Positions 1 to 64,000 of a stretch of DNA of 64,000 bases are shown here, one piece after another. Made by a program: the position numbers and the translations under genes. This stretch comes from Patescibacteria group bacterium (GTDB taxonomy: Bacteria > Patescibacteriota > Microgenomatia > Levybacterales > UBA12049). The stretch lies in contig JAMCXO010000002.1 in assembly GCA_023473545.1 (NCBI GenBank), positions 6,340 to 70,339 of the forward strand, read 5' to 3'. Every line of letters starts with the position of its first letter. Positions within the stretch are counted from its first letter, which is position 1. The notes under the pieces are model-generated. The model was not told where the DNA came from. It did not search any database and saw nothing but the letters and a program-made list of their open reading frames with translations.

Positions 1-1447
1 CCGTTGTCTTGCCGCCCCGTTTAACCGCAACCACCTTTCGATAGGGGGTCTCCAGAAAGCCATAATTATTTACCCTGGCATAAAGAGCAAGATAGGTAAC
101 AAGCCCTATGTTTGGCCCCTCCGGCGAGCGGATCGGACAGATTCTGCCATACTGAGAACTGTTAATATCCCTTATGGAAAATGCCGCTCTTTCCCTTGAT
201 ATCCCGCCTGTTCCCATTACCGTCACCCTTCTTAAATTATCTATTTCGGAAAGAGGATTTGTTTGATCTATAATCGTAGAGAGCTGGGAAGTCCTAAAGA
301 ACTCATTTATCGATGCCATTATGGGACGCGCGTTAACCAAGGAGGCAACCGAAATAGGAACGTCTTGCTGCATAAGACTCATTCTTTCTTTAATACTTCT
401 TTCAAGTCTTAAAACACCAACCCTGAACGCGGTGGTTGCCACCAGCTCCCCAACGCCTCTGATTCTTCTGTTTTCAAGACTATCTATATCGTCAATAGTG
501 CCCTTACCCTCGCTTAGAAGAATCAGATAATTAATGGTTGCTATTACGTCTTCAACGCTAAGAACACGATCCTCACAGGGTTTAAAAGATGTTACATCTC
601 TTAATCTTTTATTTATCTTATATCTGCCAACCACTCCTAAATCATAACGGCGCGGGTTAAAAAATAAGCCCCTAAAACTTTCCCTTACCTTATCTAAAAC
701 TATCGGTTCTCCCGGATGCATTTTCTTAAATATCTCAATCAGGGCTTCTGTTTCGCTCGCGGTAACGTCTTTTTCCAGAGTAGCGTTTATAAACGCCATA
801 CCATCCTTGTCTAAATCCTGAAATGCCTGGGTTATGGCTTCGTTTGACGAGATCCCTATTGCCCTAAGAAACGTCGTTACCGGAAACTTTTTTCTCCGAT
901 CTATTTTTACCAAAATTGTGCCATGGCGGGTTGTAACAAACTCAAGCCATGAACCGTGAGTCGGACGCACCTCTCCCATGTAAAGCTTTTTGCCTGTAAT
1001 AGAATCCTGAAATTCTGTAAAAAACACACCCGGGGCGCGCACAAGCTGATTAACCACTGCCCTCTCCACGCCATTTATAATAAATGTTCCTCTTTCCGTC
1101 ATTTGAGGAATATCGCCTAAAAAAACCTCCGCTTTATGAGGTTTTCCGGTTTTTTTATTGGTTAAAATTGCCTTTACGTAGAGAGGGGCGTCAAATGTAA
1201 GTCCTTTTTCTATTGCTTTTTCCCAGGTCACGGAAGGCTTACCCAAGCGATAATCTTCCAAAGATAAAACCCAATTCTTTTCTGTAAAATCTTCAATTGG
1301 GGATATCTCTTTAAGAATTTCTCCTATGCCTGTCTTTTCAAACCAGATATAAGACTCCCTTTGCATAGCCAAAAGATCCAGTTTTGGCAAAAAAGAGTAT
1401 TTCCTGCCCCAATAGTGTCTAATATTGCTATTATCGTTACTAAGCAT
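1..1447 (-). CDS. rpoB: DNA-directed RNA polymerase subunit beta, N-terminal about 482 aa. The start ATG is at 1447..1445 and the gene continues past the window start, which is why it is absent from the ORF track.
   Basis: Manual reverse-strand translation gives MLSNDNS...GDIPQMTERGTFIINGVERAVVNQLVRAPGVFF...SPEGPNIGLVTYLALYARVNNYGFLETPYRKV, which matches canonical RpoB N-terminal blocks. Confidence 0.9.
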   Translation of the reverse strand, partial: MLSNDNSNIRHYWGRKYSFLPKLDLLAMQRESYIWFEKTGIGEILKEISPIEDFTEKNWVLSLEDYRLGKPSVTWEKAIEKGLTFDAPLYVKAILTNKKTGKPHKAEVFLGDIPQMTERGTFIINGVERAVVNQLVRAPGVFFTEFQDSITGKKLYMGEVRPTHGSWLEFVTTRHGTILVKIDRRKKFPVTTFLRAIGISSNEAITQAFQDLDKDGMAFINATLEKDVTASETEALIEIFKKMHPGEPIVLDKVRESFRGLFFNPRRYDLGVVGRYKINKRLRDVTSFKPCEDRVLSVEDVIATINYLILLSEGKGTIDDIDSLENRRIRGVGELVATTAFRVGVLRLERSIKERMSLMQQDVPISVASLVNARPIMASINEFFRTSQLSTIIDQTNPLSEIDNLRRVTVMGTGGISRERAAFSIRDINSSQYGRICPIRSPEGPNIGLVTYLALYARVNNYGFLETPYRKVVAVKRGGKTT

Positions 1448-1674
1448 TTGGAATAAGTTCAAAAGGACATTCGGATTATGAAGAAAATAATCCTTTTAAC
1501 AACAAAAAGATACAAGCAAAGCCCCCTTTTGTATCTTATTAAGGTTAGTTACGTATATAACATACGTTTTATACTCCTGTCAATAACCTATAGTATTGTA
1601 TGGGGTTTGAGTACTATACGAAGCTTTACTTTTAGAGAATTCGGTATTTTTCGGTTCGTGGTATAATTTGTAGT

Positions 1675-3468
1675 ATGACCTCCTTGGAAATTTTAGAAAA
1701 ATATCTCGCATTTTTTACCAAACGGGGGCATATAAAAATCCCCAATTCCGCCCTCGTTCCGGAAAACGACCCCAGCACCCTTTTTACTTCATCGGGCATG
1801 CAGCCCTTATTGCCTTATCTTTTAGGAGAAAAGCACGGCCTGGGCAAAAGACTTATGAACGTACAAAATTGTTTTCGTGCGGTTGACATAGATTCGGTTG
1901 GAGACAATAAGCATATAACTTTTTTCCGAATGCTTGGTAACTGGAGCCTTGGTGATTACTTTAAAAAAGAGCAGATCGCTTGGATTTGGGAGTTTATCAC
2001 CAAAGAGCTAAAAATACCCAAAGACAGACTTTATATAAGCCTTTTCAAGGGCTTCGGAGACATCAAAAAAGACGAGGATTCAAAAGAGATCTGGAGCAAA
2101 ATCCTCATCGGTGAAGGCCTAGACCCAAAAGAACGAATCTTTTTTTACTCCGAGGAAAACTGGTGGTCAAGAACCAACGATCCCAATACTATGCCCGAGG
2201 GAGAACCGGGGGGGCCGGATAGCGAAGTGTTTTATCGCTTTGATGCTAAACATAATCCAAAGTTTGGCAAGACCTGCCATCCCAACTGTCCCTGCGGCCG
2301 CTTTCTGGAGATTGGCAATAGCGTTTTTATGGAGTTTAAAAAAGGCAAAAACGGATTTGAGCACCTGCCTCAGAAAAATGTTGATTTCGGCGGCGGACTG
2401 GAGCGTCTTCTTGCCGCGGTGGAAAATGAGCCGGATATTTTTCAAACAAGCCTGTTTGCGCCAATTATTCAAGTAATCGAAGAAACTACCGAAAAAAGTT
2501 ATCTTAAGCATAAAGAAAAAATGAGGATTATAACCGATCACTTAATCGCCTCAGGTTTTATCATCATAAACAACATAAAACCGTCCAATAAGGAACAGGG
2601 ATATATCTTAAGAAGGCTTATCCGCCGATCCCTCGATAACTTTTACCTCCTGAACGGGAAAAACATAGCGCCAATTCTTAAATCAATTGCAAAGGAATAC
2701 GGCAAAAGCGATCAGCCCTTAATAGAAAGGTTCGAGGAGATTAAAGATACCATCTTGGAAGAAGAACAAAAATACAATATAGCTCTCACCGGTGCTAAAA
2801 AATTCATTATCAAAAAATATAAAAAAACAGGCGATGAGTTAATGGGAGCTGTTCGGATTTTGGCAGAAGATGCCTTTCTGCTCTACTCAACCCACGGTTT
2901 ATCCCCCAGCCAAATCAAAAGCCTGGGATACACGTTTGACGAAAAAGCCTTTGCCGAAAAAATGAAAGGCCATCAAAAGTTATCAAAAAAAAATGTCCAT
3001 GAGAGGTTCCGCGGCGGATTAAAAGACCACCAGGAAAAAACAATCATGGGACATACCGCAACCCATCTCCTGCATCAGGCATTAAGAGAGGTTCTGGGCA
3101 ATCATGTCTATCAAACAGGAAGTAACATAACAACGGATCGCGTAAGGTTTGACTTTAACTACGAAAATAAATTAAGCGATAGCCAACTCACGCAGGCGGA
3201 AACTATAGTCAATAAAAAAATTAGCGAAAACCTGCCGGTGCACTTTGAAATGCTGCCTATTGATAAAGCCAGAAAGAAAGGCGCAATAGGACTTTTTGAC
3301 GCAAAATACAAAGATAAAGTTAAGGTTTATTTTATAGGAACCTATTCGATCGAATTCTGCGGAGGGCCGCATGTAGATTTTACAGGAAGATTAAAAAGCT
3401 TTAAGATAATAAAACAGGAAAGTATTGGGAATAAACAAAGAAGGATATATGCCAAAGTAAACAATTAA
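1675..3468 (+). CDS. alaS: Alanine--tRNA ligase, short form (catalytic and editing domains; the C-terminal C-Ala domain is absent).
   Basis: N-terminal class II AlaRS motifs (FTSSGMQPL, RMLGNWSLGDYFK) and the editing-domain HTATHLL and CGGPHV motifs. At 597 aa it is shorter than the usual 870-880 aa. Confidence 0.9.
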   Translation: MTSLEILEKYLAFFTKRGHIKIPNSALVPENDPSTLFTSSGMQPLLPYLLGEKHGLGKRLMNVQNCFRAVDIDSVGDNKHITFFRMLGNWSLGDYFKKEQIAWIWEFITKELKIPKDRLYISLFKGFGDIKKDEDSKEIWSKILIGEGLDPKERIFFYSEENWWSRTNDPNTMPEGEPGGPDSEVFYRFDAKHNPKFGKTCHPNCPCGRFLEIGNSVFMEFKKGKNGFEHLPQKNVDFGGGLERLLAAVENEPDIFQTSLFAPIIQVIEETTEKSYLKHKEKMRIITDHLIASGFIIINNIKPSNKEQGYILRRLIRRSLDNFYLLNGKNIAPILKSIAKEYGKSDQPLIERFEEIKDTILEEEQKYNIALTGAKKFIIKKYKKTGDELMGAVRILAEDAFLLYSTHGLSPSQIKSLGYTFDEKAFAEKMKGHQKLSKKNVHERFRGGLKDHQEKTIMGHTATHLLHQALREVLGNHVYQTGSNITTDRVRFDFNYENKLSDSQLTQAETIVNKKISENLPVHFEMLPIDKARKKGAIGLFDAKYKDKVKVYFIGTYSIEFCGGPHVDFTGRLKSFKIIKQESIGNKQRRIYAKVNN

Positions 3469-3471
3469 TTT

Positions 3472-5706
3472 ATGAAACTGCCTTTTTCTTTTTCCCTGCA
3501 AAAAAAGGAAAACCCTGAATACTTCTTGGCCTTGCTCCTAAGAGAGGAAAAGGCCGAAGCGGTAATTTTTGAACAGTTTCACGGAAAGGTTAAGGTAATC
3601 GGCGAAAACGAAGAATACTTTAACGAATCTATAGAGAAAGCCTCTGATGAAATGTGGCTTGATACCCTGGATAAAATAATCTCTAAAGCCGAAGAAGCGC
3701 TTCCTGCCAATATCCAAACCCAAAAAACAATCTTTGGATTAAAAGAAAGCTGGGTTCTTAAAACACATATAAAAAGAGAGTATCTGGAGAGGATAAAAAA
3801 AATAAGCAAGGAGCTTAATTTAATTCCGATAGGATTTATCGTCATTGCCGAAGCGGTAGCGCATCTTTTGGAAAAAAAGGAAGGTGTTCCTATCTCTGCC
3901 ATATTGGCAGAGCTTGATAAAAAAAATATTACCCTATCCTTAATCCGCGCGGGAAAAATTGTTCATACCCAAAGCTCGGTAATAGAAGAATCTATCGTAA
4001 AAACTACGGATAAATTGCTTCATTTTTTTACCGACTACGGAATTCTTCCGTCCCGAATAATTCTTTTAGACGCGGAAGAAGATAATCTAAACCAAGAATT
4101 TATCTCCCACCCATGGAGCAAAAGCCTTCCTTTTCTGCATTTCCCTCAAATCGAAACACTGCCCGGAGGTTTTGATGCCCAGGCTGTTTTGTCGGGCGCG
4201 GTAAGTCAGATGGGATTTGAGTTACTGGGTGAAACCCCGGACAGAAAACCGCTCAGACAAACCCAGACACAGGAAGAGGCGGCGGGAGAGGGAGTGCCTC
4301 AGGCAGACAAAGGGAACGGAGAAAGCCTTTTGGAAAAAGACAGTGAAGATCTAGGATTTATCAAAGAGGGAGACATTGCCCAAATAAATCTGGACAGAAG
4401 TAATATATCGAATATATCGGAAGAGGCGGAAGAAAAAGCTATCGGAAAAGAGCTTCCCGAAACTAAGGCAGTAATAAATAGATTATCCGTCAAAAGACTT
4501 CTAACATTCTCAAATGCAATCTTTATCTCTTTAAAAGGTATTCTTGCCAAAATGCATCTGCCTTCTCTGCCCGCGTTTAGAAAGAACAAGCTGTTCATTC
4601 TACCCCTTGTCTTTGCTTTAATGATAGCTATTTTTGTTTTGTATCTTCTAAAAGCCTCCGCCAAGGTAATTTTATTTGTAAATCCAAACTCTTTGGAGAA
4701 AACGCAAAATATTACCTTTTCTCCCAATGCCGGTACGGATTTTTCTAAAGATATTATACACGCCAGCCCCATATCCGTATCCGAAACAGGCAGCGTCTCA
4801 ACCAACTCAACCGGCACAAAAGAGATTGGCAATAAGGCAAAGGGGAGTATAACAATTGTTAGTCTCTTGCCAAATCAACAAACATTTGAACAAGGCACAA
4901 GTGTAAAATCATCAAACGGACTGGAATTTACGACAGATTCAAGCATAACAGTGGCATCCAGTTCGGGTGCAACGGATCCTCAAACTCAGAAAGTAAACGT
5001 TACCGCAAAGGATATAGGAAAAAAATATAATTTGCCCTCTGGAACAAAATTCACCATCGGTTCATTCGATAGCTCATCTGCTCAGGGAGAAAATGATACG
5101 CCCTTTTCCGGAGGATCAAAAAAAGAGATAACCGTTGTGTCCAAGAATGATTATGACAAACTACTTGCTGAATTGCCTAAAAGCCTAGAGGACAAGGCAA
5201 AAAAAGACATCGCCCAAAAAGTCTCCCCGGATATGGGAATCATTCCCCTTCTAACCGGCGAAACCGTAACCGCCAAATACTTTGATAAAAATATAGGGGA
5301 TCAGACAGCCCAGGTAACCCTTAAAGCAACGGTTTCCTATCAAAGTCTCTCCTATAAAAAAAGTGACTTAAACACTTTCTCCTTACACCTTTTCCAAAAC
5401 CGTGCCCAAAGCGAAACAGTTACGGCAAGCGGTGTAAGCCTGTCTTTAAAAGATATTAAAGAGAATAGCGATAAAACAGTAAGCGCCAATCTTAAAGCAA
5501 CGGCTTCTCTTTTACCAAAGATAAATAACCGGCAATTAATAGAACAAATAAAAGGCAAACCAATCCAGGACGCGACAAGAATATTATCAAAACTGCCTCA
5601 GGTAAGGGATGTTTCCGTAAAGCTTTCTCCTGCCTTACCCTTGCTGCCCGGTCTTCTCCCAAGAATGGGGAGAAACATAATCATAATCATAAAAAACAAT
5701 GAGTAA
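3472..5706 (+). CDS. Hypothetical single-pass membrane/surface protein. It has an N-terminal cytoplasmic region, a TM segment near residue 380 and an S/T/G-rich repetitive extracellular region. It lies immediately upstream of the sortase and overlaps it.
   Basis: Long ORF with a hydrophobic segment (LFILPLVFALMIAIFVLYLL) and a repetitive S/T-rich C-terminal half. No family recognised. Confidence 0.5.
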   Translation: MKLPFSFSLQKKENPEYFLALLLREEKAEAVIFEQFHGKVKVIGENEEYFNESIEKASDEMWLDTLDKIISKAEEALPANIQTQKTIFGLKESWVLKTHIKREYLERIKKISKELNLIPIGFIVIAEAVAHLLEKKEGVPISAILAELDKKNITLSLIRAGKIVHTQSSVIEESIVKTTDKLLHFFTDYGILPSRIILLDAEEDNLNQEFISHPWSKSLPFLHFPQIETLPGGFDAQAVLSGAVSQMGFELLGETPDRKPLRQTQTQEEAAGEGVPQADKGNGESLLEKDSEDLGFIKEGDIAQINLDRSNISNISEEAEEKAIGKELPETKAVINRLSVKRLLTFSNAIFISLKGILAKMHLPSLPAFRKNKLFILPLVFALMIAIFVLYLLKASAKVILFVNPNSLEKTQNITFSPNAGTDFSKDIIHASPISVSETGSVSTNSTGTKEIGNKAKGSITIVSLLPNQQTFEQGTSVKSSNGLEFTTDSSITVASSSGATDPQTQKVNVTAKDIGKKYNLPSGTKFTIGSFDSSSAQGENDTPFSGGSKKEITVVSKNDYDKLLAELPKSLEDKAKKDIAQKVSPDMGIIPLLTGETVTAKYFDKNIGDQTAQVTLKATVSYQSLSYKKSDLNTFSLHLFQNRAQSETVTASGVSLSLKDIKENSDKTVSANLKATASLLPKINNRQLIEQIKGKPIQDATRILSKLPQVRDVSVKLSPALPLLPGLLPRMGRNIIIIIKNNE

Positions 5707-6427
5707 GTATTACTACAAAAAAACAAAACACGCTAACCAATTAGCAAAAATCACCAGCCTGCTTATTTTTATAACCGGGATCGTTATCGTTTTCTATGTC
5801 TTTTTTCCCATAATATCCTGGCAGATATATTTTGCTCCTGTTTTCGCCTCGAATGACATTATCGTCCCTATTCCAAAGACGAGTATTGTAACACCTAATA
5901 ATATCGGCAGTCTTATTATGTCGCAAGTATCAAATATTGCGGGCACCAATTACAGCAACGCCCAGAACTGGTTTCCGAATTTAAAAATCGAGAACCAAAA
6001 AGCGGTAGAAAACATACCTTCATTTACCCTTTCAGTTCCGAAACTAAATATTAAAGACGCGGTTGTTTCAACCAGGGATTACGACCTTGATAAGCACTTG
6101 GTTGACTACGGCGGAACCGCTATTCCGCCAAATGCAGGCAACGCTGTTATCTTTGGACATTCCACTTTGCCTCAGCTATTTAATCCCAAAAATTACAGGG
6201 CCATATTCGCTACTGCCTATAAACTAAATATTGGAGATAAGATATTTGTAAAAGCGGCAGGCATTACCTACAAATACGTAATAGACAATATAACAGTTGT
6301 AAATCCAACAGACACCTCTATCTTTAATCAAAACGTTAACGGGAGTTTCATAACCCTTGTAACCTGCACGCCTCCAGGCACAACCTGGAAGCGGCTGGTA
6401 ATTAAGGCTCAACTTAAAAAAATATGA
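5699..6427 (+). CDS. Sortase family transpeptidase.
   Basis: N-terminal TM anchor and the catalytic triad context: His in VIFGHSTLP, Cys in the TLVTC motif, and a downstream Arg (WKRLVIKA). Confidence 0.75.
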   Translation: MSKYYYKKTKHANQLAKITSLLIFITGIVIVFYVFFPIISWQIYFAPVFASNDIIVPIPKTSIVTPNNIGSLIMSQVSNIAGTNYSNAQNWFPNLKIENQKAVENIPSFTLSVPKLNIKDAVVSTRDYDLDKHLVDYGGTAIPPNAGNAVIFGHSTLPQLFNPKNYRAIFATAYKLNIGDKIFVKAAGITYKYVIDNITVVNPTDTSIFNQNVNGSFITLVTCTPPGTTWKRLVIKAQLKKI

Positions 6428-6525
6428 ATATCAAAAGAACTATCTCCTCTATTTTCTTTTTGTTTCTATCTATAGTAAAATATATTGTGACCCAGGCCAT
6501 TAGACAAATAAAAAATGATATTTAA

Positions 6526-7485
6526 ATGAAAAAGTTAATCACGGCTTTAGTATTTTGTCTCGTTATCTTCTCCGCTGTTTTCTTATGGTGGACGAATGGA
6601 AATTCTGCGGTAAATACCAACGATAAAACAACCTCTATTTTCGTAATTAAAAAAGGGGAAGGAACACGGGAAATCGCCAACTCGCTTAGCAACAAAGGTA
6701 TTATTAAGGATCCTGTGATATTTTTTCTGCTTATCAAAAAATTAGGACTTGGCAGCAAAATAGAAGCTGGGGACTTTAGATTATCTCCCTCTATGACGCC
6801 TGTTGAGATAGCCGGAACACTAACCCATGGCACTCTTGATATATGGGTTACCATACCGGAAGGAAAGAGGGCAGAGGAGATAGCTGACATTTTAAAACAA
6901 AATATACCAACCTATAAAAAAAGCTGGAACGCTATCCTGGAACAGAACGAAGGATACCTTTTTCCAGATACCTATCTTATCCCCAAAAGCGCCGATATTA
7001 ACCTTATAGTCTCTATGATGAGGAATAATTTTGATAAAAAATACAACAGTATAAAATACCTTAAGACCACTAACCTTTCGGAAAGACAAACGGTAATTTT
7101 AGCATCAATCATAGAAAGGGAGGCCAAGTTTGCCAAAGACAAACCCCTTGTCGCCTCTGTTCTAATGAATAGACTAAAAAATTCAATGGCGCTTGATGTT
7201 GACGCTACAATCCAATACGCCCTAGGCTATCAGGAAAACGGAAAAACATGGTGGAAACAAAATCTTACCAAAGAAGATCTTGCTATTAATTCTTTATATA
7301 ACTCCTACACCAATATCGGTCTTCCGCCGACACCAATATCAAATCCCGGCATTTACTCGCTTAAGGCAGCCCTCGATCCTGCCAAAACGGATTATCTCTA
7401 CTATATCTCGGACAAAAAAGGAAATCTCCATTTTGAAAAAACGCTTAAAAAGCACAACGAAGATATTGTAAAATATGGAATTTAA
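6526..7485 (+). CDS. mltG: Endolytic murein transglycosylase MltG (YceG family).
   Basis: N-terminal TM and the YceG-like domain architecture; length and conserved blocks (EGxRxxEIA, PYNTY-like region) are typical. Confidence 0.8.
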   Translation: MKKLITALVFCLVIFSAVFLWWTNGNSAVNTNDKTTSIFVIKKGEGTREIANSLSNKGIIKDPVIFFLLIKKLGLGSKIEAGDFRLSPSMTPVEIAGTLTHGTLDIWVTIPEGKRAEEIADILKQNIPTYKKSWNAILEQNEGYLFPDTYLIPKSADINLIVSMMRNNFDKKYNSIKYLKTTNLSERQTVILASIIEREAKFAKDKPLVASVLMNRLKNSMALDVDATIQYALGYQENGKTWWKQNLTKEDLAINSLYNSYTNIGLPPTPISNPGIYSLKAALDPAKTDYLYYISDKKGNLHFEKTLKKHNEDIVKYGI

Positions 7486-7760
7486 TTCCCCAATGCCCGT
7501 TTTTTCCAATCAGAGATAAACATGAAGTTTCTTCTGAAGCTCCATGAACTCGTAGAGTCTGCCTGATAGAAAAATATATTTCCTCTCCTGGTATAATTCT
7601 GGTTTTACCATCCTTCGGCTTAAAATATTTTTCTTTATTTTTTTAAGGCAAGCTGTCATAAAAATAGAATTAATTGCGTATTAGTTTAAACTAATTATCC
7701 TCTTTTGTCAGTAATAATAATTGCCGAAAAAGTGCAATAAAAATTACAAAATATAGTTTA

Positions 7761-7790
7761 TTGATTAACCCTGCTTTTTTCCTGTATAAT
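7761..7790 (+). promoter_or_regulatory. Sigma-70-like promoter for the crp-family gene. It has a TTGATT -35 element, an 18-nt spacer and a TGTATAAT extended -10 element, and the leader is very short.
   Basis: Read directly from the sequence. The -10 element ends about 10 nt before the ATG at 7801. Confidence 0.35.
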
Positions 7791-7800
7791 CCTTTAGAGA

Positions 7801-8448
7801 ATGGGTTTTGACCCCTTGTTCGCCAAAAGTCGCTCAATTATCTACCAAAGACACGAGGTAATCCTTCGTCCCGAGGATATCCCCGGCGGGGTTTATTATT
7901 TAAAAAAGGGTTTTATAGAACTTTACGCCCTTTCCGAAGCCGGAGAAAAGCTAACCTTGATCATTTTTAAACCCGGTGATGTTTTTCCGCTTGCCTGGGC
8001 AGTAGGAGATATCCCAAATAGATATTATCTTTCCGCTATGACAGGCATTGAGCTTAAGAGATGTTCCAAAAATGATTTTTTGGCATTTATCAAAAATGAG
8101 CCGGCCGTGCTTTACGAGCTACTAAACCACGTTTCAGTCAGACTGCATGGACTTTTAGAAAGAACAGAGTACTTGGTTTTTGGTTCATCATACGATAAGG
8201 TTGCCTCTATTCTTCTTATCTGCGCCATGCGTTTTGGCAAAAAAGAAAACGGCAATATCATTATCCAGGTTCCTCTTACCCACAAAGACGTGGCAGAGCT
8301 GGTGGGATTAACGCGGGAAACAACCAGCCTCAAGATAAAAAAGTTGGAAAAGGAGGGTTTGATCGCCCGCCGGGGGAAATTTATCATCGTTAAGAATATG
8401 AAAAAACTTAAAAAGGCTACCTCTCTTGAGGATGTCAATATTTTCTGA
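7801..8448 (+). CDS. Crp/Fnr family transcriptional regulator (cNMP-binding domain plus C-terminal HTH).
   Basis: Beta-roll cNMP-binding region (YYLKKGFIELY...GDVFP) and a C-terminal HTH (VPLTHKDVAELVGLTRETTSLKIKKLEKEGLI). Confidence 0.8.
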   Translation: MGFDPLFAKSRSIIYQRHEVILRPEDIPGGVYYLKKGFIELYALSEAGEKLTLIIFKPGDVFPLAWAVGDIPNRYYLSAMTGIELKRCSKNDFLAFIKNEPAVLYELLNHVSVRLHGLLERTEYLVFGSSYDKVASILLICAMRFGKKENGNIIIQVPLTHKDVAELVGLTRETTSLKIKKLEKEGLIARRGKFIIVKNMKKLKKATSLEDVNIF

Positions 8449-8473
8449 GGCTAAACCTTAAAACTACAAACGA

Positions 8474-8767
8474 TCAAGGGGCCTTCCTTCTAAAAAAACG
8501 TCTCGTATTGTTTTTAAGGGCATGGCTTTCTGTTTGAGGTTCTTCAGTTTTTGCTTCGGGCTCTTCTTCTTTTTGGTAATTCTCTTCCTCGCTTAGATTA
8601 TCTATCATATCTCCCAATTGCGAAACCCCTTCAAGTCCTTCTTGGGTAAGAACCTCAAGAAGTTTTTTGCCCTTTTTTGTTCCCACCAAAAAAACAACCC
8701 CCGCTCCAAGTAAGGCACCCCATAGGAAACCGTTAAAGAATGTATTGCCCTTTTGATTATTGTCCAT
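8474..8767 (-). CDS. YtxH-domain small membrane protein.
   Basis: FLWGALLGAGVVFLVGTKKGKKL motif followed by an acidic tail. It is paired with a DUF948-like gene, as in the Firmicute ytxG-ytxH arrangement. Confidence 0.5.
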   Translation of the reverse strand: MDNNQKGNTFFNGFLWGALLGAGVVFLVGTKKGKKLLEVLTQEGLEGVSQLGDMIDNLSEEENYQKEEEPEAKTEEPQTESHALKNNTRRFFRRKAP

Positions 8768-9029
8768 CTTCGTCTCTCTTATTCTTTTTGCTTAAGATCT
8801 TTGCCAGGGCGGATCCCACTTTAACCCCTGTTACAAGGTTGGAAAGGTTTGAGATCGGACCCGAAACGCTTTGGGTAATAGTACCCGTATCGTCCAAAAC
8901 CTTATTTGCTTTAGAAACTGTCCGGCGAAGCTCTCGAAGAATAAAAAATACCTGTACGCCTAACACCAGCAAAAGAAGGGTGAGAAGAAGTACCACAAAA
9001 AGAAGCGCTATTTGGGCAGTATTAATCAT
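8757..9029 (-). CDS. DUF948-family (YtxG-like) membrane protein.
   Basis: N-terminal TM followed by a coiled-coil region; the adjacency to YtxH supports the call. Confidence 0.45.
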   Translation of the reverse strand: MINTAQIALLFVVLLLTLLLLVLGVQVFFILRELRRTVSKANKVLDDTGTITQSVSGPISNLSNLVTGVKVGSALAKILSKKNKRDEDGQ

Positions 9030-9076
9030 AACTCTAGCGTACCATCAAGAAATTTTCCTGTCAACACCCCAAGCAG

Positions 9077-9706
9077 TCAACCCTTAACCCGCAGATGATA
9101 ATAGTTCTCCGTTTTTTTGCCAAAATGATTTTCCGAAACAATGTCTATTGTCTCATTGCCGGGAAAGGCTCTTATTTCCTTTTGAAATGTACCGTCTTGC
9201 CCAACCGGAACCGGTCTGCCGTTAATAAAAAGGCTGGCATTGGGATCTGTTTTGCCTTTAACAATAATTGATTTACCGATAACCTGGCCTTCTTTAGGAG
9301 AATAAACATCAAGGTAGGGCCCGATAACAAATGCCCTATATTGAAAAAGGACATAGCCTATTACAGCCAATACAAAAACAAAGACCACGGAGGATGAACT
9401 GATTCTAAAACTATTGGTTGTTATTTCATTTTTTCCGGAAACCCCCTCCGGCATAACCTCAAGAGATTCTTTTTCGTTAAACTCCCTCTTAAAAATTGCC
9501 AGAATATCTTTATATGGCAGGCCGAGAAACTGGGCGTAATTCTTTAGAAAGCCTTTTATATATGCGCTCGAAGGCAATTTTTTATAATTTCCCTCCTCAA
9601 TCGCTAAAAGAAACGAAGGTTTAATCTTTGTGGCCTGGGAAATTTCATCAAGATTAAGCCCTCTTTTTATACGTTCATTGCGCAGTCTTTGCCCTACCTT
9701 TATCAT
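9077..9706 (-). CDS. rodZ: RodZ-like cytoskeleton-associated protein (XRE HTH, TM segment, C-terminal domain).
   Basis: The N-terminal HTH (GQRLRNERIKRGLNLDEISQATKIKPSFLLAIEEGNY) is typical of RodZ, and a single TM follows. Confidence 0.6.
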   Translation of the reverse strand: MIKVGQRLRNERIKRGLNLDEISQATKIKPSFLLAIEEGNYKKLPSSAYIKGFLKNYAQFLGLPYKDILAIFKREFNEKESLEVMPEGVSGKNEITTNSFRISSSSVVFVFVLAVIGYVLFQYRAFVIGPYLDVYSPKEGQVIGKSIIVKGKTDPNASLFINGRPVPVGQDGTFQKEIRAFPGNETIDIVSENHFGKKTENYYHLRVKG

Positions 9707-9715
9707 AAATCTATT

Positions 9716-11839
9716 TTAATTTATCTCCTGAGGATTTTGCAGAAACTGCTCGGGGTTTTTTATCATTACATCCCTAGGCTTTGCGCCTTCTCCCGGCCCG
9801 ACTATACCAGCATCCTCAAGCTGGTCTAGAATCCGGGCAGCCCTTGCGTACCCAATCGAAAGCCTTCTTTGCAAAAGAGACGACGATGCCCTGTCGTGCT
9901 GGCAAACTATCCTGACCGCTTCTTCAAAAAGCGGATCCTTTCCGTCCGAGCCAGTTATCATATTACCCTTTTTAAGAGATACCTGCTGTCTCACAACCTC
10001 TTCCGTGTACTCAACATGAGGCGCCTTTGTTCTTAGGTAATCTGCGATTCTTTTTACCTCTTTATCGGAAACAAATGTTCCCTGTATTCTGGTCGGTTTA
10101 GCCTGGTCAGGCGGAATATAGAGCATGTCTCCCCGCCCTAAAAGCTTTTCCGCTCCCGGCATATCAATGATAACCCTGGAGTCAATCATGGAGGAAACGT
10201 TAAAAGCAATCCTGCAGGGAATGTTTGCCTTAATAAGGCCGGTAATAACGTTTACCGATGGCCTTTGTGTAGATAGCACCAGATGGATTCCTGTGGCTCT
10301 TGCCATCTGGGCAAGCCTCGCGATCGCATCCTCAACCTCAACAGGCGCAAAGGCCATCAAATCCGCCAGTTCATCTATAACAATTACGATATAGGGAAGT
10401 GCCTGAAAACCGGAAAGCTCGTTATAGGAATCTATATTTCTAACCCCGGCCTCCGCAAAGATCTTGTAGCGCTCATCCATCTGTTTCATTGCCCATTTTA
10501 AAGAAGAAAGAATTTGATCCGTCTCAACTATCACCGGAGTCAAAAGATGGGGAATACCATTGTAGGTCGTTAACTCAACCCGTTTCGGATCAATTAAAAT
10601 CAACTTCACCTCGGAGGGGGATGCCCTGAAAAGGATGGAAGAAATAACAGAATTGATCATAACGGATTTTCCCGATCCAGTTGTACCGGCAATAAGAACA
10701 TGGGGCATTTTGGCAATATCCGCCACAAAAGGATTGCCGGACACATCAAGCCCCAGGGCAAAGGTGAGTTTTGATTTATTCTTTCGCATGGCAGTTGAAG
10801 AAAGCATGGTTTTAAGGGATACCACCTCAAGGGAGCGATTGGGAATTTCTATGCCAACCAGGTTTCGTCCCGGGATAGGGGCTTCTATGCGTATTTGTCC
10901 TGTGGGCGCTTCTGTTGCCAAAGCCAAATCATTGGCTAGAGAAGTAATCTTTGAAACCTTTGTTCCCAAAGCTATCTCTAAAGCGTATTGCGTAACAGCA
11001 GGACCAAGATTAACCTCAACCACCCTAGCCTCTATACCAAAACTCTGAAGTGTTCTTTCTATGATGGTTGCTATACGTTTCACATCGCCCCTGTCGGCTT
11101 TTTTGCCCGGGTTATCATCCAAAAGATTTAAAGATGGGTATTCCCACATGAGCGAACCTGTCAGGGCGTTACTCACCAATTTTTCCGAGAGATTAGGAGT
11201 TTCTTGATGCGGCTCTTTCCGAGAAGGCAAGGCTACGGTCTGGGCGCTTGACATATTGGCAATATCCCTGCTCCCTCCCTTTATAGCTATGGACTTGCTA
11301 TTAACAATCAATGGCTTTTTAGTTTTAAATACGGAAAAAATTCTTTTTGGGAAGAATCTATAGACATTATCCTTAGCAAGGATAATCATTCCCAATAATT
11401 CGTCAAAAGAGGTGTCAAAAAAAACAATGACACCAACCACTATACCGCCTGCAAAAACAAATTTCGAACCAATATCGGTTAAGAAACTCGACAGAAAAAA
11501 GAATAACTGGCTTCCCATAGAACCGCTTCTGGATATGCCTATCAGGGATATAAAAAATAAAAGAAAACCTAAGGCAACATTTGGCTGGGAGAGAAAAATT
11601 TTTAGCCTAAGAAATAAGAAAGCGAAAAACAAAAGAACAAAAGGCAAAAGAATAGAAAGAAAACCAAACTTTTTATCCAGGAAAGAGTTTAGAAATAAAA
11701 AATTACTGCCGGAGGGCAAAAATGATAAAAACGCCAAAACGCTTGACAGTATCAATCCTATAGCAAAGATTGTGTATATTGTTTCGTTTTTGAGCCGTAA
11801 TTTAAATGACTTTCGCCTATAGCTTCTTTTGCGCGCCAT
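9716..11839 (-). CDS. ftsK: DNA translocase FtsK/SpoIIIE.
   Basis: N-terminal TM helices; Walker A GTTGSGKS; FtsK motor blocks; C-terminal gamma-domain-like winged helix. Confidence 0.9.
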   Translation of the reverse strand: MARKRSYRRKSFKLRLKNETIYTIFAIGLILSSVLAFLSFLPSGSNFLFLNSFLDKKFGFLSILLPFVLLFFAFLFLRLKIFLSQPNVALGFLLFFISLIGISRSGSMGSQLFFFLSSFLTDIGSKFVFAGGIVVGVIVFFDTSFDELLGMIILAKDNVYRFFPKRIFSVFKTKKPLIVNSKSIAIKGGSRDIANMSSAQTVALPSRKEPHQETPNLSEKLVSNALTGSLMWEYPSLNLLDDNPGKKADRGDVKRIATIIERTLQSFGIEARVVEVNLGPAVTQYALEIALGTKVSKITSLANDLALATEAPTGQIRIEAPIPGRNLVGIEIPNRSLEVVSLKTMLSSTAMRKNKSKLTFALGLDVSGNPFVADIAKMPHVLIAGTTGSGKSVMINSVISSILFRASPSEVKLILIDPKRVELTTYNGIPHLLTPVIVETDQILSSLKWAMKQMDERYKIFAEAGVRNIDSYNELSGFQALPYIVIVIDELADLMAFAPVEVEDAIARLAQMARATGIHLVLSTQRPSVNVITGLIKANIPCRIAFNVSSMIDSRVIIDMPGAEKLLGRGDMLYIPPDQAKPTRIQGTFVSDKEVKRIADYLRTKAPHVEYTEEVVRQQVSLKKGNMITGSDGKDPLFEEAVRIVCQHDRASSSLLQRRLSIGYARAARILDQLEDAGIVGPGEGAKPRDVMIKNPEQFLQNPQEIN

Positions 11840-11862
11840 AAAATTATTATATCACTGATGCT

Positions 11863-13524
11863 CTATACCTCAATCACAATGGGAAGAACAAGCGGCCTGC
11901 GGTAAAAATCTTTAAACAAGCGTTTCGCTACCACATCGCCTAAAAGCCTTCTAATGTATATCCAGTTGATAACCTTCTCATTCTTTACGCCTACTGCCTT
12001 CCTGAAATCCGCCCTCACCCTTTTTTCTAATCCCCCAAGGCTTCGAAGAGTAAAACCTTTAATAATAATGTCTATTCTGCCGACTATCTTTGCCGAAACC
12101 GAATCAACCTGCGCCAGAACAATGACCATTCCGCCCTCTGAAAGCCGCTGCCTGTCCCTAAGGACAAAGCTCTCAATTTCTTCTCCTGAAATCTCATCAA
12201 CGTAGACCTTTTTTACAGGCACTTTTTTGCCCGGCATTGCAGAGGAGCCGGTAAAAATTACCTCCTGTCCGTCCTCTACCAGAAAAATGTCGTTTTTTCT
12301 ATAACCAAGCTTTTGGGCCAGGTTTCTGTACAAAAGCATGTGCCTAAAAGAACCCCCAATCGGCAGAAGCTTTTTGGGCCTTACCAGGGATATAAGTTTT
12401 TCCATCTCGCCTAAAGAGGCATGGCCTGAAACATGAAAATCCCTAGTCATAGGGGAATAAAGCACGCGCGTTCCTTTCTTGGCAATCTCATCTACCAGTT
12501 CGTAAATAGATAATTCGTTTCCGGGAATCGGATCCGAGGAAAAAATAACCGTATCCGAATCAGACAATACAACGTTTCTCTGCGTGCCGTTAACAATCCT
12601 TGAGATTGCCGAATCCTCCTGTCCCTGAGTACCGGCAACTATCAAGGTAAGCGATGAGTCTAAATGATTTTTAAGATTATCTACCTCCACCTCCTCTTCA
12701 TCCTTCAGGTCGAGGTAGCCTAATTTTTTACCCGCCTCTTTAATCTTCGCAAGAGAACGGCCTATAAAACATATTTTTCTGCCGGCTTTTCTGGAAACTT
12801 CTATTACCTGATTAAGACGCGCGATATTTGAGGAATAGGTCGTTACAATAAATTTACCTCTGCATTTTTCTATTTCTCTCAAAAAATTTTCTGTTATATT
12901 TATCTCGGAGGGGGTTTTCTCTAATCTCTCGGCTCCTAGACAATCAGACATTAAAGCCGCCACTCCCGACCTAGCTAGTCTTTCTATTTTTTCATAATCC
13001 GTTTTTCTGCCGTCATACGGCGCGTCATCCAACTTAAAATCACTGCCGTGATAAAAATTACCAACCGGCGTCTCGATAAAGATATGGGCCGTGTCCGGAA
13101 TGGAATGGGTAACCCGTATAAAGCTTATTTTAAAATGCCCAACAGAAACAATCTGACTGTCAAAATCCACCGTTTTCGCTTCGGCTTTAACGCCAAACTC
13201 CTTTAGTTTCTCATTTGCCAAATAAGAAGTAAGGGTTGAACCGTAGATTGGAAAAGCGGGCAGCTGGGGCAGAACAAAAGGCAGGGCTCCGATATGATCT
13301 TCGTGTCCGTGGGTTAACACCATGCCCACAATTTTTTTCGATTTTAAAAGGGTTAATAAATATGAAACATCGGGAAACAAAAGATCTGCCCCAAGCATAG
13401 TTTCATCGGCAAAGCCTATGCCGCAATCAATAATCAGTATTTCATCTTTATAGATATAAAGATACATGTTTTTTGTCACGTCGCCGACGCCTCCCAGAGG
13501 AATAAAAGAAATCTGGTTATCCAT
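11863..13524 (-). CDS. rnj: Ribonuclease J (metallo-beta-lactamase / beta-CASP RNase).
   Basis: HGHEDHIG metallo-beta-lactamase motif; architecture and length (553 aa) fit RNase J. Confidence 0.9.
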   Translation of the reverse strand: MDNQISFIPLGGVGDVTKNMYLYIYKDEILIIDCGIGFADETMLGADLLFPDVSYLLTLLKSKKIVGMVLTHGHEDHIGALPFVLPQLPAFPIYGSTLTSYLANEKLKEFGVKAEAKTVDFDSQIVSVGHFKISFIRVTHSIPDTAHIFIETPVGNFYHGSDFKLDDAPYDGRKTDYEKIERLARSGVAALMSDCLGAERLEKTPSEINITENFLREIEKCRGKFIVTTYSSNIARLNQVIEVSRKAGRKICFIGRSLAKIKEAGKKLGYLDLKDEEEVEVDNLKNHLDSSLTLIVAGTQGQEDSAISRIVNGTQRNVVLSDSDTVIFSSDPIPGNELSIYELVDEIAKKGTRVLYSPMTRDFHVSGHASLGEMEKLISLVRPKKLLPIGGSFRHMLLYRNLAQKLGYRKNDIFLVEDGQEVIFTGSSAMPGKKVPVKKVYVDEISGEEIESFVLRDRQRLSEGGMVIVLAQVDSVSAKIVGRIDIIIKGFTLRSLGGLEKRVRADFRKAVGVKNEKVINWIYIRRLLGDVVAKRLFKDFYRRPLVLPIVIEV

Positions 13525-13527
13525 AGA

Positions 13528-14634
13528 TTAGATCTGGGGCAAAAACTCCTTTATATTTGTGCTGTTTATAGTAATGGATTGGATCTTGCCTTCGACAATA
13601 AGCCTGGCGGTTTTTCGGCAGATACCATCTATTGTTCTTCCCAAACTTCTAATGCCCGAATCAAATCCCAAAGGACGAATAATAAATGGCCAAAGATTGG
13701 GATCAATGGTTAACTGATTCGCCAAAAGCCCTGTTTCTTCTCTCGTCTTTGGAAAAAGATAATCCCTGCCTATGATGATCTTTTCCTCATCCGTGTAAGA
13801 GGGCATCTGTATTATTTCGAGTCTGTCCAGAACAGCGTTTGAAATATTTGTGGTGTTATTAGCAGTAGCAATAAACAATACTTCCGATAAATCAAAAGGG
13901 AAATCTATGTAGTGATCTGTAAAGTTCATATTCTGCTCCGAATCCAAAAGCTCAACCAAAACCCCCATTACATCGGACCTGGCATCGGAAGAAATCCTGT
14001 CCAGCTCATCCAAAAGGATGACACAGTTTTTTGTTTGGGCATGGGATAACCTTTTAACAATGTAGCCGGGCTCGGCATCGGGAAAAGCGCGGGATTGACC
14101 CCGAAGCGCCCTGGCATCGCCCATTCCTCCAAAAGGAATCCTTTCAAACCTTCTGCCCAGAACCTGAGCTACCGACGCGGCGAATGTTGTTTTTCCTGTT
14201 CCGGGCAAACCGACAAAACATAAAATAGGCGCCTTAGTAATATAAAACCCCTGTTTAAGATTAAGCATAATAAGAGCCAAATACTCCAAGATCCTATCCT
14301 TTATATTCTGCATGCCGTAATGATTCTTGTCTAGAATTTTTTTGGCCATGTTTAAATCAAGAACATCCTGGCTTTTGTTATTCCAGGGGAGTCCGACCGC
14401 CCAATTTACGTAAGAGGCGGTTGACTCATATTCCAAGATATAGTTAGCGCTTAAAAACCCAGCGCTGGCCCTCAAAAGAGCCAGTCTCTGAATCCTTGAA
14501 ATCAAATTATCTTTTAAATCCTTGGGAAGGATTGCCTTTTCTATCTTTTCTCCCAAGCGGCGGATTTGATCGTTAGTATCCTGTTTCAATTTAATCTGCG
14601 CGTCTGACGGGGTTGGTGTAGCGTTACTGTCCAT
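13528..14634 (-). CDS. Lon-type AAA+ ATPase lacking the S16 protease domain.
   Basis: Lon AAA+ blocks (ILCFVGLPGTGKTT, GGMGDARALRGQSRAFPDAEPGYIV, FIATANN...LDRLEII, C-terminal alpha subdomain). The ORF stops directly after the AAA+ module, 4 nt before rnj. Confidence 0.75.
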   Translation of the reverse strand: MDSNATPTPSDAQIKLKQDTNDQIRRLGEKIEKAILPKDLKDNLISRIQRLALLRASAGFLSANYILEYESTASYVNWAVGLPWNNKSQDVLDLNMAKKILDKNHYGMQNIKDRILEYLALIMLNLKQGFYITKAPILCFVGLPGTGKTTFAASVAQVLGRRFERIPFGGMGDARALRGQSRAFPDAEPGYIVKRLSHAQTKNCVILLDELDRISSDARSDVMGVLVELLDSEQNMNFTDHYIDFPFDLSEVLFIATANNTTNISNAVLDRLEIIQMPSYTDEEKIIIGRDYLFPKTREETGLLANQLTIDPNLWPFIIRPLGFDSGIRSLGRTIDGICRKTARLIVEGKIQSITINSTNIKEFLPQI

Positions 14635-14734
14635 AATTAATAATTAATATCTTACTACAAGTAAAATGTAAATGCTATTCCGACTTAATAGTAACAGGAT
14701 TTGTTAAAGAAAGCGAGCGAATGGCCTTCAGATT

Positions 14735-16996
14735 CTAATAATGAGGTTTTTTAAATGGCCTTTCCCTTCTTGAGGAAGACTGGGATTCCCGCTGCCAGTT
14801 TCTCCCCCCTTGACTTTGATATCTTTCTCTTCTGAACTGCATCGACAGAGGATGTTCGCGTCTTTGGGAATCAGGCCTCTCTTTTTTCTGTCCAAAATCT
14901 TTGCGCATAGACAGGTTTATTCTGCCTTGTTCATCTATTTCCCTAACCGTTACCTTTACCCTGTCGCCAATCTTAACCAACTGATGAGGGTCATTGACAA
15001 AGCCGTCTGACATTTCGGATACGTGAACCATTCCTTCCTTCCCCGGTGTTAACTCTACAAAAGCGCCAAAAGGAAGAATCCTTTTTACTTCTCCTTCAAA
15101 GACCTCCCCCACGCCAATTTCCCGGGTTATACTTTCAATCCAGGCTACCGCCTGATCGAGCGAGTCCTTATCCGTTCCCGTAACCGTTACGGATCCGTCA
15201 TCTTCAACGTCAACCGTTACGCCTGTTTTGGCCATGATGTTTTTTATGACCCTTCCGCCCGGACCAATCAGCTCCCCTATTTTATCTACAGGAATATGGA
15301 TAAGCTTTATCTTAGGGGCGTAATCGGAAAGCTTTGATCTGGTGTCCGGCATTACCTGAAGCATTTTTTCAAGAATAAAAAGCCTGCCTTTCCTTGCCCT
15401 TTCCAGAATCTCTCCTATCTGTGTTATTGTTAGTCCTGGAATTTTTACATCAAGCTGAATTGCCGTAATGCCATCTCTTGTTCCCGCCACCTTAAAATCC
15501 ATATCCCCTGAAAAATCCTCCAAACCAATAATGTCGGTTAGGATGACATACTGATCTTCGTTTGACACAAGCCCCATGGCAACCCCGGCAACAGGCTTTA
15601 AGATAGGAACACCCGCGTCCATCAAAGAAAGGGTTGATCCGCAAACAGAGGCCATCGAGGTTGATCCGTTGGAAGAAAGAATTTCCGATACCACTCTTAT
15701 CGTGTAGGGAAACCTATCCTGATTTGGGACAACGGCGACAAGCGCCCTCTCGGCCAATGCGCCATGACCTATCTCGCGTCTTGAAGGAACACCAATCCGG
15801 CCTGTTTCCCCGACAGAATAAGGAGGCATAGAATAATGGTGTATATAACGCTTTGATTCTTCTCCTTCGGGAGACTCTATTAACTGCTCCATTCGCGGGG
15901 AGCCTAGTGTTACAACGGTTAAAGCCTGCGTATCTCCGCGCTGAAAAATCGCAGAGCCGTGAGTTCTGGGCAAAACCGAAACCTCGGAGGCTATTGGACG
16001 AATTTCATCTATGCCGCGGCCATCCGGCCTTTTGCCTTTAGCTATTATATTTTCCCTTACTGCGGCAAAAAATACCTTTTCAAAGGCCTTGGCAACCATT
16101 TTTTTATCTATTCCGCTTTCCGGATTAGAGATCTTTTCCGATTCAAAAATTGAATCTATGATCTGTTCTTCCTCTGGGCTATTTGCTTCTTTCGAGGCGC
16201 TTTTAGGTATAAGGGCGGCGATTTCCGCCCCGTAGCTTTTCTTTATTTCGGAAACTAAATCCAAGAACAGCGGGTCTTTTTGCGCTATCTGTTTTTTCTT
16301 GCCTATCTTCTTGGCAATATCCTCTATAAAATTTATTACCTTGGCTGTCTCATCATGCGCCTTTTTTATAGCCGACAAAACGACTGTCTCGGACACATCC
16401 GAGGCGCCTGCTTCAATCATGACTGTTTTGTCTTTATTCTGCGACAAAACCATATCGAGTTCCGAAAGATCAATTTCTCCCTTGCCCGGATTAATAATGT
16501 ACTCCTCGTTGCCGTTATCCTTTTCCTTAACATATCCAATCCTTACCGCCGCAACAGGCCCTGCCCAGGGAATAGAGGAAATACTAAGGGCAAAAGAGGT
16601 AGCAACTATAGACAAAATATCTGGCTCATTTTCTCCATCAACAGACAGCACGGTAACAATAATCTGAACCTCTTTTGTGTATTCTTTTGGGAATAGGGGC
16701 CGTATAGATCTGTCTATCAGCCTTGCGGTTAAGATTGAATCATCGCTTGGCCTTCCTTCTCTTTTAACCCATCTGCTGCCCTTTATTCTTCCGCCCGCGT
16801 ATAATCTTTCCACGTATTCTATAGTCAGAGGAAAATAGCCCAAATCCGGTCTTTCCTTGCCCTCCACCACTGTTACAAGAACCATGGTGTCTCCTAAACG
16901 CGCCAAAACAGAGGCGGTCGCCTGTTTGGCAACCTTGCCAATGGTAAGGGTTAAATTTTTCCCTCCAAATTCCAGATTAAATGATTGCTGTTCCAT
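14735..16996 (-). CDS. pnp: Polyribonucleotide nucleotidyltransferase (PNPase) with an unusual C-terminal basic (R/Q/S-rich) tail of about 50 aa.
   Basis: Two RNase PH domains, KH and S1 domains, and a C-terminal RREHPLSMQFRRERYQSQGGRNWQRESQSSSRRERPFKK tail. Confidence 0.95.
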   Translation of the reverse strand: MEQQSFNLEFGGKNLTLTIGKVAKQATASVLARLGDTMVLVTVVEGKERPDLGYFPLTIEYVERLYAGGRIKGSRWVKREGRPSDDSILTARLIDRSIRPLFPKEYTKEVQIIVTVLSVDGENEPDILSIVATSFALSISSIPWAGPVAAVRIGYVKEKDNGNEEYIINPGKGEIDLSELDMVLSQNKDKTVMIEAGASDVSETVVLSAIKKAHDETAKVINFIEDIAKKIGKKKQIAQKDPLFLDLVSEIKKSYGAEIAALIPKSASKEANSPEEEQIIDSIFESEKISNPESGIDKKMVAKAFEKVFFAAVRENIIAKGKRPDGRGIDEIRPIASEVSVLPRTHGSAIFQRGDTQALTVVTLGSPRMEQLIESPEGEESKRYIHHYSMPPYSVGETGRIGVPSRREIGHGALAERALVAVVPNQDRFPYTIRVVSEILSSNGSTSMASVCGSTLSLMDAGVPILKPVAGVAMGLVSNEDQYVILTDIIGLEDFSGDMDFKVAGTRDGITAIQLDVKIPGLTITQIGEILERARKGRLFILEKMLQVMPDTRSKLSDYAPKIKLIHIPVDKIGELIGPGGRVIKNIMAKTGVTVDVEDDGSVTVTGTDKDSLDQAVAWIESITREIGVGEVFEGEVKRILPFGAFVELTPGKEGMVHVSEMSDGFVNDPHQLVKIGDRVKVTVREIDEQGRINLSMRKDFGQKKERPDSQRREHPLSMQFRRERYQSQGGRNWQRESQSSSRRERPFKKPHY

Positions 16997-17004
16997 AAAA
17001 TAAA

Positions 17005-17274
17005 TTAATCCGCGGTCTTAATAACAGAAAGCATTTTTGATGATCTTTTTTTATCCACCTTAGCTAAAAAATTCATAAGCCTCCGTCTTTTCGAGATCAT
17101 AGACAAAAGACCGCGCCTGCTTCTCATGTCGTGCCCATGCATTTTTAAATGCGATGTTACCTTGGTAATTCTCTCTGTTAAAAGGGCAATCTGCACTTCA
17201 GGACTGCCTGTGTCTCCTTTAACCGTTTGAAACTTTTCGATTATCTTCTTTTTGTCTACCGAACTAAGTGGCAT
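17005..17274 (-). CDS. rpsO: 30S ribosomal protein S15.
   Basis: GDTGSPEVQIALLTERI...HDMRSRRGLL are canonical S15 blocks; forms the rpsO-pnp operon. Confidence 0.95.
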   Translation of the reverse strand: MPLSSVDKKKIIEKFQTVKGDTGSPEVQIALLTERITKVTSHLKMHGHDMRSRRGLLSMISKRRRLMNFLAKVDKKRSSKMLSVIKTAD

Positions 17275-17466
17275 AATACTCTAGCTTCCTTTTTATTAAT
17301 CTTTAATAAGACAATTTCTATTATATCACCTTTTTCTCCAACTCTCAATGCATATTTCTCTAATCGTTCGAGGGCTCCCAAAACAGACATGGGGTTTTGG
17401 CAATTTTGATTAACCCTTTGCCTAAAATTTTATTTCTTTGGGAAATCCTAACCTATTGCCTGACTT

Positions 17467-17491
17467 ATTGCCCTCAAGAATTGCCCTCAAG
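17467..17491 (+). promoter_or_regulatory. Perfect tandem 12-bp direct repeat ATTGCCCTCAAG x2 (with a third degenerate copy upstream) immediately upstream of a TTGACA -35 element (17496..17501). Candidate regulator-binding site for the DsbA-like gene.
   Basis: Seen directly in the sequence; its position relative to the -35 element is typical of an activator or repressor site. Confidence 0.4.
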
Positions 17492-17522
17492 GTTATTGAC
17501 AACTAATAAATAATTCCTTAAA

Positions 17523-18479
17523 ATGTATCTCATGCCGGCTAAAATAAAAAAGACAACTGCTAAAAAGGCTTCTTTGCCTAAACGGATTCAAGGCGCATCA
17601 AGACCTCAATTTTCTTCCGAAAAGATCATTGAGCCCGAATATTTAAGCGTAAATCAAAAACAAACAAAACCCTACACCGCTATTCTTATAGTTCTGCTTA
17701 TTGTTGCCGGATTTTTTATCGGCATGCTTTACACAAAAGTACAATACCTGGAAAAGAACCAGCAGGACAACCAAAAAACCACAACTGTGGGCACTGCCGC
17801 AGCCCCTGCCGGTATTGGACCTTTACATGTTGCCAAGGTAATTGGTATGGATCCTGCCAAATTTAAATCTTGTTTAGAATCTAATAAATACGAGGCTCTT
17901 GTTAAGAGTGATCTTGCGGCCGGTCAAAAAGCCGGGGTGAACGGAACACCAACTACTTTTATTGATGGTTATCCTATGGTAGGCGCTCAACCCTATTCTG
18001 CGTTTAAAACCTTCATTGACCAAGAGCTTGCTAAATCTCAAGGCGGAACCCTGCCGATCGCGATTGTAGGCAAGGCTTACGCAGATTCTAAGATTCTGGC
18101 GCAGGCAAATAATCCCGCTGGACAAGTCTCGGCAATTCCCACACCGGCCAGGGTATCGGTTGGGCTGGGACGGTTTCCGATCATGGGCAATAAAAACGCG
18201 CCGGTAACCGTGGTTGAATTCGCAGATTTCCAATGCCCCTTTTGCGAAAGATGGTTCAAGGATGTAGAGCCGCAACTTATAAAAGACTATGTTAATACAG
18301 GCAAGATAAAGTTTGCCTATAGAAATTACGCGTTTTTGGGACAGGATTCTATCACCGCGGCAGAAGGCGCATATTGCGCTAACGAGCAGGGAAAATTCTG
18401 GGCTTACCACGATTTTATGTTTAACCACCAACAGCAGGAAAACTCCGGCTGGGCAAGTAAAGCAAATTTAGAAGAATAG
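17523..18479 (+). CDS. Membrane-anchored DsbA/BdbD-family thiol:disulfide oxidoreductase with circularly permuted domain order.
   Basis: The CPFC active site and thioredoxin N-half (PVTVVEFADFQCPFCERWF...KFAYRNY...GKFWAYHDFMF) lie in the C-terminal part. The canonical DsbA C-half (GVNGTPTTFIDGY...) lies in the N-terminal part, after the TM anchor. Confidence 0.7.
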   Translation: MYLMPAKIKKTTAKKASLPKRIQGASRPQFSSEKIIEPEYLSVNQKQTKPYTAILIVLLIVAGFFIGMLYTKVQYLEKNQQDNQKTTTVGTAAAPAGIGPLHVAKVIGMDPAKFKSCLESNKYEALVKSDLAAGQKAGVNGTPTTFIDGYPMVGAQPYSAFKTFIDQELAKSQGGTLPIAIVGKAYADSKILAQANNPAGQVSAIPTPARVSVGLGRFPIMGNKNAPVTVVEFADFQCPFCERWFKDVEPQLIKDYVNTGKIKFAYRNYAFLGQDSITAAEGAYCANEQGKFWAYHDFMFNHQQQENSGWASKANLEE

Positions 18480-18491
18480 GTCTATAAAATC

Positions 18492-18764
18492 CTAGGTTAT
18501 TATCCGAAAATCCCGAAAGTCTTCTTTAATATCCTCCCGAATGACTTCAAGATTTTTTATCTCAGCCAAAAACGGTCCTTTCCCAGAAACCATAATCACT
18601 GTCTTGATATTTTTTTCCGAACCCTGAAAAAGCGCCTCTACCTTGTTATCCCGGGTATTTCTAACCCAACCGACAATTCCCAAATTTTCCGCGTTTTTCT
18701 TGATAAAACGTCTAAACCCAACCCCCTGCACGAAACCCGAAATAAAGATATGCGCCTGTTGCAT
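18492..18764 (-). CDS. acyP: Acylphosphatase.
   Basis: VQGVGFR...GWVRN acylphosphatase signature; 90 aa. Confidence 0.8.
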   Translation of the reverse strand: MQQAHIFISGFVQGVGFRRFIKKNAENLGIVGWVRNTRDNKVEALFQGSEKNIKTVIMVSGKGPFLAEIKNLEVIREDIKEDFRDFRIIT

Positions 18765-18772
18765 GCTAAGAT

Positions 18773-19024
18773 TTATGATTTAAGTTCTTTCAACTTCCAC
18801 ATAAAAAGCGCGCCTTTATTCTTTGCTTTTGAATCCGAAACATAAGAAAGCGCTTTTTCCAAGACCGAACGGTGTACTGTTTTTGCCAATTTTATGTAAA
18901 GGCTTTTATGCTTTAAGTCATCCAGTTCCTCCGCCAAATAAATTCCAAATAACTGAAATTCTCGGGAAACATATTTATCTTTTGTTGGATTAAAGTCTTT
19001 AAGGATTTGTCTTATGGACTGCAT
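18773..19024 (-). CDS. Hypothetical small protein.
   Basis: ORF tightly packed between acyP and pth; no family recognised. Confidence 0.35.
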   Translation of the reverse strand: MQSIRQILKDFNPTKDKYVSREFQLFGIYLAEELDDLKHKSLYIKLAKTVHRSVLEKALSYVSDSKAKNKGALFMWKLKELKS

Positions 19025-19040
19025 ATTAAAAATATTAATA

Positions 19041-19658
19041 TTATTTAGTATTAAATCTGTTCATGGCGTAGTTAGGACCGTTTTCCAAGGCTTCCTGAAT
19101 CGCCTTTGACCCTCTTTTTATAAGTTCCCTTACCTTTCCCCATTCCTGGGCGGTAAATTTAGACAGAACAAAATCCTCAACGTTTTTAACTCTTTGATTC
19201 TTGATTGTTGATTTTTGATTCTTCCGTCCTATCCCCATTCTAAATCGCCAGAATTTATCTGTCCCCAAGCTTTTTATTATTGAATCAATTCCATGATGCC
19301 CGGCCGATGCGCCGGCAAACCGAATGCGAATACTGCCCAAAGGCAAATCTATATCATCATGCACAACCCAGATATCGCTACTCTGCATCTTGTAATAGGC
19401 GGCAAGCAACTCAACTGACATGCCGGAATTATTCATATAGGTTTTGGGCTTGGCCAAAATTACCTTTTCTGTTTGCCCGTGTTTTCTCTGCCATTCCATC
19501 TGAAAAACACTGCTCTTCATTTTTTTTTGGTCATTCCAGACAGTCTTCTCAACAGATTCAAAATCCTTTAAAAATCTTTCAACAATCATAAATCCCAGGT
19601 TATGTCTGGTTTTTTCGTATCTATCGCCCGGATTGCCAAGGCCGACAATCAGTTTCAT
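19041..19658 (-). CDS. pth: Peptidyl-tRNA hydrolase.
   Basis: N-terminal LIVGLGNPG...RHNLGF signature. Confidence 0.9.
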   Translation of the reverse strand: MKLIVGLGNPGDRYEKTRHNLGFMIVERFLKDFESVEKTVWNDQKKMKSSVFQMEWQRKHGQTEKVILAKPKTYMNNSGMSVELLAAYYKMQSSDIWVVHDDIDLPLGSIRIRFAGASAGHHGIDSIIKSLGTDKFWRFRMGIGRKNQKSTIKNQRVKNVEDFVLSKFTAQEWGKVRELIKRGSKAIQEALENGPNYAMNRFNTK

Positions 19659-19705
19659 AAATAATTTAAGATTTAATATTCATTTTCCTAAATTCCTAAC
19701 GCGTG

Positions 19706-21097
19706 TTAGAAAAGCCCTAGTTGCCTTTCGTCGGATACCATCTCTCTAACCGGCTGTCCCTGGATCTTTTCTTCGGCTCGTTCAATCTTAACCTTACCAT
19801 ACTCTCCGTCATAACCCGGATCTATAATAATGTTTCCTTCCCGAACCTTACTAATCGCCTGCGCAATTCTAGAATCCGAATATTTCTCGATATCCGTTAC
19901 GCTAGACAGCAAAAGCACGTTAAATTCGGACCCAAGAGATGAACAAAGCATGTCGTAGATACCTGTTACCTTACGGCTAGAGACCGTAGAATGCATAGCC
20001 TCGGCTATTATCTCAAGCAAAGGAACAAGTTTAACAAAAGGGGGATGATTTTTTGTTTGATCTATATACCATTTTATGCCCTTATCGCTCATTTTTACAG
20101 AAAATACCTTTCCGTAAAGTCTAGTTGATAACTGCATTACCCTATTAAGCACTCCTTCTGTTAGCCTTCGATGACAGACAGGACATATCTCTCCCTTCGC
20201 TTTTAAATCTTCCGGTCCATAAACTACCCCGCAGTTTCGATGTCCTGAAAAATGATACTTTCCTTCTTCCGGATAGAACTCGATAGTGTAGCCTATCTTT
20301 AGTTTTCCATTTCTTCGCATAATAGCAAGTCTTATATCCTCGTATGTTATTTCCTCGTTTGATATTTGTAACTTGTCATTTGAAATTCCGTTTTTGCTGG
20401 AAACAAAAACAGTTGCTTCTCTTCCCATCTTGGCCGGGCTGTGCGCGTCGGAAAAAGAAAGAATCGAACGATTATCCAACTCCTCTACCTGCCAATTCAT
20501 TAAGGGATCGCTTGATAAACCTGTTTCAATCCCATAAACAAAACGCGCCGAATCGCCAAATGCTTCATCCAATGAACCAAAGCCCGAAGCCGAACCGTAA
20601 ATCCCAAAATGAGGCGTCCAGATGTGGCAGGGGATCAATATTGCCCTGGGGTCAATGGAAGAAACTATCTCCAAAAGATTTTTCGAAGAAAGACCAATAA
20701 TTGGCCTGCCGTCCGAGTGTAGATTGCAGCCTCTTCTCGTCAACTCCTTATTAATCTTTTCGCAAATCTCAATGCTGGGGGAAAAAATAAGATTATGTAT
20801 ACGCCTTAGTTTCTCTCCCTGTGTGTAGATACTGGCAATCTCTGTTGACAAAAGAAATAAGACATCGTTCTCGTCTTTGATTTTTGATCCCTGATCCTTA
20901 AATCTATACAGTCCTTCCCCGCTTTCCTTGAGTTGGCTTTGTATTTCCCGAATCCATAATGGATGCGTAAAGTCTCCGGTTGAAATAATGTCTATGCCCT
21001 TTTTTCTGGCAAAATCAGCCATGACAGGCAGGATCATATTTTGGGAAACCGCCCGGGAATATTTGGAATGAAGATGAAGATCCGCAACAAACTGCAT
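19706..21097 (-). CDS. PHP-domain protein, endonuclease Q-like (TIGR00375-type), with a C-terminal Cys-rich zinc-finger.
   Basis: N-terminal PHP motif (ADLHLHSKYS) and C-terminal CG...CPVCHRR zinc-binding motif. Confidence 0.5.
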   Translation of the reverse strand: MQFVADLHLHSKYSRAVSQNMILPVMADFARKKGIDIISTGDFTHPLWIREIQSQLKESGEGLYRFKDQGSKIKDENDVLFLLSTEIASIYTQGEKLRRIHNLIFSPSIEICEKINKELTRRGCNLHSDGRPIIGLSSKNLLEIVSSIDPRAILIPCHIWTPHFGIYGSASGFGSLDEAFGDSARFVYGIETGLSSDPLMNWQVEELDNRSILSFSDAHSPAKMGREATVFVSSKNGISNDKLQISNEEITYEDIRLAIMRRNGKLKIGYTIEFYPEEGKYHFSGHRNCGVVYGPEDLKAKGEICPVCHRRLTEGVLNRVMQLSTRLYGKVFSVKMSDKGIKWYIDQTKNHPPFVKLVPLLEIIAEAMHSTVSSRKVTGIYDMLCSSLGSEFNVLLLSSVTDIEKYSDSRIAQAISKVREGNIIIDPGYDGEYGKVKIERAEEKIQGQPVREMVSDERQLGLF

Positions 21098-21146
21098 GTC
21101 ATACCTATTTTATCATAAAAAATCCTTGATAATTCGAAAGCGCGGC

Positions 21147-21674
21147 CTAAATAATTTTGTAAATATAGATCTTATTTTTTGTGTCGGATTTAACGGGAGG
21201 CAAATCCATTTTGTAGCGATAGCTGACAATTCTTGTTCCCGGAGTTAGTTCTTTCTTAAACTTAGGCAGCAAAAGACTCAAGACCTTAGGAACAAGATAG
21301 ACAAAAACAACGGTTGCGGGCGATAAATCCTCATCAAAAAAATTCTTTCTTTTTATAACCACTCTTTTCTTTTCTCTAATGATTAGAATTATTAGAATAG
21401 CGATGATTGTCCTTAGGGGATCAATTTCAATACCAACCCCCTTTGCGCCGAATTCTCCGGCGGCTACCCTAAGGGCTGTGGCGTCTCCGCATCCCAGATC
21501 ATAAACGGTATCTTTTCGTGAAACACCGGCCAGCTCACACATGATTCTGGCTGTTTTTTTATCTGTTTTCCACCAGGGAGCCCAGGGGCTATCCGGAGGC
21601 CAGATCCAGGACAAAACAATCAACAAAAAAACTACCAGCGATATTAGCAGTATATTAAAAATAATAAAACCCAT
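21147..21674 (-). CDS. Small membrane-anchored class I SAM-dependent methyltransferase-like protein.
   Basis: N-terminal TM; SAM motif I VYDLGCGDA and post-I GIEID. Confidence 0.4.
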   Translation of the reverse strand: MGFIIFNILLISLVVFLLIVLSWIWPPDSPWAPWWKTDKKTARIMCELAGVSRKDTVYDLGCGDATALRVAAGEFGAKGVGIEIDPLRTIIAILIILIIREKKRVVIKRKNFFDEDLSPATVVFVYLVPKVLSLLLPKFKKELTPGTRIVSYRYKMDLPPVKSDTKNKIYIYKII

Positions 21675-21721
21675 ATATTGCCTATTTTCAAATCATCCAA
21701 ATTTTCCTAAGCTTTAATCTT

Positions 21722-22015
21722 TTAAAACTTCGAGATTACTTTTCCCATAATCTCCTTTTTCTCAATCCAGCCAAATTTTCCGCTGTCCAAACTATCTTTT
21801 CTATTGTCTCCTTCAACAAAATACCTATTCTCTTTTATTTTCTTAATTCTCTTAACAAAAACCCTTTCTGTGTTTCTATCTTTAAAAACTATGATATCGC
21901 CAATCTTGGGTTGGGAAATTAGATACGGAATATAACCAGCCAAAACCCTATCGCCTGTTTTAAACTGCGGTTCCATGCTGTGGCCAATAATCCTAAAAAA
22001 GGATAACAGAAGCAT
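21722..22015 (-). CDS. sodX: S26 signal-peptidase-like NiSOD maturation protease (SodX-like).
   Basis: Ser/Lys dyad context (GHSMEP, VKRIK) and SPase box E (GDNRKDSLDS). The start overlaps the sodN stop (TAATG). Confidence 0.65.
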   Translation of the reverse strand: MLLLSFFRIIGHSMEPQFKTGDRVLAGYIPYLISQPKIGDIIVFKDRNTERVFVKRIKKIKENRYFVEGDNRKDSLDSGKFGWIEKKEIMGKVISKF

Positions 22016-22512
22016 TATTTTGGCAGAACAATCTCTCCTCCTGTCGGATAAGAAGAGGAGACCTTAACTGTTTCCCGATTTTTGGTTTTCCAAAATATTT
22101 GAGCAAACTCCTGAACAGAGGAAAGCAGGTCGCTCGCGCTTTGTTTATCCACTTCCTGCCGGGTTTTGGAAGCAAGCTTCATAATTTTAAAAACCAGATT
22201 ATGCAAATCCGGATAGTCTTTTAGGTGTTCTTCTTTAAAATAATCCCCCCAAATGATTCTCACTTCGTGTTTAACCATTTCCGCGTGTTCTTCCTTTACC
22301 TTTGTGTATCTCGCGATCTTATGCATAAATTCTTTATCTCCTGTTTCAGTTTCTTCTTTTTTTAAATCAAGAATAAGATCGGTCATTCTAATAACAGTGT
22401 GGGCGGATACCTGGGCTAAATGAGGATCGTAAATGCCGCAGGGAATGTCGCAGTGGGCATAGGCAATTTGCCTGGGCACTATTCCTAAAAGAAAGTCAAA
22501 GGCAGTTTTCAT
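22015..22512 (-). CDS. sodN: Nickel-containing superoxide dismutase precursor. The pro-peptide MKTAFDFLLGIVPRQIAYA is followed by the Ni-hook HCDIPCGIYDP.
   Basis: The His-Cys-x-x-Pro-Cys-Gly-x-Tyr nickel-hook immediately after a short leader is diagnostic of NiSOD, and the adjacent S26 peptidase gene supports it. Confidence 0.85.
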   Translation of the reverse strand: MKTAFDFLLGIVPRQIAYAHCDIPCGIYDPHLAQVSAHTVIRMTDLILDLKKEETETGDKEFMHKIARYTKVKEEHAEMVKHEVRIIWGDYFKEEHLKDYPDLHNLVFKIMKLASKTRQEVDKQSASDLLSSVQEFAQIFWKTKNRETVKVSSSYPTGGEIVLPK

Positions 22513-22575
22513 AATAACTTTATCATAACATAGTGTTTTTAAATGTCAATAATTATGCTAAAATTAACACCATAA

Positions 22576-22650
22576 TCCGGTGTGGCTCAATGGTAGAGCG
22601 GCTCCCTGTTAAGGAGATGGTTGTAGGTTCGAGTCCTACCGCCGGAGCCA
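22576..22650 (+). tRNA. tRNA-Asn (anticodon GTT) with encoded CCA.
   Basis: Hand-folded cloverleaf: acceptor TCCGGTG/CGCCGGA (one G-U pair), D-arm GCTC/GAGC, anticodon loop CTGTTAA, T-arm GTAGG-TTCGAGT-CCTAC, discriminator G + CCA. Confidence 0.85.
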
Positions 22651-24111
22651 AAGTTGACGAGAGGCGTAAAAAGCTATCTTGTCAAACGGATTTATCCAGT
22701 CATATCGGGCTTTTTTACCCTTCAGTTCTAAGTTCTGAAGTGCCATCTTCAAAAGTAGCCGTTTTTCGTGGGCTTCAGAACTCTCAAAGACTTTTCCAGC
22801 GTTTTCAGCCAGCTTTAGCAGGTAAGATGAGGTGATATAGTATTCCTCATCGGCAAATTGTAGCTTCTCAATTTTCTTGTTGATAGCCTTTTGTTTTGCC
22901 CGATACTCTTTTCGTTTTTTCTCATAGTAGCTCTCAGTAATACTGCCGTCTATTTTGTCTTCCCAAGCCCGCTCAATGCGGTTCTCGTATTTTTTGTATT
23001 CCGATTGGTAGCGATTAAGCAGGCTTTGATGAAACTCTGATTTGTCCTTATGTGAGCTTTTCAGGGAAGTGGCTATATCCTCAACTACATCAGGGGGCAT
23101 TTGGAGCTTGTCAAACAGGCTTACAAACTGTTTGGTTAAGTCGTCTTCTGTTAGCCACTCAGCCCCGTGTTTACCGTTATATTGAGTGCAGTGGTAGTAG
23201 TGATAGACATTTCCGCTTTTCTTTATCTTACGCTCAGGCGTAATCATACAACCGCAGTCGGCACACCTGATTAAGCCTCTATAAGGAAAAGCCAAGCCCG
23301 CATACTTAAAGCGTTTTTTGTTAAACCCTGCTTTTATATCCTGCACTTTGTCAAAAAGTTCTTGGTCAATTACTCGGTCGTAGTTGTGCGTGTATTCTTG
23401 CCCATCATAAAGCATTGTCCCGCAGTAAAAGGGGTTTTTGAGGATAAAATCAATCTTGCCTTTGGAAAAGTCAAAGCCAAACACTTCTTTAATTTTGTTT
23501 CTTACTTCAAGCATTGAGTAACTGCCTGTGGAATACCACTGATACATTTTCTCAACTATCTCTGCCTCTGGTTCGTCAATGCCTATCCATTTTGAGCCGT
23601 CCTCTCTGGTTATATTTTTGTAGCCGTAAGGGGCTTTACCAGGATACTCGTTTTTGCTTATCTTGAACTTGGCGGTATTGATAGCGTCTTCTTTGAGGCG
23701 GTTAAGGTATTGCTTAGCAAGAAAGACCTTCAAGTCCCAATCCTGAATATCCCTGCCAACGCTATCTTTGTTGATAACAAGGTGGTCGTAAACAAAGTGA
23801 ATTTCCTTGCCATAGTCCAGCCGTAGTTCATCAATCTTAACGGCATCTCGGTAGTTTCTGGTTATGCGGTCAACTCGGTAGGAAATGATAACTTTTATGT
23901 CGTCGCTTGCCTTAACAAACTCAATCATTTCGTTAAAGCGTTTGCGTATCTTGTAGTCGGCACTTTCGCTAAAAACAAACTCTTTGACCACCTCAAAATC
24001 TCTTTTGACCGCATAATCTCTAAGTTCAGGGAGTTGAATGTCCTTGAGCGATAAGCCTTCTTTTTCTTGTTTGAGTGTTGATACTCTGGCTAAAATTACG
24101 GCTTTGGTCAT
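22636..24111 (-). CDS. Large serine recombinase (integrase): resolvase catalytic domain, recombinase domain and zinc ribbon. Its 3' end overlaps the tRNA-Asn 3' end.
   Basis: N-terminal resolvase motif (AVILARVSTLKQ...SLKDIQ; YRVDRITR), C-terminal zinc ribbon (RCADCGCMITPE) and coiled-coil. Confidence 0.85.
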   Translation of the reverse strand: MTKAVILARVSTLKQEKEGLSLKDIQLPELRDYAVKRDFEVVKEFVFSESADYKIRKRFNEMIEFVKASDDIKVIISYRVDRITRNYRDAVKIDELRLDYGKEIHFVYDHLVINKDSVGRDIQDWDLKVFLAKQYLNRLKEDAINTAKFKISKNEYPGKAPYGYKNITREDGSKWIGIDEPEAEIVEKMYQWYSTGSYSMLEVRNKIKEVFGFDFSKGKIDFILKNPFYCGTMLYDGQEYTHNYDRVIDQELFDKVQDIKAGFNKKRFKYAGLAFPYRGLIRCADCGCMITPERKIKKSGNVYHYYHCTQYNGKHGAEWLTEDDLTKQFVSLFDKLQMPPDVVEDIATSLKSSHKDKSEFHQSLLNRYQSEYKKYENRIERAWEDKIDGSITESYYEKKRKEYRAKQKAINKKIEKLQFADEEYYITSSYLLKLAENAGKVFESSEAHEKRLLLKMALQNLELKGKKARYDWINPFDKIAFYASRQLWLRR

Positions 24112-24112
24112 A

Positions 24113-25483
24113 TCAGTTCAAAATCATAGCCTCAACTTGTTTTTTTGCTTCATTTAATAACTTAGAGGCTTCGGTTTTTAGTTTTTCTACTTCTTGATAT
24201 TTTTCCATAACTTTATTTGAAATATCTTTCTGCTTTTCTAGTGGGGGTAAAGGTAATAAGAAGCTCTGTATTGTAGGAATTGTAATGTTGCCTTGAATTG
24301 CCCCGATACGCTCTCTTTGGACTAGTAATTTTGAAATATCGCTATTCAGCCAGACTGATGCATAATTGTTATTAAGTTGCTCATTAAGCCTAAACTTAAT
24401 CATAAAAGAGCCATAAGCAAAGCCGTCAGCTTTTTTAGGAACTACCGCTACTATACCTATGCTTCCACTTCTTGAGATGAGCAGGTCATTTTCGTAAACA
24501 AAACAGTTGCCTATTTCTTTTTCCTTACTTTTTGGTAGATGAACAACATCAGTTAAATCTATATGATTAGGTTTTAGATTTAATATCCTAAGCAATGGTA
24601 TACCGTCAGCCATATAATCGTTTTTAACAGAAGCCCCGTAACGGATTTCGGTTATATAGTTACCAAGCTCTTTAATCGGGTATTTGCTACTCTTGAGTTG
24701 GTTTATGGTCGTCGCAAACTTTGGATTGTGATAATAGGGGTCTTGGCGGTTGCCATCTAGGTCTTGTGAGTTGACGGTATAGATTTTTTCTTCCTCTGGC
24801 TCTTGGTAGTCTATGCCTAGCTGTTGCCTTACAAAGCCATCAATAGAGCTTAGTAGCTCGTCGGCTTGTTTTAGTTTTTGTTCTCTTGTTTCATAGGCTT
24901 TTTTTAATAAGTTGGTTATCTGTTTTTGTTTCTCTTCTGGCAATATGGGTATTAGCAGGTCTTCAACATCTTTAGTTTGTAATCTGGGCAATGTATTGCC
25001 CGTCATCAAGTAAGATGTTTGATTGACAACTAGATGAGAGCTAAGAAAAGCAAAGAGATAGTAGTTACTGCACTTGTGGGCTTCCAAAATATGGAACTCA
25101 GTTGAACATATCCCCTCGGTTGTAGCTAAGTGAACTTTGTTTAGGTATGGTCGTAATTTTGGAAAAAGAATGTTGCCAGCATTAAAGCTAAACGCACTAC
25201 CAAACTCTTTGCCTTGATCAACATCAGAAGCTATACCCGTATCACCTTCTATATTTTCAAGACCAAAATAGGGCGTGTCTTCGCTTGCTTCGCTAACAAT
25301 ATCTCTTTTGAATGTTGCTACTTGGCTAAGAGGCAAAACATCACAACTGAGTGATTTAATTCTTTTGACGGCATTTAGCCTAGTTGGGTGGTATGCACTA
25401 GGGTCAAGTCTTCCCTCAAGGTCATTGTAATTAACAAAATAAGTGTTCATATTAACCCTTGTAACCAGGTGTATTTTTAACAA
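24113..25483 (-). CDS. Restriction-modification specificity subunit (HsdS-like, two target-recognition domains). The true start is probably the internal Met at about 25450.
   Basis: Two TRD halves, each followed by a conserved coiled-coil spacer (EEKQKQITNLLKK...; LEKQKDISNKVMEKYQE). Confidence 0.8.
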   Translation of the reverse strand: MLKIHLVTRVNMNTYFVNYNDLEGRLDPSAYHPTRLNAVKRIKSLSCDVLPLSQVATFKRDIVSEASEDTPYFGLENIEGDTGIASDVDQGKEFGSAFSFNAGNILFPKLRPYLNKVHLATTEGICSTEFHILEAHKCSNYYLFAFLSSHLVVNQTSYLMTGNTLPRLQTKDVEDLLIPILPEEKQKQITNLLKKAYETREQKLKQADELLSSIDGFVRQQLGIDYQEPEEEKIYTVNSQDLDGNRQDPYYHNPKFATTINQLKSSKYPIKELGNYITEIRYGASVKNDYMADGIPLLRILNLKPNHIDLTDVVHLPKSKEKEIGNCFVYENDLLISRSGSIGIVAVVPKKADGFAYGSFMIKFRLNEQLNNNYASVWLNSDISKLLVQRERIGAIQGNITIPTIQSFLLPLPPLEKQKDISNKVMEKYQEVEKLKTEASKLLNEAKKQVEAMILN

Positions 25484-27278
25484 ACCGCTTATACTCCTCT
25501 CGGATTTCCGTTAGGTCGTTCTTTGGGTCTTTTCTGCCCGTTGCGTCGTAGCCTATATGGTCGGCAATAGCCATAAAGATAGGATAATTACCTAGTTTTT
25601 CGTTATCGCTTTTGCGTCTGAGGAAAACCAGAGAGGACTTAACCCCAGCTCCAAAGTGAGCAAAGGCAAATTGTGGTAGGGACACAATCGCTTCTATCTG
25701 GCATTTGTCCATTATGTAATCCCTTACATACTGCAAAGAGGAGTTAGATAAAATACCGTCGGGCAAGACTATGGCAATCCTGCCCGTTTTGGGTTTGACA
25801 AAGTTCACACAACGCTCAATAAACAGAATTTCTGTTTTTTGGTTTTTCTTGCCTTTGCCAAGCTCGTAATGGTCAAGGTAGTTTTTCTCGGTTGATTTAA
25901 CCGTTGCCCCAAAAGGGGGATTGGTGAGAATTAGGTCAAAACGGTCTTTGCCAAACTTAGTGTGCAGGTCGTTTATCTCGCTAAAATCTCTCAAGCTGTC
26001 GGTGCTGATGATATTGGTGTGTCCGTCGTCGTGGATAATCATATTCATCTTGCAGACCCTTGCTATCTGGTCGTTTATCTCAATACCATAAAGGTTATTC
26101 ATCGCAAAACTATGCCAGTATTCTTTGGCTTCCCAGTCGTCGTAGTTTGCCTCTGCGAAGTTTCTCACTTCATCAAGCGAGTTGAGCAAAAAGCCCCCGC
26201 TACCGCAAGCGGGGTCTAGGACTAAATCGCCTCGTTGCGGGTTCATCATTTCAACGCAAAACCTGATGATTTCTCTTGGGGTAAAGAACTGTCCCATCTT
26301 GCCCTTAAAGAAGTCTTCCATAAACCGCTCAAAAGCAATTCCTTTGGTGTCTAGGTCAATTTTGTTAATAGCTAGCCCCTGTAAATGTTCTACAACGCTG
26401 TAAACAACTTTCGGGTCAAGCCTGATGTCTTCCTTAAAGACTTCGCTGTCTTCCTGTTTGGCTTTGAGGTAAATAGAGTTGACCCGCTTAAATACTTCGT
26501 CGGCTGTTTCGTGTGTGCCAATTTGGAATTTGTAAGGCTCGCCTCGTTTGGTTAGCTTTTCGTCTCTTAACTTGCAGAACAAAAGTTTAGACACTTCATC
26601 AAAGGCGGTTGTTGGAGCTAATTTGCCACCTTGCCAGACAGTATCGTGGCTCTTGCCAAGAGCGGTTATCAACTCATCTTTGGAAACGGTTTTAAGCTCT
26701 TTGTCTTCTTCTCCTTTAATAAACCTGTATTTGGGCGTTCTGCCGTATTTAACGGGAATATCGGCAATGACATTTTTCTCTCGCTCGCTTGGCTTAAAAC
26801 CCGCAATATCAAAAGCAGTTTTGGTCGTGCCAGCTACCACTATGGCAAACTTGGCTCTTAGGCTGTTGGCGTTACCAAAGGCTTGCTCTATGGCTTGCTT
26901 AAACTCGGCGTCGGTTACCCCGTCTTTTTTGCACTCAACGATAAGGTAGGGGGTCTTGAGGTCATCGTCTTCGTAAATAACAATATCTGCTCGGTCTTCT
27001 GGGGTTCTTCTTGGGACAGTTACCTCAATGTCAATCTGGTTTTGGGGATATTGGTAGTCAAGGACAAGCTCAACAAAATAGGAAGCTCTAATCGTTTCTT
27101 CTGGGTTTTTGAACGAGGTTGAGTAATCCCTTGAGCAATGGTAGATAATGCGGGCGTTATCGTCAGTAAAAGAGATTAAGCCCTCTTGCTTGCCTCTTTC
27201 AATGTTTCTTAAAAAGATTGAGCCTCTGTCGTTGTTATTTGTCATTTTTCCTTTCATAACTGGTAATAAAGCGGTCAA
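25452..27278 (-). CDS. Fused restriction endonuclease-methyltransferase subunit (BcgI A-like): N-terminal PD-(D/E)xK nuclease (HSDR_N-like) plus gamma-class N6-adenine methyltransferase.
   Basis: Nuclease motif D(IVIYEDD)...LIVECKK in the first 120 aa; MTase motif I LDPACGSGGFL; motif IV LTNPPFG. Confidence 0.8.
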   Translation of the reverse strand: MTALLPVMKGKMTNNNDRGSIFLRNIERGKQEGLISFTDDNARIIYHCSRDYSTSFKNPEETIRASYFVELVLDYQYPQNQIDIEVTVPRRTPEDRADIVIYEDDDLKTPYLIVECKKDGVTDAEFKQAIEQAFGNANSLRAKFAIVVAGTTKTAFDIAGFKPSEREKNVIADIPVKYGRTPKYRFIKGEEDKELKTVSKDELITALGKSHDTVWQGGKLAPTTAFDEVSKLLFCKLRDEKLTKRGEPYKFQIGTHETADEVFKRVNSIYLKAKQEDSEVFKEDIRLDPKVVYSVVEHLQGLAINKIDLDTKGIAFERFMEDFFKGKMGQFFTPREIIRFCVEMMNPQRGDLVLDPACGSGGFLLNSLDEVRNFAEANYDDWEAKEYWHSFAMNNLYGIEINDQIARVCKMNMIIHDDGHTNIISTDSLRDFSEINDLHTKFGKDRFDLILTNPPFGATVKSTEKNYLDHYELGKGKKNQKTEILFIERCVNFVKPKTGRIAIVLPDGILSNSSLQYVRDYIMDKCQIEAIVSLPQFAFAHFGAGVKSSLVFLRRKSDNEKLGNYPIFMAIADHIGYDATGRKDPKNDLTEIREEYKRFVKNTPGYKG

Positions 27279-27438
27279 GGTCGGGTTTGTTTATGCGGTA
27301 TTGTTTACCCGCTTTATACGCCTTGAGCTTGCCGTCCTGTATCCAGCGATAGACCGTCAGATAAACCACCTTGAGCATTTTTGCCACTTCTTCTATGGTG
27401 TAGTATTTTTCTTCTGTCATATTAGCTGTATTTAACAT
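27235..27438 (-). CDS. Excisionase/MerR-like HTH DNA-binding protein.
   Basis: YTIEEVAKMLKVVYLTVYRWIQDGKLKAYK matches excisionase-family HTH proteins; the location in a mobile element supports it. Confidence 0.55.
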   Translation of the reverse strand: MLNTANMTEEKYYTIEEVAKMLKVVYLTVYRWIQDGKLKAYKAGKQYRINKPDLDRFITSYERKNDK

Positions 27439-28594
27439 TATTTAACATTTCTTCTTGATTTGCAAGTAGTTTTAATGGCTCAAAATCAGTTATCTGCTTT
27501 CGGAGTAGAGAGAATACGCTAACCTCATCAGCATAGTTAAGTTTTTGGATTTTCTTGTTTAGACTATACCAGTAGTAATTGCCGTGTCTTTTAGTCATCT
27601 GCCTGTAATCCCTTACACCAATTTCCTCAAGCAACATTCTGAAGCCAGTAAGCTCAAGAGCTTGAGTGGGTTTCAGTTTTGGGTTTGCTACCAATAGTCT
27701 CTCAAAGAACTTTTTAGGGCTGTCGTATTGATATGTCAGTAAAGTCGGATAGGCTTCTTCAATCTCGTTGATGTAATAAAGCAATACCCTTTTAGCCGTA
27801 TCTTGGTTAAAGATGTTTGTAAAAGTTGGTTCTACTTTTTTACCAATTTTGTTGAGGATTTGGTTGATTTTCTGCCGTTTGTTTAGCCGTATCTCAACTC
27901 GCAATACCTCAAATGGTTTTCGTTGGGTCAGAACATCAAATAAGCCAAGCTGCAGGGCATTATCCTTTTCTTCAGCTCGTTTTTCGCTAATTTTAGCTTG
28001 CTCTAAGTCCTTGATTTTGTCGTAAAAAACAATCTCAAACGAGTTAGCCCGATACTTGAAGCTATGCCCCTCGTTCCTAAAATCAGTTCTGTTTGTATCC
28101 AGCCGTTTATTGATATTGAGCTTGGTTAGTTGTTCAAGGTAAGTATAGGGCGTCGTATAGTCAGTTAAGGCTATATTTTTAGAGTAATGGACTGATGAAA
28201 CGGGAGCGTTTATCAGGTTTTTCTCAAAGAGGTAAACACCCATTTCTTTTAGGACGGCTTTAAGTTTTTGGATGATAGTAGGAAAATCAGTGTCCGTTAG
28301 CTCGTCAAAGTTATTGCCGTAAAGCAGTTTTGGAATAGAAAATTCAATTTTAAGCGGCATCTCAAAATTACCCTCTCGGTTTATCCGCTTGGTAACAGTT
28401 AGTCTGGGCTTATAAAGACCTCTCTTAAGTTCATTTGCAGTTGGGTTTTGCTTGCAAGTGATATTAGACCTACCACCCAAACGATAATAGCCAGTAGTTG
28501 GGTCAGTAAGCCCTCTGGTTGACGGACTAAAAAAGTCAGGTTCAAATATCGTATACATACCTGTATTAAGGGTTAAAACGATTGTGTCTATCAT
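27422..28594 (-). CDS. Hypothetical element protein, possibly a replication/initiator-type protein; no confident family.
   Basis: 390-aa ORF overlapping its neighbours on both sides in the element cargo. Confidence 0.3.
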   Translation of the reverse strand: MIDTIVLTLNTGMYTIFEPDFFSPSTRGLTDPTTGYYRLGGRSNITCKQNPTANELKRGLYKPRLTVTKRINREGNFEMPLKIEFSIPKLLYGNNFDELTDTDFPTIIQKLKAVLKEMGVYLFEKNLINAPVSSVHYSKNIALTDYTTPYTYLEQLTKLNINKRLDTNRTDFRNEGHSFKYRANSFEIVFYDKIKDLEQAKISEKRAEEKDNALQLGLFDVLTQRKPFEVLRVEIRLNKRQKINQILNKIGKKVEPTFTNIFNQDTAKRVLLYYINEIEEAYPTLLTYQYDSPKKFFERLLVANPKLKPTQALELTGFRMLLEEIGVRDYRQMTKRHGNYYWYSLNKKIQKLNYADEVSVFSLLRKQITDFEPLKLLANQEEMLNNVKYS

Positions 28595-28859
28595 AGTTGT
28601 TCATTACTTCTTCAAACCGCCTTACAATTTCGTTTTCTATTAACTGGGCAAACTCTCGGTTAATCGGATAAAAAATGTTGAGGCTTCTATCGGCTACCTT
28701 TTTAGTGGGGTAAACGAGCCTGTAGCTCCCATTAGGACGGGTCATAATGCCGATTGAGCCCAGATAGAGGTTTTGGTCTAAGACAAAGCTCGCAAATGCC
28801 ACTAAGCCGTTTTGCGGTTTTATAGGTATGATTTGAATTTCACTTAATCGGTTTGTCAT
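28566..28859 (-). CDS. SpoVG-family protein.
   Basis: LVAFASFVLDQNLYLGSIGIMTRPNGSYRLVYPTKK aligns with the SpoVG core (KAFASITLD..FVVHDIRVI.G.NGLFVAMPS.K). Confidence 0.55.
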   Translation of the reverse strand: MTNRLSEIQIIPIKPQNGLVAFASFVLDQNLYLGSIGIMTRPNGSYRLVYPTKKVADRSLNIFYPINREFAQLIENEIVRRFEEVMNNYDRHNRFNP

Positions 28860-28946
28860 AAGTCCTCGTTACATTTTCCCTGCGGTCAATTTCTATAAGC
28901 ACAGCAAAGAAATCAGCTAATCGCTTCTTTTCTTCAGGCGTCAAAA

Positions 28947-28967
28947 CAAACCCCTTTTTCAGGGGTT
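28947..28967 (-). terminator. Candidate intrinsic terminator on the - strand: stem AAACCCC/GGGGTTT with a 7-nt loop, followed by GTTTTG. It lies about 110 nt downstream of the 482-aa gene.
   Basis: Perfect 7-bp inverted repeat seen in the sequence, with a U-rich tract on the transcribed strand. Confidence 0.35.
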
Positions 28968-29075
28968 TAATCTTCTCAAGCTGAATGACTTTGCCGTTTT
29001 CCATTAAGCAAAGTCTAAGAAAAGAGGTGTGAGCTGAAGTTGTATTGCAGTTAGCTAACTGTTAGCTAATGCTGA

Positions 29076-30524
29076 CTAGAGGTATTTGGGATTTAGTTGA
29101 ACGGTTGATTTGTTGAAAATCAAAAGGTCATTAACGCCTGTCTTTGAGGCTATATGCTTAGACAGCCCATCGCAAGCGGGATAAAACTTATTTTTATTTT
29201 CTTTGGTTAGTTCCTCGTCTTTAGTATCCTCTATGGTTTCTATAACTTCGTCCCAAGACCACTCTTTTTTACGGCTCTTATCGTCTTTTAGCAGTAATTC
29301 AAGCAGTTTTGCCCTGAAGCTGTTTTTGTTTAGTTTGACCTTTTTGCCTTCAACATCCAGCTCGCCTTTCTGGGCATTGTAAGTAACCCTCAATTTTACT
29401 TTGCTTTGGTCTATTTTTAATTCGTCAGTTTTAGGCTTACTCTTGTTTTCCTCATTGGATTTTTGGCGTTTTTCAAATTCAGCCTTAAGAGCTTTATAGA
29501 AATCGTCAAACTTTATAAGGTCAATTCTTATATCTATGTTGCCGTATCCCACAACATCATCATTGTCATAATTGGCTTCCAGTGCGATACCTTCTCTAAG
29601 TAAGTATTGAGCACCTTCCCAGCGGTGCTGTTGGTAGCTTTTCCTTGTGCCTATGCTATCGTAGGGAAACAGCTCTAAAAATCTACCGATATACGGATAG
29701 GGAAATGATGGAATTACTACAGTGGTGCTTCTAGTCATCTGAAGTTGCTGGTCAATATCCGAGCAAACATCAAGGATTTTGAGAAGGTTGAGCCAGTCAA
29801 GATTATTGGGCTTTGATTTTTGTTTCAGCAAGTATTGTCCATACCAGTCATCAAAACCATCGTGGCATTTAACGAGAATAAAATTGGGATTTTTTGGTTG
29901 TTGATTAAGTGGGAGTAAACGATTGGTTTCTCGCCAAACAGTCAGGATTTTTTCTTCTTCTTGGAGTTTGTTCAAAATGCCGTATATTTCCTCTCTCTGA
30001 AACCCATCAAGACCGTTATTAGCACTTTTATAAAACAATTCTGTGGTTTGCCCTTTGACCGTAGCCTTTTTAGCTTCAACCAATGCCTTGAGAATAAGGT
30101 CTAGCTTTTCTTCATAGGTAATCAAAGTATCATTAGCGAGCTTTGTCGGGCTATCTGTTGGCTTCTTCCCCGTAAACTCTTGATATTCAGGTTCTTGTTG
30201 GATTTTCCAGAAATAGTCGTCAAAAGCGGGTAAAAGTTCAATATGCCAGCAGCCGTCGTCTTGCTGATAAGGTGGGTCGTAGGGGTCAAGGTCTTCAACG
30301 ATTTCTACTCTACTTATCCCGCTTGGCACTTGTAAAACCTTCAAAATCTGCTCATCCTTTTCCAGCTTGGTAAATAACTGTTTCAGTTCAATATCTCTAT
30401 ATTTGCGGTTAAGGTCGTTTGTCGGGTCTATTATCAACGGTTGACCCGATGGGGCTAATACCCGTGCATCGTTAATCGCTTCCAGTAGAAAATAAAGTTT
30501 TTCCTTGCCGTCCATCATAATCAT
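29076..30524 (-). CDS. Hypothetical 482-aa protein; no recognisable domain.
   Basis: Long uninterrupted ORF; it is the first gene of the co-directional cargo block. Confidence 0.5.
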   Translation of the reverse strand: MIMMDGKEKLYFLLEAINDARVLAPSGQPLIIDPTNDLNRKYRDIELKQLFTKLEKDEQILKVLQVPSGISRVEIVEDLDPYDPPYQQDDGCWHIELLPAFDDYFWKIQQEPEYQEFTGKKPTDSPTKLANDTLITYEEKLDLILKALVEAKKATVKGQTTELFYKSANNGLDGFQREEIYGILNKLQEEEKILTVWRETNRLLPLNQQPKNPNFILVKCHDGFDDWYGQYLLKQKSKPNNLDWLNLLKILDVCSDIDQQLQMTRSTTVVIPSFPYPYIGRFLELFPYDSIGTRKSYQQHRWEGAQYLLREGIALEANYDNDDVVGYGNIDIRIDLIKFDDFYKALKAEFEKRQKSNEENKSKPKTDELKIDQSKVKLRVTYNAQKGELDVEGKKVKLNKNSFRAKLLELLLKDDKSRKKEWSWDEVIETIEDTKDEELTKENKNKFYPACDGLSKHIASKTGVNDLLIFNKSTVQLNPKYL

Positions 30525-30775
30525 TACTTTTTCAAGAAATTATACTGTCTCTATTTTATCATTGTTTAACACTCTAAGGAAGGATTTTTAGAGGTTAGGC
30601 AGTAGCAAGGGCGGGTTGTTTCAATCCCAAGTTTTCAAAGAGGATTTTGAGGTCGCTAAGGGTTATACTAAACTCTAGTTGTTGGTTGCAGAACAAGTCT
30701 TTTAGGGGGAGCACTAACGTACAGAAATAACCAACAAATTACACAAACGAACACAGCCTCAATCCTAACATCCAC

Positions 30776-30815
30776 TTGACAGATGTAAGGAATAATTGGT
30801 ATAATCCTTACATCT
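30776..30815 (+). promoter_or_regulatory. Strong sigma-70 promoter (TTGACA, 18-nt spacer, TATAAT) overlapped by a perfect 11-bp inverted repeat AGATGTAAGGA-N13-TCCTTACATCT. Putative operator controlling the Fic gene.
   Basis: Consensus -35 at 30776..30781 and -10 at 30800..30805. The IR arms at 30781..30791 and 30805..30815 straddle the -10 element and the predicted TSS. Confidence 0.55.
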
Positions 30816-30835
30816 AATATTAAAATGTTAGGCTT

Positions 30836-31993
30836 ATGAAAATCGGTAAGCTCATCCAACAACCCAGTGGGTATCAGGCATTTATCCCAGACAAATTCCC
30901 TCCAAAAGAGCAAATTGTTCTGAACTCCAAAACCCAGCAGCTTCACGCCAAGGCTGTGCTTATGCTGGGTAAATTAGATGGCATTACTCAATTACTTCCT
31001 GACCTGGATTTTTTCATTTTTATGTATATCCGCAAGGAAGCGGCTAAGTCAAGCGAGATTGAGGGGACTCAAGCCACCATTATTGATGTCATTAAAAGCG
31101 AGGCACAAATTGAAAGCCGTTTTCCACAAGATGTTGAAAGAATCATTCACTATATCAATGCTATGGAATATGGCTTGAATCGATTGGAAACCTTACCGTT
31201 ATCACTTCGGTTTATTAGGGAAATCCATAAGGTACTGATTGGTGGTACGATTGACGCTCCCGGTAAAACACCAGGAGAATTTAGGACCTCCCAAAATTGG
31301 ATCGGCGGAGGTTCTCCCAATACTGCTAAATTTGTACCACCAACACACGCAGAAATGAACCGATGCCTAGATGACTTTGAAAAATTTTTGCATGCTACCA
31401 ACGAGTACCCGCCACTTATTAAAGCAGCTTTAGCGCATGCCCAATTTGAAACCATCCACCCGTTCCTTGATGGTAATGGCAGAACTGGCCGGCTTTTAAC
31501 TACTTTTTATCTTTGTAAACTGGGTATCCTTGAAAGGCCAGTACTTTACCTATCTGAATACTTTTTGAATAACCAAAAGGCATATTACGGGTCGTTAAAT
31601 TCTTATCACCAAGAAGATGCTGATGTTTTCGGTTGGCTTGATTTCTTTTTAGATGGGGTGGCTATCATTGCGACAGAGGCAATTGAGGCGTCAAAAAAAA
31701 TCAATATTTTACGCCAGAAAGATACTATTAAGATTCAATCTTTGGGGCGGAGAACAAAAACAGGCATGATAGTTTTGGAAAATCTTTTTAAGCTTCCAAT
31801 TATCAGTGTCAGAAAAGTCGAAGAATGGACGGGGCTTTCTCGTCCCCAAGCCAACGATCTAGTTAAAAAGCTTATAGAGCTAGGAATTCTTGAGCAAAGA
31901 AATAAAAATATCAAGTATGACAGGGAATTTTGGTATAAAAAGTATCTTGATGTTTTCGTGAGTAAAGAAGAAATTAAAAAATCAAATGAATAA
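30836..31993 (+). CDS. Fic/DOC family protein (AMPylation-type motif) with N-terminal inhibitory motif.
   Basis: Canonical HPFLDGNGRTGR (HxFx(D/E)GNGRxxR), an upstream SxxxEG (SSEIEG), and a C-terminal winged-helix-like region. Confidence 0.85.
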   Translation: MKIGKLIQQPSGYQAFIPDKFPPKEQIVLNSKTQQLHAKAVLMLGKLDGITQLLPDLDFFIFMYIRKEAAKSSEIEGTQATIIDVIKSEAQIESRFPQDVERIIHYINAMEYGLNRLETLPLSLRFIREIHKVLIGGTIDAPGKTPGEFRTSQNWIGGGSPNTAKFVPPTHAEMNRCLDDFEKFLHATNEYPPLIKAALAHAQFETIHPFLDGNGRTGRLLTTFYLCKLGILERPVLYLSEYFLNNQKAYYGSLNSYHQEDADVFGWLDFFLDGVAIIATEAIEASKKINILRQKDTIKIQSLGRRTKTGMIVLENLFKLPIISVRKVEEWTGLSRPQANDLVKKLIELGILEQRNKNIKYDREFWYKKYLDVFVSKEEIKKSNE

Positions 31994-32157
31994 ACCTGAC
32001 TTTACCCTCGATAAAATCAAATTTGCCATTGATCAACCGACATTCAAGAAAGCAATGGCGCTATACGAAAGTGGCAAGGTTACCCAAGTCGAAGAAAGTA
32101 TTCGATTGTGTATAGGAGTTGTAAATGGCACAATGTCAGCGCATTCGATAAATTGAT
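31987..32157 (+). pseudogene. Short ORF (56 aa) that looks like an N-terminal fragment of a larger protein; probable gene remnant at the decayed end of the element.
   Basis: MNKPDFTLDKIKFAIDQPTFKKAMALYESGKVTQVEE, then a stop. Over 1 kb of AT-rich non-coding DNA with further out-of-frame fragments follows. Confidence 0.25.
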
Positions 32158-32553
32158 AATTTTATCAGTAGACCTAATGGATTAACTTTTGAAAAGATTT
32201 TTACAAAATCTTACACAAATTTTGGCTGCCACACTTCTATAAACTTCGTTAATGAAAAATTATGGGATATTTTCCTTTTTATATAGTGAGGTCTTTCAAT
32301 TAACTCCATCTTCCATTGAGTAAAATCGCCATATTTTCTCAATATACCGACTTTTTACCTGGATCAAACAAGCTGCCCAACGAAAGCAATACAATATTTC
32401 CTTTTACCAACAACAGTGGAATATCATTAAAGATGCCATTGCCCAGCAAATGAAACTTGAATTAACTGCTACCTAAGTGCGAAACTCGTGTAATTCTCCA
32501 ATTATTCCTGCCATTTTTTATTCCTTTCTATTATAGTGTGATATAATCCAGCT

Positions 32554-32805
32554 GTGTTTAAAAAAACAAAAGGATTTATCTCTAGTTTAATAACAATTAT
32601 TTTATTAGTAGCCATATTTCCTACATTATTTATTATTACTTTTATTGATTTTCCTCTTTATTTTTCTTCGTTTCCCTTAATAGTTCCTATATTAGGTTTT
32701 TTATTAGCTGCAGAAACAGGACTTTTTCTTATCGCGATTTTTCATTTAGTTAAAAATCTTAGTCTATCCTTTAAATCTCTTTCTCGGAAAACTAAAGTTG
32801 CTTGA
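32554..32805 (+). CDS. Small hydrophobic protein (83 aa, about 3 TM segments) in very AT-rich DNA.
   Basis: Preceded by a TGATATAAT extended -10 at about 32536; entirely hydrophobic. Confidence 0.3.
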   Translation: MFKKTKGFISSLITIILLVAIFPTLFIITFIDFPLYFSSFPLIVPILGFLLAAETGLFLIAIFHLVKNLSLSFKSLSRKTKVA

Positions 32806-33205
32806 GAAAAATATTTAATGTGCGATATTATTTTATTTTTTAATTATCTCTTTCTTCTATTTCTTTCTTATTTAGGGATTGAGATAATTAAGTCTTCATG
32901 GCCTACTAATAAAAGTACGGCTATGATCGCTCTCATTCCGTTATTATTGGGATTTTTCTTCTTTGTTTTCCCCACAACGCATAGTGGGATTTATAGTTCT
33001 ATGCTTTGCATTCTTCCTTAATTTTTAAAGAGCCACTAACTACTTCTTTTTTGTTATATACAGTAATACAATATCTTTTTGGGTCTGGGAAATCAAGGTA
33101 GAACTAAAAAATGTGGGTGAATCTTGTAGAGTTTTTTCATTTCCTCTTTGCTTATAATAATTATGACTGATTAATCGCAACGGAACTTTCTGTTATAATT
33201 TCATC

Positions 33206-33739
33206 GTGAATCTTATTTTTCTTTACGGAGCACCTGCGGTTGGTAAATTAACCATAGCAAAAAGTCTTGAACAAAAAACAGGATACAAACTTCTGCATAA
33301 TCACTTGCTTCAAAATCCTATCTCGGAGATTTTTTCATTTGATAATCCTTCTAACAGGCTTCTTGTAAGAGAGTTCCGTATGCGGATATTGGAAGAGGCT
33401 ATCAGGAGCAATATAAATCTTATTTTTACTTTTGGTATTGCAGGCAACAAGCCTTTTGACCATATAGATGGTATTGTTAATACTGCTAAATTACACGGAG
33501 CAAAAATATATATTGTGCAGCTTATAGCCGATAAAGAAACTCTTTTAGAAAGAGTAGAAAATCAATCAAGGAAAGACCATGGCAAAAATTTATCAAAGGA
33601 TTACTTGAAGAAATTATTTAGTGAAAATTCTGACATGTTAGATAAATATCCGAAGTTAGACCATTTAACTATTGATACTAAAAGTTTCACACCAGAACAG
33701 TCTGCAATTAAAATAATTGAATTCTATAAAATTGCCTAA
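33206..33739 (+). CDS. P-loop NTPase/kinase-like protein (AAA_33 / small-molecule-kinase-like).
   Basis: N-terminal LIFLYGAPAVGKLT glycine-rich loop; about 177 aa. Confidence 0.45.
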   Translation: MNLIFLYGAPAVGKLTIAKSLEQKTGYKLLHNHLLQNPISEIFSFDNPSNRLLVREFRMRILEEAIRSNINLIFTFGIAGNKPFDHIDGIVNTAKLHGAKIYIVQLIADKETLLERVENQSRKDHGKNLSKDYLKKLFSENSDMLDKYPKLDHLTIDTKSFTPEQSAIKIIEFYKIA

Positions 33740-33833
33740 CTGAGGAAATGTTCACAAATCGGTTTAAGGATAATATATTATCGCCTTAAATTGTTCCTGA
33801 CCGATTTATTAAAAGCTCTGATATAATCAACTT

Positions 33834-34253
33834 ATGAAGTTACCGCCTTATGTAAAATCAAAAAAATACATTGATTTTTTGCCAGTGCTAGGAAAATCAA
33901 CCGCCAATGCAATATATCCTTTTATTTTTTTGCCTGAGAAAATATTCAAAGATTTAAAAGGAGCAAATCCAAATCCGCGTAACAAAGCCCTTTTAAGACA
34001 CGAAGAAACCCATAGAAAAAGGCAAGTTCGGCAAGGAATATTCAAGTTTTGGATAAAATATTTATTGAATCCTAAGTTCCGTTTTAATGAGGAATTAATG
34101 GCTGATATAGAATATATGAAAGTTATTAAAAATAATAATCTTAAGTTTAATATAGAAAAAAGAGCGAAGCAATTATCGGGGCATTTATACCTCTGGCCAG
34201 CAAACTATAAAAAGGCTAAAAATAAACTAGAAGAAGCTTGGAATAGGAAGTAG
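33834..34253 (+). CDS. Hypothetical basic protein with an HExxH motif (HEETH).
   Basis: ORF with LRHEETHRKRQ; no family recognised. Confidence 0.35.
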   Translation: MKLPPYVKSKKYIDFLPVLGKSTANAIYPFIFLPEKIFKDLKGANPNPRNKALLRHEETHRKRQVRQGIFKFWIKYLLNPKFRFNEELMADIEYMKVIKNNNLKFNIEKRAKQLSGHLYLWPANYKKAKNKLEEAWNRK

Positions 34254-34259
34254 TTTCTT

Positions 34260-34287
34260 GTCAAAATAACCCTGTCAAAATAACCCT
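34260..34287 (+). repeat. Perfect tandem 14-bp direct repeat GTCAAAATAACCCT x2, followed by a TTGACAAA half-copy. Candidate regulatory site upstream of the GH15-like gene.
   Basis: Seen directly in the sequence. Confidence 0.6.
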
Positions 34288-34413
34288 TGACAAATGCCCT
34301 TTGCCCTTTTTAAACTTGATACTATTAACCAAAAAATAAATCATGCGCGCGGATAGACTTTTTAAAATAGCGCCGGCTCCTGTCGGCGAGATTTATTTTA
34401 AAAACCTTACCTG

Positions 34414-35715
34414 TTGGTTATGGCAATTATAGAAAGACAAGGATATCTTTATCTGCCCACAGCCGCTTTACCGGAGATAGGATTTCCCAACGAACCTCTT
34501 AGCGCGCAAAGAGAAACCGACCTTCTCGAAAGCAGCGAGAAAGAATTACTTATCATTTTAGATGAACAGGATCCGGGCGGCTTGTTTCCTGCATCAACAA
34601 GATTATCCCGAGATATATTTAACCATTACGATTGCCATTGGCCAAGAGATGGATTCATAACTGCCAAAGCATTGGTAGATTCCCGCGTTCTTAACCGCTA
34701 TCCTCAAAATAGTAAAATGGGGAGAAGAATCCGTTCAAGCTCAAATCTTTATTTCGGAAAAACCCTGGAAATGCTTAATGAAGAAGCCGACAATGGCAAA
34801 TTTATGCCAGGAATAGAAAAAGGGAAAGAAATTAATACGGCAGACCCTCAAAAACTGCCTAGGATCCACACCAAAATTGACGGCTCTTTTTGCGAATGGT
34901 ATGCCAATAATCAGCCTGATTCATTTGGCCACTGCTTAACAGCCATTGGGCAGGCAATTCAGAACCGGGTCTTTATTCCAAACGAAAGGGGAATACAAAT
35001 CATCGAAAAAATAGCAGGATACCTTGTGCATATAGAACCTTGGAAATTCAAAGCCAGCAGTATGTGGGAGGATCAACAGGTGTTTCCTCCGCCTCTATCA
35101 ACTGTTGCCTTCGTAAGACAAGGTCTTTTAACCATAATGCCATTTATGCCAAAACGGGAACTTCAGGAAAGAATTGAGGAAACTGCCTTCCATTGCAGAG
35201 AATATCTGATAAAAAATTACCCTCGCGAAAAAACAACGCCAAATCATCCGGGAGAATTTGATCTGGCAACCGGCATCGCGCTGGGAGAAGGGGCTTTTAG
35301 CGATATTAAGGATATTGATCCCCGAGAATGGCTCGAGGCGGCAAAAAGCCTAGGCAGAGAAGACTGCCCCGGCAAGATACGATTTTGGGGAGACCCATAT
35401 CATAATCCTTATAGCCATTCGACAGAGGGTGTTCTCACAGAAGCACCGTGGCCGATGGGTCTTCTTTACGAAGCAAAGATATATTTAGATCTATATAAAC
35501 AAACATACGTAGAGAAATATAGGAACCTCGCTTTTGACAAACTGCAGAAGGCAATGGATATAGGAACACAATACGGTTTTAGACCTGAACTCCTCGAACA
35601 GTTTAGGCCTCATGAATTTAAACTTCCGGAAAAACCAAATCAACTCTTGTGGGATATGGCTGTCTACATAAGGGTGTGTCATGAAGCCGCCGAAGTTTTG
35701 CAACCGGCGGCCTAA
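34414..35715 (+). CDS. Glycoside hydrolase family 15-like (glucoamylase / phosphorylase-kinase-regulatory-like) protein.
   Basis: Weak resemblance to the (alpha/alpha)6 GH15 core (HWPRDG, SFGHCLTAIGQA); low-confidence family assignment. Confidence 0.35.
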   Translation: MVMAIIERQGYLYLPTAALPEIGFPNEPLSAQRETDLLESSEKELLIILDEQDPGGLFPASTRLSRDIFNHYDCHWPRDGFITAKALVDSRVLNRYPQNSKMGRRIRSSSNLYFGKTLEMLNEEADNGKFMPGIEKGKEINTADPQKLPRIHTKIDGSFCEWYANNQPDSFGHCLTAIGQAIQNRVFIPNERGIQIIEKIAGYLVHIEPWKFKASSMWEDQQVFPPPLSTVAFVRQGLLTIMPFMPKRELQERIEETAFHCREYLIKNYPREKTTPNHPGEFDLATGIALGEGAFSDIKDIDPREWLEAAKSLGREDCPGKIRFWGDPYHNPYSHSTEGVLTEAPWPMGLLYEAKIYLDLYKQTYVEKYRNLAFDKLQKAMDIGTQYGFRPELLEQFRPHEFKLPEKPNQLLWDMAVYIRVCHEAAEVLQPAA

Positions 35716-35785
35716 GCTCTTTATCCCTATTGGAATCTGGCAGATCTCAATGACAAAGGTTTTTGGAAATTCGCGGAGAATCTAC

Positions 35786-36802
35786 TTATTGATTACCAAT
35801 GTCTGCGGAACTACCCCTATAAACCTTAGGCGTAAACCAGTCGGGCGGAGGGTTTGTTGTATTTTTTCTGTCAAAAGAATCCTTAACGGCTCTTACGGCC
35901 TGCTTCTTGGGCTCTGTGCCGGGAAATTCTCCGGGGAGCTGATCCTGGCCGGATCTGTCTTGACTTTGGCCAAACTGAACCTGGTTTTGGCTAAGTCTAA
36001 CTTGATTTTGGACGGAAGGAGCAAGATTTTGTCTAAATTGAGGAAGCATGGCCTCCTCTTTTGCGTAAACTCTCTGCCTTACTGCTCCTTTGCGTATTAA
36101 AACCCCGGCCATCTCAAAGGCATCGCTACTTGTTGCCTGTTTCTGAAAATTATCTGTCGCGAAGGAGATACCCGAGAGTAAATTCTGGGCCGTATCTTGA
36201 TCCAGATCCAAATTTAAATCCAAAATAAGCCTTGCGACCTGTTCGGAAACGGATGAGAACTGGGGTGAAACAAAGGTTATTTCCCCAAAACCCTGATTAT
36301 CCGCTTTATTATCTATATTTATCAACGTTATATCCTTGAACTCTTCCGGATTAAAAAGGCTGCCAAGATCCGAAAGTCTGGAAGTGCCAACAACAAATAT
36401 GAGCCTTGGATAGCTTCCCGATCGGGTATATTTTATACCATCCCTATTAAAAGAAAACCCCAGCTCTCCTCCTTTAACTACAATATTTAAATAACCATTA
36501 TCTATGGTGTAGGAAACCTTGTCTATCTCGCCTTCTTTATACGGGAAAGAAACAATAAGATCTCCTCCGTCTTTGCCTTCCAGGCTGGTCTTTAACTTAT
36601 CTATTCCAACCAAAGAGGAAACCTGAACAATTGCCTCTTTCGGCGAAGCAATACTAACCTTTTTGCCGTAAGATCGAAGCGCGAGATACAAAGACAAGCC
36701 GGCGCCGAGAGAATCCAGATCGTAACCCGCGCCAACTAAAATACCAATCTCTTCGTTTTTTTCTATTTCTTCCCTTATTCTCTGAAAAATCATTCCGTCC
36801 AT
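35786..36802 (-). CDS. DHH-family phosphoesterase-like protein (NrnA-like position downstream of infB) with a low-complexity Q/N-rich C-terminal tail.
   Basis: NrnA-like N-terminal architecture with degenerate motifs; the tail (VQNQVRLSQNQVQFGQSQDRSGQDQ) is encoded by degenerate tandem DNA repeats at about 35930..36040. Confidence 0.45.
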   Translation of the reverse strand: MDGMIFQRIREEIEKNEEIGILVGAGYDLDSLGAGLSLYLALRSYGKKVSIASPKEAIVQVSSLVGIDKLKTSLEGKDGGDLIVSFPYKEGEIDKVSYTIDNGYLNIVVKGGELGFSFNRDGIKYTRSGSYPRLIFVVGTSRLSDLGSLFNPEEFKDITLINIDNKADNQGFGEITFVSPQFSSVSEQVARLILDLNLDLDQDTAQNLLSGISFATDNFQKQATSSDAFEMAGVLIRKGAVRQRVYAKEEAMLPQFRQNLAPSVQNQVRLSQNQVQFGQSQDRSGQDQLPGEFPGTEPKKQAVRAVKDSFDRKNTTNPPPDWFTPKVYRGSSADIGNQ

Positions 36803-36808
36803 AAATTT

Positions 36809-38257
36809 CTATGCATGGGATATTAGCACATCACCTAGACTAAAGTCAAGAAAGGGCGACAGAAGTACCCCGCATTCTCCTCCTTTTTCCACCTTGGATA
36901 CGATTTCTTTACCTTTTCTCACAGAAACCACATTGCTCTCTCCAATAATCTCTTCGCCTCTTACAAGTCTTACCTTATCTCCTTTTGCAATCCGTCCATC
37001 TCCAACCGAAATACCAAGCACGAAACTCTTGTCAAACGGAAATTTTGCCAGAACCTTAGAGACCCCCAAGATCCTTTCCTCCTCCTGCAGCTTCTTTCCC
37101 TCAACAACGTCTTTTAACTCGTCTACTAATTCATAGATAACCGTATAATTTCTAATAAGCACCTTTTCCTCAAGGGCAAATTTTCCAACTGCTTTTCTTA
37201 ATCCGGCATTAAACCCGATAATAATCGCCCCCTGCCCTTTTGCCATCATTACGTCTTTCTCCGATATTTCACCTGTTTTCTCCTTAAGAATAAAAATCGA
37301 GGAAGGCAGTAGGGCGGTAATCGTCTCCAGGGAACCGATCGTATCTGCCGAGAGAATAATTTTTACCACTGCCTCCTCGGTTGATGCCGTAACCCTGGAT
37401 TGATTTGTCTGCGGCTTATCCCCTAAAGATTCCGGGGTCTGCCCTTTTTTATAAACCAGGCTGCCGACTTTGATGACATCCTCAAACCCCAACACCTCGG
37501 CCGCCTCGCCTTGCCCAATTGTTTGTAAAAAAACGCCCCTTTCGTTTATTAATGCCTTAACCCTGCCTTTAACCCCTTCGGCAATAATCTCATCTCTTAA
37601 AGATAATGTGCCTTTCTTTACGATAACCGTAGCCGCGGGGCCTTTTTTGGAATCAAGATAAGACTCTATGGCAACGCCTTGAAAATTTTCATCCGAAGCC
37701 AAGGAGTATTCTTTATGCATGTCAAAAACAAGAAGTATCAGATCCAAAAGCTCCTTTATATGAAAATCTGTTTTGGCCGAAACCTCTATTGTCGGAATAT
37801 TCCCTCCTAGTCCCTCAAGCACCACCCCGCTTTTGCTAAGCTGTTCTCTAACCATTCGAATATTTTTATTAGGCAGATCTATCTTTGTCAGAACAACAAT
37901 AAACGGTATTTTATAATCAAGCAAAAGCTTGATGCTTTCTTTGGTTTGAGGCATTACTCCATCTGCCGCGGAAACAACCAGTAAGGCTAGGTCGCAGACG
38001 TTCGCGCCTCTTGAACGCATAGCGGAGAATGCTTCATGCCCGGGTGTGTCTATAAAGGTAATTTTTCTTTTAACGCCTTCGGAAACTATCTCGATGCCCG
38101 AGGCGCCTATTTTCTGGGTTATACCGGATACCTCCTTCTTAGCTATATCGGTGTTCCTTATCGCATCAAGAAGGGTTGTTTTGCCGTGATCCACATGCCC
38201 CAAAACCGTAACTACAGGGGGAAAAAACGCAAGGTGTTTTTTATCCGAATTAATCAT
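36809..38257 (-). CDS. infB: Translation initiation factor IF-2, short form (G domain to C-terminus; no long N-terminal region).
   Basis: G1 motif [20 protein letters not shown], and IF2 C-terminal beta-barrels. Confidence 0.9.
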
Positions 38258-38300
38258 AATAGACCTTAGGGGAAGGGGAAACTTTTAAAAAATATTTTAT

Positions 38301-39347
38301 TTACCTACCGTCTTCCTCTTTTATATCTCCCTCTTGTGATTTCGCAGTTTCCGCCTGTTGTTCTTCTTTTTCTTTAATTTTCTCGGGCTTCTCTTCTGTT
38401 TCTTCCTCTTCCATTTCTATTCTGTAACCTGTAAGCCTTGACGCCAAACGCACATTTTGCCCGTCTTTGCCAATCGCCAGGGACAGTTCATCTTTTGGAA
38501 CGGCTACGATAGCAATTTTGTTTTCCTCATCTATTTTTATGCTTGTATTCTTGGCCGGTGAAAGGGCTTGGGCAATATAGCCTTTAATGTCTTCCTGCCA
38601 TTGAATAATATCTACCTTTTCCAATCCTCCAAGCTCAGCGATAATAGACTGAACCCTTACCCCTTTTTGACCAACGCAGCTTCCCACCGGATCTATGCCC
38701 GGCTGATTCGAATATACCGCCACCTTTGTCCTGTTGCCGGGCTCCCTGGCTATTGTTTTTATTAACACGTTTCCTTGGGCAATTTCCGGAACCTCCCGCT
38801 TAAATAATCCCTCAAGCAAACCGTTATGTGATCTTGAAACGATAATTTCTTCGCCTTTTAGACCTTTTCTAATTTCCGAAACATAGACCGATAACCTCTG
38901 ATTCAGATGATATCTCTCGTTTGGGATTTGCTCGGACGCAGGCATTATCCCCTCGGCCTTACCGATGTCAAAGATTACGTTGGGCCCGGCAAATCTAAGA
39001 ACCATTCCGCTCACAACAGTTCCAACCTTAGTTTTGTAATCGCTTAATATTGCCTCTTTTTCTCTTTCTCTTATTTTTTGAAGAATAACCTGCTTGGCTG
39101 TTTGGGCGGCGATTCTGCCAAATCCCGGAGGCGTTACATCCTTATCCCCGCAAAATATACGGGCTTCTCCTGTATTTTTATTTAAAGTTGCCCTATAATC
39201 TTCTATTTCTATTCCCGGATGGTCCTTCCTGTAAGCCGCAAGAATGGCATTCTCGACTGCTTCAATAACAACGGAGGCGTCTATCCCTCTTTCTGTTACC
39301 ACCTGGTTCAAGGCTAGGACGAATTCACTTCTTTGTATTGCCGGCAT
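38301..39347 (-). CDS. nusA: Transcription termination/antitermination factor NusA with an acidic C-terminal tail in place of the AR domains.
   Basis: N-terminal domain, S1 and two KH domains; tail EMEEEETEEKPEKIKEKEEQQAE. Confidence 0.9.
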   Translation of the reverse strand: MPAIQRSEFVLALNQVVTERGIDASVVIEAVENAILAAYRKDHPGIEIEDYRATLNKNTGEARIFCGDKDVTPPGFGRIAAQTAKQVILQKIREREKEAILSDYKTKVGTVVSGMVLRFAGPNVIFDIGKAEGIMPASEQIPNERYHLNQRLSVYVSEIRKGLKGEEIIVSRSHNGLLEGLFKREVPEIAQGNVLIKTIAREPGNRTKVAVYSNQPGIDPVGSCVGQKGVRVQSIIAELGGLEKVDIIQWQEDIKGYIAQALSPAKNTSIKIDEENKIAIVAVPKDELSLAIGKDGQNVRLASRLTGYRIEMEEEETEEKPEKIKEKEEQQAETAKSQEGDIKEEDGR

Positions 39348-39399
39348 AGTTTTGTAAGTATATCAAATCAGGCCATGGCCTTCAAGCGGCGGATAGAAA

Positions 39400-40527
39400 T
39401 TAGCGGATCAGCTTAGCCGAGGAGGTGGCAGTAATGCCTTCTGGCGTAACCAAGCAGTGGCTGTATTTTATCTCACAGCCAACATATTTTTGAATCTCCG
39501 AAAAATTCCCATTTCCCTTCCTTGGAATAAGCACCCATTCCCAGTCATATTTTTCCCCTGTCGGCGGATTTATCAAAAGTCCGAGCCGTCCGGTTGCGCT
39601 ATCTCCATAGTCCAATACACTGGTTTTAATTTGAGCATTCTTCATCTTTTCGGCAAGTCTTATAAAATCATCAAATTCGCTTTCTTTGATGTCCGTATCT
39701 ATACTGTTTTTAAGCGTATTATATAGTCCGATTATCTTGGCCGGGTTTAGAAGTGTCTGGGCAGAAAAGATTTTGTCTCTAAAGGCCTTAATTACCTTTT
39801 CCTGTCTTTTCGATCGGGCAAAATCCGTTCCTTCGGGTCCCAGGGCGTGCCGGGAACGCACAAACTCCAAAGCCTGTTCCCCGTTCATGTGCTGGAGGCC
39901 TTTGTTAAAATGAATATGCATATAGCGGCAGGGAAACATTTGCAGGTTCGAAAGCGTAGCAGATAGGCTGGCCATTGCCTTAATTTCTTCCGGCGTACGG
40001 CCGCAAGAATCGTTCTTCTTGCCCTTTATTGGATACGCATAGTCATCAAAAGATCTGTCAACAGAAATATCAAGTCCTCCTACCAAATCCACCGCCTTTA
40101 CAAATCCGTTAAAATCTACGCGAAGACCATAATCTATGGGCTGATTTAAAATCCTGCTAACGGTTGCCTCCGCCAATAAAAGTCCTTTATGTTTGTTATT
40201 ATTTTGCCCCAGGGCGTATGCCGTATTAATTTTACCCTTTAAATCCGGCACCCAAAGATCCCTGGGTATGGATATAATGTTAACCTTATTTGTTTTTTGA
40301 TCTATACTCATAAAGATAATGGTGTCTGTGAGGTTTGGCCCGTCGTGACTGCCGCCGCCCGTACCAAGCAAAAGCAAATTTATATGATCGTCGTTTTTTT
40401 TAAGTGCTATGTTATTAGTAAACATAAACTGCCATAAGAAAGGCAGATTTTTATTGATAAAAAAAGCCGCCAGCCCAAGCAAGGCAATAAATACCAACGC
40501 AATATAAAATAATATTTTCTTATTCAT
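39400..40527 (-). CDS. LytR-CpsA-Psr (LCP) family cell-envelope phosphotransferase.
   Basis: N-terminal TM and the LCP core (LLLLGTGGG...DTIIFMSID...NIISIPRDLWV). Confidence 0.8.
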   Translation of the reverse strand: MNKKILFYIALVFIALLGLAAFFINKNLPFLWQFMFTNNIALKKNDDHINLLLLGTGGGSHDGPNLTDTIIFMSIDQKTNKVNIISIPRDLWVPDLKGKINTAYALGQNNNKHKGLLLAEATVSRILNQPIDYGLRVDFNGFVKAVDLVGGLDISVDRSFDDYAYPIKGKKNDSCGRTPEEIKAMASLSATLSNLQMFPCRYMHIHFNKGLQHMNGEQALEFVRSRHALGPEGTDFARSKRQEKVIKAFRDKIFSAQTLLNPAKIIGLYNTLKNSIDTDIKESEFDDFIRLAEKMKNAQIKTSVLDYGDSATGRLGLLINPPTGEKYDWEWVLIPRKGNGNFSEIQKYVGCEIKYSHCLVTPEGITATSSAKLIR

Positions 40528-40531
40528 TTTT

Positions 40532-41206
40532 CTATGAAGATTTTACGATTGCGGCAAATTCTAAAGGATCAAGACTTCCGCCCCCCACCAAAACCCCATC
40601 AATGTGTTCTTGGCTTGTAAAGCCGTGAATGTTCCCCGCGCTCACGCTCCCGCCGTATAAAACGGGCACGCCGCCGAGTTTGCTTTTGATTTCTCCCGCC
40701 ATTTTTTCCGCGTTTTCAGGAGTATCAGCAACACCGGAACCGATAGCAAATAAGGGCTCATAGGCAATGATGTAATTTTTAATTTTTAATTTTAAATTTT
40801 TGACTTGCTCTAAATTAGATATACAAATTATGGGAATTAAATCATGCCTTATGGACTGCTCAATTTTTTTTAAAATCATGTTCTCTTCTTCTCCAAAATA
40901 TCTTCTTCTTTCCGAATGCCCGATGATGACATAATCAGCAAACTCCTTAATCTGTCTTCCACTTACCTCTCCCGTATAAGCCCCTTCCTCAAAAGGCGAA
41001 ATATCCTGAGCGCCTAATTTGATTAATGATTTATAATTAATGATTAATGATTTAAGAATAGGCAGCAGGATAAAAGGCGGACAAACAATGATTTTCCTCT
41101 TGTCTCTTGTCTCTTGCCTGATGCCTGATACTTTCCGAAGCCACTCTTTGGCCTCCGGTTCGGTCTTATTCGCTTTCCAGTTGGCCACAATAAATAAAGG
41201 TTTCAT
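40532..41206 (-). CDS. tpiA: Triosephosphate isomerase.
   Basis: ANWKAN, IIGHSERR, and the AYEPLFAIGSG and YGGSV blocks. Confidence 0.85.
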   Translation of the reverse strand: MKPLFIVANWKANKTEPEAKEWLRKVSGIRQETRDKRKIIVCPPFILLPILKSLIINYKSLIKLGAQDISPFEEGAYTGEVSGRQIKEFADYVIIGHSERRRYFGEEENMILKKIEQSIRHDLIPIICISNLEQVKNLKLKIKNYIIAYEPLFAIGSGVADTPENAEKMAGEIKSKLGGVPVLYGGSVSAGNIHGFTSQEHIDGVLVGGGSLDPLEFAAIVKSS

Positions 41207-41242
41207 ATGGTAAAATTATAAACAGTCTATTCATTATACGCT

Positions 41243-43132
41243 ATGGACAATAATTTTCTCAATGAGCTGAATAAGGAACAAAAGAAAGCGGTTGAGCAAA
41301 CCGATGGGCCAATGATAATTTTGGCCGGTGCAGGATCCGGCAAAACCAGGGTTATTACCTATAAGGTGATTTTTCTTATTAAACAAGGGGTTGCGGCGCA
41401 AAATATCCTCTGTGTTACTTTCACCAATAAAGCCGCCAATGAAATGAAAGAGCGAATCCAAAAACTTCTCACTACGAACGAGAAACGACCAACGGCTAAA
41501 GACCAGCCGCTCATTACCACCTTCCACTCCCTCTCTGCCAAAATCTTAAGAATTGAAGGAGAGGCAATCGGCATTCCCCAAGGCTTTATCATTTATGATG
41601 AGAATGACCAGCTCGATGCGGTAAAAGAAGCAATGAAAAACCTTAATCTTTCCGCTAAGAATTACAAGCCTTCTTCCGTTCTGTTTTCAATCTCAAGCGC
41701 CAAAAACGAGCTTTTAACGCCTCCTGACTACAAAAATTTGGCCCGGGGCCATTTTCAGGAAGTTGTCGCAAGTATCTATTTTGTCTATCAAAAAATCTTA
41801 AAAGAAAACGGTGCTTTGGATTTTGACGATTTACTGATGAAAACCATTGAACTTTTTGAAAAAGAGCCGCCGGTGTTGGCAAAATATCAAAACCGCTTTC
41901 GCTATATCTTGGTTGATGAATATCAGGATACCAACCGAGCCCAGTATATTCTGACAAAAATGCTCTGCCTCAAATGGCAAAATATCTGTGTGGTAGGCGA
42001 TTTTTCCCAAAGCATCTACTCATGGCGCGGGGCGGATTTTACCAATTTAACTAAATTTAGACGGGATTTCAAAGAAGTGAAAATTTTTGAACTCCCCCAA
42101 AACTACCGCTCCACCCAAAAAATTCTGGACGCGGCCACCTCGGTTATTTCTCATAATACCACCCATCCGATCCTGACGCTTTGGACAGAAAATCCCCACG
42201 GAGAAAATATTACTGTTTATGAGGCAAGGAATGAGCAAAACGAAGGAGAATTTATTGTCAATCAAATTTTAAACTTTAAGTTTCAGTCCGCCAACCGGCA
42301 AACAGACTTCAAATATTGCGACACTGCTGTTCTTTACAGAACTAACGCCCAGTCACGGGTCATCGAGGAGATTTTTTTACATAGCGGCATCCCCTATGTC
42401 TTAATCGGGGGCACCAGATTCTATGAGAGGCGCGAGATAAAAGATGTCCTAGCCTACCTGCGCCTTTTAGCCAACCCCAAAGACATGATTTCCTACAAAA
42501 GAATTGAAAAACTGGGCAAGGGAAGAATGGGAAAATTTCTCAGCTACCAAGAGCACTTAAATAATACATATCATTTAGACAAAACAGCTAATCTGCCTCC
42601 TACCATCACGTTATTAGATGGCGTTCTAAAGACAACCGACTATCTTTCTCTTTACGACGCAAGGGACGAAGAAGACAAACAACGCCTCGAAAATATTAAG
42701 GAACTGCGCTCGGTGGCGGTAGAATTTCCCGGCCTAATCGCTTTTTTGGAGAATGTCTCTCTGGTCGAACAGGAATACCTGCCTGATCATCCGCTTCGAA
42801 ACGGAGAGAAAAAAGACGCGGTAGTACTTATGACCCTCCACGCGGCAAAGGGACTTGAGTTCAAAATAGTTTTCATGGTTGGCATGGAAGAGGGGCTTTT
42901 TCCCCATTCCAGAAGTCTAATGGATAAGAATGAATTGGAAGAAGAGAGAAGGCTTTGCTATGTTGGCATAACAAGGGCCAGGGAAAGGCTTTTCTTAAGT
43001 TATGCCCGAAGGCGCTTATTTTTTGGACAGAAAACCGCGAATGTGGTTTCAAGATTTATCTTTGAGCTGCCGGAGGATGTTCTCAAGAAAAATCTTAAAT
43101 CTCAAAATCAGAATGATCTTAAGTATCTATGA
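41243..43132 (+). CDS. ATP-dependent DNA helicase, UvrD/PcrA family.
   Basis: Walker A AGAGSGKT and UvrD helicase motifs throughout (TFHS, VDEYQDTN, YRS, VGITRAR). Confidence 0.9.
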   Translation: MDNNFLNELNKEQKKAVEQTDGPMIILAGAGSGKTRVITYKVIFLIKQGVAAQNILCVTFTNKAANEMKERIQKLLTTNEKRPTAKDQPLITTFHSLSAKILRIEGEAIGIPQGFIIYDENDQLDAVKEAMKNLNLSAKNYKPSSVLFSISSAKNELLTPPDYKNLARGHFQEVVASIYFVYQKILKENGALDFDDLLMKTIELFEKEPPVLAKYQNRFRYILVDEYQDTNRAQYILTKMLCLKWQNICVVGDFSQSIYSWRGADFTNLTKFRRDFKEVKIFELPQNYRSTQKILDAATSVISHNTTHPILTLWTENPHGENITVYEARNEQNEGEFIVNQILNFKFQSANRQTDFKYCDTAVLYRTNAQSRVIEEIFLHSGIPYVLIGGTRFYERREIKDVLAYLRLLANPKDMISYKRIEKLGKGRMGKFLSYQEHLNNTYHLDKTANLPPTITLLDGVLKTTDYLSLYDARDEEDKQRLENIKELRSVAVEFPGLIAFLENVSLVEQEYLPDHPLRNGEKKDAVVLMTLHAAKGLEFKIVFMVGMEEGLFPHSRSLMDKNELEEERRLCYVGITRARERLFLSYARRRLFFGQKTANVVSRFIFELPEDVLKKNLKSQNQNDLKYL

Positions 43133-44115
43133 ATAACGGCAATAATGAATACGCAGGGCATCCTTTGCAGAGTCTTGAGTGGGGAAAATTCAGACAAAAA
43201 ACAAAGGTAAAGGTTATTCGCCAAAACGGCTGGCAGATTACGATTCACAAAATCCCTCACACTCCTTGGGCAATAGGCTATTTTCCTAAGGGTCCCCCCC
43301 CGGATAAAGAAATGCTCAAACATCTTATACGAATTGGCAAAGATAATCATTGTATTTTTATTCAGCTGGAACCAAACGCGCAAAAAATTTCAAATTTCAA
43401 ATTTCAAATTTCAAATTTAGGATTACGTCCTTCCTTCCACCCTTTATTTACCAAATATACTTTTATTCTTGATTTAACAAAATCCGAAGAGGAATTATTG
43501 AAAAACATGCATCCTAAAACCCGGTACAACATTAAGATTGCCCAAAAGCACGCTGTGACAATCGTTGAGGATAATTCGGATAAGGCCTTTGAAGAATATC
43601 TAAAACTGACTAAGGAAACAACAAAACGGCAAGGTTTTTTTGCCCATGATGAAAAATATCACCGGCTGATGTGGGAAACCTTAAAAAGCCAAAAGCCAGA
43701 CGAAAATAAGCTAACCGCACATTTACTGTTAGCAAAATTCCGCCCTCCGAAATCTGGAATACGAGATCTGACCCTTGCCGCCTGGATTCTCTTTGTTTAC
43801 GGCGGCACCCTTTACTATCCTTACGGGGCGTCTTCCGATCAATATCGAAACGTGATGGCTTCAAGTCTAATGATGTGGGAGGCAATCAGATTCGGCAAGA
43901 AACTGGGTCTTAAAAAATTTGATATGTGGGGATCTCTTGGCCCAAATCCTAATAAGGAAGATCCATGGTATGGATTCCATCGGTTTAAGCAAGGTTATAA
44001 AGCAGAATTGGTCGAATTCGTCGGCAGCTTCGATTTGGTTATCAACCCTTTGCTCTATGTAATTCTTAGGATAACAGATCGTTTGCGTTGGTTTTTGCTC
44101 CGATTTATAAGATGA
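43129..44115 (+). CDS. FemAB-family peptidyl-transferase (peptidoglycan interpeptide bridge formation type).
   Basis: FemAB-like blocks (NMHPKTRYNIKIAQK...; LLLAKF...AAWILFVYGGTLYYPYGASS). It overlaps the uvrD stop and contains a heptamer repeat. Confidence 0.65.
   Translation: MNNGNNEYAGHPLQSLEWGKFRQKTKVKVIRQNGWQITIHKIPHTPWAIGYFPKGPPPDKEMLKHLIRIGKDNHCIFIQLEPNAQKISNFKFQISNLGLRPSFHPLFTKYTFILDLTKSEEELLKNMHPKTRYNIKIAQKHAVTIVEDNSDKAFEEYLKLTKETTKRQGFFAHDEKYHRLMWETLKSQKPDENKLTAHLLLAKFRPPKSGIRDLTLAAWILFVYGGTLYYPYGASSDQYRNVMASSLMMWEAIRFGKKLGLKKFDMWGSLGPNPNKEDPWYGFHRFKQGYKAELVEFVGSFDLVINPLLYVILRITDRLRWFLLRFIR
43391..43418 (+). repeat. Perfect tandem heptanucleotide repeat (CAAATTT)x4 inside the FemAB-family CDS, encoding ISNFKFQISN.
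   Basis: Seen directly in the sequence. The unit length is not a multiple of 3, so a gain or loss of one unit would shift the frame. Confidence 0.8.
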
Positions 44116-45842
44116 TGCTCGCCAGAAGGATACTAAATAGGTTAGAAAAGACAAATCTTCTTTATCTTTTTACCGTCATTTTTATTTTCGCCTTTATTGT
44201 TTACGGCCTATCGCTTTTTAACGGCTTTGTTTGGGACGACGAAGAGCAGGTTACGGCAAATTCCATCATACAGCATCTCTCCAATATCCCATACCTTTTT
44301 GCCACCAGCACCTTTAATAACGGAGGAGCCAGCGGCCTTTCCGGATTATACTATAAACCGCTAATGCCGGTATCGTTTGCCTTAAACTACGCAATCTGGC
44401 AAGGCCACCCGTTCGGTTTTCATCTGTTCAGTCTTGCCTTGCATATATTAAATACCTTTTTGGTGTTTATTCTTTTTAAGAAACTTTTTTCCTGGAAAGG
44501 ATTTAATTACGCAAACAGTATCTCCTTTCTGCTAGCGCTGTTATTCCTGGTTCATCCGGCAAATGTTGAAAGCGTTTCCTACATAGCAAGCACCCAGGAA
44601 CTTTTGTATACGTTTTTTACGCTAATTTGTGTTATTGTCTCTTTAACTTATTTTCTGGATAATAAAACCTCTTTTAAAATACTGCTTTTTATTAATGCCG
44701 CTATCTTGCTGTCTTTGCTGTCCAAGGAATCGGGTATTATCTCCATACCATTGGTAATAATGCTTAGTTTTCTTTTCAAGAAGAAAAAACTTTACGTTAT
44801 AGCCTCAAGCGCTGTTACTTTTTTAATTTATTTAACACTGCGCTTTGCTGTTGCCAAAACGCCTATTTTTAACAGCAAATCAATCGTGCCCATAGCCCAG
44901 GCAGATTTCCCAACCAGGCTAAAGACGGTTCCCTATGAATTGTTTTCCTATATTCGATTGCTATTTTTTCCAAAAGACCTGTTCGTTGCCCAATATAACG
45001 TAATTAAAAGCATCTCTGATCCAAGATTTTATTTATGCCTTGCTGCCTGTTTAATATTTTTCTCCATATTGATTATTTTCTATAGAAGAATCAAATCTAG
45101 GCTGTATCTGTTTTTTTTATTTTGGTTTATCTTCGCGATAGGGATTGTTTTAAATATTTATCCTTTGGATATGACCATTGCCGAACGATGGCTGTATGGC
45201 CCCATGATAGCGTTACTTGGCATGATCGGAACGGTTATCCTTTTCTGCGCTAAGAAAGACAATAGAATCATCGTCTGGTTTTCTATACTCTGTCTTTTTG
45301 TTATTCCTCTCTTTGCCGCAAGAAGCCTTATCCGCTCGATTGACTGGAAAAGCGACTTTAGCCTATTTTCGCATGATATTAAATATTCCGGTAATTCATT
45401 TGAGGCTCAAAACAATCTCGGCGTCGCGCTTTTTAGAAAGGGAAAATTCAAAGATGCCAAAATCCATTTTGAAAAATCAATAGCCTTATCTCCAAAATGG
45501 TGGACATCCTATAACAACTTAGGCGTTGTCTATGAACGGGAAGATAATCTGCCCAAGGCGTTAAGTCTTTACAAAAAATCCATCGTAAACGGCAACTATT
45601 ACTTAGGCTATGAAAATTTTGCCAAAATACTTTTCCGCGAGAAAAAATGGAGCCAGCTTATCAGATTTACGAAAAACGCCCTTGTTAAATTACCGCTTAA
45701 CGAAACGTTAAATAAATTGGCCGCGGTTTCCTATTACCGGACTAATAAAATGGCCAAAGCCAGGCTCTATGCCAAACAGGCTTTCCTGATTGATCCTTCT
45801 TCCGGAAACTACGCGTTTCTTCAGTTTCTTGAGAATAGATGA
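44088..45842 (+). CDS. Polytopic membrane protein with C-terminal TPR repeats (TMTC/PMT_2-like putative glycosyltransferase).
   Basis: About 10 N-terminal TM helices and C-terminal TPR-like repeats (NNLGVALFRKGKFKDAKIHFEKSIALSP, YNNLGVVYERE). Confidence 0.55.
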   Translation: MVFAPIYKMMLARRILNRLEKTNLLYLFTVIFIFAFIVYGLSLFNGFVWDDEEQVTANSIIQHLSNIPYLFATSTFNNGGASGLSGLYYKPLMPVSFALNYAIWQGHPFGFHLFSLALHILNTFLVFILFKKLFSWKGFNYANSISFLLALLFLVHPANVESVSYIASTQELLYTFFTLICVIVSLTYFLDNKTSFKILLFINAAILLSLLSKESGIISIPLVIMLSFLFKKKKLYVIASSAVTFLIYLTLRFAVAKTPIFNSKSIVPIAQADFPTRLKTVPYELFSYIRLLFFPKDLFVAQYNVIKSISDPRFYLCLAACLIFFSILIIFYRRIKSRLYLFFLFWFIFAIGIVLNIYPLDMTIAERWLYGPMIALLGMIGTVILFCAKKDNRIIVWFSILCLFVIPLFAARSLIRSIDWKSDFSLFSHDIKYSGNSFEAQNNLGVALFRKGKFKDAKIHFEKSIALSPKWWTSYNNLGVVYEREDNLPKALSLYKKSIVNGNYYLGYENFAKILFREKKWSQLIRFTKNALVKLPLNETLNKLAAVSYYRTNKMAKARLYAKQAFLIDPSSGNYAFLQFLENR

Positions 45843-45852
45843 ATCGCGGGAT

Positions 45853-47598
45853 TTATCTTTTTTGCTGATGGTACATGCTTATTAGCTCTTTTACGCTGGT
45901 GGCGTCTTCCGCCTTTTTATCAACGCCTCTAAATGAAACCAAGCGGGGAAATCTTAAGGCATACCCCGGCTCCTCCCCGGTCTTTCCGGCGGTATGGATT
46001 GGGGAGCGGGTAATTTCATCCGCCAAAACCTCAACAACAATCTTTGGTTCAACCCAAACGCTTGGCGTGATTAAAGAATTGACCCTTGCCGGCTTAGCCT
46101 GAACCTTAAATTTTGAACTTTGAACTTTTATTTCCCGCCACTCCTCATCCGTTAGTCCGGTGCCGATTTTGGAAACCGTTACAAACTCATCTTTTTTATC
46201 ATCATAAAGCCCTGCCAAAAGCGCTCCCGCGCCAAAGGCTGTCCTTTTCCCTTTGCCGGAAATATAACCTAAAACCACGCAGTCAATTGTATCGCGCAGC
46301 TCTCCGGCTGAATGCCGTTTGAGCTTGACCCAGTTAAAATTTCTTCCTCCTGCCTCGTATTTACTCTCAAGTTTTTTTACCACTATCCCTTCCAAACCTT
46401 TAGAGATTGCGTCATCAAGAATTAAACCAAGTTTTTTCGGATCCGAAACCCTTTGATCTTTGGTTGGAATAAGAATACCATTCTCTTTAATTGTCCCGTG
46501 AAGTATTTCAAGCCTTTTATAAAGCGGCTCGTCAATTAAAGATCTTCCGTTTTCATAAAGAATGTCAAAAACGAATGCCTTAAGAGGCAGTTTTTGGGCC
46601 ATTTCTTCAATACCGTATTTTCGGCGCCTTTTGGTGGTTTCCTGAAAAGGCAGAAATTCTTCGGACTCCAGATTGTATGCTAATGCCTCGGCATCAAGAA
46701 TTGCTGTTTTAGCCTTTACCTGCCTTATTGTTCCTTCGATAAGCTCTGGAAACATATTGGTCATGTTCTCAAGGTTTCTGGAAAACATAAAGACCTCTTT
46801 GCCATTCTTATGGATTTGGATCCTGAATCCATCGTATTTATACTGCGCGTCAACCTCTCTCATTTTCTCAATGACTTTATCCGTAGTCGTAAGACGCTCG
46901 CAGAGTTCCGACCTTATTGGCTTACCAACCTGGACTTTAAGTTTTTCAACCTCATTTAATCCTTTATCAAAAAGGGTTTTGGCAATAAGACCAAGATCTG
47001 ATGTTCGGTTATAAGCTCCTTCCAAAAGCTTTCTTTTAGAACGGTCTCCTAATTTTGCCTTTGCCAACGCGTCCAGAATGGTTGGGTCCCCAATGCCTAA
47101 GCGAAGATTTCCCAAAGGAATGCGAACCAGATGTTTTGCCGAGATCGGATCCAGTTTTTTAAGAAGATCTGATAGGAGGAACTGCTTTCTTTCAACCGTT
47201 CCGGTACCTTTTGTCTTGGCAATCTGAACCAGAATATTAAATACTTCTGTAACCGATAAATCTTGGAGTTTGGACTTTGGGTTTTGGGTTAGCTGTACCG
47301 CAACTATCCCCATGTCGCCTAGTTTGGTATACAATCCCAGAACTTCTTCTTTCTTGGAACCATACGCCAGTGCCATTGCCTGGGCAACCGTCTTCTCCGC
47401 CATGCCAATTTCTAAAGGCTCAAAAAAAGGGGCGATTCTCCCTTGCGTCAGATAGATAACCTTTTCTACCTCGCTTTTTGAACATTGTTTAAAAAGATCG
47501 GAAAGAATATCAATAAGGGCAAGGCGCGAGGGAGTTTTTTCAAGTTTTTCAAAATAATCCGCCAGAAGGGAAAACCGCATACAGAAGTATTTTAACAT
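45853..47598 (-). CDS. lig: ATP-dependent DNA ligase (archaeal/eukaryal-type).
   Basis: Motif I KYDGFR, motif V LEGIVVKK, and an OB-fold domain at the C-terminus. Confidence 0.85.
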   Translation of the reverse strand: MLKYFCMRFSLLADYFEKLEKTPSRLALIDILSDLFKQCSKSEVEKVIYLTQGRIAPFFEPLEIGMAEKTVAQAMALAYGSKKEEVLGLYTKLGDMGIVAVQLTQNPKSKLQDLSVTEVFNILVQIAKTKGTGTVERKQFLLSDLLKKLDPISAKHLVRIPLGNLRLGIGDPTILDALAKAKLGDRSKRKLLEGAYNRTSDLGLIAKTLFDKGLNEVEKLKVQVGKPIRSELCERLTTTDKVIEKMREVDAQYKYDGFRIQIHKNGKEVFMFSRNLENMTNMFPELIEGTIRQVKAKTAILDAEALAYNLESEEFLPFQETTKRRRKYGIEEMAQKLPLKAFVFDILYENGRSLIDEPLYKRLEILHGTIKENGILIPTKDQRVSDPKKLGLILDDAISKGLEGIVVKKLESKYEAGGRNFNWVKLKRHSAGELRDTIDCVVLGYISGKGKRTAFGAGALLAGLYDDKKDEFVTVSKIGTGLTDEEWREIKVQSSKFKVQAKPARVNSLITPSVWVEPKIVVEVLADEITRSPIHTAGKTGEEPGYALRFPRLVSFRGVDKKAEDATSVKELISMYHQQKR

Positions 47599-47624
47599 AA
47601 AAATATGCTATACTTTGCTTTTAT

Positions 47625-48215
47625 ATGGACAAAGAGAAAGAGGGGGAACCAAAAACAGAATTAACAATCCTGCCTCCTGCTGTTTCGCTGGCACTGGGCA
47701 CGTGGATAACAACCAATATCTTATCACAAGATAGAATCAACGCGCTACAGCAGCAGATTAAATCGGTTGGCGACCCGCTATTTAAAGGAGTGTTGGAAGA
47801 GGCTATGTCACAACTGCAGGAAAACCTAACGGGATTGGCAAGAGATCTCCGGGAAGGAAGGGTTGCTCTCGCGCAAAATCCTCAAAGCCCACACTTTGAT
47901 CAATCGCCACACTTTATATTTCAAAACGTAGAGCCGCCAGCACAAATGCCTACTGAACTGCCAGAGGGAGAACTATTTTTAGGCAATCCTCAAGCAACAA
48001 TGTTTATACTCACGTTTGCCGAACGTTTTGATAATTGGATTACTCCATTCGGACTCGACAGGAGAATCTATGCAAATTTATTACCGGTGAAAAAAGAAGT
48101 AGATGGACTAAAAAATGTTCCTAATGGTCTAATGATTAATATTGACAAAGATCGTAAAACGGCATCCTTAAATCCAGCGCCTGCCCAAAATCTTCCTGAA
48201 ACTTCGGACCTATAA
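47625..48215 (+). CDS. Hypothetical protein with higher-than-local GC.
   Basis: ORF only; no family recognised. Confidence 0.35.
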   Translation: MDKEKEGEPKTELTILPPAVSLALGTWITTNILSQDRINALQQQIKSVGDPLFKGVLEEAMSQLQENLTGLARDLREGRVALAQNPQSPHFDQSPHFIFQNVEPPAQMPTELPEGELFLGNPQATMFILTFAERFDNWITPFGLDRRIYANLLPVKKEVDGLKNVPNGLMINIDKDRKTASLNPAPAQNLPETSDL

Positions 48216-49259
48216 AACATACTTTGCTCCTTTTGTGCTTCCGTGCTTTTTGATAACCCCATGCTCTATCAATGCCTTAAGCTCATTTAAAATCGTATCC
48301 TCGGAAACCATTGGGAAAAGCATGTAGAATGCCTTATTCTGAAGATAGCCTGTTTCCTGAATATACTCGATGATTTTTAGCTGGCGCTCGGAAAGAAGAA
48401 CCGGTTTTCCGCCAAGTCTCTGCCTAAGCTTTCCGTCAACCGATATTCGCTCAACCTTTTCTTTTATTTTCGAAAGTTCGATCCCAAGACCCTTTGTGAA
48501 ATACTCAAGCCAGAGCGTTAAATCCCCGCCCTGGCTTTCAACGCTTTGTAATGCTCCATAATAACTATTGGCGTCTTTGTCAAAATACTCCTCGAGCGAG
48601 AAAAACTTTCTGATGTCATATCCTTCCATAAACAAAATAAGCGTTGATAACGCCCTCGCGACCCTGCCGTTACCATCTAAGAAGGGATGAATCCGCACGA
48701 GTTCATAATGAATAACTCCGGCTTTCAAAACAGGGTGTATAGTTTCCGCCGAAGACTCATCTACAAACGCAACTAAATCCGCGATTTGGGATTCTACCTG
48801 CTCGGATGGCGGAGGCCTAAAAGAAACCTCCAAGGTCTGATTATTTTTAATCACAACCTGCGTCTTTCTGTACTCTCCGCACTTTTCCCGCGGCAGAATT
48901 TTTTCCACAGTCATTCTATGCAATTTCCTAATCGTAGACTCCGTAATTCTTCCTTCCGTACTGCCGACTGCAAATTCCGAAATATAATCCATCACTTTTC
49001 TGTAATTTATAATCTCTTGAATATCACGCTCCCTGCCGATAACCTCCTGTCCCAAAATAACCCTTTCCGCCTGATCCAAGTTTAACCCATTGCCTTCTAT
49101 ATGGGTACCATAATGAACGGCTCGGACCAGGGCGCTGTCCCTAAACTGCTTTTCGTAAAAAGGTAAAAGAGGCGCGCCCTCAATAATTTCGCGGCATGCT
49201 TCAATAGCACCAATGTTTTTTAAAATTGCGTTGGTGATGGTAAATTTAGGCTGATACAT
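48210..49259 (-). CDS. Fic/DOC family protein (second copy in the window).
   Basis: HPFLDGNGRVARAL Fic motif and a C-terminal winged-helix-like region. Confidence 0.8.
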   Translation of the reverse strand: MYQPKFTITNAILKNIGAIEACREIIEGAPLLPFYEKQFRDSALVRAVHYGTHIEGNGLNLDQAERVILGQEVIGRERDIQEIINYRKVMDYISEFAVGSTEGRITESTIRKLHRMTVEKILPREKCGEYRKTQVVIKNNQTLEVSFRPPPSEQVESQIADLVAFVDESSAETIHPVLKAGVIHYELVRIHPFLDGNGRVARALSTLILFMEGYDIRKFFSLEEYFDKDANSYYGALQSVESQGGDLTLWLEYFTKGLGIELSKIKEKVERISVDGKLRQRLGGKPVLLSERQLKIIEYIQETGYLQNKAFYMLFPMVSEDTILNELKALIEHGVIKKHGSTKGAKYVL

Positions 49260-49273
49260 AAATCCTAAAATCT

Positions 49274-49573
49274 TTGATCTTTGATCCGATTTATTGTATT
49301 ATACCAACTATGAAAGCCAAGAAAAAACAGGAGAAAAAACTTCCCATAGAAGTGGTGCGCCAGATGCTCGTCCTTTCAACCAGCGGCTTTGGTTTGGTTG
49401 CCGCTTTGGCCTGGAATAATGTTATTCAGGAATTAGTCAATGACTACATTAAAAAATTGCTGCCTAAAGGCGGAAGCGCTATGTCGCTCTTAGTTTATGC
49501 CGTAGCTGTAACTGCCCTAGCTGTTTTTGTAACCTGGGAACTCTCTAAAATCATCGAGAGGCTGGAAAAATGA
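49274..49573 (+). CDS. Small membrane protein (one or two TM segments).
   Basis: Hydrophobic segments (LVLSTSGFGLVAALAWNNVI; LLVYAVAVTALAVFVTW). Confidence 0.4.
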   Translation: MIFDPIYCIIPTMKAKKKQEKKLPIEVVRQMLVLSTSGFGLVAALAWNNVIQELVNDYIKKLLPKGGSAMSLLVYAVAVTALAVFVTWELSKIIERLEK

Positions 49574-49577
49574 TCTT

Positions 49578-50462
49578 TTATAAAAAAGAGGCCATTATTT
49601 TAGGAATTTCATCTGCTAAATCCGAAGCGTTAAAGTAATATCCTACCCGTTTGAATAAACTATCTCCTGCCATTTTGTTAAAAAAACTACCGGCCAAGGC
49701 TGAAAGAAAGGCGCCGTTTTTACAGTAAAGCGCAGCCACCAGTCCGGATAGAACATCCCCTGTTCCGCCTTTTGTCATACCCGCGTTCCCGCCGTTGACC
49801 CCAGCGCATCCTTCGGTTGATGAACAAACAATATCATTCTGGCCTTTAAGCAAGATCACGCATTTGTACTTTCTCGCTATTTCTAAAACGACTGAATCAT
49901 GAATCAGGAATTTTGAATGATGGTTCTTATTCCTTATTCCTGATTCCTGATTTTTAATTCTTAATTCGTTCTCAAATAGAATCTCAAACTCCTTACGATG
50001 GGGCGTTAAAATGGCATTTCGAGGAATAATTCTAGGATCCATAACCTGAAGGCTCCCCCCGTCAATTATCCATTTTTTGCCGGGATATTTTTTTAAAAGA
50101 GTCTCCGTCAGCTTTTTTGTGTCGTCATCCCCCTCTTCCTGCCCTTCTAAACGCGGCAGGCCAGGACCGATCAAAACACAATCCGCCTCCTTGATATAAC
50201 TATCTATTTTGTCTCTGGGAACAATAATGCCGTCTCTAAATTCTTCTTTGCACCTCTGGACTATAGCGTTGTTTTCCGGGATAGAGGAGTAAAAAACCAT
50301 ATCAACAATTCTTGAAGCTATCTTTAAAGACCATAGAGACGCCGCGTGAAACAATCTTGATCCGCCAATAACAAGAAGCTTTCCGTTCTGTCCCTTGTGG
50401 GAATCTTTTCTCGGGAGATAGAGTTTCTTCAGTTCTTCCCTGCTAAATGGATACATAAACAA
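49578..50462 (-). CDS. nnr: ADP-dependent NAD(P)H-hydrate dehydratase (YjeF C-terminal domain family) with an internal low-complexity insertion.
   Basis: HKGQNGKLLVIGGS and GTGDVLSG motifs. The insertion (RIKNQESGIRNKNHHSKF) is encoded by the tandem micro-repeats at about 49900..49970. Confidence 0.7.
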   Translation of the reverse strand: MFMYPFSREELKKLYLPRKDSHKGQNGKLLVIGGSRLFHAASLWSLKIASRIVDMVFYSSIPENNAIVQRCKEEFRDGIIVPRDKIDSYIKEADCVLIGPGLPRLEGQEEGDDDTKKLTETLLKKYPGKKWIIDGGSLQVMDPRIIPRNAILTPHRKEFEILFENELRIKNQESGIRNKNHHSKFLIHDSVVLEIARKYKCVILLKGQNDIVCSSTEGCAGVNGGNAGMTKGGTGDVLSGLVAALYCKNGAFLSALAGSFFNKMAGDSLFKRVGYYFNASDLADEIPKIMASFL

Positions 50463-50501
50463 ATGCTCCTCCTGTCCAATATACTAGCATACCGGAAGCA
50501 C

Positions 50502-51509
50502 TTAATGCTGAAGGCTTAGAAAGCGTTCGACCTCCAAGGCGGCCATACAGCCAAAACCGGCCGCTGTTATCGCCTGTTTATATAAACTGTCATGAACGTC
50601 CCCTGCCACAAAAACGCCCTCTATGTTTGTCTTCGTATGATCATAAACCTTAATGAAACCCTTCTCATCCGCGTCTATACCCTGAAAAACTTTTGAATTC
50701 GGAATATGTCCGATTGCGACAAACACTCCGTCAGCCGGCATTTCCCAGGCTATTGTCTGGTCTTGAACTGCCAGTGCTTGACCCCCCATTTCCTCAGGCA
50801 AAATTTCTTTTTCTTGGTTTTGGGTTTTGATCTCTATCTTTGATCTTTGATCTTTGATCTTTGATCTTATTTGAACCTTCTCCACCTTCCTCTCCCCCAG
50901 TATTTCCGCAATCTCGCTGTTAAATATAACCTTGATTTTAGAGCTGTTAAACACCTTCTCCTGCATGACGGCGGACGCGCGAAAAGCATCTTTTCTATGA
51001 ATAAGGATCACCTCGCTGGCAAATTTTGTTAGAACCAGCGCCTCTTCCATTGCACTGTCTCCACCTCCTACAACTATAACCTTTTTGTTTCTGAAAAAAG
51101 GGGCATCGCATGGAGCACAGGTTGATACCCCTTTGCCAACTTTCTCCTTTTCGCCCGGAACCCCAAGCCATTTTGTATCGGCTCCTGTGGCGATAATAAC
51201 CGATCTTCCCTCGTAGGCTTTTCCCGCAACGGAAATCGCGAATGGAGATTTGGAAAAAGCAGTTTGAGAGAAATCTTCGTCCAGAAACCGCGCCCCAAGT
51301 CTTTCCGCTTGCTTTCGCATCGCTGTCATTAACTCAGGCCCCTGAATTCCTTCCGGGAAACCGGGAAAGTTTTCAACAAGAGTCGTCAGCATTAACTGCC
51401 CGCCCCATTTTGCTCCGGCTATAACTAGTGTCCTAAGATTGGCGCGGGTGGCATAGATAGCGGCAGTTAAACCCGCGGGGCCGGAACCGATGATAATAAC
51501 GTCATGCAT
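50502..51509 (-). CDS. trxB: Thioredoxin-disulfide reductase with an insertion of about 20 aa encoded by a heptamer repeat.
   Basis: FAD motif GSGPAGLTAA, redox-active CAPC, NADPH motif GGGDSAMEEA, and an extra KIKDQRSKIEIKTQNQEKE segment. Confidence 0.9.
   Translation of the reverse strand: MHDVIIIGSGPAGLTAAIYATRANLRTLVIAGAKWGGQLMLTTLVENFPGFPEGIQGPELMTAMRKQAERLGARFLDEDFSQTAFSKSPFAISVAGKAYEGRSVIIATGADTKWLGVPGEKEKVGKGVSTCAPCDAPFFRNKKVIVVGGGDSAMEEALVLTKFASEVILIHRKDAFRASAVMQEKVFNSSKIKVIFNSEIAEILGERKVEKVQIRSKIKDQRSKIEIKTQNQEKEILPEEMGGQALAVQDQTIAWEMPADGVFVAIGHIPNSKVFQGIDADEKGFIKVYDHTKTNIEGVFVAGDVHDSLYKQAITAAGFGCMAALEVERFLSLQH
50838..50865 (-). repeat. Tandem heptanucleotide repeat (CTTTGAT)x4 (+ strand) inside trxB, encoding SKIKDQR-type repeats in frame.
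   Basis: Seen directly in the sequence. Confidence 0.8.
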
Positions 51510-51552
51510 AAAAAACCAAAATCAAAACGCGAAGTGCTGAATCTTTGATTTG

Positions 51553-51879
51553 TTACGAAGCTAAAACCTCTTCTATTTCCTTCTTAAAGTTTTCTTTGCT
51601 TTGGGCCCCAACCATGGTCTTTATCGGCTTGCCATCTCTGAAGATAATAAGACTTGGAATACTCATTACCGCGTAACGAGAAGCTGTTTGCGAATTCTCA
51701 TCTACGTTGAGTTTTCCCACCTTTAATTTATCCTGATACTCCTTGGCCAGCTCTTCAACAATAGGAGAAACCATTCTGCAGGGGCCGCACCATGGAGCCC
51801 AAAAATCAACCAGAACAGGAAGCTTACTCTGCAAAACTTCCTGATCAAAACTAGAGTCGGTAATTACAAAATCCGCCAT
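51553..51879 (-). CDS. trxA: Thioredoxin.
   Basis: WAPWCGPCR active site; 108 aa. Confidence 0.9.
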
Positions 51880-51971
51880 TTATAAATTAACAATAGCAAA
51901 ATCTTTCTTTTCTGTCAACGGAAAAAATTAAACCGGAGGTATATTGGAGGAAAAAAGGGGTATATCCGGTA

Positions 51972-53558
51972 TTAAAAGGATGAAAGCTCTTCCCGTTTTG
52001 TGCGCAAAAACAAAAACCACTGCTCAAAGAATGAAAACAAACCCTTAAAAGGGGCTTCTATTAAGAAATCAAAGACAAAAAGAACAATACTTATCTGCGA
52101 TACTCCCTCTGTTAAATTTCGGCCAACCCGAACTATAGGCATAAAGAAAAAATCAATAAGGGGCGTTAAAAGACTTTGTTTCTCCAAAACATTATACATA
52201 TTCGCGGTTAAGATTATTCTGTAAGACAAAAAAGATACCACTGCTAAAAAAAGAAGGAATACTCCTTGGCTCACAATATTAAAATGAAGCTTGGTCAAGA
52301 TAAAAACTATTGCCCCAAAAGAAACAAAGAAGGCCAGAAACCATAAAAATGTAAAAACAATGTTTAATAAGGGCTGTTTTTGGTCTTTTCTTCCTTTAAT
52401 AACCAAAGGGTCGCCAAGAACTGGACTATCTTCATATAAAACTTCTTCTATAATCTTTAGTATTGCCCTAGAATTGTCATCTGCCGGAATACGGATAGAG
52501 ACCCCAACCAACACCATAAGAAAAGACGGCATGGCAATGTTCAAAAGCATAGACCCTAGAAAAACTTGTCCGTAGAAAATCCTTTCATAGGTTGACTCTA
52601 CTAAAATCGCGATTAGGGCCTTTGTTAAAAGAACAAAGGTAACGCTTCTCACAACCGCCCGTCTAACCTTGGAGGCAATCCCTTGATATCTTACCCTACA
52701 AAGGCCAAAGATTACCTGCTTCAATAAACTCGTATCTCCTACCAAAACCCTAATATTCCCTCTTTGGGTAGAAAGCGCATCCTCTAAAATCAGAAAGGGA
52801 GGGGTTCTTCTTTTGATATAAGAATAAATACTATCTTTAGCCGGATAGTAAATCTGCCTATTTATTTCTTTATATCCTGCCATAAAGTTGGCGGCAATCT
52901 TTTCAAGATTATCTTTTGTCCGTTCTCCAAAAAACTGTCTAAATAATTGATATCTTAAAAAAGCAATATCGTCTCTGTTGAATGCTTTTCTAATTGCCAA
53001 AAGAACCTGGGCGTCCCTTGTTTCGGTTGTTTCATCCAAAAGAGTAACATGATATCTCAAAATTTGAAACATAAAACTTGCCATAATTTCCCTTTCGGTA
53101 TTGGGGTTTACAATATGGGCAATGTCTGAGGAGACAAGCTGATAAATCCATTCGTTTATTGTTCTTTCCCGTAGTATTTCTTTTTTAATAAGAGACTGCC
53201 TAAGGGTCAAATAATAATTGATTGATTGATTAACCTCCTCTACGATTTTACCGCCTATCTGGCCATCGGGGATATAACGCGCCCATAGTAATTCGCGAAG
53301 CAAGGGTTCTGCTATGCTACTAGGATTTCCTCCGAGAAGAAGACGTCTTTTAAGGATTCTTTCAATAGCCGATCTTAGAATAACCTCCTCTTCTCTATAC
53401 TCCATGACATTGCGAAGTTTTTCGTATAAATAGGCTATTTGGGAAACAATGGGGTTTACTTTAAGCTTTGTTTCGTTATCGTGCGGCTCTTCTCTTTCAA
53501 AAGCAGAAATAAGTACATTTGCCAATCTCGCAAGGGGCTTGGTATCTTCTGTCGCCAT
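51972..53558 (-). CDS. Hypothetical protein with a soluble N-terminal half and a polytopic C-terminal membrane half.
   Basis: ORF plus hydrophobicity pattern; no family recognised. Confidence 0.45.
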   Translation of the reverse strand: MATEDTKPLARLANVLISAFEREEPHDNETKLKVNPIVSQIAYLYEKLRNVMEYREEEVILRSAIERILKRRLLLGGNPSSIAEPLLRELLWARYIPDGQIGGKIVEEVNQSINYYLTLRQSLIKKEILRERTINEWIYQLVSSDIAHIVNPNTEREIMASFMFQILRYHVTLLDETTETRDAQVLLAIRKAFNRDDIAFLRYQLFRQFFGERTKDNLEKIAANFMAGYKEINRQIYYPAKDSIYSYIKRRTPPFLILEDALSTQRGNIRVLVGDTSLLKQVIFGLCRVRYQGIASKVRRAVVRSVTFVLLTKALIAILVESTYERIFYGQVFLGSMLLNIAMPSFLMVLVGVSIRIPADDNSRAILKIIEEVLYEDSPVLGDPLVIKGRKDQKQPLLNIVFTFLWFLAFFVSFGAIVFILTKLHFNIVSQGVFLLFLAVVSFLSYRIILTANMYNVLEKQSLLTPLIDFFFMPIVRVGRNLTEGVSQISIVLFVFDFLIEAPFKGLFSFFEQWFLFLRTKREELSSF

Positions 53559-53582
53559 GGGGGTTATTATATACTAAGATCT

Positions 53583-54158
53583 TTAACCTTGCAGAGCCTC
53601 TGCTTCTTCTTTAGAGAATTCCTTCTTTTTGCCAATACCTGCTAACGGCAGGATAAATCTATCCAGCCCCCACCATCCGGCGGTTCTTGAGGCAAAAATT
53701 AAGAGAAGCTCCAAGACAAAGAGTATCGGGTTGGTGCTGACAGTACCTGCCAAAAGATAATTCATATTCATAAACGCACCAAAAAAAGCCGCAATGCCCG
53801 TAAAGATTCCCAAGATAAGGGCTATCCCAACTAAAACTTCTCCATAGGATACCAAATAGGAAAAAATTGTAAGATTATGCATCACCAGTCCTGTTAGAAA
53901 TTGCGCATACCAACCCTGTACCTGTGGATGCGCTCCCCCTGTCTTGGCTAGAGCACCAACAAGAAAACCATGCAAGGCAACTCCTGTCTTAGAGCCGACC
54001 CAGACAGGACTCTGAACTTTTTCTATCCCCGCCGAGAGCCATTCCCAGCCGACATAAAGCCTGACTATAGCCCAAAACCAGGCAAAGGACATATTAGCAA
54101 ATAAAAACCTGGACAATCCGGACTCGGGTATCTCTGTTGCGTTAGGTTTTTTATCCAT
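53583..54158 (-). CDS. DoxX-family membrane protein.
   Basis: Four TM segments with a DoxX-like N-terminal region (RLYVGWEWLSAGIEKV). Confidence 0.5.
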   Translation of the reverse strand: MDKKPNATEIPESGLSRFLFANMSFAWFWAIVRLYVGWEWLSAGIEKVQSPVWVGSKTGVALHGFLVGALAKTGGAHPQVQGWYAQFLTGLVMHNLTIFSYLVSYGEVLVGIALILGIFTGIAAFFGAFMNMNYLLAGTVSTNPILFVLELLLIFASRTAGWWGLDRFILPLAGIGKKKEFSKEEAEALQG

Positions 54159-54392
54159 CTTGAGAACTTCCTTGCTATTTTTCTTTCTCTATCTTTTTCC
54201 AAAGCCAGACACCAAGAAGTATTAAGTCAACCAGAATAATTATCTGAAAAATTAATCCTGTTAATAAACCTGCTCCGTTTCCCCATCCCCACATCATATT
54301 TATCACCCTTTTTACAGTATTTCCTATATAGAAGGGTTTGTCAATATACAGATCGTGTTTTGACGGGGGCGAAGACTACTTCCTGCCCGGAA

Positions 54393-54755
54393 TTATTGAG
54401 AGAAAGAAGAAGTATCCTGACTGTTCCGGGTAATCCCGGTTGATATTTGCGACATATCGGTTGAGTCAAGCGTTTGCATTGCCTCATTAAGATTCTGCTT
54501 GGTATTTATGGGTTGTGGGGTTACCTGTTGAATTTGATTTTGTAGAGCTTGCTGGGTTTGCCCTCGCGGTGTTTGCACTGGCTGATACTGTCTAATTTGC
54601 CCCCGAGGTTGCGCGGTTCCAGTCTGTTTGCCTACCATCACCATAACTATCACAAAAAGAATCGCTACTGTCCCAAGAGAAAAGGCAATTATTGTATATA
54701 AGCCCTTGTGGCTGTGCACTTCTGTTGGTATGGTTGATTGTATTTGTTCGTCCAT
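54393..54755 (-). CDS. Hypothetical membrane-anchored Q-rich protein (GC-rich insert).
   Basis: ORF with one TM segment; local GC is about 50% against a 35-38% background. Confidence 0.4.
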   Translation of the reverse strand: MDEQIQSTIPTEVHSHKGLYTIIAFSLGTVAILFVIVMVMVGKQTGTAQPRGQIRQYQPVQTPRGQTQQALQNQIQQVTPQPINTKQNLNEAMQTLDSTDMSQISTGITRNSQDTSSFSQ

Positions 54756-54757
54756 AG

Positions 54758-55546
54758 TTATGGTGTTAATGTCACGCTTGGCGTAACTCCCGATGTTTCA
54801 GCTGGACTACTTGACGATGTTGCGCTCGGCGCTCCATTTGAATTTATGCTCGGCAGCGTTCTGACTGCGACAATAAGGTTTTTAATGGAGGTTCTATAAT
54901 CTTCCAATCCTTTAAGCACTGCCTGCATGTCTGTTCTGTACTGGGTCATTAATGCCCCCGGATTATTGCCGGTACAGGAAAAGCCGGTTACATCAGATTG
55001 GGCCGCTACAACTAACGGCGTAAGAGTGTTTTCTCTGGTGGCAATATCCGCAACAAGAGAATCATAGGACGGAAGGGTTGTTCCTGAGGGAACAACCTTT
55101 GTCAGATAATACCGCTCAACTCCTTGAGCGATTGACGTAAAGGTTTTCTCCATTTGCGTTGCTAAACCAACCAGATGTGTTGAACGATGAACAAGCACCT
55201 TCTCAATACGCTGGCATGCTTGAAGTCTTCTTCCCTGTAAATGATTTTGCGCAAAGGCAGGCACATGAACTACGGCCTGCTGCTGCATGCTGTCTGACTG
55301 TTGAAGCGGTTGGCCATTTTGGCCTGCCGGCGCGGAGGCTGCTTGTCCTTCCTGTTGAGACCTATATCCGTCTCCCTGGCTATTTGGTCTATTAAAACCG
55401 GGATTAGCGTAACCTACGCCTTGGGGCCTACCAAAGGCTAAAACTTGATTTACAAATATAAAAACAGGGATAAGAAAAAGAAGGATTGGAATATATAAGA
55501 AGCGCTTATAAAAGAACTCTCTCATGTATTTAGCATACAATGCCAA
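54758..55546 (-). CDS. Hypothetical secreted/membrane-anchored protein (GC-rich insert).
   Basis: N-terminal TM/signal segment, then a Q/G/S-rich linker and a globular domain; elevated GC. Confidence 0.4.
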   Translation of the reverse strand: MALYAKYMREFFYKRFLYIPILLFLIPVFIFVNQVLAFGRPQGVGYANPGFNRPNSQGDGYRSQQEGQAASAPAGQNGQPLQQSDSMQQQAVVHVPAFAQNHLQGRRLQACQRIEKVLVHRSTHLVGLATQMEKTFTSIAQGVERYYLTKVVPSGTTLPSYDSLVADIATRENTLTPLVVAAQSDVTGFSCTGNNPGALMTQYRTDMQAVLKGLEDYRTSIKNLIVAVRTLPSINSNGAPSATSSSSPAETSGVTPSVTLTP

Positions 55547-55568
55547 TCATTCGGTGTCAAGCTTTTCG

Positions 55569-57848
55569 TCAAAAAATCTTGAATATCTTAGTTTGGCCTT
55601 TTTCAAAAACAATCTTTCCCAATTTATAAAATTTATTCTCGTTAAGATTGGGGTATTTCTGTCTCTCTAAATCTCCGATGAAAATATATTTTATATTATA
55701 TTTCTTAAGAAGGCTTTTGGTTAGTTTTAAATTATTCTCCTCATATAAATTCTTTACATCCGGTATTCTTGCAGCAGGAATATTGTAGGTTCCCCGCCAT
55801 AACCATTCGTGAACAGTCCAGCCCAAAACAGTGGGAATGCCCGTGTTTGCCGAAACCCTGGCGTAATCGGTATACGAATCCCCTTGGGCCTCCAAGATTA
55901 CCGGCTGTCCCTTAACATGCGCATTTAACCACTGTATAGCCTCATAATCACTGGGGTAAAGATCTTTAAGATAGGCTGTTCCATTTAAACCATGATAGGT
56001 CTTAAGATTATCATAATAAGAATTTATGGCAAAATAAGGATAGATTGATACCAAAAATAGACCGATGCCTCCTATAAGTATTGCCGCTAATTGCCAGTAA
56101 TTTACTCTTTTCTTTAGGCCTTCTTTAAAATCGGAAATTATTCTTGTTATGGCATAGGCAGAGGCTATCGAAAGCATAATAAAGGCCTGATAAACAAGTT
56201 TAAACATGGTATTTGCCCTAAAATAGGTTGTATAAATATCTTTCAGATAAAAAAATTCAGGCGCAATAATAAGAACGCTTGAAAAAAGAATTAAAATTAA
56301 AACAAAAAGATCAGAAGGGGGAAAATTTTTAATTCTAAACTTAAAATTTTCAATCAAATTCAAATGATTAAATTTTAATTCTTTAAAAACTTTTGAGTTT
56401 TGATTTTTGATTTTAACAATAATAAACAAAGCCGCCCAAAAATAGAAAAAGCCGTATAAAATAAATAATTGCCAGACAGGAGAAGTCTGGCAGTAATTTT
56501 TTTCGAAAAGAAAGGGCCCTATTTTGCCGATTTTTGTTAAAAAATGGGGGGCACAGTTAATGCCGATACCGGAAACAAAGGGTTTAAAATTGACATTGAA
56601 AGGCAAAGAAAAAATAAAAAAGCAAATAGCAATCAGCAGCAAATAAATAATAAATGTGTAAATCTTTGATTTTAAATTTCTAATTTTAAATGAGTCCATA
56701 ATTCTTAATTCATAATTCTTAATTCGTGGGGGTTCGGAAGAAGGATCTATTAAGATAAGATACCCCAAAACTAAAAAGGCAAGAAGAAAGTAGATCAACC
56801 CGTCCCAGGCATTTGTCATATACATCACCGCTAATAAAAAGCTTATTAGGGGAATTTGTAGTCTTAAATTTCTAATTTTTAATGGATGCTCAAGGTTTAA
56901 GTTTTTAAATAACGACAGTAAAACGGCAATTATCAAAAGCACAAATGGAACATCTAAAACATGTCCATGAAGATCCGAGACCACAAAAGAATAAATAGGA
57001 AATTCATGAATCGTGTGGTAAATAAACCGGGTCGCGTTAGGATACCAGTAATTATTCGGGAAGGTAAAAGGAGAAAACGGCATTTGCCAAAAAGGAAGAG
57101 GATTGTTCGAATTATAGCCCGAAAAGAAAGAGTATATTGTTTGGAGATTTCCTGCAAAAGAAACTAAAAACGCAGTTAGCAATCCCCCCATTACAACTTT
57201 TGAATTTTGAGTTGTGTTTTTAAGTTTACTAATCAAGTTGGCGCCAATCGAAAATGACTCCATAAACGTCAAGGCAAATAAAGTAGCAATCATTAAATTA
57301 AAAGTAATATTGGAAGGTATGTTTGAAATTTTGGTTAATACCGCTGTTACTAAATGTCCAAAATAATAATAATTTATGGGAAGAGGCGTAAACCACATAT
57401 CTTTTGGCGGGAAATAGGTGCTTCGTAAAATTGAATTAAGAAAACCAAAATCCATGAATTTTTCAAGTCCATGGATATCCGGCTGATGGGCTCTGATATA
57501 AACCCAAAATAAAAAAGAGGCTAAAAATAAAATTTCCTCCAGTAAATAAATCGGCCGGTTTTTTTTATAAATCACAAAGTAATCTTCTTTTTTCATAATT
57601 AAAAAATTGATAATCGCGAAAAAGGAAAGGAGCATAATAAGACTGGGTTTATTAAAGGCAAGAATATGCGCTACGCCCAAAACGAAAATGGCATAAGATA
57701 TAATAGCCGCGCCGATTATCTTTGAAAAAATATATCCGTTGTCAAAAAGATTCCTTAAGAAGAAAAAAGTAAAAGGCAGAAAGATACTGCCCACCAAGAA
57801 TAAAATAAACCACCAAGTAAGGGCGTTAATTAAATCGGCTATAGGCAT
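55569..57848 (-). CDS. DUF2298 / Chlor_Arch_YYY-family polytopic membrane protein (putative glycosyltransferase), with three in-frame low-complexity insertions.
   Basis: The PINYYYFGHL motif lies in the N-terminal third, alongside many TM helices and a C-terminal soluble domain (YTDYARVSANTGIPTVLGW). The insertions are encoded by tandem micro-repeats at about 56300..56420, 56640..56730 and 56850..56890. Confidence 0.6.
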   Translation of the reverse strand: MPIADLINALTWWFILFLVGSIFLPFTFFFLRNLFDNGYIFSKIIGAAIISYAIFVLGVAHILAFNKPSLIMLLSFFAIINFLIMKKEDYFVIYKKNRPIYLLEEILFLASFLFWVYIRAHQPDIHGLEKFMDFGFLNSILRSTYFPPKDMWFTPLPINYYYFGHLVTAVLTKISNIPSNITFNLMIATLFALTFMESFSIGANLISKLKNTTQNSKVVMGGLLTAFLVSFAGNLQTIYSFFSGYNSNNPLPFWQMPFSPFTFPNNYWYPNATRFIYHTIHEFPIYSFVVSDLHGHVLDVPFVLLIIAVLLSLFKNLNLEHPLKIRNLRLQIPLISFLLAVMYMTNAWDGLIYFLLAFLVLGYLILIDPSSEPPRIKNYELRIMDSFKIRNLKSKIYTFIIYLLLIAICFFIFSLPFNVNFKPFVSGIGINCAPHFLTKIGKIGPFLFEKNYCQTSPVWQLFILYGFFYFWAALFIIVKIKNQNSKVFKELKFNHLNLIENFKFRIKNFPPSDLFVLILILFSSVLIIAPEFFYLKDIYTTYFRANTMFKLVYQAFIMLSIASAYAITRIISDFKEGLKKRVNYWQLAAILIGGIGLFLVSIYPYFAINSYYDNLKTYHGLNGTAYLKDLYPSDYEAIQWLNAHVKGQPVILEAQGDSYTDYARVSANTGIPTVLGWTVHEWLWRGTYNIPAARIPDVKNLYEENNLKLTKSLLKKYNIKYIFIGDLERQKYPNLNENKFYKLGKIVFEKGQTKIFKIF

Positions 57849-57871
57849 AAATTTCTCCTGATGATTCTAGA

Positions 57872-58447
57872 TTAAGACAAACCCTGATTTAATCGAGGGA
57901 GAATATCTTTGATTGACGTAACGGCAAAAAGATTATTCTTTATTTTCCCATACTTTCTATTATTGAGCCAAAAAAGATTTAGCTGCGGATTCTTCTCCGA
58001 TAGATAGTCAACCAGATCAAAATCATCGTCAACGTAGGAAGAAAGGGAAAGCTTTTTAATAATTTTATCTTTAAATATATGGGGCTGCTCATTAGCAAAG
58101 TTAAAATACATCCCGCTAAAAATCTCGCCAAGTTTATCTCTTGCTATAATCTCATCGGTCTTTTCTCTTAAAAAGGCGAACCTTCCTGAGATAAGATACA
58201 ATTTATTTATATTATCCTTCCCTTTTAATTGCCTTACAAAGGCTATATTATCTTGCAAGGGCTGTCTAAAGATCGAGTAATGTATCAAAAGTCTTAAGTA
58301 GGCTTCCGGCTTTGATGGAATTCGATAAGCAAGTTTTCCGTTTTTATTTTTATAAAACCTGTCTATAACTGTCTCCGGTACAAAAGGCGGGTAATCAACT
58401 AAAACCCTGTCTAAATCAAAACCTATATTCATATCAATTTTGATCAT
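57872..58447 (-). CDS. HAD-superfamily hydrolase.
   Basis: Motif I FDLDRVL (DxD) and motif IV YVDDD. Confidence 0.5.
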   Translation of the reverse strand: MIKIDMNIGFDLDRVLVDYPPFVPETVIDRFYKNKNGKLAYRIPSKPEAYLRLLIHYSIFRQPLQDNIAFVRQLKGKDNINKLYLISGRFAFLREKTDEIIARDKLGEIFSGMYFNFANEQPHIFKDKIIKKLSLSSYVDDDFDLVDYLSEKNPQLNLFWLNNRKYGKIKNNLFAVTSIKDILPRLNQGLS

Positions 58448-59481
58448 GTAAATTTTGTCACCAATCCCAACAACTTAAAATTCCAACCCACCCGGTGGCC
58501 TTTGCCCGATTGATTGATAAATTCATTTCGGTGAGATTCGTACCACTTATAGTTTTCCAATAAAAGCTGCTGATTGGATTTAGTCGCCTTCCATCCTAAT
58601 ATCTTTTCTGCATTCTTTGTGTCAACATAAGAATTGACCGGCAGTGTTTTGTAATGCCAGGCTGATACAGGAGACAGATTTAATAATTCAAGAATTCTCA
58701 GCATCATCTGCGAAGGAAAAACAGGAAGCGAGATTATCTTTGTTCTGCTTTTGGCATACTTTATAACATATTCTAGATCTTTTCTCCAGGTTTTAAATTC
58801 CTGGGCCCCGATATTAAAAATTTGCCGGTCCGTTTTTGTCTTTAACGCCTTTACTATTGCCTCTATCACGTCCGACACCGCCAATAACTGATACTTATTA
58901 TTTCCTGATCCCAAAATAAATAATTTTTTGCCGTTATAAATCGCTTCAAACCAGATAGTAAAAACCCCCAGTCTCTCGGGTCCGAGAAAAGTTTTCGGCC
59001 TAATAATATTTACCGATAACCCTTTTTCTCCGTATCTAAGACATAGCTTCTCCCCTTCTGCCTTTGACTGACCGTAGTAACCGATGGGCGAAATACGATC
59101 TGTCTCTTTTTCGGGCAGATGATTAGGCACACCGTAAACCGCAGTCGAGGAGATAAAAACTAAGCGTTTTACTTTATTTTTAAGAGAGGCCTCAAGCACA
59201 TTTTTTGTTCCGTTTATATTTACGCCAAAGATAATTTTTTTACTTCTTTGGATTGGCAATGCGGCTGCCGCATGAACCACATAGTCTTGGTTCCGCAAGG
59301 CTTTACCAACCAGGCTTTTATTTCTTACGTCTCCTTTTATTACAGTTACCTTACCGATCAGATCTTTTGCTTCTAAAGAAGCAATATCAAGAAGGGTTAC
59401 ATTATATTTTTCCTGGAGAAGCCTTCTGGCAAGATGCACGCCTAAAAATCCGCACCCGCCGGTAATAAGAACCTTTTGCAT
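58444..59481 (-). CDS. NAD-dependent epimerase/dehydratase (SDR family; UDP-sugar 4-epimerase-like).
   Basis: N-terminal TGGCGFLG Rossmann motif and a YxxxK-type active site region. Confidence 0.85.
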   Translation of the reverse strand: MQKVLITGGCGFLGVHLARRLLQEKYNVTLLDIASLEAKDLIGKVTVIKGDVRNKSLVGKALRNQDYVVHAAAALPIQRSKKIIFGVNINGTKNVLEASLKNKVKRLVFISSTAVYGVPNHLPEKETDRISPIGYYGQSKAEGEKLCLRYGEKGLSVNIIRPKTFLGPERLGVFTIWFEAIYNGKKLFILGSGNNKYQLLAVSDVIEAIVKALKTKTDRQIFNIGAQEFKTWRKDLEYVIKYAKSRTKIISLPVFPSQMMLRILELLNLSPVSAWHYKTLPVNSYVDTKNAEKILGWKATKSNQQLLLENYKWYESHRNEFINQSGKGHRVGWNFKLLGLVTKFT

Positions 59482-59578
59482 AGAAACTATTGTACTATCC
59501 CTACTCTTACTAAAGCAAGACTGGCTAGAATCTCAATTAAGTTTTGAATCCCATGCGTTTCTTTATGGTTAGGGTTTT

Positions 59579-61294
59579 TCACGAGCTCTTTTTAAATATC
59601 ATAACCTTTGGATGGTCATAGACGGTAAACGATTCATCGGCTGATTGGTCGTTAATTCTAATATTAAGAAACGGAATCGTTGGATAAACAGAAAATTCAG
59701 CGACCTTCTTAAATCCGAGTTTTCCGCTAAACAGCCTTCTGTAGTAATTAGCTGTCTGAGGGTAGCACGAATGAGGATAAAGTTTAGCGCAATCGGACAA
59801 TTTCTGCAAAGGCACATAGAGTCTGTTAGAGGCAATAATAATATATTGCGTTTGAGATAGCTCTCTATCAATCTTTTCCCATTTAAATGGAGTATCAGGA
59901 TCATAAAGGGCTAAGGTTAAAATCCTATAATTTCCTCCGCCAAAAAGAGGCAACTCGTCGTCCCAGTGTTCAACTGCCAGGATTGATCCTTTAGGAATGT
60001 GTTTATTAATCCAGTTGGAGGCAAGAACGCGGGTGTTGGGACGGGTGTAAATATGAAAGAAAGATATTGGCCAAATCAATAAAAGAGCACAAAGCATTAA
60101 GCATAAGGTATTAACTATAAAGAGGCTTTTTGCTCTAAGTTTTATTAAATCGAATATTTTCGCTACGGATATGGCGGCGAAAAGGGCTAGCAAGGGATAA
60201 AGAGGAAGCATATAGCGCATAAATCCAATAGCAAATCTACCGACAACCAAAAAATATGACCAGAAGAAAACAGCTAAAATAAGCTCCCCTGCCCATTTTT
60301 CGCCTTTTTCCTTACGCAAGGCAAGGACGGTAAAATAAAAAGCGCCGATAAAAGAAAGCGTGGAAAAAATCGGTCCCAAGCCAAACAGAAATATATTTTT
60401 TATTTCGTAAAGATAGGGAATCTTCCCAACATACTGCAGGGTATAAGGAAAAGCGAAGGCATTATGAGTCATTCGGTATTGCTCTAAGGTCTGCTGAGAA
60501 AATGTTTTAAAATCAATAAGAGCGTAAGGCTCAAAGAGCATAAATGTTAAGCTGGCGCTAACTGCTATAAGAGCAGCCCGGACAATAAGTTTCTTTAAGA
60601 ATTTTGGCAGGTGGGGAAACCAGACGCGCACTCGGTGAGGGCTTTTAAAAAAAATAAGCAGAAAATCAATAATAAGCGACATACCCAGGGCAGGCAATAA
60701 CGCCATGGCGCTGACCTTGGTGGCCAGGGACAGACCAAAGAAAAACCCGACAACCACTGCCCTAACTAAGCTTGGCTTTTCGTAAAAATTGATTAAGCTG
60801 TAAAGGGTTACTAAAATAAAAAAGCTAAGAATTGTATCAACGGCGTAAAAATGCGATACCTGTATGGGAAAAAGGGCGATGCTATAAAAGAAAGCGGCCA
60901 GAAGCCCTGTTCTCTTGTCAAACAGCTTTTTAGCTAATAAAAATATAATAAGAATAGTAGCTCCGTCAAAAACCGACGACAAAAATCTGCCGACAAGATT
61001 TATGCTTTGGTAGGTTCGGAAAGCAGGGCCCAAGAAGATACCGGCTATACCGCCTGAGACCTTTAAAAGATAGAGGGGAAAACTGCCGTAAGCAAAAAAA
61101 TGGGGATCCAGGGAACTCCGGGGAGAAAAAAAATTCTTAAAGGAATGCGGCAGATGTAAAGGAAGCGTAAACATTACGATTGCTCTCTCGTCGGGATGGA
61201 GATGAAAACCCTGGTCCCAGTTAATGTCGTATAGCCGCAGGCAAAGACCTAACAGTACGATCACAAAAAGTATATAAAGATAATATTTTTTCAT
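59579..61294 (-). CDS. PMT/ArnT-like (GT39/GT83) membrane glycosyltransferase.
   Basis: First loop HPDERAIVM after TM1 (ArnT/PMT signature region); more than 10 TM helices; C-terminal soluble domain. Confidence 0.6.
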   Translation of the reverse strand: MKKYYLYILFVIVLLGLCLRLYDINWDQGFHLHPDERAIVMFTLPLHLPHSFKNFFSPRSSLDPHFFAYGSFPLYLLKVSGGIAGIFLGPAFRTYQSINLVGRFLSSVFDGATILIIFLLAKKLFDKRTGLLAAFFYSIALFPIQVSHFYAVDTILSFFILVTLYSLINFYEKPSLVRAVVVGFFFGLSLATKVSAMALLPALGMSLIIDFLLIFFKSPHRVRVWFPHLPKFLKKLIVRAALIAVSASLTFMLFEPYALIDFKTFSQQTLEQYRMTHNAFAFPYTLQYVGKIPYLYEIKNIFLFGLGPIFSTLSFIGAFYFTVLALRKEKGEKWAGELILAVFFWSYFLVVGRFAIGFMRYMLPLYPLLALFAAISVAKIFDLIKLRAKSLFIVNTLCLMLCALLLIWPISFFHIYTRPNTRVLASNWINKHIPKGSILAVEHWDDELPLFGGGNYRILTLALYDPDTPFKWEKIDRELSQTQYIIIASNRLYVPLQKLSDCAKLYPHSCYPQTANYYRRLFSGKLGFKKVAEFSVYPTIPFLNIRINDQSADESFTVYDHPKVMIFKKSS

Positions 61295-62937
61295 AGACTT
61301 TTCTTAAATATAAAAACTGTAGGCCGGTCAAATACGTCTGACGTTGTCTCGTAACGGAAAACAGGATCGCCTAAATAGGCGATTTTACAGAATATATCAC
61401 AGGGCGTCTGGTAAATAAGCTTATAGCCAAGTTTTCCGGAAAAAAGGGCCGAGTAAAATTTATAGCCATTAGGAAAACGGGTCCGATTAATAAATCTTGA
61501 CTTCATAATCCTTTGGCTGGGCAAGATAATATACTCATCATCTTTAAGTCTAAGCTTAAGATTTTGCCTTAGATAAGAATTGGAATCCAGACTATAAAAG
61601 TCGAAAAGACTAATATTTATAAAATACCGGTTAAAAGGAAGTATGCCCAAATCGTAGACCTCGCTTAAGATTCGCGCGTTTGAAGGTATATTATTTTTAG
61701 CCCATAAAGCCGCGGCCATACTGGTGTAACTTGAAGCATAAGTGGCAAGAACAAAGCTAACTGAAAATATTAAACCAATAATTGTCAACAAAATTAAAGT
61801 CGCGCGGTAGTAAAAAAATCTAAACTTATTAAGAATATCGCCTAATGCAACCCCCGAAATAATATAAACAAACGGCAGGGTTGGCACAATATATCTTGTC
61901 CATTTAACGAACAAAAAGGCATTGGGCAGGAATAAGACCAGAAAAAACAAAATCAGCAGTAAAAAATTCCTGCTTTTTGTCTTTAAACAAAGATAGCCAA
62001 GATAAAAAATCGAAAAAACAAAAATTAGGGTTATGATCGGATTTAACAAAAACGGATAGATTCTAAAAAATTGGTACAGTATTGGCACAGTGCCAAAAAA
62101 ATCACCGGTATAAAAAACAGGAATAGTTCCCAAGGCAACAGCTGATTCATAGCGCATGCTGGACAAAAAAGAATTAAAGTCTAAAAACGTATAAGGATTG
62201 GAAATTAGATAAACAACAAAAACAACAAATAAAAATAAAATGATGCGCTGTATAAATTCGGTAATGCCCGCGAATTTAATTTTTTTATTGCCTGCGATAT
62301 TTTTAAAATCAATTAGGAAAAAAATGCTAACTAAAAGAGGAATAAAGACAAGGGACGAAACCTTAATACCTACCAGTATGCCTGTTAAAACAGATATAAA
62401 AACGAGGCTAAGAAGGTTTGGTTTTTTAATGTAATTAATGCAAGATAGGAAAAGGACAAGCCCGAAAAAGGAAAGCCACATTTCAAACGTACCAAAATGG
62501 GCAAACTGAATATAGCCAACGCTAAAAAGAGAAAGCACTAAAGCAATTACTCCGCTTTTTTTACCGCCAATTTTACTGGCGGCAAAATAAGTCAAAGGTA
62601 TTAAAAATATACTCAAAAGCGCGGAAAATAGCCTGGAAACAATAATTGCCCGCAGAAGGGAAACGCTTAAAATAGGATAGCTTGCTGAAATCAAATTGAA
62701 GAAAACGGAGAGAAAATAGATTAAATATATCGGAAAACCGCCATAGGCAAAGAAACGCGGATTCATTTGACCCAAGAAATGCAGTTGGCTAACGGAGGAG
62801 GCAATATTTCGCTCGTCCGGATGAAAATAAAACGGAGAGCCCCAATTTAAATTAACAAATCTTAAAAATCCACCGATGGATACTAAAAACAAAATAATAA
62901 TTTTTGTTGAAAATTTAAGGCTTAAAAGTTTAGACAT
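61291..62937 (-). CDS. PMT/ArnT-like membrane glycosyltransferase (paralog of the preceding gene).
   Basis: The same architecture and an equivalent first-loop motif (HPDERNIASS); overlaps the neighbour's start by 4 nt. Confidence 0.6.
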   Translation of the reverse strand: MSKLLSLKFSTKIIILFLVSIGGFLRFVNLNWGSPFYFHPDERNIASSVSQLHFLGQMNPRFFAYGGFPIYLIYFLSVFFNLISASYPILSVSLLRAIIVSRLFSALLSIFLIPLTYFAASKIGGKKSGVIALVLSLFSVGYIQFAHFGTFEMWLSFFGLVLFLSCINYIKKPNLLSLVFISVLTGILVGIKVSSLVFIPLLVSIFFLIDFKNIAGNKKIKFAGITEFIQRIILFLFVVFVVYLISNPYTFLDFNSFLSSMRYESAVALGTIPVFYTGDFFGTVPILYQFFRIYPFLLNPIITLIFVFSIFYLGYLCLKTKSRNFLLLILFFLVLFLPNAFLFVKWTRYIVPTLPFVYIISGVALGDILNKFRFFYYRATLILLTIIGLIFSVSFVLATYASSYTSMAAALWAKNNIPSNARILSEVYDLGILPFNRYFINISLFDFYSLDSNSYLRQNLKLRLKDDEYIILPSQRIMKSRFINRTRFPNGYKFYSALFSGKLGYKLIYQTPCDIFCKIAYLGDPVFRYETTSDVFDRPTVFIFKKSL

Positions 62938-62970
62938 TAGGCAATTAGAAATTGATTAAAAATTAGAGAT

Positions 62971-64000
62971 TCATTTTTGGCGTAACAACAATGTTGCGAT
63001 TTTTTCTCCCAGTTCCACAGCATAATTAGTTCCCCTATCCCAAGGATAAACCTGCTGCATATTGGCTAAATAAACATTGTCTAAAGGCGTTTCAAAGGGA
63101 GGCATAACTTCGGAGTAATTGGTAAAAATGACAGGTTGGGCAAAAGGCGCCTTAAAAAGTTCAAAGTTCAAAATGCAAGATTCAAAATCAGGATTAATCC
63201 TTTTAAGATAAGGAGTGTAAATTTTGAGAAGTTCTTCTTTAGTCAGTTTCATATAGTGATGGCCGATCGGCAGATAATTTCCCAAATAAACAATGTGTTC
63301 ATTGTTATAATATTTTTTATCCATAAAGTTGGTATGTTCAACAATTGCCATAATAGGAGACTTACTATCACAGATGTTTAGCCAATAGGTTCCATCTTTA
63401 AGAAACGGTTCTTTTAATCTTAGAACTAAATTTATTGCGCCTAGGCTTTTTAGGCTTTTTAATTTTTTCTGGTAATCCAGGGGCAAATCTCGGACAATCT
63501 TTAGAAATAAAAACGAAGGCAAAGTTACGACAACCTTGTCGAATTCGCGGTCTTCGGTTTTTGAGTTCTGGGTTGTAATTCTGACTTTTGCATTTTGATT
63601 TTTGATTTCTTTAACTTCCGTATTGTAATAAAGTCTTCCGCCCCTTTTTTCAATTTCTTTCTGGAGATGCTGCGCAAAACCTAAAAATCCTCGCTCTGGA
63701 TAACGCAGGGACGGTGTCCTTTTTTTAATTCTTGCCCAAAACCAGGTAAAAGAAATGTTTTCTGTAAAACTTCCAAATTTGTTTACCAAAAGAGGTTCCC
63801 AAATCATTTCATATGTTTTTTTACCCATTATTTTTCTGAGTGTCTTTGCGGCATTTAATCCCTCAAGCGGCCTCCAGAAAGGATTTAAACGCAGAATGCC
63901 CAAAATAAATCCCAGGCGGATTCTTTGCCATATTGATAAAAGAGGAAATCGCATGAGACTCGCGGGTGAGTCTAGCTGATAAATATTACCTTCTATAAAA
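62971..64000 (-). CDS. FAD-dependent oxidoreductase (amine-oxidase / protoporphyrinogen-oxidase-like fold), partial. The N-terminus lies beyond the window end.
   Basis: The reading frame stays open upstream of the listed ATG to the window edge (…FIEGNIYQLDSPASL-MRFPLL). The C-terminal substrate-domain blocks match the amine oxidase superfamily. Confidence 0.55.
   Translation of the reverse strand, partial: FIEGNIYQLDSPASLMRFPLLSIWQRIRLGFILGILRLNPFWRPLEGLNAAKTLRKIMGKKTYEMIWEPLLVNKFGSFTENISFTWFWARIKKRTPSLRYPERGFLGFAQHLQKEIEKRGGRLYYNTEVKEIKNQNAKVRITTQNSKTEDREFDKVVVTLPSFLFLKIVRDLPLDYQKKLKSLKSLGAINLVLRLKEPFLKDGTYWLNICDSKSPIMAIVEHTNFMDKKYYNNEHIVYLGNYLPIGHHYMKLTKEELLKIYTPYLKRINPDFESCILNFELFKAPFAQPVIFTNYSEVMPPFETPLDNVYLANMQQVYPWDRGTNYAVELGEKIATLLLRQK

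What the first reader, a model, noticed from the sequence alone, without database searches (positions are those of the whole stretch)
17452..18479. Circularly permuted DsbA/BdbD-like oxidoreductase behind a tandem 12-bp repeat
After the N-terminal membrane anchor the protein begins with the block that is normally the C-terminal half of DsbA (…GVNGTPTTFIDGYPMVGAQPY…). It then continues with the normally N-terminal thioredoxin half carrying the CPFC active site (APVTVVEFADFQCPFCERWF…GKFWAYHDFMF), and stops right there. This is either a genuine circular permutation of the thioredoxin/DsbA fold or the fused remnant of a tandem duplication. Immediately upstream is a perfect tandem repeat ATTGCCCTCAAG x2 next to a TTGACA -35, suggesting regulated expression.
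Basis: seen in the sequence. Interest (0 to 1): 0.65.

Follow-up and report, generated by a model that had tools for sequence, protein, structure and literature searches.

The report
Naturally circularly permuted membrane-anchored DsbA
This gene encodes a disulfide-bond enzyme (DsbA type) whose two halves are written in swapped order but are predicted to fold into the normal shape, and the arrangement is real, conserved and under selection in a clade of Patescibacteria, matching a variant so far known only from laboratory engineering.

Summary
The ORF 17532-18479 (315 aa; ATG 17532 is the conserved start) reads cytoplasmic tail, TM anchor, DsbA C-terminal part, linker, DsbA N-terminal part with CPFC, stop.

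- **Clean permutation.** A profile of 86 canonical relatives maps positions 109-178 first and 1-108 second. Nothing is lost or duplicated.
- **Not an artefact or a decaying remnant.** At least 32 proteins from independent assemblies share the same breakpoint. They form one clade (NJ bootstrap 179/200). They occupy the same chromosomal slot as canonical orthologues. The catalytic residues are invariant. Both halves show saturated synonymous but low non-synonymous divergence.
- **Predicted fold.** AlphaFold models of two members give pLDDT above 90 for both halves. Foldseek aligns them across the whole of PDB 1un2, the engineered circularly permuted E. coli DsbA. Canonical DsbAs align over only one half.
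- **Likely staple.** A co-varying cysteine pair (C117/C285) straddles the new termini and probably forms a structural disulfide.
- **Upstream repeat.** It is real (12-mer twice, period 13) but unique to this genome and unremarkable.
- **Promoter.** A TTGACA-17-TAAAAT promoter ends 7 nt before the ATG and is conserved in orthologues, which suggests a leaderless mRNA.

Verdict: a new natural variant of a known enzyme family. Other breakpoints elsewhere hint at recurrent permutation.

The parts
17467..17491 (+). Direct repeat: ATTGCCCTCAAG twice, one base apart (period 13, 1.9 copies). A degenerate ATTGCC lies at 17455.
   Evidence: TRF. Identical in a second assembly. Absent from 88 other loci. 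No excess of copies in the window. 21 comparable TRF rows in the window. Function unknown, probably a local duplication.
17496..17524 (+). Sigma-70-type promoter: TTGACA (17496-17501), 17-nt spacer, TAAAAT (17519-17524). The -10 element ends 7 nt before the ATG, which is a leaderless configuration.
   Evidence: Consensus scan gives 11/12. The same TTGACA-17/18-TAnAAT arrangement recurs in 6 orthologous loci, permuted and canonical; the gap to the ATG is 6 nt in five of them and 11 nt in L010. The transcription start site is inferred, not measured.
17532..18479 (+). CDS of the permuted DsbA-family protein (315 aa plus stop). Tool numbering used in this report starts at the upstream in-frame ATG 17523 (318 aa).
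   Evidence: M4 invariant; identical protein called in GCA_023379465.1.
17532..17672 (+). Lys/Arg-rich cytoplasmic N-terminal tail (residues 4-50).
   Evidence: Read from the sequence. Low pLDDT. Poorly conserved. Cytoplasmic location is inferred from the positive-inside rule.
17673..17735 (+). Transmembrane anchor, residues 51-71 (YTAILIVLLIVAGFFIGMLYT).
   Evidence: AF2 helix 51-81 with pLDDT about 90. Homologous to the anchor of canonical relatives such as P0011.
17826..18035 (+). DsbA C-terminal part (HMM positions 109-178; residues 102-171). Contains helices alpha4'-alpha6, the cis-Pro loop T142-P143 (17946-17951), beta4-beta5 and alpha7. Also contains C117 (17871-17873).
   Evidence: tblastn 17826-18041 to residues 194-265 of P0011; pLDDT 93-98.
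18036..18149 (+). Linker joining the old C-terminus to the old N-terminus (residues 172-209). Carries a semi-conserved '...KAYA(Q/D)' motif. Predicted disordered.
   Evidence: pLDDT below 50 for residues 181-203. Long and short linker variants exist in the family. Higher pN than the domain halves.
18150..18473 (+). DsbA N-terminal part (HMM positions 1-108; residues 210-317). Contains beta1, the active site C238-P-F-C241 (18234-18245), alpha1, beta3, alpha2 and alpha3. Also contains C285 (18375-18377). The stop is at 18477-18479.
   Evidence: tblastn 18102-18476 to residues 69-194 of P0011; pLDDT 90-98.

Best explanation
The gene encodes a functional, membrane-anchored, extracytoplasmic thiol:disulfide oxidoreductase of the DsbA/BdbD (Thioredoxin_4) family. 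Its single catalytic domain is encoded in circularly permuted order.

Architecture. After an N-in TM anchor and a flexible tether, the chain starts inside the helical insertion, at the position equivalent to about E. coli DsbA R109|D110. It runs through the cis-Pro loop, beta4-beta5 and alpha7. It crosses a linker of 10 to about 45 residues that joins the old C- and N-termini. It then makes beta1, the CPFC helix, beta3 and the first helices of the insertion, and stops. The two segments are predicted to pack into one ordinary DsbA fold, so catalysis (CPFC opposite the cis-Pro loop) should work as in canonical DsbA. A conserved cysteine pair, one on each side of the new termini (C285...C117), probably forms a structural disulfide that staples the chain break.

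Origin. The permuted gene arose once in an ancestor of a Patescibacteria clade. It arose in situ, at the locus that still holds the canonical gene in sister lineages. The most likely route is tandem duplication or fusion followed by loss of the first N-part and the last C-part.

Expression. The gene is expressed from its own strong promoter as a probably leaderless mRNA.

Status of the steps.
- Shown: the domain order, its conservation, purifying selection, positional orthology, and the predicted fold.
- Inferred: enzymatic activity and its direction (oxidase is assumed), the disulfide staple, the duplication route, and leaderless expression.
For: - Order of the halves: Pfam. The HMM of canonical relatives gives h109-178 then h1-108 with no loss or overlap. 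The in-silico un-permuted domain aligns without gaps to canonical P0011 at 68% identity.
- Conservation: 29 aligned homologues at 47-70% identity all end at '...NLE'. CPFC, T-P, C117 and C285 are invariant. In total 32 permuted proteins have the identical breakpoint.
- Independent sources (NCBI, JGI, ENA, Logan).
- Single origin: 30 of 31 permuted sequences form one clade. Bootstrap is 179/200 once the outlier P0268 is removed.
- Positional orthology: both canonical and permuted genes lie upstream of the acylphosphatase - pth - MJ0043_C - DNA ligase block, and often beside DoxX.
- Selection: pS is 0.66-0.99 against pN 0.12-0.29 in both halves.
- Fold: AF2 gives pLDDT above 90 for both halves (overall pLDDT 80, pTM 0.65). 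The orthologue P0051 gives pLDDT 88.7, pTM 0.76. Foldseek aligns the models to 1un2, the engineered circularly permuted E. coli DsbA, over 231 and 194 columns with TM 0.61 and 0.56. Wild-type E. coli DsbA aligns over only 76-90 columns with TM 0.29-0.36. BdbD aligns over about 90-110 columns.
- Cysteine pair: among 420 domains of tandem proteins, both Cys are present in 111, neither in 306, and one only in 3.
- Raw material: multi-copy DsbA-domain proteins are abundant.
- Promoter.
- No leftover half-domain next to the gene.
Against: - No experimental structure or activity exists. Assembly of the fold rests on AlphaFold models, whose coordinates I could not inspect, and on Foldseek matches with high rmsd (6.7-7.7 A) to a distant homologue (16-18% identity).
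- No DsbB or VKOR partner was seen in the 64-kb window, so the direction of electron flow is unknown. The neighbourhood in relatives (CcdA-like DsbD_TM, copper ATPase, CsoR) would also fit a reductive or copper-related role.
- No solved structure with cysteines at both positions was found to confirm the disulfide.
- The duplication intermediate of this particular lineage was not found. The tandem proteins retrieved are only 38-42% identical.
- The trees are neighbour-joining on 179 columns.
Confidence: 0.87

Rival explanations
1. The ORF is an inactive, decaying remnant of a tandem DsbA duplication: the C-half of copy 1 fused to the N-half of copy 2. It does not form a working enzyme.
For: Tandem DsbA-domain proteins are very common. 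A span from a C-part through a linker to an N-part is exactly what the junction of two copies looks like. The long linker is disordered.
Against: The same exact breakpoint and end are kept in at least 32 proteins that have diverged to about 47% identity. CPFC, cis-Pro and the Cys pair are invariant. Synonymous sites are saturated while pN is 0.12-0.29 in both halves. No remnant of the missing halves flanks the gene. It is the only DsbA-like gene in the window and sits where orthologues keep the canonical gene. A strong promoter is conserved.
Confidence: 0.03
2. The swapped order is an assembly or binning artefact, i.e. a local rearrangement of a canonical gene.
For: The source is a metagenome-assembled genome.
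Against: An identical protein and an identical upstream region occur on a different contig of another assembly (GCA_023379465.1). Homologues with the same order come from NCBI, JGI, ENA and Logan assemblies of unrelated samples.
Confidence: 0.01
3. The fold is completed between chains rather than within one chain. The long flexible linker would let the C-part of one molecule pair with the N-part of another, giving a domain-swapped dimer or oligomer on the membrane. Such an assembly could change function, for example towards isomerase-like behaviour as in the oligomeric DsbC, DsbG and ScsC.
For: In the window protein the linker is about 38 residues and disordered. The long-linker subgroup carries a conserved amphipathic '...L..L...KAYAQ' motif of unknown role. 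Dimeric and trimeric relatives (DsbG, ScsC, alpha-DsbA2) appear among the structural and sequence hits.
Against: Many family members have linkers of only 7-12 residues. Those still give a confident monomeric model that aligns across the whole of the engineered monomeric permutant. In E. coli DsbA a short linker was enough for intramolecular folding (PDB 1un2 title).
Confidence: 0.07
4. The protein folds as described but is not a DsbA-type oxidase. It would act as a reductase or isomerase kept reduced by a CcdA/DsbD-type membrane protein, for example in copper or oxidative-stress defence.
For: In the canonical orthologous locus L004 the neighbours include DsbD_TM (CcdA-like), a copper P-type ATPase and a CsoR-type repressor, and the permuted locus L002 also has the ATPase and repressor. 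Sequence hits include ScsC 'suppression of copper sensitivity' and copper-resistance proteins. The best NCBIfam hit is a thioredoxin-like lipoprotein family, well below its cut-off. No DsbB or VKOR was seen in the window.
Against: The closest solved relatives are BdbD and Gram-positive DsbA/MdbA-type oxidases. The CPxC motif with a T-cisPro loop is typical of DsbA-like oxidases (general knowledge of the family). Only 64 kb of the genome was inspected for partners.
Confidence: 0.25

Closest known systems
Engineered circularly permuted E. coli DsbA, cpDsbA_Q100T99 (PDB 1un2; from the random circular permutation study of Hennecke, Sebbel & Glockshuber 1999, cited in PMC13552848 and PMC3281007)
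   Same: Same fold and the same kind of rearrangement. The natural termini are joined by a linker and the new termini lie inside the helical insertion. It is the only PDB entry that aligns with the models across the whole of its own chain. The PDB title states that the global fold is preserved.
   Different: 1un2 is man-made, soluble and only 16-18% identical. Its break is T99|Q100. The window family breaks about 10 residues later, at roughly E. coli R109|D110. That mapping uses an HMM alignment to the E. coli sequence recalled from memory. The natural protein keeps an N-terminal membrane anchor, has a natural linker of 7-46 residues, and carries an extra conserved Cys pair.
Canonical membrane-anchored DsbA/BdbD-type proteins of Patescibacteria (e.g. 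P0011, P0024; Pfam Thioredoxin_4 PF13462 and DSBA PF01323) and B. subtilis BdbD (PDB 3eu3)
   Same: 68% identity after un-permuting. Same TM anchor, CPFC, T-cisPro and Cys pair. Same genomic slot and same promoter layout. BdbD is the best canonical structural and sequence match.
   Different: The order of the two parts of the domain is swapped. The tether attaches to the helical insertion instead of to beta1. An extra linker joins alpha7 to beta1.
Multi-domain tandem DsbA proteins (2 to 6 DsbA domains by my HMM, 400-1200 aa; e.g. P0014, P0018, P0121-P0269)
   Same: They contain the C-part, linker, N-part junction that the permuted protein consists of, and they score very highly against the permuted profile. 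They are the textbook intermediate of the duplication-deletion route to circular permutation.
   Different: They retain complete domains on both sides. Those retrieved are only about 38-42% identical to the window protein and are not its direct ancestors.
Wolbachia alpha-DsbA1 with a second, non-catalytic disulfide (PDB 3f4r; C97A/C146A mutant 3f4t)
   Same: A DsbA with an extra Cys pair 49 residues apart. The C285-equivalent and C117-equivalent are also 49 residues apart in canonical P0011 (C161, C210). This is a precedent for a structural disulfide in the helical region.
   Different: Residue-by-residue equivalence was not tested here. The resemblance rests on spacing and on the PDB entry title.

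Membership tests
DsbA/BdbD-like thiol:disulfide oxidoreductases (Pfam PF13462 Thioredoxin_4 / PF01323 DSBA) | Significant sequence match to the family models | tested here: met
   PF13462 scores 124.6 bits against a cut-off of 23.2. PF01323 scores 61.1 bits against a cut-off of 25.6. Each matches in two stretches in swapped order.
DsbA/BdbD-like thiol:disulfide oxidoreductases (Pfam PF13462 Thioredoxin_4 / PF01323 DSBA) | CxxC active site at the start of helix alpha1 | tested here: met
   C238-P-F-C241 is invariant in 29 homologues. It sits at the start of predicted helix 239-247.
DsbA/BdbD-like thiol:disulfide oxidoreductases (Pfam PF13462 Thioredoxin_4 / PF01323 DSBA) | cis-Pro loop (T/V-Pro) before beta4 | tested here: met
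   T142-P143 is invariant and directly precedes predicted strand 144-147. The cis conformation itself is not testable here.
DsbA/BdbD-like thiol:disulfide oxidoreductases (Pfam PF13462 Thioredoxin_4 / PF01323 DSBA) | Thioredoxin core with an inserted helical domain, forming one globular unit | tested here: met
   This is a prediction only. Two AF2 models give pLDDT above 90 in both parts. Foldseek aligns them across the whole chain of permuted DsbA 1un2, TM 0.56-0.61.
DsbA/BdbD-like thiol:disulfide oxidoreductases (Pfam PF13462 Thioredoxin_4 / PF01323 DSBA) | Canonical N-to-C order of secondary-structure elements | tested here: not met
   The order is h109-178 then h1-108. This is what makes it a permuted variant rather than an ordinary member.
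DsbA/BdbD-like thiol:disulfide oxidoreductases (Pfam PF13462 Thioredoxin_4 / PF01323 DSBA) | Extracytoplasmic location | tested here: inconclusive
   A K/R-rich N-terminus followed by one TM helix implies an outside-facing domain by the positive-inside rule. No topology predictor or experiment was run.
DsbA/BdbD-like thiol:disulfide oxidoreductases (Pfam PF13462 Thioredoxin_4 / PF01323 DSBA) | Re-oxidising membrane partner (DsbB or VKOR) in the genome | tested here: inconclusive
   No partner was recognised near the gene, but the window's ORFs were not systematically screened for DsbB or VKOR. A DoxX protein lies at 53583-54158. Only 64 kb was available. Relatives have a 179-aa CSSC membrane protein downstream that is absent from the window.
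DsbA/BdbD-like thiol:disulfide oxidoreductases (Pfam PF13462 Thioredoxin_4 / PF01323 DSBA) | Oxidase activity and an oxidising redox potential | not testable with these tools
   Requires biochemistry or genetics.
Natural circular permutants (same fold, relocated termini) | The complete domain is present once, in cyclically shifted order relative to homologues | tested here: met
   h109-178 plus h1-108 cover the 179-position model with no gap or overlap. The un-permuted sequence aligns gap-free to P0011.
Natural circular permutants (same fold, relocated termini) | The arrangement is heritable and selected, not a one-off error | tested here: met
   32 proteins, one clade (bootstrap 179/200), conserved synteny, and pN far below pS.
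Natural circular permutants (same fold, relocated termini) | Three-dimensional structure equivalent to the unpermuted fold | tested here: inconclusive

The most novel reading that the evidence does not exclude
Circular permutation of DsbA-like domains is a recurrent natural event, not a single accident. At least three breakpoint classes exist, and all lie in a window of about 20 residues within the helical insertion, equivalent to E. coli DsbA residues about 96-117.
- Class A is this family, with the break at HMM positions 108|109.
- Class B has the break at about 96|100, the same spot as the engineered T99|Q100. It is found in P0268, L013, L018, L045 (labelled Tepidiformaceae, Chloroflexota) and L048.
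- Class C has the break at about 116|117, in L019 and L027.

These classes fall at separate places in the gene tree, and all keep the N-terminal anchor. If that holds, nature has repeatedly found the sites that random permutation experiments showed to be tolerated. It would be helped by abundant tandem DsbA arrays and by a disulfide that staples the break. Moving the membrane tether onto the helical domain might also be adaptive, for example for docking to a non-DsbB, non-VKOR membrane partner such as the conserved 179-aa CSSC protein or DoxX.
Probability: 0.3. Interest if true: 0.7.

Novelty: new variant of a known kind. Interest (0 to 1): 0.55.

Why it matters
**A natural evolution experiment.** DsbA is a classic model for protein folding and for engineered circular permutation. 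Here the same rearrangement occurs naturally, is conserved, and sits at the same chromosomal locus as unpermuted orthologues that are 68% identical. That makes a clean case for several questions:
- how circular permutants arise (duplication followed by deletion);
- which sites tolerate new termini;
- whether a disulfide can stabilise a chain break;
- how co-translational or co-translocational folding copes when the CxxC half emerges last.

**Annotation.** Databases call these proteins 'DsbA family' or show a three-hit Pfam string, which hides the rearrangement. Sequential aligners and structure searches see only half the domain.

**Organism biology.** This appears to be the only DsbA-like gene in the window of a reduced Patescibacteria genome. 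It is therefore probably that organism's main extracytoplasmic disulfide catalyst. The rearrangement may well be functionally neutral.

Tried and rejected
- **Vestigial second TM anchor in the long linker.** hhalign of 14 long linkers against the pre-domain regions of 86 canonical proteins found nothing (probability 0.5%, one aligned column). Rejected.
- **The 13-bp repeat as a regulatory site.** It has no extra copies in the window beyond chance (10 found against 7.0 +/- 2.6 expected at up to 2 mismatches). It occurs in none of 88 other loci. Similar repeats are common in the window. No support.
- **A structured RNA in the 250-bp upstream intergenic region.** The Rfam gathering scan of the whole window found only one tRNA, at 22576-22647.
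- **Profile search of 1.84 billion representatives to size the family.** The top 150 were swamped by tandem multi-DsbA proteins. Only 4 single-stretch permuted representatives appeared. That shows tandem arrays are common but does not give a family size.
- **Confirming the C117-C285 disulfide from a solved homologue.** None of the aligned PDB relatives has both cysteines. The alpha-DsbA2 paper did not help.
- **First monophyly test.** It failed (0/200) only because of the divergent outlier P0268, which has a different breakpoint.
- **Literature.** The searches returned only engineered permuted DsbA. The Hennecke 1999 paper itself is not held.
Full report
**1. What is in the sequence**

The + strand carries an ORF at 17523-18479. 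It sits between the divergently transcribed rpsO-pnp genes (17005-17274 and 14735-16996, minus strand) and a convergent acylphosphatase gene (18492-18764, minus strand).

Alignment of 29 homologues makes residue M4 invariant, and NCBI calls a 315-aa 'DsbA family protein' (P0001). The real start is therefore ATG 17532. Residue numbers below follow the 318-aa tool numbering.

The product has a Lys/Arg-rich tail, one hydrophobic helix (residues 51-71; AF2 helix 51-81), a low-complexity tether, and then the DsbA-like sequence.

**2.

- Pfam matches residues 220-309 to Thioredoxin_4 positions 7-97 of 165. It matches residues 102-165 to DSBA positions 127-190 of 191.
- I built an HMM from the domains of 86 canonical relatives (179 positions). 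The window protein maps as positions 109-178 followed by positions 1-108.
- Nothing is missing and nothing is duplicated. When the two pieces are swapped back in silico, the sequence aligns without gaps to canonical P0011 at 68% identity.
- In canonical relatives the sequence reads '...SKANLEQFASDLGLN...'. Here the protein ends '...SKANLEE*', and the domain starts after the tether with 'PLHVAKVIGMD'.
- tblastn finds no leftover half-domain on either side and no second DsbA-like gene in the 64 kb.

**3. It is not an artefact or a dying remnant**

- In the 5.8-billion-protein search, about 30 of the best 120 hits cover 79-99% of the query in one collinear alignment, apart from one truncated fragment at 64%. 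They have the cis-Pro motif before CPFC. The rest are canonical proteins that cover about 35-45%.
- All 32 permuted proteins I classified share the breakpoint 108|109. The 29 aligned ones all stop within one residue of 'NLE'.
- They come from NCBI, JGI, ENA and Logan assemblies of unrelated samples.
- The identical protein and an identical 266-bp stretch spanning the upstream intergenic region and the first codons occur on a separate 15.6-kb contig of GCA_023379465.1.
- CPFC, T142-P143, C117 and C285 are invariant at a mean column identity of 50%.
- Against four orthologous genes, synonymous differences are saturated (pS 0.66-0.99). Non-synonymous differences stay at 0.12-0.29 in both halves. 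They are higher in the linker and the N-terminal region.

**4. Orthology and origin**

The permuted gene of the window, of P0002 (L007-9) and of P0051 (L002/3) lies upstream of the same convergent block: acylphosphatase, a small ORF, peptidyl-tRNA hydrolase and MJ0043_C, followed by DNA ligase in the relatives' loci. The canonical gene P0011 (L004-6) lies upstream of the same block, with a few extra genes in between. A DoxX gene often sits on the other side. The permuted and canonical forms are therefore positional orthologues.

In a neighbour-joining tree of un-permuted domains, 30 of 31 permuted sequences form one clade, sister to 71 canonical Patescibacteria sequences. Many of those canonical sequences are labelled Levybacteria. 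Bootstrap support is 179/200 once the divergent outlier P0268 is removed, and 125/200 on the N-part alone. The C-part alone does not recover the clade (18/200).

I infer a single in-situ event. The usual route is tandem duplication or fusion, then loss of the first N-part and the last C-part. That route is plausible because proteins with two to six DsbA domains by my HMM are extremely common. They dominated the top 150 of a profile search of 1.84 billion representatives. No close intermediate for this lineage was found. The idea that the long linker is a degraded second TM anchor got no support.

**5. Predicted structure**

- With the 29-sequence alignment, AlphaFold2 gives pLDDT 93-98 for residues 100-170 and 90-98 for residues 211-318. 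The linker at 181-203 is disordered (mean pLDDT 80, pTM 0.65).
- The short-linker orthologue P0051 gives mean pLDDT 88.7 and pTM 0.76.
- I could not obtain coordinates, so I used Foldseek against the PDB as a topology test.
- Canonical DsbA/BdbD structures align over only about 76-119 columns, mostly one half, with target-normalised TM scores of 0.29-0.47.
- PDB 1un2, 'circularly permuted CPDSBA_Q100T99: preserved global fold', aligns over 231 and 194 columns with TM 0.61 and 0.56. It is the top hit for P0051.
- The same E. coli protein in wild-type order aligns over 76-90 columns with TM 0.29-0.36. This serves as an internal control that the models have the permuted connectivity of a single DsbA fold.
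- Aligning my HMM to the E. coli DsbA sequence puts T99|Q100 at HMM positions 98|99 and puts the natural break 108|109 at about R109|D110. The sequence was recalled from memory; its length of 189 and the positions of C30/C33, T99, Q100 and P151 all check. Both breaks lie in the helical insertion.

**6. A probable disulfide staple**

C285 (old N-part, helix alpha2) and C117 (old C-part) are invariant in the 29 aligned family members. Both are present in 31 of the 32 permuted proteins and in all 86 canonical relatives.

Across 420 domains of tandem DsbA proteins, both positions are Cys in 111, neither is Cys in 306, and only one is Cys in 3. Covariation this strong indicates a disulfide.

In the permuted chain the two cysteines lie on opposite sides of the new termini. 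The bond would tie the last 34 residues to the first 20 residues of the domain.

No solved relative with both cysteines was found. Wolbachia alpha-DsbA1 has an extra C97-C146 pair with the same 49-residue spacing, but I did not verify equivalence.

**7. Upstream region**

- The repeat is two perfect 12-mers with a one-base spacer (period 13, 17467-17491). It is followed 4 nt later by TTGACA.
- It is reproduced in the second assembly but occurs in none of the other 88 loci.
- Comparable short repeats are frequent in the window (21 TRF rows). I see no evidence that it is regulatory.
- The promoter, by contrast, is conserved. TTGACA, 17-18 nt, TAnAAT and the ATG follow in the window, in four other permuted loci and in two canonical loci. 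The gap to the ATG is 6-7 nt everywhere except L010, where it is 11 nt.
- There is no Shine-Dalgarno sequence, whereas rpsO next door has AGGAAG.
- Transcription should therefore start at or next to the A of ATG 17532, giving a leaderless mRNA. This is an inference, not a measurement.

**8. Function**

By homology the protein is an extracytoplasmic thiol:disulfide oxidoreductase. Its closest solved relatives are BdbD and Gram-positive DsbA/TsdA.

Its direction of action is unproven. No DsbB or VKOR was recognised near the gene, though the window's ORFs were not systematically screened for them. A DoxX gene lies at 53583-54158, next to a 528-aa ORF, thioredoxin and a TrxB-like gene. In relatives this cluster adjoins dsbA. 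Some relatives have CcdA-like and copper-handling neighbours.

The tethers on both canonical and permuted forms are long and disordered. The change of attachment point may therefore be functionally neutral.

**9. Comparison with what is known, and novelty**

Engineered circular permutants of E. coli DsbA are classic (Hennecke et al. 1999, cited in PMC13552848 and PMC3281007; PDB 1un2). Four full-text searches found no description of a natural permuted DsbA. Databases label these proteins simply 'DsbA family' or 'thioredoxin domain-containing'. I rate the finding as a new natural variant of a known kind.

**10. Beyond the finding**

Species-representative genomes contain other permuted DsbA-like ORFs with different breakpoints, and all keep an N-terminal anchor.
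- P0268, L013, L018, L045 and L048 break at about HMM positions 95|100.
- L019 and L027 break at about 116|117.

These fall at scattered positions in a broader NJ tree. This suggests recurrent permutation within one short stretch of the helical insertion. The trees are weak and I did not test the idea further.

Noticed in passing
L013 5365-6207; L018 5944-6705; L045 5680-6603; L048 5824-6720; L019 2857-3690; L027 5770-6564; protein P0268: Other, more distant permuted DsbA-like ORFs with different breakpoints: about HMM 95|100 in one group and about 116|117 in another. All have an N-terminal TM anchor. L045 is labelled Tepidiformaceae (Chloroflexota). They are scattered among canonical sequences in an NJ tree, which suggests independent permutation events.
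   Followed up: partly
L004 8800-9339 (also L005, L006, L012, L021, L029, L056, L076, L010 6870-7370, L013 6237-6722): A 179-aa multi-pass membrane protein with 'GCSSCG' in a TM segment and no Pfam match. It sits immediately downstream of dsbA in both canonical and permuted loci and is absent from this window. It is a candidate redox partner of these DsbAs.
   Followed up: partly
window 50502-54158 (-): A cluster of a TrxB-like ORF (50502-51509, assigned by size and gene order, not itself searched), a thioredoxin-sized ORF (51553-51879, likewise), a 528-aa ORF without a significant Pfam match (51972-53558) and DoxX (53583-54158). The same cluster lies directly next to the permuted dsbA in L007-L009. 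In this genome a rearrangement has moved it 36 kb away.
   Followed up: partly
proteins P0006, P0007, P0008, P0212; L010 5845-6813: Some family members carry a CxxCxxCxxC cluster (e.g. CNNCGKCENC) in the cytoplasmic N-terminal tail before the TM anchor. This could be a metal-binding or zinc-ribbon-like module. The window protein lacks it.
   Followed up: no
window 18036-18149 and linkers of P0002-9, P0028/29/34/44, P0081, P0212: The long-linker subgroup shares an amphipathic motif ending in 'KAYAQ' or 'AFAQ', e.g. NIFSQLSAALSMKAYAQ. It is predicted disordered and its function is unknown. Other members manage with linkers of 7-12 residues.
   Followed up: partly
proteins P0121-P0269: Proteins made of 2 to 6 tandem DsbA domains by my HMM (up to 1196 aa) are very numerous in public data. 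The extra Cys pair is either present or absent as a unit in each of their domains.
   Followed up: partly
window 22576-27420: A tRNA gene (22576-22647, +) abuts a serine recombinase gene (about 22636-24111, -). That is followed by restriction-modification genes (specificity subunit, N6-methyltransferase/MmeI-like) and an HTH_17 gene. This looks like an integrated element next to a tRNA. Coordinates were converted from L001.
   Followed up: no
window 21722-22512 (-): A nickel superoxide dismutase (Sod_Ni) gene with an adjacent S26-type peptidase, presumably its maturation protease, lies about 3 kb downstream of dsbA.
   Followed up: no
L010 (CAYQEE010000002.1) and several other loci: Record titles call these MAGs 'uncultured Gammaproteobacteria' or 'Pseudomonadales'. 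Their DsbA genes and, where inspected, their neighbours resemble those of the Patescibacteria loci, so the public labels look wrong.
   Followed up: no

Follow-up and report, generated by a model that had tools for sequence, protein, structure and literature searches.

Positions 21722–22512 of the window, by which we mean the whole 64-kb stretch of DNA analysed here, are best explained, with high confidence, as a two-gene nickel superoxide dismutase (NiSOD) cassette, sodN-sodX, in a Microgenomates/Levybacteria-like Patescibacteria genome. An earlier sequence-only reading had placed a NiSOD gene and an S26 peptidase gene in this interval; its coordinates proved exact, and the strand, which it had not stated, is the minus strand (Table 1). 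The sodN-sodX pair in Patescibacteria is known biology that was read correctly, an ordinary and already catalogued gene pair. A SodN identical to that of the window is present in NCBI as 'superoxide dismutase, Ni [Patescibacteria group bacterium]' from the MAG GCA_023379465.1, the closest named homologues come from Levybacteria, Daviesbacteria and other Patescibacteria (55–69% identity), and contigs labelled archaeal also bear SodN copies (53–59% identity). As judged from the genes themselves, a bacterium of the Patescibacteria with a reduced genome appears to hold a complete and functional NiSOD maturation pair, in line with published surveys; the pair implies that the cell meets oxygen and requires nickel.

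The small plus-strand ORFs of 41–56 aa that lie wholly inside 21722–22512, within sodN and sodX, we regard as shadow ORFs, since both genes on the minus strand are well supported.

Table 1. Features of the sodN-sodX region and of its surroundings in the window
Feature	Coordinates	Strand	Remarks
Methyltransferase gene	21147..21674	−	Putatively membrane-anchored class I SAM methyltransferase, aKMT/FAM173-like; 175 aa; 47 nt downstream of sodX
sodX	21722..22015	−	Soluble S26 Ser/Lys peptidase; 97 aa; profile, conservation and AF2/Foldseek support
sodN	22015..22512	−	NiSOD precursor; 165 aa; profile, PDB-alignment and AF2/Foldseek support
SodN C-terminal extension RETVKVSSSYPTGGEIVLPK	22018..22077	−	About 20 aa; predicted beta-hairpin; not in the Streptomyces enzyme
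Ni-hook HCDIPCGIYDP	22423..22455	−	Mature residues 1–11, precursor residues 20–30
Leader MKTAFDFLLGIVPRQIAYA	22456..22512	−	19 codons; removal required to free the His1 alpha-amine
Promoter-like site of sodN	22522..22549	−	TTGACA, 16 nt, TGnTATGAT; consensus match only
tRNA-Asn(GTT)	22576..22650	+	Ends 63 nt from sodN on its upstream side; borders an inserted island; outside the module
Serine recombinase gene	22636..24111		Large; overlaps the 3′ end of tRNA-Asn
DsbA-like protein gene	17523..18479		Within 30 kb of sodN
trxB	50502..51509		With trxA, 28–29 kb from sodN, past the inserted island
trxA	51553..51879		With trxB, 28–29 kb from sodN, past the inserted island

Family identity and leader of SodN

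The profile matches of both proteins exceed chance by far, and SodN is clearly a NiSOD. It scored 159.9 bits against Pfam Sod_Ni PF09055 (E=5.5e-47; cut-off 25 bits) and 166.6 bits against the NCBIfam equivalog model TIGR02753, well above the curated cut-off of 90 bits. A PDB search returned NiSOD structures only (1q0d, 1t6u and their mutants, E ~2e-22), with a gap-free hook region in which His20 of SodN pairs with mature residue 1 of 1q0d/1t6u. Since this alignment begins at His20, that is, at mature residue 1, the preceding 19 residues are a pre-sequence. The precursor therefore reads MKTAFDFLLGIVPRQIAYA, the predicted cut point and then HCDIPCGIYDP, with the codon of His20 at 22453..22455, and the 19-aa leader followed directly by this hook that had been claimed beforehand is indeed found in the 165-aa ORF.

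Loss of the hook residues on alignment had been named as a finding that would speak against the assignment. His1, Cys2 and Cys6 match the mature Streptomyces NiSOD N-terminus residue for residue, Tyr9 and the DYFK motif (Tyr62, Lys64) are kept as well, and the pattern HCD[ILV]PCGIYDP occurs in all 120 of the closest database homologues. The junction before the hook is similarly regular. The leader ends in Ala-Tyr-Ala (AYA), satisfying the −3/−1 rule, and the leaders of the 120 homologues have A/V/I at −3 and A/G/T at −1, as the rule for type I signal peptidases demands; they are mostly 18–21 aa long (mode 19–20 aa), and their commonest junction, AYA|H, is the one present in the window SodN. 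A cleavage-competent junction, also at issue in the earlier reading, is thus what the sequences point to.

The AF2 model of SodN (pLDDT 91.1, built on 51 homologues) is a four-helix bundle, with helices at residues 31–49, 58–91, 103–119 and 123–143. Its low-confidence part is the Ni-hook, and a disordered hook is expected in metal-free NiSOD. When the model was compared with known structures by Foldseek, NiSOD chains alone were retrieved at E<=0.001, with TM values of 0.88–0.93 normalised to the target. Sequence, profile and fold all assign SodN to the NiSOD family, and its leader junction is compatible with cleavage.

SodX and the proposed maturation route

The SodX motifs GHSMEP (residues 11–16), VKRIK (54–58) and GDNRKDSLDS (69–78) had all been named in advance, together with a TAATG overlap, and each of them is present; the two genes share one base, the final A of the sodN stop codon TAA being the first of the sodX ATG, at position 22015. 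Ser13 (codon 21977..21979) and Lys55 (codon 21851..21853) make up the catalytic dyad. Against Pfam Peptidase_S26 PF10502, SodX scored 70.3 bits (cut-off 22.9, E=2.5e-19), and against TIGR02227, the generic signal peptidase I model, 76.2 bits (cut-off 47). Its score against TIGR02754, the sod_Ni_protease equivalog, was 55.0 bits and hence below the cut-off of 63.25, with a match that spans the whole profile (SodX residues 8–94 on positions 2–89 of 90). We infer that the SodX clade is probably too divergent for TIGR02754, a model that seems to be tuned to other lineages.

Conservation of the active-site residues is close to complete. Among 68 SodX relatives from related loci, Ser13 is found in 67 and Lys55 in all 68, while GDN69–71 and Ser75 are kept in 65–68 of them; in a second set of 48 database homologues, G11, S13, M14, K55, R56, G69, D70 and N71 are invariant. 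Box E of SodX reads DSG (Gly79), and DSR is found in 50 of the 68 relatives. Only 12 residues stand ahead of the catalytic Ser13, and therefore SodX has no room for a membrane anchor before its nucleophile; its homologues are mostly 91–107 aa long. The AF2 model (pLDDT 88.7) gave SpsB, SEC11A/C, SipA and LepB as top Foldseek matches, with query TM values of 0.71–0.79 for the best. By its sequence and its predicted structure, SodX is a minimal S26 peptidase with the signal-peptidase core fold. A 65%-identical homologue bears the JGI label 'nickel-type superoxide dismutase maturation protease'. The NCBI gene model for sodX is 84 aa long and starts at Met14, 13 codons late, so that the catalytic Ser is lost; conservation across residues 3–13 favours the 97-aa ORF. 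Public protease gene models that begin too late and drop the catalytic serine make this correction of practical value.

The two genes are also tightly linked. Thirty genome loci were recovered with the window SodN, and 29 of them retain sequence downstream of sodN; in 28 of these 29 a SodX gene lies directly 3′ of sodN. Together with the Ser/Lys dyad and the predicted signal-peptidase fold, this pairing argues for the complete NiSOD maturation module that the sequence-only reading had proposed.

The promoter-like site of sodN has 11 of 12 consensus matches and an extended −10 element, which ends 9 nt ahead of the sodN ATG. There is no Shine-Dalgarno sequence, and, given also the short distance, the sodN transcript is probably leaderless. 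A matching promoter layout is present at about 25 of 56 related loci. A leaderless promoter specific to sodN was considered and rejected, because a −10 element close to the ATG is also seen at many other genes of the window; with the layout common to so many genes, leaderless transcripts look to be genome-wide.

The most plausible route is then as follows. Transcription of sodN would start from a strong sigma-70-type promoter right at the start codon, probably giving a leaderless mRNA, and sodX would be translated by stop-start coupling at TAATG. SodN would be synthesised as an inactive precursor, whose leader SodX, a predicted anchor-free cytoplasmic signal-peptidase-I homologue of about 100 aa, would cleave off behind Ala-Tyr-Ala19 by means of the Ser13/Lys55 dyad. 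With this cut His20 would become His1 and its alpha-amine would be set free; nickel would then have as ligands the amine and imidazole of His1, the amide and thiolate of Cys2 and the thiolate of Cys6. Next, the hook would fold onto the four-helix bundle, assembly would follow (to a hexamer in the Streptomyces enzyme), and superoxide would be dismutated by Ni(II)/Ni(III) cycling. We infer cleavage, nickel loading, oligomer state and activity by analogy with the Streptomyces and Prochlorococcus systems; that NiSOD needs the peptidase encoded with it is established by published work (Eitinger 2004, cited in PMC3919588 and PMC8346466).

Two other readings of the pair have to be weighed against this route. 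SodX might be the cell's general type I signal peptidase, with the SodN leader acting as a Sec signal peptide and the NiSOD being exported. It does clear the generic TIGR02227 and miss the cut-off of the dedicated TIGR02754, and the leader, with an N-terminal Lys, a hydrophobic stretch and then AxA, looks like a short signal peptide. However, this would be a signal peptidase with only 12 residues before Ser13, no transmembrane anchor and no large LepB-type insert, which aligns with the 90-position TIGR02754 profile from end to end and is tied to sodN at nearly every locus; moreover, the hydrophobic stretch is short in the leaders inspected and is usually interrupted by a charged residue or Pro. 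The Streptomyces and Prochlorococcus NiSODs have the same arrangement and are cytoplasmic, which counts against export as well, and we consider this reading extremely unlikely. It is also very unlikely, in our view, that the pair is present yet no longer functional, for example through an impaired SodX or a missing nickel supply. What could suggest so is Gly79 of SodX, at the box E position that is Arg in 50 of 68 relatives, and the outcome of the search for nickel-uptake genes that had been proposed at the outset: Pfam scans of the large ORFs in the 64-kb window revealed none for NiCoT, HupE/UreJ, Nik, CbiMNQO, CorA or Nur, and no NiCo riboswitch was detected in these 64 kb, in which the Rfam match was to tRNA only. 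Yet the box E Arg is, to our knowledge, not among the catalytic residues of S26 peptidases, and absence of a transporter from a 64-kb window cannot show its absence from the genome. In addition, both ORFs are intact and lack none of the catalytic or ligand residues, sodN has a near-consensus promoter ahead of it, and identical proteins are encoded on three independently assembled contigs. Cytoplasmic maturation of SodN by a dedicated SodX is hence the reading that we retain.

Gene surroundings of the pair

The gene that follows sodX encodes a methyltransferase whose domain is homologous to archaeal aKMT (PDB 5fa8/5jwj, E=3e-24, residues 30–156 covered); its score against NF041081, 92 bits, is under the cut-off of 200. 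By inspection, its N-terminal 25 aa are hydrophobic, and the protein has the motif WPPDSPWAPWW. A hydrophobic N-terminus followed by a methyltransferase domain recalls the architecture of FAM173A/B, in which a transmembrane segment stands ahead of the methyltransferase domain (PMC9006661).

It is tempting to see sodN, sodX and this gene as one functional module, for example for modification of SodN or for a membrane-tethered maturation. All three genes are co-oriented, with no convincing terminator in the 47-nt gap, and the methyltransferase gene follows sodX in the window, in two related loci (L004 and L005), in 10 of the 30 sodN-seeded genome loci and in about 40 of the 47 methyltransferase-seeded metagenome loci with enough upstream sequence. 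The trio is even intact in the window although its usual flank, FemAB-UvrD-TIM-LytR, is now found at 39.4–44.1 kb. On the other hand, synteny extends to both sides, 145 of 210 locus pairs having flanking ORFs in common, and since most of the loci share this extended synteny, the adjacency of the methyltransferase gene may be inherited gene order. At two loci (L053 and L072) it stands directly beside PfkB, its usual upstream neighbour, with sodN-sodX missing, and at three others (L081, L087 and L090) it occurs with its downstream flank but without sodN-sodX; being kept in its slot without the pair, the methyltransferase gene is retained independently of the SOD genes. Conversely, the Patescibacteria loci that have sodN-sodX and lack the methyltransferase gene include those of Daviesbacteria, Colwellbacteria and Saccharibacteria, and the characterised relatives have other substrates, aKMT being of broad specificity and FAM173A/B acting on ANT and on ATP synthase subunit c. 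A three-gene module is thus unlikely. The shared synteny and the loci where the gene is kept while sodN-sodX is missing led us to largely reject the methyltransferase as a dedicated NiSOD partner, and it is probably not part of the NiSOD module.

Three SodN subtypes, with 61–68%, 46–54% and 41–48% identity to the window SodN, occupy this one slot, and across these slots the methyltransferase stays 48–66% identical. This is most simply read as a self-contained sodN-sodX cassette that has been acquired, lost or exchanged next to a gene that stays in place. We have also considered a more elaborate picture, in which a structurally distinct Patescibacteria-type NiSOD (with a C-terminal hairpin, and Ser/His for the triad described below) belongs to a sodN-sodX cassette that has been acquired, lost and exchanged between three subtypes at a single conserved chromosomal slot, and that is co-transcribed there with a membrane-anchored aKMT/FAM173-like lysine methyltransferase, whose substrate might be SodN or which might link SOD maturation to the membrane; taken as a whole, this picture is improbable. 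A two-gene cassette that can be swapped bears on the published claims of repeated horizontal NiSOD transfer into Patescibacteria.

On the other side of sodN, the tRNA-Asn marks the edge of an inserted island. Beyond the recombinase gene lie a type I/IIG restriction-modification pair and the genes of an HTH protein, a 390-aa protein, a SpoVG-like protein and a Fic protein. The possibility that sodN-sodX is cargo of this mobile island was rejected, because the island genes are on the far side of tRNA-Asn from sodN; a further point against it is the GC content of sodN-sodX, which equals the window average. Locus L005 has a 65%-identical recombinase that likewise abuts a tRNA-Asn, and no recombinase match was found in the other fetched sodN-sodX loci within the sequence retrieved. 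No direct repeat of the tRNA 3′ end that could serve as an att site was found. Serine recombinases leave only a 2-bp crossover, and long flanking repeats are thus not expected.

The sequence-only reading had further gathered trxA, trxB and a DsbA-like gene within 30 kb into an oxidative-stress toolkit. The genes are real and lie at that distance, but the toolkit was an over-reading, since they are scattered, unlinked housekeeping genes; no linkage of trxA/trxB to sodN was found in related genomes.

Comparison with known systems

The window SodN belongs to the Patescibacteria NiSOD group of the 2021 preprint 'Inter-domain Horizontal Gene Transfer of Nickel-binding Superoxide Dismutase' (bioRxiv 10.1101/2021.01.12.426412), where several Patescibacteria clusters appear in the NiSOD tree and at least three NiSOD transfers from Chloroflexota are inferred. 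That preprint mentions neither sodX nor any peptidase; in the present analysis, three SodN subtypes are found in one chromosomal slot.

With the S26 peptidases LepB and SpsB (MEROPS S26), SodX has in common the Ser/Lys dyad, the GDN and S-x-DS boxes and the core beta fold. It differs from them in its length of 97 aa, in lacking a transmembrane anchor and the large beta-sheet insert domain, and, as its genomic linkage suggests, in being dedicated to one substrate.

The Streptomyces coelicolor/seoulensis SodN (SCO5254; 1t6u, 1q0d) and the window SodN, which is about 33% identical to it, have the HCDxPCGxYDP hook, Tyr9, DYFK and the four-helix bundle in common. In Streptomyces, too, a short SodN leader is removed by an adjacent small S26 peptidase, SodX (SCO5255), the arrangement that we propose for the window by analogy. 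Unlike the Streptomyces enzyme, the window SodN has a 19-aa leader ending in AYA, an insertion of about 10 aa between helices 1 and 2, and a C-terminal beta-hairpin of about 20 aa, before which the alignment to 1q0d stops, at residue 145. This extension (…VKSxYPTGGEIVxxK) is conserved in most of the clade, and its AF2 strands span residues 148–152 and 160–164, with block-mean pLDDT values of 89–95. The second coordination sphere differs as well, a point against the proposed maturation route. In Streptomyces NiSOD, His1, Glu17 and Arg47 form a hydrogen-bond triad (PMC5722923), which is a feature of the crystallised enzyme rather than one that defines the family; it is not kept in the window SodN, in which Glu17/Arg47 are replaced by Ser17/His47, and the clade has Ala/Ser/Gly at 17 and His at 47. 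This NiSOD clade thus departs from the crystallised enzyme both in second-sphere residues and in an extra C-terminal hairpin. At the level of the genes, the window pair is co-directional with a TAATG overlap, whereas the Streptomyces pair has a conserved intergenic region between its genes; and the Nur regulator of Streptomyces has no counterpart in the 64-kb window.

A further known system is that of Prochlorococcus marinus MIT9313, in which, according to Eitinger 2004 (as cited in PMC3919588 and PMC8346466), active NiSOD was obtained only with the cognate peptidase. Its NiSOD is of another clade, the cyanobacterial sequences being placed in the Actinobacteriota-dominated half of the tree (bioRxiv 10.1101/2021.01.12.426412), but its SodN-SodX resembles that of the window in being encoded by a module of two genes in a genome of small size.

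The sodX gene model and box E

The NCBI model of sodX, which is labelled 'S26 family signal peptidase', comprises 84 aa, begins at Met14, 13 codons late (window 21977..22015, −), and misses the catalytic Ser13. The sodX gene of the related locus L004, 85 aa as called, likewise begins at MEP, and from these two late starts it appears that start-site miscalling is recurrent among short SodX-type peptidases. At residue 79 of SodX (codon 21779..21781, −), box E reads DSG in the window versus DSR in 50 of the 68 relatives; compared with these relatives, the window sequence is the sole instance of Gly found at this position.

The tRNA-Asn island, AT-rich stretches and promoter-like elements

A genomic island (22576..~33000) is located at tRNA-Asn, and the GC skew is flat across about 22–36 kb; the distal edge of the island was not found. 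A recombinase 65% identical to that of the window also abuts a tRNA-Asn(GTT) (4192..4466, −) in L005, a locus of a related genome; the anticodon loop of that tRNA is interrupted by a 200-nt group I intron (Rfam RF00028, 83 bits), and ARAGORN detected the tRNA only once introns were allowed. Two stretches of the window are AT-rich (GC about 0.31–0.32 versus 0.39–0.45 elsewhere); the one at 31994..33205 contains no ORF of at least 90 aa, and the one at 56001..58000 falls inside a DUF2298 membrane-protein gene.

Throughout the window, many operon-first genes have a TAnAAT-like −10 element about 4–10 nt ahead of the start codon and are without a Shine-Dalgarno sequence, a motif resembling which precedes only 8 of the 52 genes. 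Such close spacing, together with the absent Shine-Dalgarno sequence, suggests that leaderless mRNAs are widespread in this genome.

Features of the window and of related loci (L numbers)
Feature	Position	Strand or orientation	Remark
Methyltransferase, class I SAM, aKMT/FAM173-like, probably membrane-anchored, 175 aa	21147..21674	−	PDB 5fa8 match
Large serine recombinase gene	22636..24111		overlaps 3′ end of tRNA-Asn
Type I/IIG restriction-modification specificity subunit	24113..25483		past recombinase
Type I/IIG methylase with HsdR N-terminal domain	25452..27278		pairs with specificity subunit
HTH_17 gene			island
390-aa protein	27422..28594		island
SpoVG-like protein	28566..28859		island
482-aa protein			island
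Fic protein	30836..31993		island
Close −10 element (examples)	upstream of 1675, 7801, 33206, 33834		
Close −10 element (examples)	upstream of 9716-11839, 40532-41206, 51553-51879	−	
HExxH-motif protein gene	L007 5795..6586	opposite to sodN	
HExxH-motif protein gene	L037 3190..3864	opposite to sodN	
HExxH-motif protein gene	L038 500..1249	opposite to sodN	
HExxH-motif protein gene	L046 3306..3968	opposite to sodN	

Distribution and possible turnover of the sodN-sodX cassette

The methyltransferase gene begins 47 nt 3′ of sodX, and its product matches PDB 5fa8 (E=3e-24) and carries a WPPDSPWAPWW motif. In most related Microgenomates loci this gene follows sodN-sodX, and loci without the pair still retain it. 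Four related loci encode an HExxH-motif protein of 220–260 aa between sodX and the methyltransferase gene, where the window has no such gene.

Copies of sodN 53–59% identical to that of the window occur on four contigs that binning assigned to Halobacteriales, Heimdallarchaeota or 'archaeon' (L025, L026, L027 and L036), most of which also carry sodX (L026 does not). These copies could be genuine transfers into archaea, as has been proposed for NiSOD (bioRxiv 10.1101/2021.01.12.426412), or could come from mis-binned short contigs.

When L041, L044, L046, L059, L080, L086 and L096 were compared with L048, L058, L064 and others, one and the same slot (PfkB, sodN-sodX, methyltransferase, FemAB-UvrD) was found to hold three SodN subtypes, set apart by the presence or absence of a C-terminal extension and by their helix-2 motifs. 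Since sodN-sodX is also absent from this slot in L072, L053, L081, L087 and L090, these observations suggest that the cassette has been gained, lost or replaced there. Such turnover would bear on the three separate NiSOD transfers inferred in the same preprint (bioRxiv 10.1101/2021.01.12.426412).

What the first reader, a model, noticed from the sequence alone, without database searches (positions are those of the whole stretch)
22576..32160. Integrated element at tRNA-Asn with a serine integrase whose 3' end overlaps the tRNA 3' end
A large serine recombinase (22636..24111, - strand) ends 15 nt inside the 3' end of an intact tRNA-Asn(GTT). The element therefore seems to supply the tRNA 3' terminus. 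About 8 kb of co-directional, mutually overlapping genes follow: a two-gene RM system, an excisionase-like HTH, an unknown 390-aa protein, a SpoVG-like protein and an unknown 482-aa protein. After these come a divergently transcribed Fic gene and about 1.2 kb of decayed AT-rich DNA. I saw no long att direct repeat, consistent with serine-integrase chemistry (2-bp crossover). Integrated elements with defense cargo are poorly described in reduced-genome (CPR-like) bacteria, where this window appears to belong.
Basis: partly seen in the sequence, partly recalled or inferred. Interest (0 to 1): 0.7.

Follow-up and report, generated by a model that had tools for sequence, protein, structure and literature searches.

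The report
Serine-integrase element in tRNA-Asn end
An 8.1-kb mobile element sits at the very end of a tRNA-Asn gene, and because its serine integrase gene runs across its own attachment site, integration swaps the enzyme's conserved 38-residue tail for three residues read off the antisense tRNA, which is unusual for this integrase class.

Summary
The tRNA-Asn(GTT), the 491-aa large serine recombinase (LSR), the 15-nt overlap and the gene list are all confirmed.

Comparing 119 related loci puts the element at window 22649..30712 (8,064 bp). The Fic gene and the AT-rich DNA lie outside it. The crossover falls in a 4-5-nt core (GGAGC) just before the CCA end. The tRNA body is therefore host DNA, and the element supplies only the terminal C(C)A and the trailer.

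Of about 100 int 3' ends in this family, 71 abut the 3' end of a convergent tRNA: Asn 57, His 8, Arg 5, Gln 2.

The distal end mimics the tRNA 3' half. In frame with int across attP, it also encodes a conserved 28-53-codon tail (38 codons in the window). Free 8.3-kb circles with the long int ORF were assembled in three samples. So integration truncates Int (526 to 491 aa, ending WLRR*).

I could not find an empty site for this host.

The parts
22576..22650 (+). tRNA-Asn(GTT), the integration target (B arm of attL). The body is host-derived.
   Evidence: ARAGORN and Rfam. The tRNA sequence co-varies with the host, not with the integrase.
22644..22648 (+). attL core GGAGC: last acceptor pair, discriminator and first C of CCA. 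The crossover lies within it.
   Evidence: This is the only identity shared by the tRNA end and the distal P arm. In L019 (tRNA-Gln) both arms read GCAGC; in L013 only GAGC is shared.
22649..22675 (+). P' arm of attL (CAAAGTTGACGAGAGGCGTAAAAAGC). It overlaps the last codons of int.
   Evidence: Conserved DNA directly after GAGCCA in the 15 Asn loci aligned.
22636..24111 (-). Large serine recombinase in its integrated (truncated) form, 491 aa, ending ..SRQLW-LRR*.
   Evidence: Pfam and PHROG hits. Catalytic R-V-S is invariant. The AF2 model of a homologue shows the coiled coil.
22933..22950 (-). Putative rolling-circle nick site (dso/oriT), GACGGCAGT|ATTACTGAG. It lies inside int at the coiled-coil tip (D388-G-S390|I391-T); the nick would fall between 22942 and 22941.
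   Evidence: Same breakpoint in at least 8 decayed copies, from about 7 distinct junctions. Third-codon-position conservation jumps to 0.9-0.97 here. The motif is kept in lineages of 42-48% identity. TATTAC is present in 26/26 elements that have the 390-aa protein. This is an inference, not shown.
24113..25450 (-). Cargo: specificity (HsdS-like) subunit.
   Evidence: PF01420; PADLOC Specificity_I 3e-48. The cargo slot differs between relatives.
25452..27278 (-). Cargo: N-terminal HSDR_N_2 (PD-(D/E)xK-type) domain fused to an N6-adenine methyltransferase.
   Evidence: PF13588 + PF02384; PADLOC MTase_I 1e-141; MAD2-like but below cut-off.
27235..27438 (-). HTH_17 / excisionase-family protein, a backbone gene. 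Candidate recombination directionality factor or regulator.
   Evidence: PF12728 3e-16; TIGR01764 5e-18. Conserved next to the 390-aa gene in relatives.
27422..28594 (-). 390-aa backbone protein, a probable Rep_trans-like rolling-circle initiator or relaxase.
28566..28859 (-). SpoVG-like backbone protein.
   Evidence: PF04026 7e-9. Conserved in relatives.
29076..30524 (-). 482-aa protein of unknown function, present in part of the family.
   Evidence: tblastn hits in L002, L003, L006 and L030. No family or PDB hit.
30539..30568 (-). Promoter-like site upstream of the 482-aa gene (TAAACA-18-TATAAT).
   Evidence: Consensus scan only.
30595..30712 (-). Displaced 3' piece of the int gene: 38 codons (LPLKDLFCNQQLEFSITLSDLKILFENLGLKQPALATA) plus TAA. 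It joins int only in the excised (attP) form.
   Evidence: The frame is open in 18/18 distal ends while the other frames are usually closed early. Codon-position and synonymous-change bias both point to coding. Long-form proteins and circles exist. There is no in-frame start on the host side.
30684..30712 (+). P arm of attR (GGTTGCAGAACAAGTCTTTTAGGGGGAGC), a mimic of the tRNA T-arm and acceptor 3' half. Core GGAGC is at 30708..30712.
   Evidence: Sharp end of homology in L002, L003, L019, L026, L030 and L031. 19 distal ends found. About 15 of the last 24 nt match the tRNA 3' half when aligned by eye on the sequences.
30713..30835 (+). B' side: the original tRNA trailer (host DNA, not part of the element), carrying the Fic promoter.
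   Evidence: Reconstructed attB sites of relatives end in terminator hairpins. A perfect promoter lies at 30776..30805.

Best explanation
Window 22649..30712 is an intact 8,064-bp integrative element of a widespread family. It is inserted by a large serine recombinase (LSR) into the extreme 3' end of tRNA-Asn(GTT).

Shown by comparison:
1. attP consists of a P arm that imitates the T-arm/acceptor 3' half of the target tRNA, a 4-5-nt core (GGAGC), and a P' arm that is the last about 25 nt of int.
2. attB is the tRNA 3' end plus an unconserved trailer.
3. Recombination inside the core leaves the host tRNA body intact and gives it an element-encoded CA end.
4. The int reading frame crosses attP. 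The excised circle encodes a 526-aa Int whose last 38 residues (LPLKDLF.N..LEF...) are conserved as protein.
5. Integration moves those 38 codons 8 kb away. The prophage-state int then runs antisense into the tRNA and stops after WLRR.
6. Relatives retarget to tRNA-His, tRNA-Arg and tRNA-Gln, with a matching change in the P arm.
7. Relatives stack in tandem and exist as free 8.3-kb circles.
8. A cargo slot between the HTH gene and int holds different defence genes. Here it holds a two-gene nuclease-methyltransferase plus specificity-subunit system.

Inferred:
- The crossover dinucleotide is AG.
- The integrase needs only the tRNA-like half-site.
- The excisionase-family HTH_17 protein helps excision.
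- The tail swap changes Int activity between the free and integrated states.
- The 390-aa protein is a Rep_trans-like initiator that nicks GGCAGT|ATTACT inside int. This would make the excised circle replicate, or be mobilised, by a rolling-circle mechanism.
For: **Ends.** blastn homology of the distal end stops at 30712/13 in six relatives. attL, attR, attP and attB were reconstructed for 7 elements. The host-side B' arms are unrelated to each other and carry terminator hairpins in L002, L009 and L013.

**tRNA targeting.** Census of what abuts the int 3' end: 57 Asn, 8 His, 5 Arg, 2 Gln, 28 none, 2 contig ends (first seen). The tRNA body varies with the host, while int DNA is conserved up to GAGCCA.

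**Tail.** The frame continuous with int is open for 28-53 codons in 18/18 distal ends; in the other frames most stop within 2-14 codons. Variability by codon position runs pos2 < pos1 < pos3 (493/697/821). Synonymous to non-synonymous single-nt changes are 281:320. The His-type lineage has the same motif: L014 3037 reads WGDLLDLFLN by my own translation.

**Free form.** Long-form proteins P0009, P0014, P0015, P0026 and P0108 exist. L121 and L122 are exact circular permutations of each other, and L123 from a third sample crosses the junction. The attP sequence in these circles matches the reconstruction.

**Tandem arrays.** L042; L003, L015 and L030.

**Backbone and cargo.** tblastn maps.

Against: - No empty site and no attP junction was found for this host. 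Activity of this particular copy is therefore inferred from its intactness and from relatives.
- The circular contigs could in principle be tandem repeats.
- The first about 10 tail codons overlap the Int binding site, so part of their conservation is DNA-level.
- AF2 gives the tail low confidence (pLDDT 39-54), so there is no structural clue to its role.
- TATTAC also occurs in two elements where no 390-aa homologue was seen.
- GC content equals the host's (40.3% vs 40.2%).
Confidence: 0.8

Rival explanations
1. The block is a fixed, domesticated island. The recombinase gene merely abuts the tRNA, and the copy no longer moves.
For: No empty site or circular junction was found for this host. 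Near-identical copies are occupied in the NCBI MAG contig and two Logan assemblies (L001, L037, L038). GC equals the host's.
Against: All backbone genes, the catalytic serine and the 38-codon tail ORF are intact. Integrases 96% identical sit at different tRNA-Asn genes in different genomic contexts with different cargo. Relatives occur as free circles.
Confidence: 0.12
2. It is a small temperate phage or a phage satellite rather than a plasmid-like element.
For: phrog_95 integrase and excisionase-like HTH. The 7-10-kb circle size resembles small ssDNA phages, some of which use Rep_trans initiators (own knowledge). The 482-aa, SpoVG-like and small ORFs have unknown roles.
Against: None of the ten proteins scanned has a PHROG structural, packaging or lysis hit. 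The attP pattern is absent from IMG/VR. The BFVD fold search gave only two unnamed hits.
Confidence: 0.15
3. The shared breakpoint inside int (GGCAGT|ATTACT) is a secondary or pseudo recombination site of the serine recombinase, or the target of another element. It is not a rolling-circle nick site, and the 390-aa protein has another role.
For: The sequences left of the junctions (GGGAGA, GGGGCGA, CCGGAGT) loosely resemble the att core GGGGAGC. A second, distant LSR lies nearby in L003, L015 and L030. Foldseek and HMM searches do not support a Rep identity.
Confidence: 0.3
4. Conservation of the 'tail' reflects only DNA constraints on the attP P arm, and the extension has no function as protein.
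For: The first about 30 nt are the tRNA-mimicking binding arm. AF2 predicts no confident structure for the tail.
Against: Beyond the arm (codons 11-33), variability is still lowest at position 2 and highest at position 3, and 47% of single-nt codon differences are synonymous. The frame stays open in all 18 distal ends, including lineages that share only the amino-acid pattern (L005, L009, L054). A distant LSR (23% identity) ends in the same peptide (L030).
Confidence: 0.2

Closest known systems
Phage-type large serine integrases (phiC31, Bxb1, A118/LI Int)
   Same: Resolvase + recombinase + zinc-ribbon + coiled-coil architecture. Short att sites without long repeats. The int gene lies next to attP.
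   Different: - The target is the 3' end of a tRNA gene. Mageeney et al. [quoted passage not shown]
- The left half-sites of attP and attB are alike (a tRNA mimic), and the attB right half is unconserved.
- The ORF crosses attP.
Mx8 IntP and SSV-type integrases (tyrosine recombinases whose gene spans attP)
   Same: The int ORF extends across attP, so integration into a tRNA gene alters or partitions the integrase (Tojo et al. 1996 and SSV, as cited in PMC4383910). Here 38 C-terminal residues are replaced by 3.
   Different: Those are tyrosine recombinases with long attP/attB identity. This one is a serine recombinase with a 4-5-nt core. I found no report of this arrangement for an LSR in the library searched.
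Integrative mobilizable elements and ICEs with MobT/Rep_trans proteins (ICEBs1 NicK, Tn916 Orf20) and serine-recombinase IMEs such as Tn4451
   Same: A small integrated element with an integrase, an excisionase-like HTH, a Rep_trans-like protein that could replicate or mobilise the excised circle, and cargo such as RM systems (PMC5704250).
   Different: In the review's account, serine-recombinase IMEs disrupt dispensable genes, and tRNA 3' ends are used by tyrosine integrases. Hosts here are CPR, Chloroflexota, Cyanobacteria-related lineages and others, not Firmicutes. The Rep link is structural only.
pT181-family rolling-circle plasmids
   Different: The putative origin lies in the integrase gene, not in rep. 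The element integrates. The nick sequence is different.
Tycheposons of Prochlorococcus (Hackl et al., bioRxiv 10.1101/2020.12.28.424599)
   Same: tRNA-associated integrative elements with site-specific integrases, replication genes and cargo. 27 of 937 carry a large serine recombinase.
   Different: Those are overwhelmingly tyrosine-recombinase elements, with different replication genes. The passages I read describe no int-across-attP or tRNA-mimic arm.

Membership tests
Large serine recombinase (LSR) integrases | N-terminal resolvase catalytic domain with the serine nucleophile | tested here: met
   PF00239 9e-12. R9-V10-S11, and D81-R82 and R85 of the DRxxR motif, are invariant in 40 homologues.
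Large serine recombinase (LSR) integrases | Recombinase domain plus zinc ribbon with an inserted coiled coil | tested here: met
   PF07508 and PF13408. Cysteines C283, C286 and C308 are invariant. The AF2 model shows helices 340-387 and 393-416.
Large serine recombinase (LSR) integrases | Short att sites with identity limited to a few bp; no long direct repeats | tested here: met
   No repeat of the tRNA end in the window or in 9 relatives, apart from a 14/16-nt mimic at the distal end of L014. The core is GGAGC only.
Large serine recombinase (LSR) integrases | 2-bp staggered crossover and RDF-controlled directionality | not testable with these tools
   Core narrowed to NAGC. AG is proposed because GC is palindromic (inference). 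HTH_17 is a candidate RDF.
tRNA-targeting genomic islands of the Islander type | Integration in the 3' part of a tRNA gene with the gene regenerated | tested here: met
   The tRNA is intact at attL. 71 homologous junctions.
tRNA-targeting genomic islands of the Islander type | Displaced tRNA fragment as a direct repeat at the far end; tyrosine integrase | tested here: not met
   The far end has only a degenerate mimic (about 15 of the last 24 nt, by eye) and a 5-nt core. The integrase is a serine recombinase.
Integrases whose gene spans attP (Mx8 IntP, SSV Int) | ORF continuous across attP; integration changes the C-terminus | tested here: met
   Reconstructed 526-aa ORF. Long forms occur on circular contigs. 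The integrated form ends WLRR*.
Integrases whose gene spans attP (Mx8 IntP, SSV Int) | Tyrosine recombinase chemistry | tested here: not met
   Resolvase-type serine recombinase.
Rep_trans (pT181-type) RCR initiators / MobT relaxases | Sequence membership (PF02486) | tested here: not met
   No Pfam hit for the protein or for 32 family members, even at E<=5. No PDB sequence or profile hit.
Rep_trans (pT181-type) RCR initiators / MobT relaxases | Fold of the catalytic domain | tested here: inconclusive
Rep_trans (pT181-type) RCR initiators / MobT relaxases | Catalytic tyrosine and a specific nick site | not tested
   Indirect evidence only: a fixed breakpoint and synonymous-site conservation at GGCAGT|ATTACT.
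Prophage | Virion, packaging or lysis genes | tested here: not met
   No such PHROG hit for any element protein.
Type I restriction-modification | HsdM + HsdS + HsdR | tested here: not met
   M and S are present. There is no HsdR. Instead a PD-(D/E)xK-type HSDR_N_2 domain is fused to M, a BcgI-like Type IIB layout by my own knowledge (not tested).
MADS (methylation-associated defence system) | Full mad gene set with scores above the NCBIfam cut-offs | tested here: not met
   MAD1-, MAD2- and MAD5-like hits are all below cut-off (44/80, 311/720, 121/400 bits). No other mad genes.

The most novel reading that the evidence does not exclude
The tail swap is a built-in directionality or copy-state switch for a serine integrase. 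Only the excised circle makes full-length Int (with the LPLKDLF..LEF tail), which drives integration into tRNA 3' ends. The integrated copy makes a tail-less enzyme with different activity, either excision-prone or inactive until HTH_17 acts. Combined with a tRNA-mimicking P arm that makes attL resemble attP and attR resemble attB, this would be a way of controlling LSR directionality different from the coiled-coil/RDF paradigm. The same gene also houses the replication origin at its coiled-coil tip.
Probability: 0.3. Interest if true: 0.85.

Novelty: new variant of a known kind. Interest (0 to 1): 0.75.

Why it matters
- **A rare target class for LSRs.** Serine integrases are the main tools for inserting large DNA, and natural ones were thought to avoid tRNA genes. 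This is a large family: 694 integrase homologues at E<1e-30 and 1,981 homologues of the Rep-like protein. Its members reproducibly use the last bases of tRNA-Asn, tRNA-His, tRNA-Arg or tRNA-Gln. They appear to need only the tRNA-like half-site, and they retarget by changing a tRNA-mimicking arm. That gives testable rules for LSR site choice and a set of ready-made, universally present landing sites.
- **A possible control mechanism.** The integrase gene crosses attP, so the free and integrated states encode different enzymes. This arrangement was known for two tyrosine integrases (Mx8, SSV). It could explain how such elements control direction.
- **A mobile vehicle in reduced genomes.** The family shows that reduced-genome CPR bacteria, as well as Chloroflexota and others, share a small and probably self-replicating vehicle for defence genes.

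Tried and rejected
**Searches that found nothing**
1. Repeats of the tRNA 3' end in the window and in 9 relatives. The only match was a 14/16-nt mimic in L014, which turned out to be that element's distal arm.
2. GAGCCA at 33030 as a possible right end. Rejected once homology mapping put the end at 30712.
3. The exact predicted empty site in metagenome contigs, and the attP pattern in viral contigs. Both gave 0 hits.
4. Exact-protein look-ups for the flanking NiSOD and Fic. These returned only occupied contigs, or contigs that break inside the tRNA, which is uninformative.
5. NiSOD homologue search for close relatives. The nearest is 69-72% identical, and synteny is not conserved in Levybacteria. 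The empty-site test is therefore impossible with these data.

**Ideas considered and dropped**

6. attP inside int at codon about 388 (an SSV-like partition), or a post-excision scar, as the explanation for the int 3' fragments. Rejected because full-length int abuts the tRNA, because attP was found at the ORF end, and because the second breakpoint varies.
7. The fragments' left flanks as att-like arms. Mostly explained by two more homologous codons (G-R/S).
8. Fic as an older tandem element. There is no int 3' remnant to the right of attR and no second distal-arm motif in 20-36 kb.

**Uninformative or unavailable**

9. Rfam on the element: only the tRNA.
10. The afdb50 library was unavailable. 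BFVD was uninformative. Foldseek against PDB was negative for the 390-aa protein.
11. The AF2 model of long Int gave no confident tail structure.
12. Importing loci as 3-kb chunks through DNA alignment was unnecessary, because all loci were already in /data/L001.fa.
13. The 482-aa protein was not characterised.


Full report
**1. What is in the window**

ARAGORN finds a single tRNA in 64 kb: tRNA-Asn(GTT) at 22576..22650 (+) (Rfam 67 bits).

The ORF at 22636..24111 (-) encodes a 491-aa protein with Resolvase, Recombinase and Zn_ribbon_recom domains. It matches phrog_95 'integrase' at 3.5e-62. Its N-terminus carries the R-V-S catalytic motif, which is invariant in 40 homologues.

Reading the DNA, the stop codon TAG is the CTA of the T-stem 3' strand. 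The last four codons, W-L-R-R, are the reverse complement of the acceptor 3' strand plus CCA. That gives the 15-nt overlap.

Upstream of int, all on the minus strand and mostly overlapping, lie:
- an HsdS-like specificity subunit;
- a 608-aa fusion of an HSDR_N_2 nuclease-type domain with an N6-adenine methyltransferase;
- a 67-aa HTH_17 / excisionase-family protein;
- a 390-aa and a 482-aa protein with no family hits;
- a SpoVG-like protein.

A Fic gene is divergent. It is SoFic-like in PADLOC (2e-109).

The flanks are housekeeping genes: Ni-SOD, S26 peptidase, Pth and PNPase on one side, IF-2 on the other. The same 15.6 kb is 99.9% identical to a contig of MAG GCA_023379465.1. A source names the organism 'Patescibacteria group bacterium'.

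**2. The abutment is a family trait, not chance**

A scan of one genome per species found 32 loci encoding relatives of the integrase. The hosts named in the record titles are Shapirobacteria, Beckwithbacteria, Gottesmanbacteria, WWE3, Paceibacterota, Peregrinibacteria, Dojkabacteria, Berkelbacteria, Dehalococcoidia, Chloroflexia, Cyanobacteria/Caenarcaniphilales, and MAGs labelled Gammaproteobacteria. A metagenome scan added 80 more loci.

I made a census of what touches the int 3' end:

| Abutting feature | Count |
|---|---|
| convergent tRNA-Asn(GTT) | 57 |
| tRNA-His | 8 |
| tRNA-Arg(ACG) | 5 |
| tRNA-Gln | 2 |
| no tRNA | 28 |
| contig end | 2 |

In an alignment of 15 Asn loci, the int DNA is conserved right up to GAGCCA. 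The tRNA body follows the host instead. For example, a 96%-identical integrase in L002 sits beside a tRNA-Asn with different, internally complementary acceptor and T stems, and there the ORF ends WLPL*. In L003, by my reading of the sequences, the ORF runs further into the tRNA. The few residues after W-L are therefore whatever the antisense tRNA happens to encode.

**3. The true ends**

blastn of the region right of the 482-aa gene against all loci found one about 100-nt stretch, window 30604..30713. It is conserved in L019 (87%), L002, L003/4, L031, L026 and L030, and always stops at 30712/13.

Printed in tRNA sense, the distal end reads ...GGTTGCAGAACAAGTCTTTTAGGGGGAGC|A-host.

Combining both junctions of seven elements gives the four sites:
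- attL = tRNA...GGAGC|CAAAGTTGACGAGAGG (int 3' end).
- attR = tRNA-like arm...GGGGGAGC|host trailer.
- The reconstructed attB sites end in unrelated trailers. Three of them are terminator hairpins (L002, L009, L013), as expected downstream of a tRNA gene.
- The reconstructed attP has the same form as junctions actually seen in L031, L026, L042 and L077 (tandem junctions) and as the attP of circular contigs.

The only identity between the two partners is GGAGC. It is GCAGC in both arms of the tRNA-Gln element L019, and only GAGC in L013. So the crossover lies within the last 4 nt before the second C of CCA. I propose AG, because GC is palindromic (inference).

The element is therefore 22649..30712, which is 8,064 bp, with GC equal to the host's. 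Fic, its perfect promoter at 30776..30805 and the AT-rich DNA are outside. The element supplies only the CA of CCA and the trailer. The original gene read ...GGAGCAC..., without an encoded CCA.

**4. The integrase gene crosses attP**

Read in int sense, the distal arm continues the int frame: ...SRQLW|LPLKDLFCNQQLEFSITLSDLKILFENLGLKQPALATA*.

- In 18 of 18 non-redundant distal ends this frame is open for 28-53 codons. The other two frames are closed within 2-14 codons in most cases.
- The peptide pattern LPL.DLF.N..LE...L..LK..F is kept even where the DNA has diverged (L005, L009, L054).
- Beyond the first 10 codons, which double as the binding arm, variability is lowest at codon position 2 and highest at position 3 (493/697/821).
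- 47% of single-nt codon differences are synonymous.
- The tRNA-His lineage has the same motif. L014 at 3037 translates, by my reading, to WGDLLDLFLN.

Joining the two window pieces gives a 526-aa ORF. Searching it against 5.8 billion proteins gave 694 hits at E<1e-30. Most cover 93% of the query (485-504 aa, tail-less integrated forms). A minority carry the tail (P0009, P0014, P0015, P0026, P0108).

The contigs encoding P0015 from two samples (8,331 and 8,323 nt) are exact circular permutations of each other. A contig from a third sample crosses the junction. That indicates a free 8.3-kb circle, or possibly a tandem repeat. L120 (9.6 kb) has an 8-nt end overlap and the full backbone.

So excised copies encode a long Int, and integration replaces 38 conserved residues by LRR. 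In the integrated state the tail piece has no in-frame start. AF2 on a long-form homologue models the catalytic, recombinase, zinc-ribbon and coiled-coil parts well. It leaves the tail at pLDDT 39-54, so its role is open.

The arrangement is known for the tyrosine integrases of Mx8 and SSV ('known to extend across attP', PMC4383910, citing Tojo et al. 1996). I found no report for a serine integrase.

**5. Site logic and tandem arrays**

The P arm resembles the tRNA 3' half without an indel. By my own by-eye alignment of the sequences, about 15 of the last 24 nt match (GAATAAGTCCTTTAGGGGGAGCCA vs GTTCGAGTCCTACCGCCGGAGCCA). The B' arms share nothing.

It follows (inference) that Int needs a tRNA-like left half plus the core. 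Then attL resembles attP, and attR resembles attB.

This explains the tandem arrays:
- In L042 a 96% integrase reads into the distal arm of a second element, whose own 59% integrase abuts tRNA-Asn.
- L003, L015 and L030 have a distant second LSR in the same position. The 569-aa LSR of L030 ends in the neighbour's tail peptide.

Other 'no tRNA' junctions fall into two groups. Some are 3' tRNA fragments (L030, L050, L072, L116), which indicates that other elements use the same tRNA. Others are recurrent non-tRNA arms (L027/L118; L029/L023/L112/L100).

**6. Backbone, cargo and the likely replication module**

tblastn maps show a conserved order: [482-aa] - SpoVG-like - 390-aa - HTH_17 - [cargo] - int.

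- L013 and L017 have no cargo.
- The window, L003 and L005 carry the nuclease-MTase + S system.
- L002 has a 295-aa ORF there (function not checked).
- The circles carry N6_N4_Mtase + ResIII, or AbiV-HEPN and an M48 peptidase.

The window cargo scores as Type I M and S in PADLOC (1e-141 and 3e-48). It is MAD2/MAD5/MAD1-like only below the NCBIfam cut-offs. With no HsdR but a PD-(D/E)xK-type domain fused to M, it looks like a BcgI-like Type IIB system. That is my own knowledge and was not tested.

**7. The shared breakpoint inside int**

Several loci hold only the last about 310 nt of int. These are L026, L027, L028, L029, L030, L100, L015 and L024/L119: at least 8 remnants, from about 7 distinct junctions, since L024 and L119 carry the same sequence.

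All start at the same place...G(T/A)|ATTAC... The upstream partners differ: two different points in the 482-aa gene, an IS3-like gene fragment (judged by eye from the ORF), and int codon 155. They share only short similarity.

In 39 full-length int genes, third-position conservation jumps from about 0.5 to 0.9-0.97 exactly at GAC GGC AGT ATT ACT GAG, and it stays elevated over much of the last about 100 codons, with a dip around residues 410-418. Ser is always AGT, Ile ATT and Thr ACT, down to lineages of 42-48% identity.

TATTAC is present in 26/26 elements that have the 390-aa gene. It is absent in L008 and L009, which have none in 10 kb. It is present in two elements where none was seen.

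One fixed deletion end at a conserved motif with a variable second end is the classical signature of nick-site deletions in rolling-circle replicons (own knowledge). The retained side (int 3' piece, attP, distal arm and onward) is what a strand displaced from a nick on the int-sense strand would carry. L026, L030 and L100 are indeed mini-elements bounded by a distal arm and the int 3' fragment.

I therefore read window 22933..22950, at the coiled-coil tip (DGS|IT), as the probable dso/oriT of the 390-aa protein, at about 55% confidence. The main rival is a pseudo-recombination site.

**8. What could not be shown**

- No empty site or circular junction was found for this host.
- There are no close relatives in the databases. 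The next NiSOD is 69-72% identical, and more distant relatives have different synteny.
- The 482-aa and SpoVG-like proteins remain unexplained.
- No virion genes were detected.

**9. Comparison and verdict**

The element works like a small integrative, probably rolling-circle-replicating, mobilizable element (IME-like; PMC5704250) driven by a phage-type LSR. Three features are unusual for LSRs:
- It targets tRNA 3' ends systematically. PMC7192596 says this was 'not reported previously' and saw 14/297 candidates. Tycheposons include 27/937 LSR elements.
- It has a tRNA-mimicking P arm that doubles as coding sequence.
- Its int ORF is cut by the crossover.

I classify it as a new variant of a known kind and score interest at 0.75.

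Noticed in passing
window 30776..31993: A SoFic-like Fic gene (PADLOC 2e-109) with a perfect TTGACA-18-TGnTATAAT promoter sits immediately outside attR, in what was the tRNA trailer. Fic-family genes also lie within a few kb of int or its remnants in L015, L023, L029 and L033.
   Followed up: partly
window 32000..34300: An AT-rich stretch (31% GC) with only short ORFs lies between Fic and a small kinase-like gene. The NCBI contig L001 ends at window 32873, and a lone GAGCCA sits at 33030. I found no att-like arm there.
   Followed up: partly
L030 6406..8115; L003 258..1829; L015 15082..16422: A second, distant LSR family (23-25% identity to the window integrase). In L030 and L003 it lies just upstream of a neighbouring element's distal arm, and the 569-aa L030 protein reads into the arm and ends in the same tail peptide (RLPLRDLFINKKLEFG...). 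In L015 it sits inside an array between a full element and an int 3' remnant at tRNA-His. This suggests several LSR lineages share the tRNA-mimic arm as a target.
   Followed up: partly
L027 ~4368, L118 ~10715; L029 ~10300, L023 ~10762, L112 ~592, L100 ~3832: There are two recurrent non-tRNA sequences directly after int...TGGCTC: GAGAATCGTA..., and CGACTGGTTGACTATGTGAGAAC..., which encodes WLRLVDYVRTYF. They may be other arm types or secondary targets.
   Followed up: no
L030 ~10316..10370, L050, L072, L116, L107, L082: int is followed by only a 3' fragment of tRNA-Asn, cut in the T loop, the anticodon loop or the anticodon stem. This is as expected if other (tyrosine-type) elements inserted into the same tRNA afterwards.
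   Followed up: no
L019 7773..11528: A 3.7-kb decayed relative at tRNA-Gln(TTG). Its int is split into three frames, its Rep-like gene is truncated, and its distal arm reads GGGGCAGC to match the Gln acceptor end.
   Followed up: partly
L125 1..6510 (OBEQ010891029.1): In a genome whose NiSOD is 65% identical, a related element (SpoVG, 385-aa Rep-like, HTH_19, 405 aa, 486-aa LSR) also lies next to the NiSOD region. It is separated from it by a 433-aa gene, and a gene of the same length lies at window 34414..35715. I did not check the tRNA there or whether the two 433-aa genes are homologous.
   Followed up: no
window 24113..27438: The HTH, MTase and S proteins score as MAD1-, MAD2- and MAD5-like (methylation-associated defence system), but far below the NCBIfam cut-offs. 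The other mad genes are absent.
   Followed up: partly
L124 343..6911: A relative whose int carries the tail, and whose attP reads GGGGCAGCCA (Gln type), carries a different cargo: HEPN_AbiV, DUF559, several zinc-ribbon proteins and an M48 peptidase.
   Followed up: no
window 21722..22512: The host flank holds a Ni-superoxide dismutase followed by a short S26-type peptidase, a pair kept in distant relatives (L125, L128). By my own knowledge this looks like the sodN-sodX maturation pair, which is uncommon in reduced genomes.
   Followed up: no
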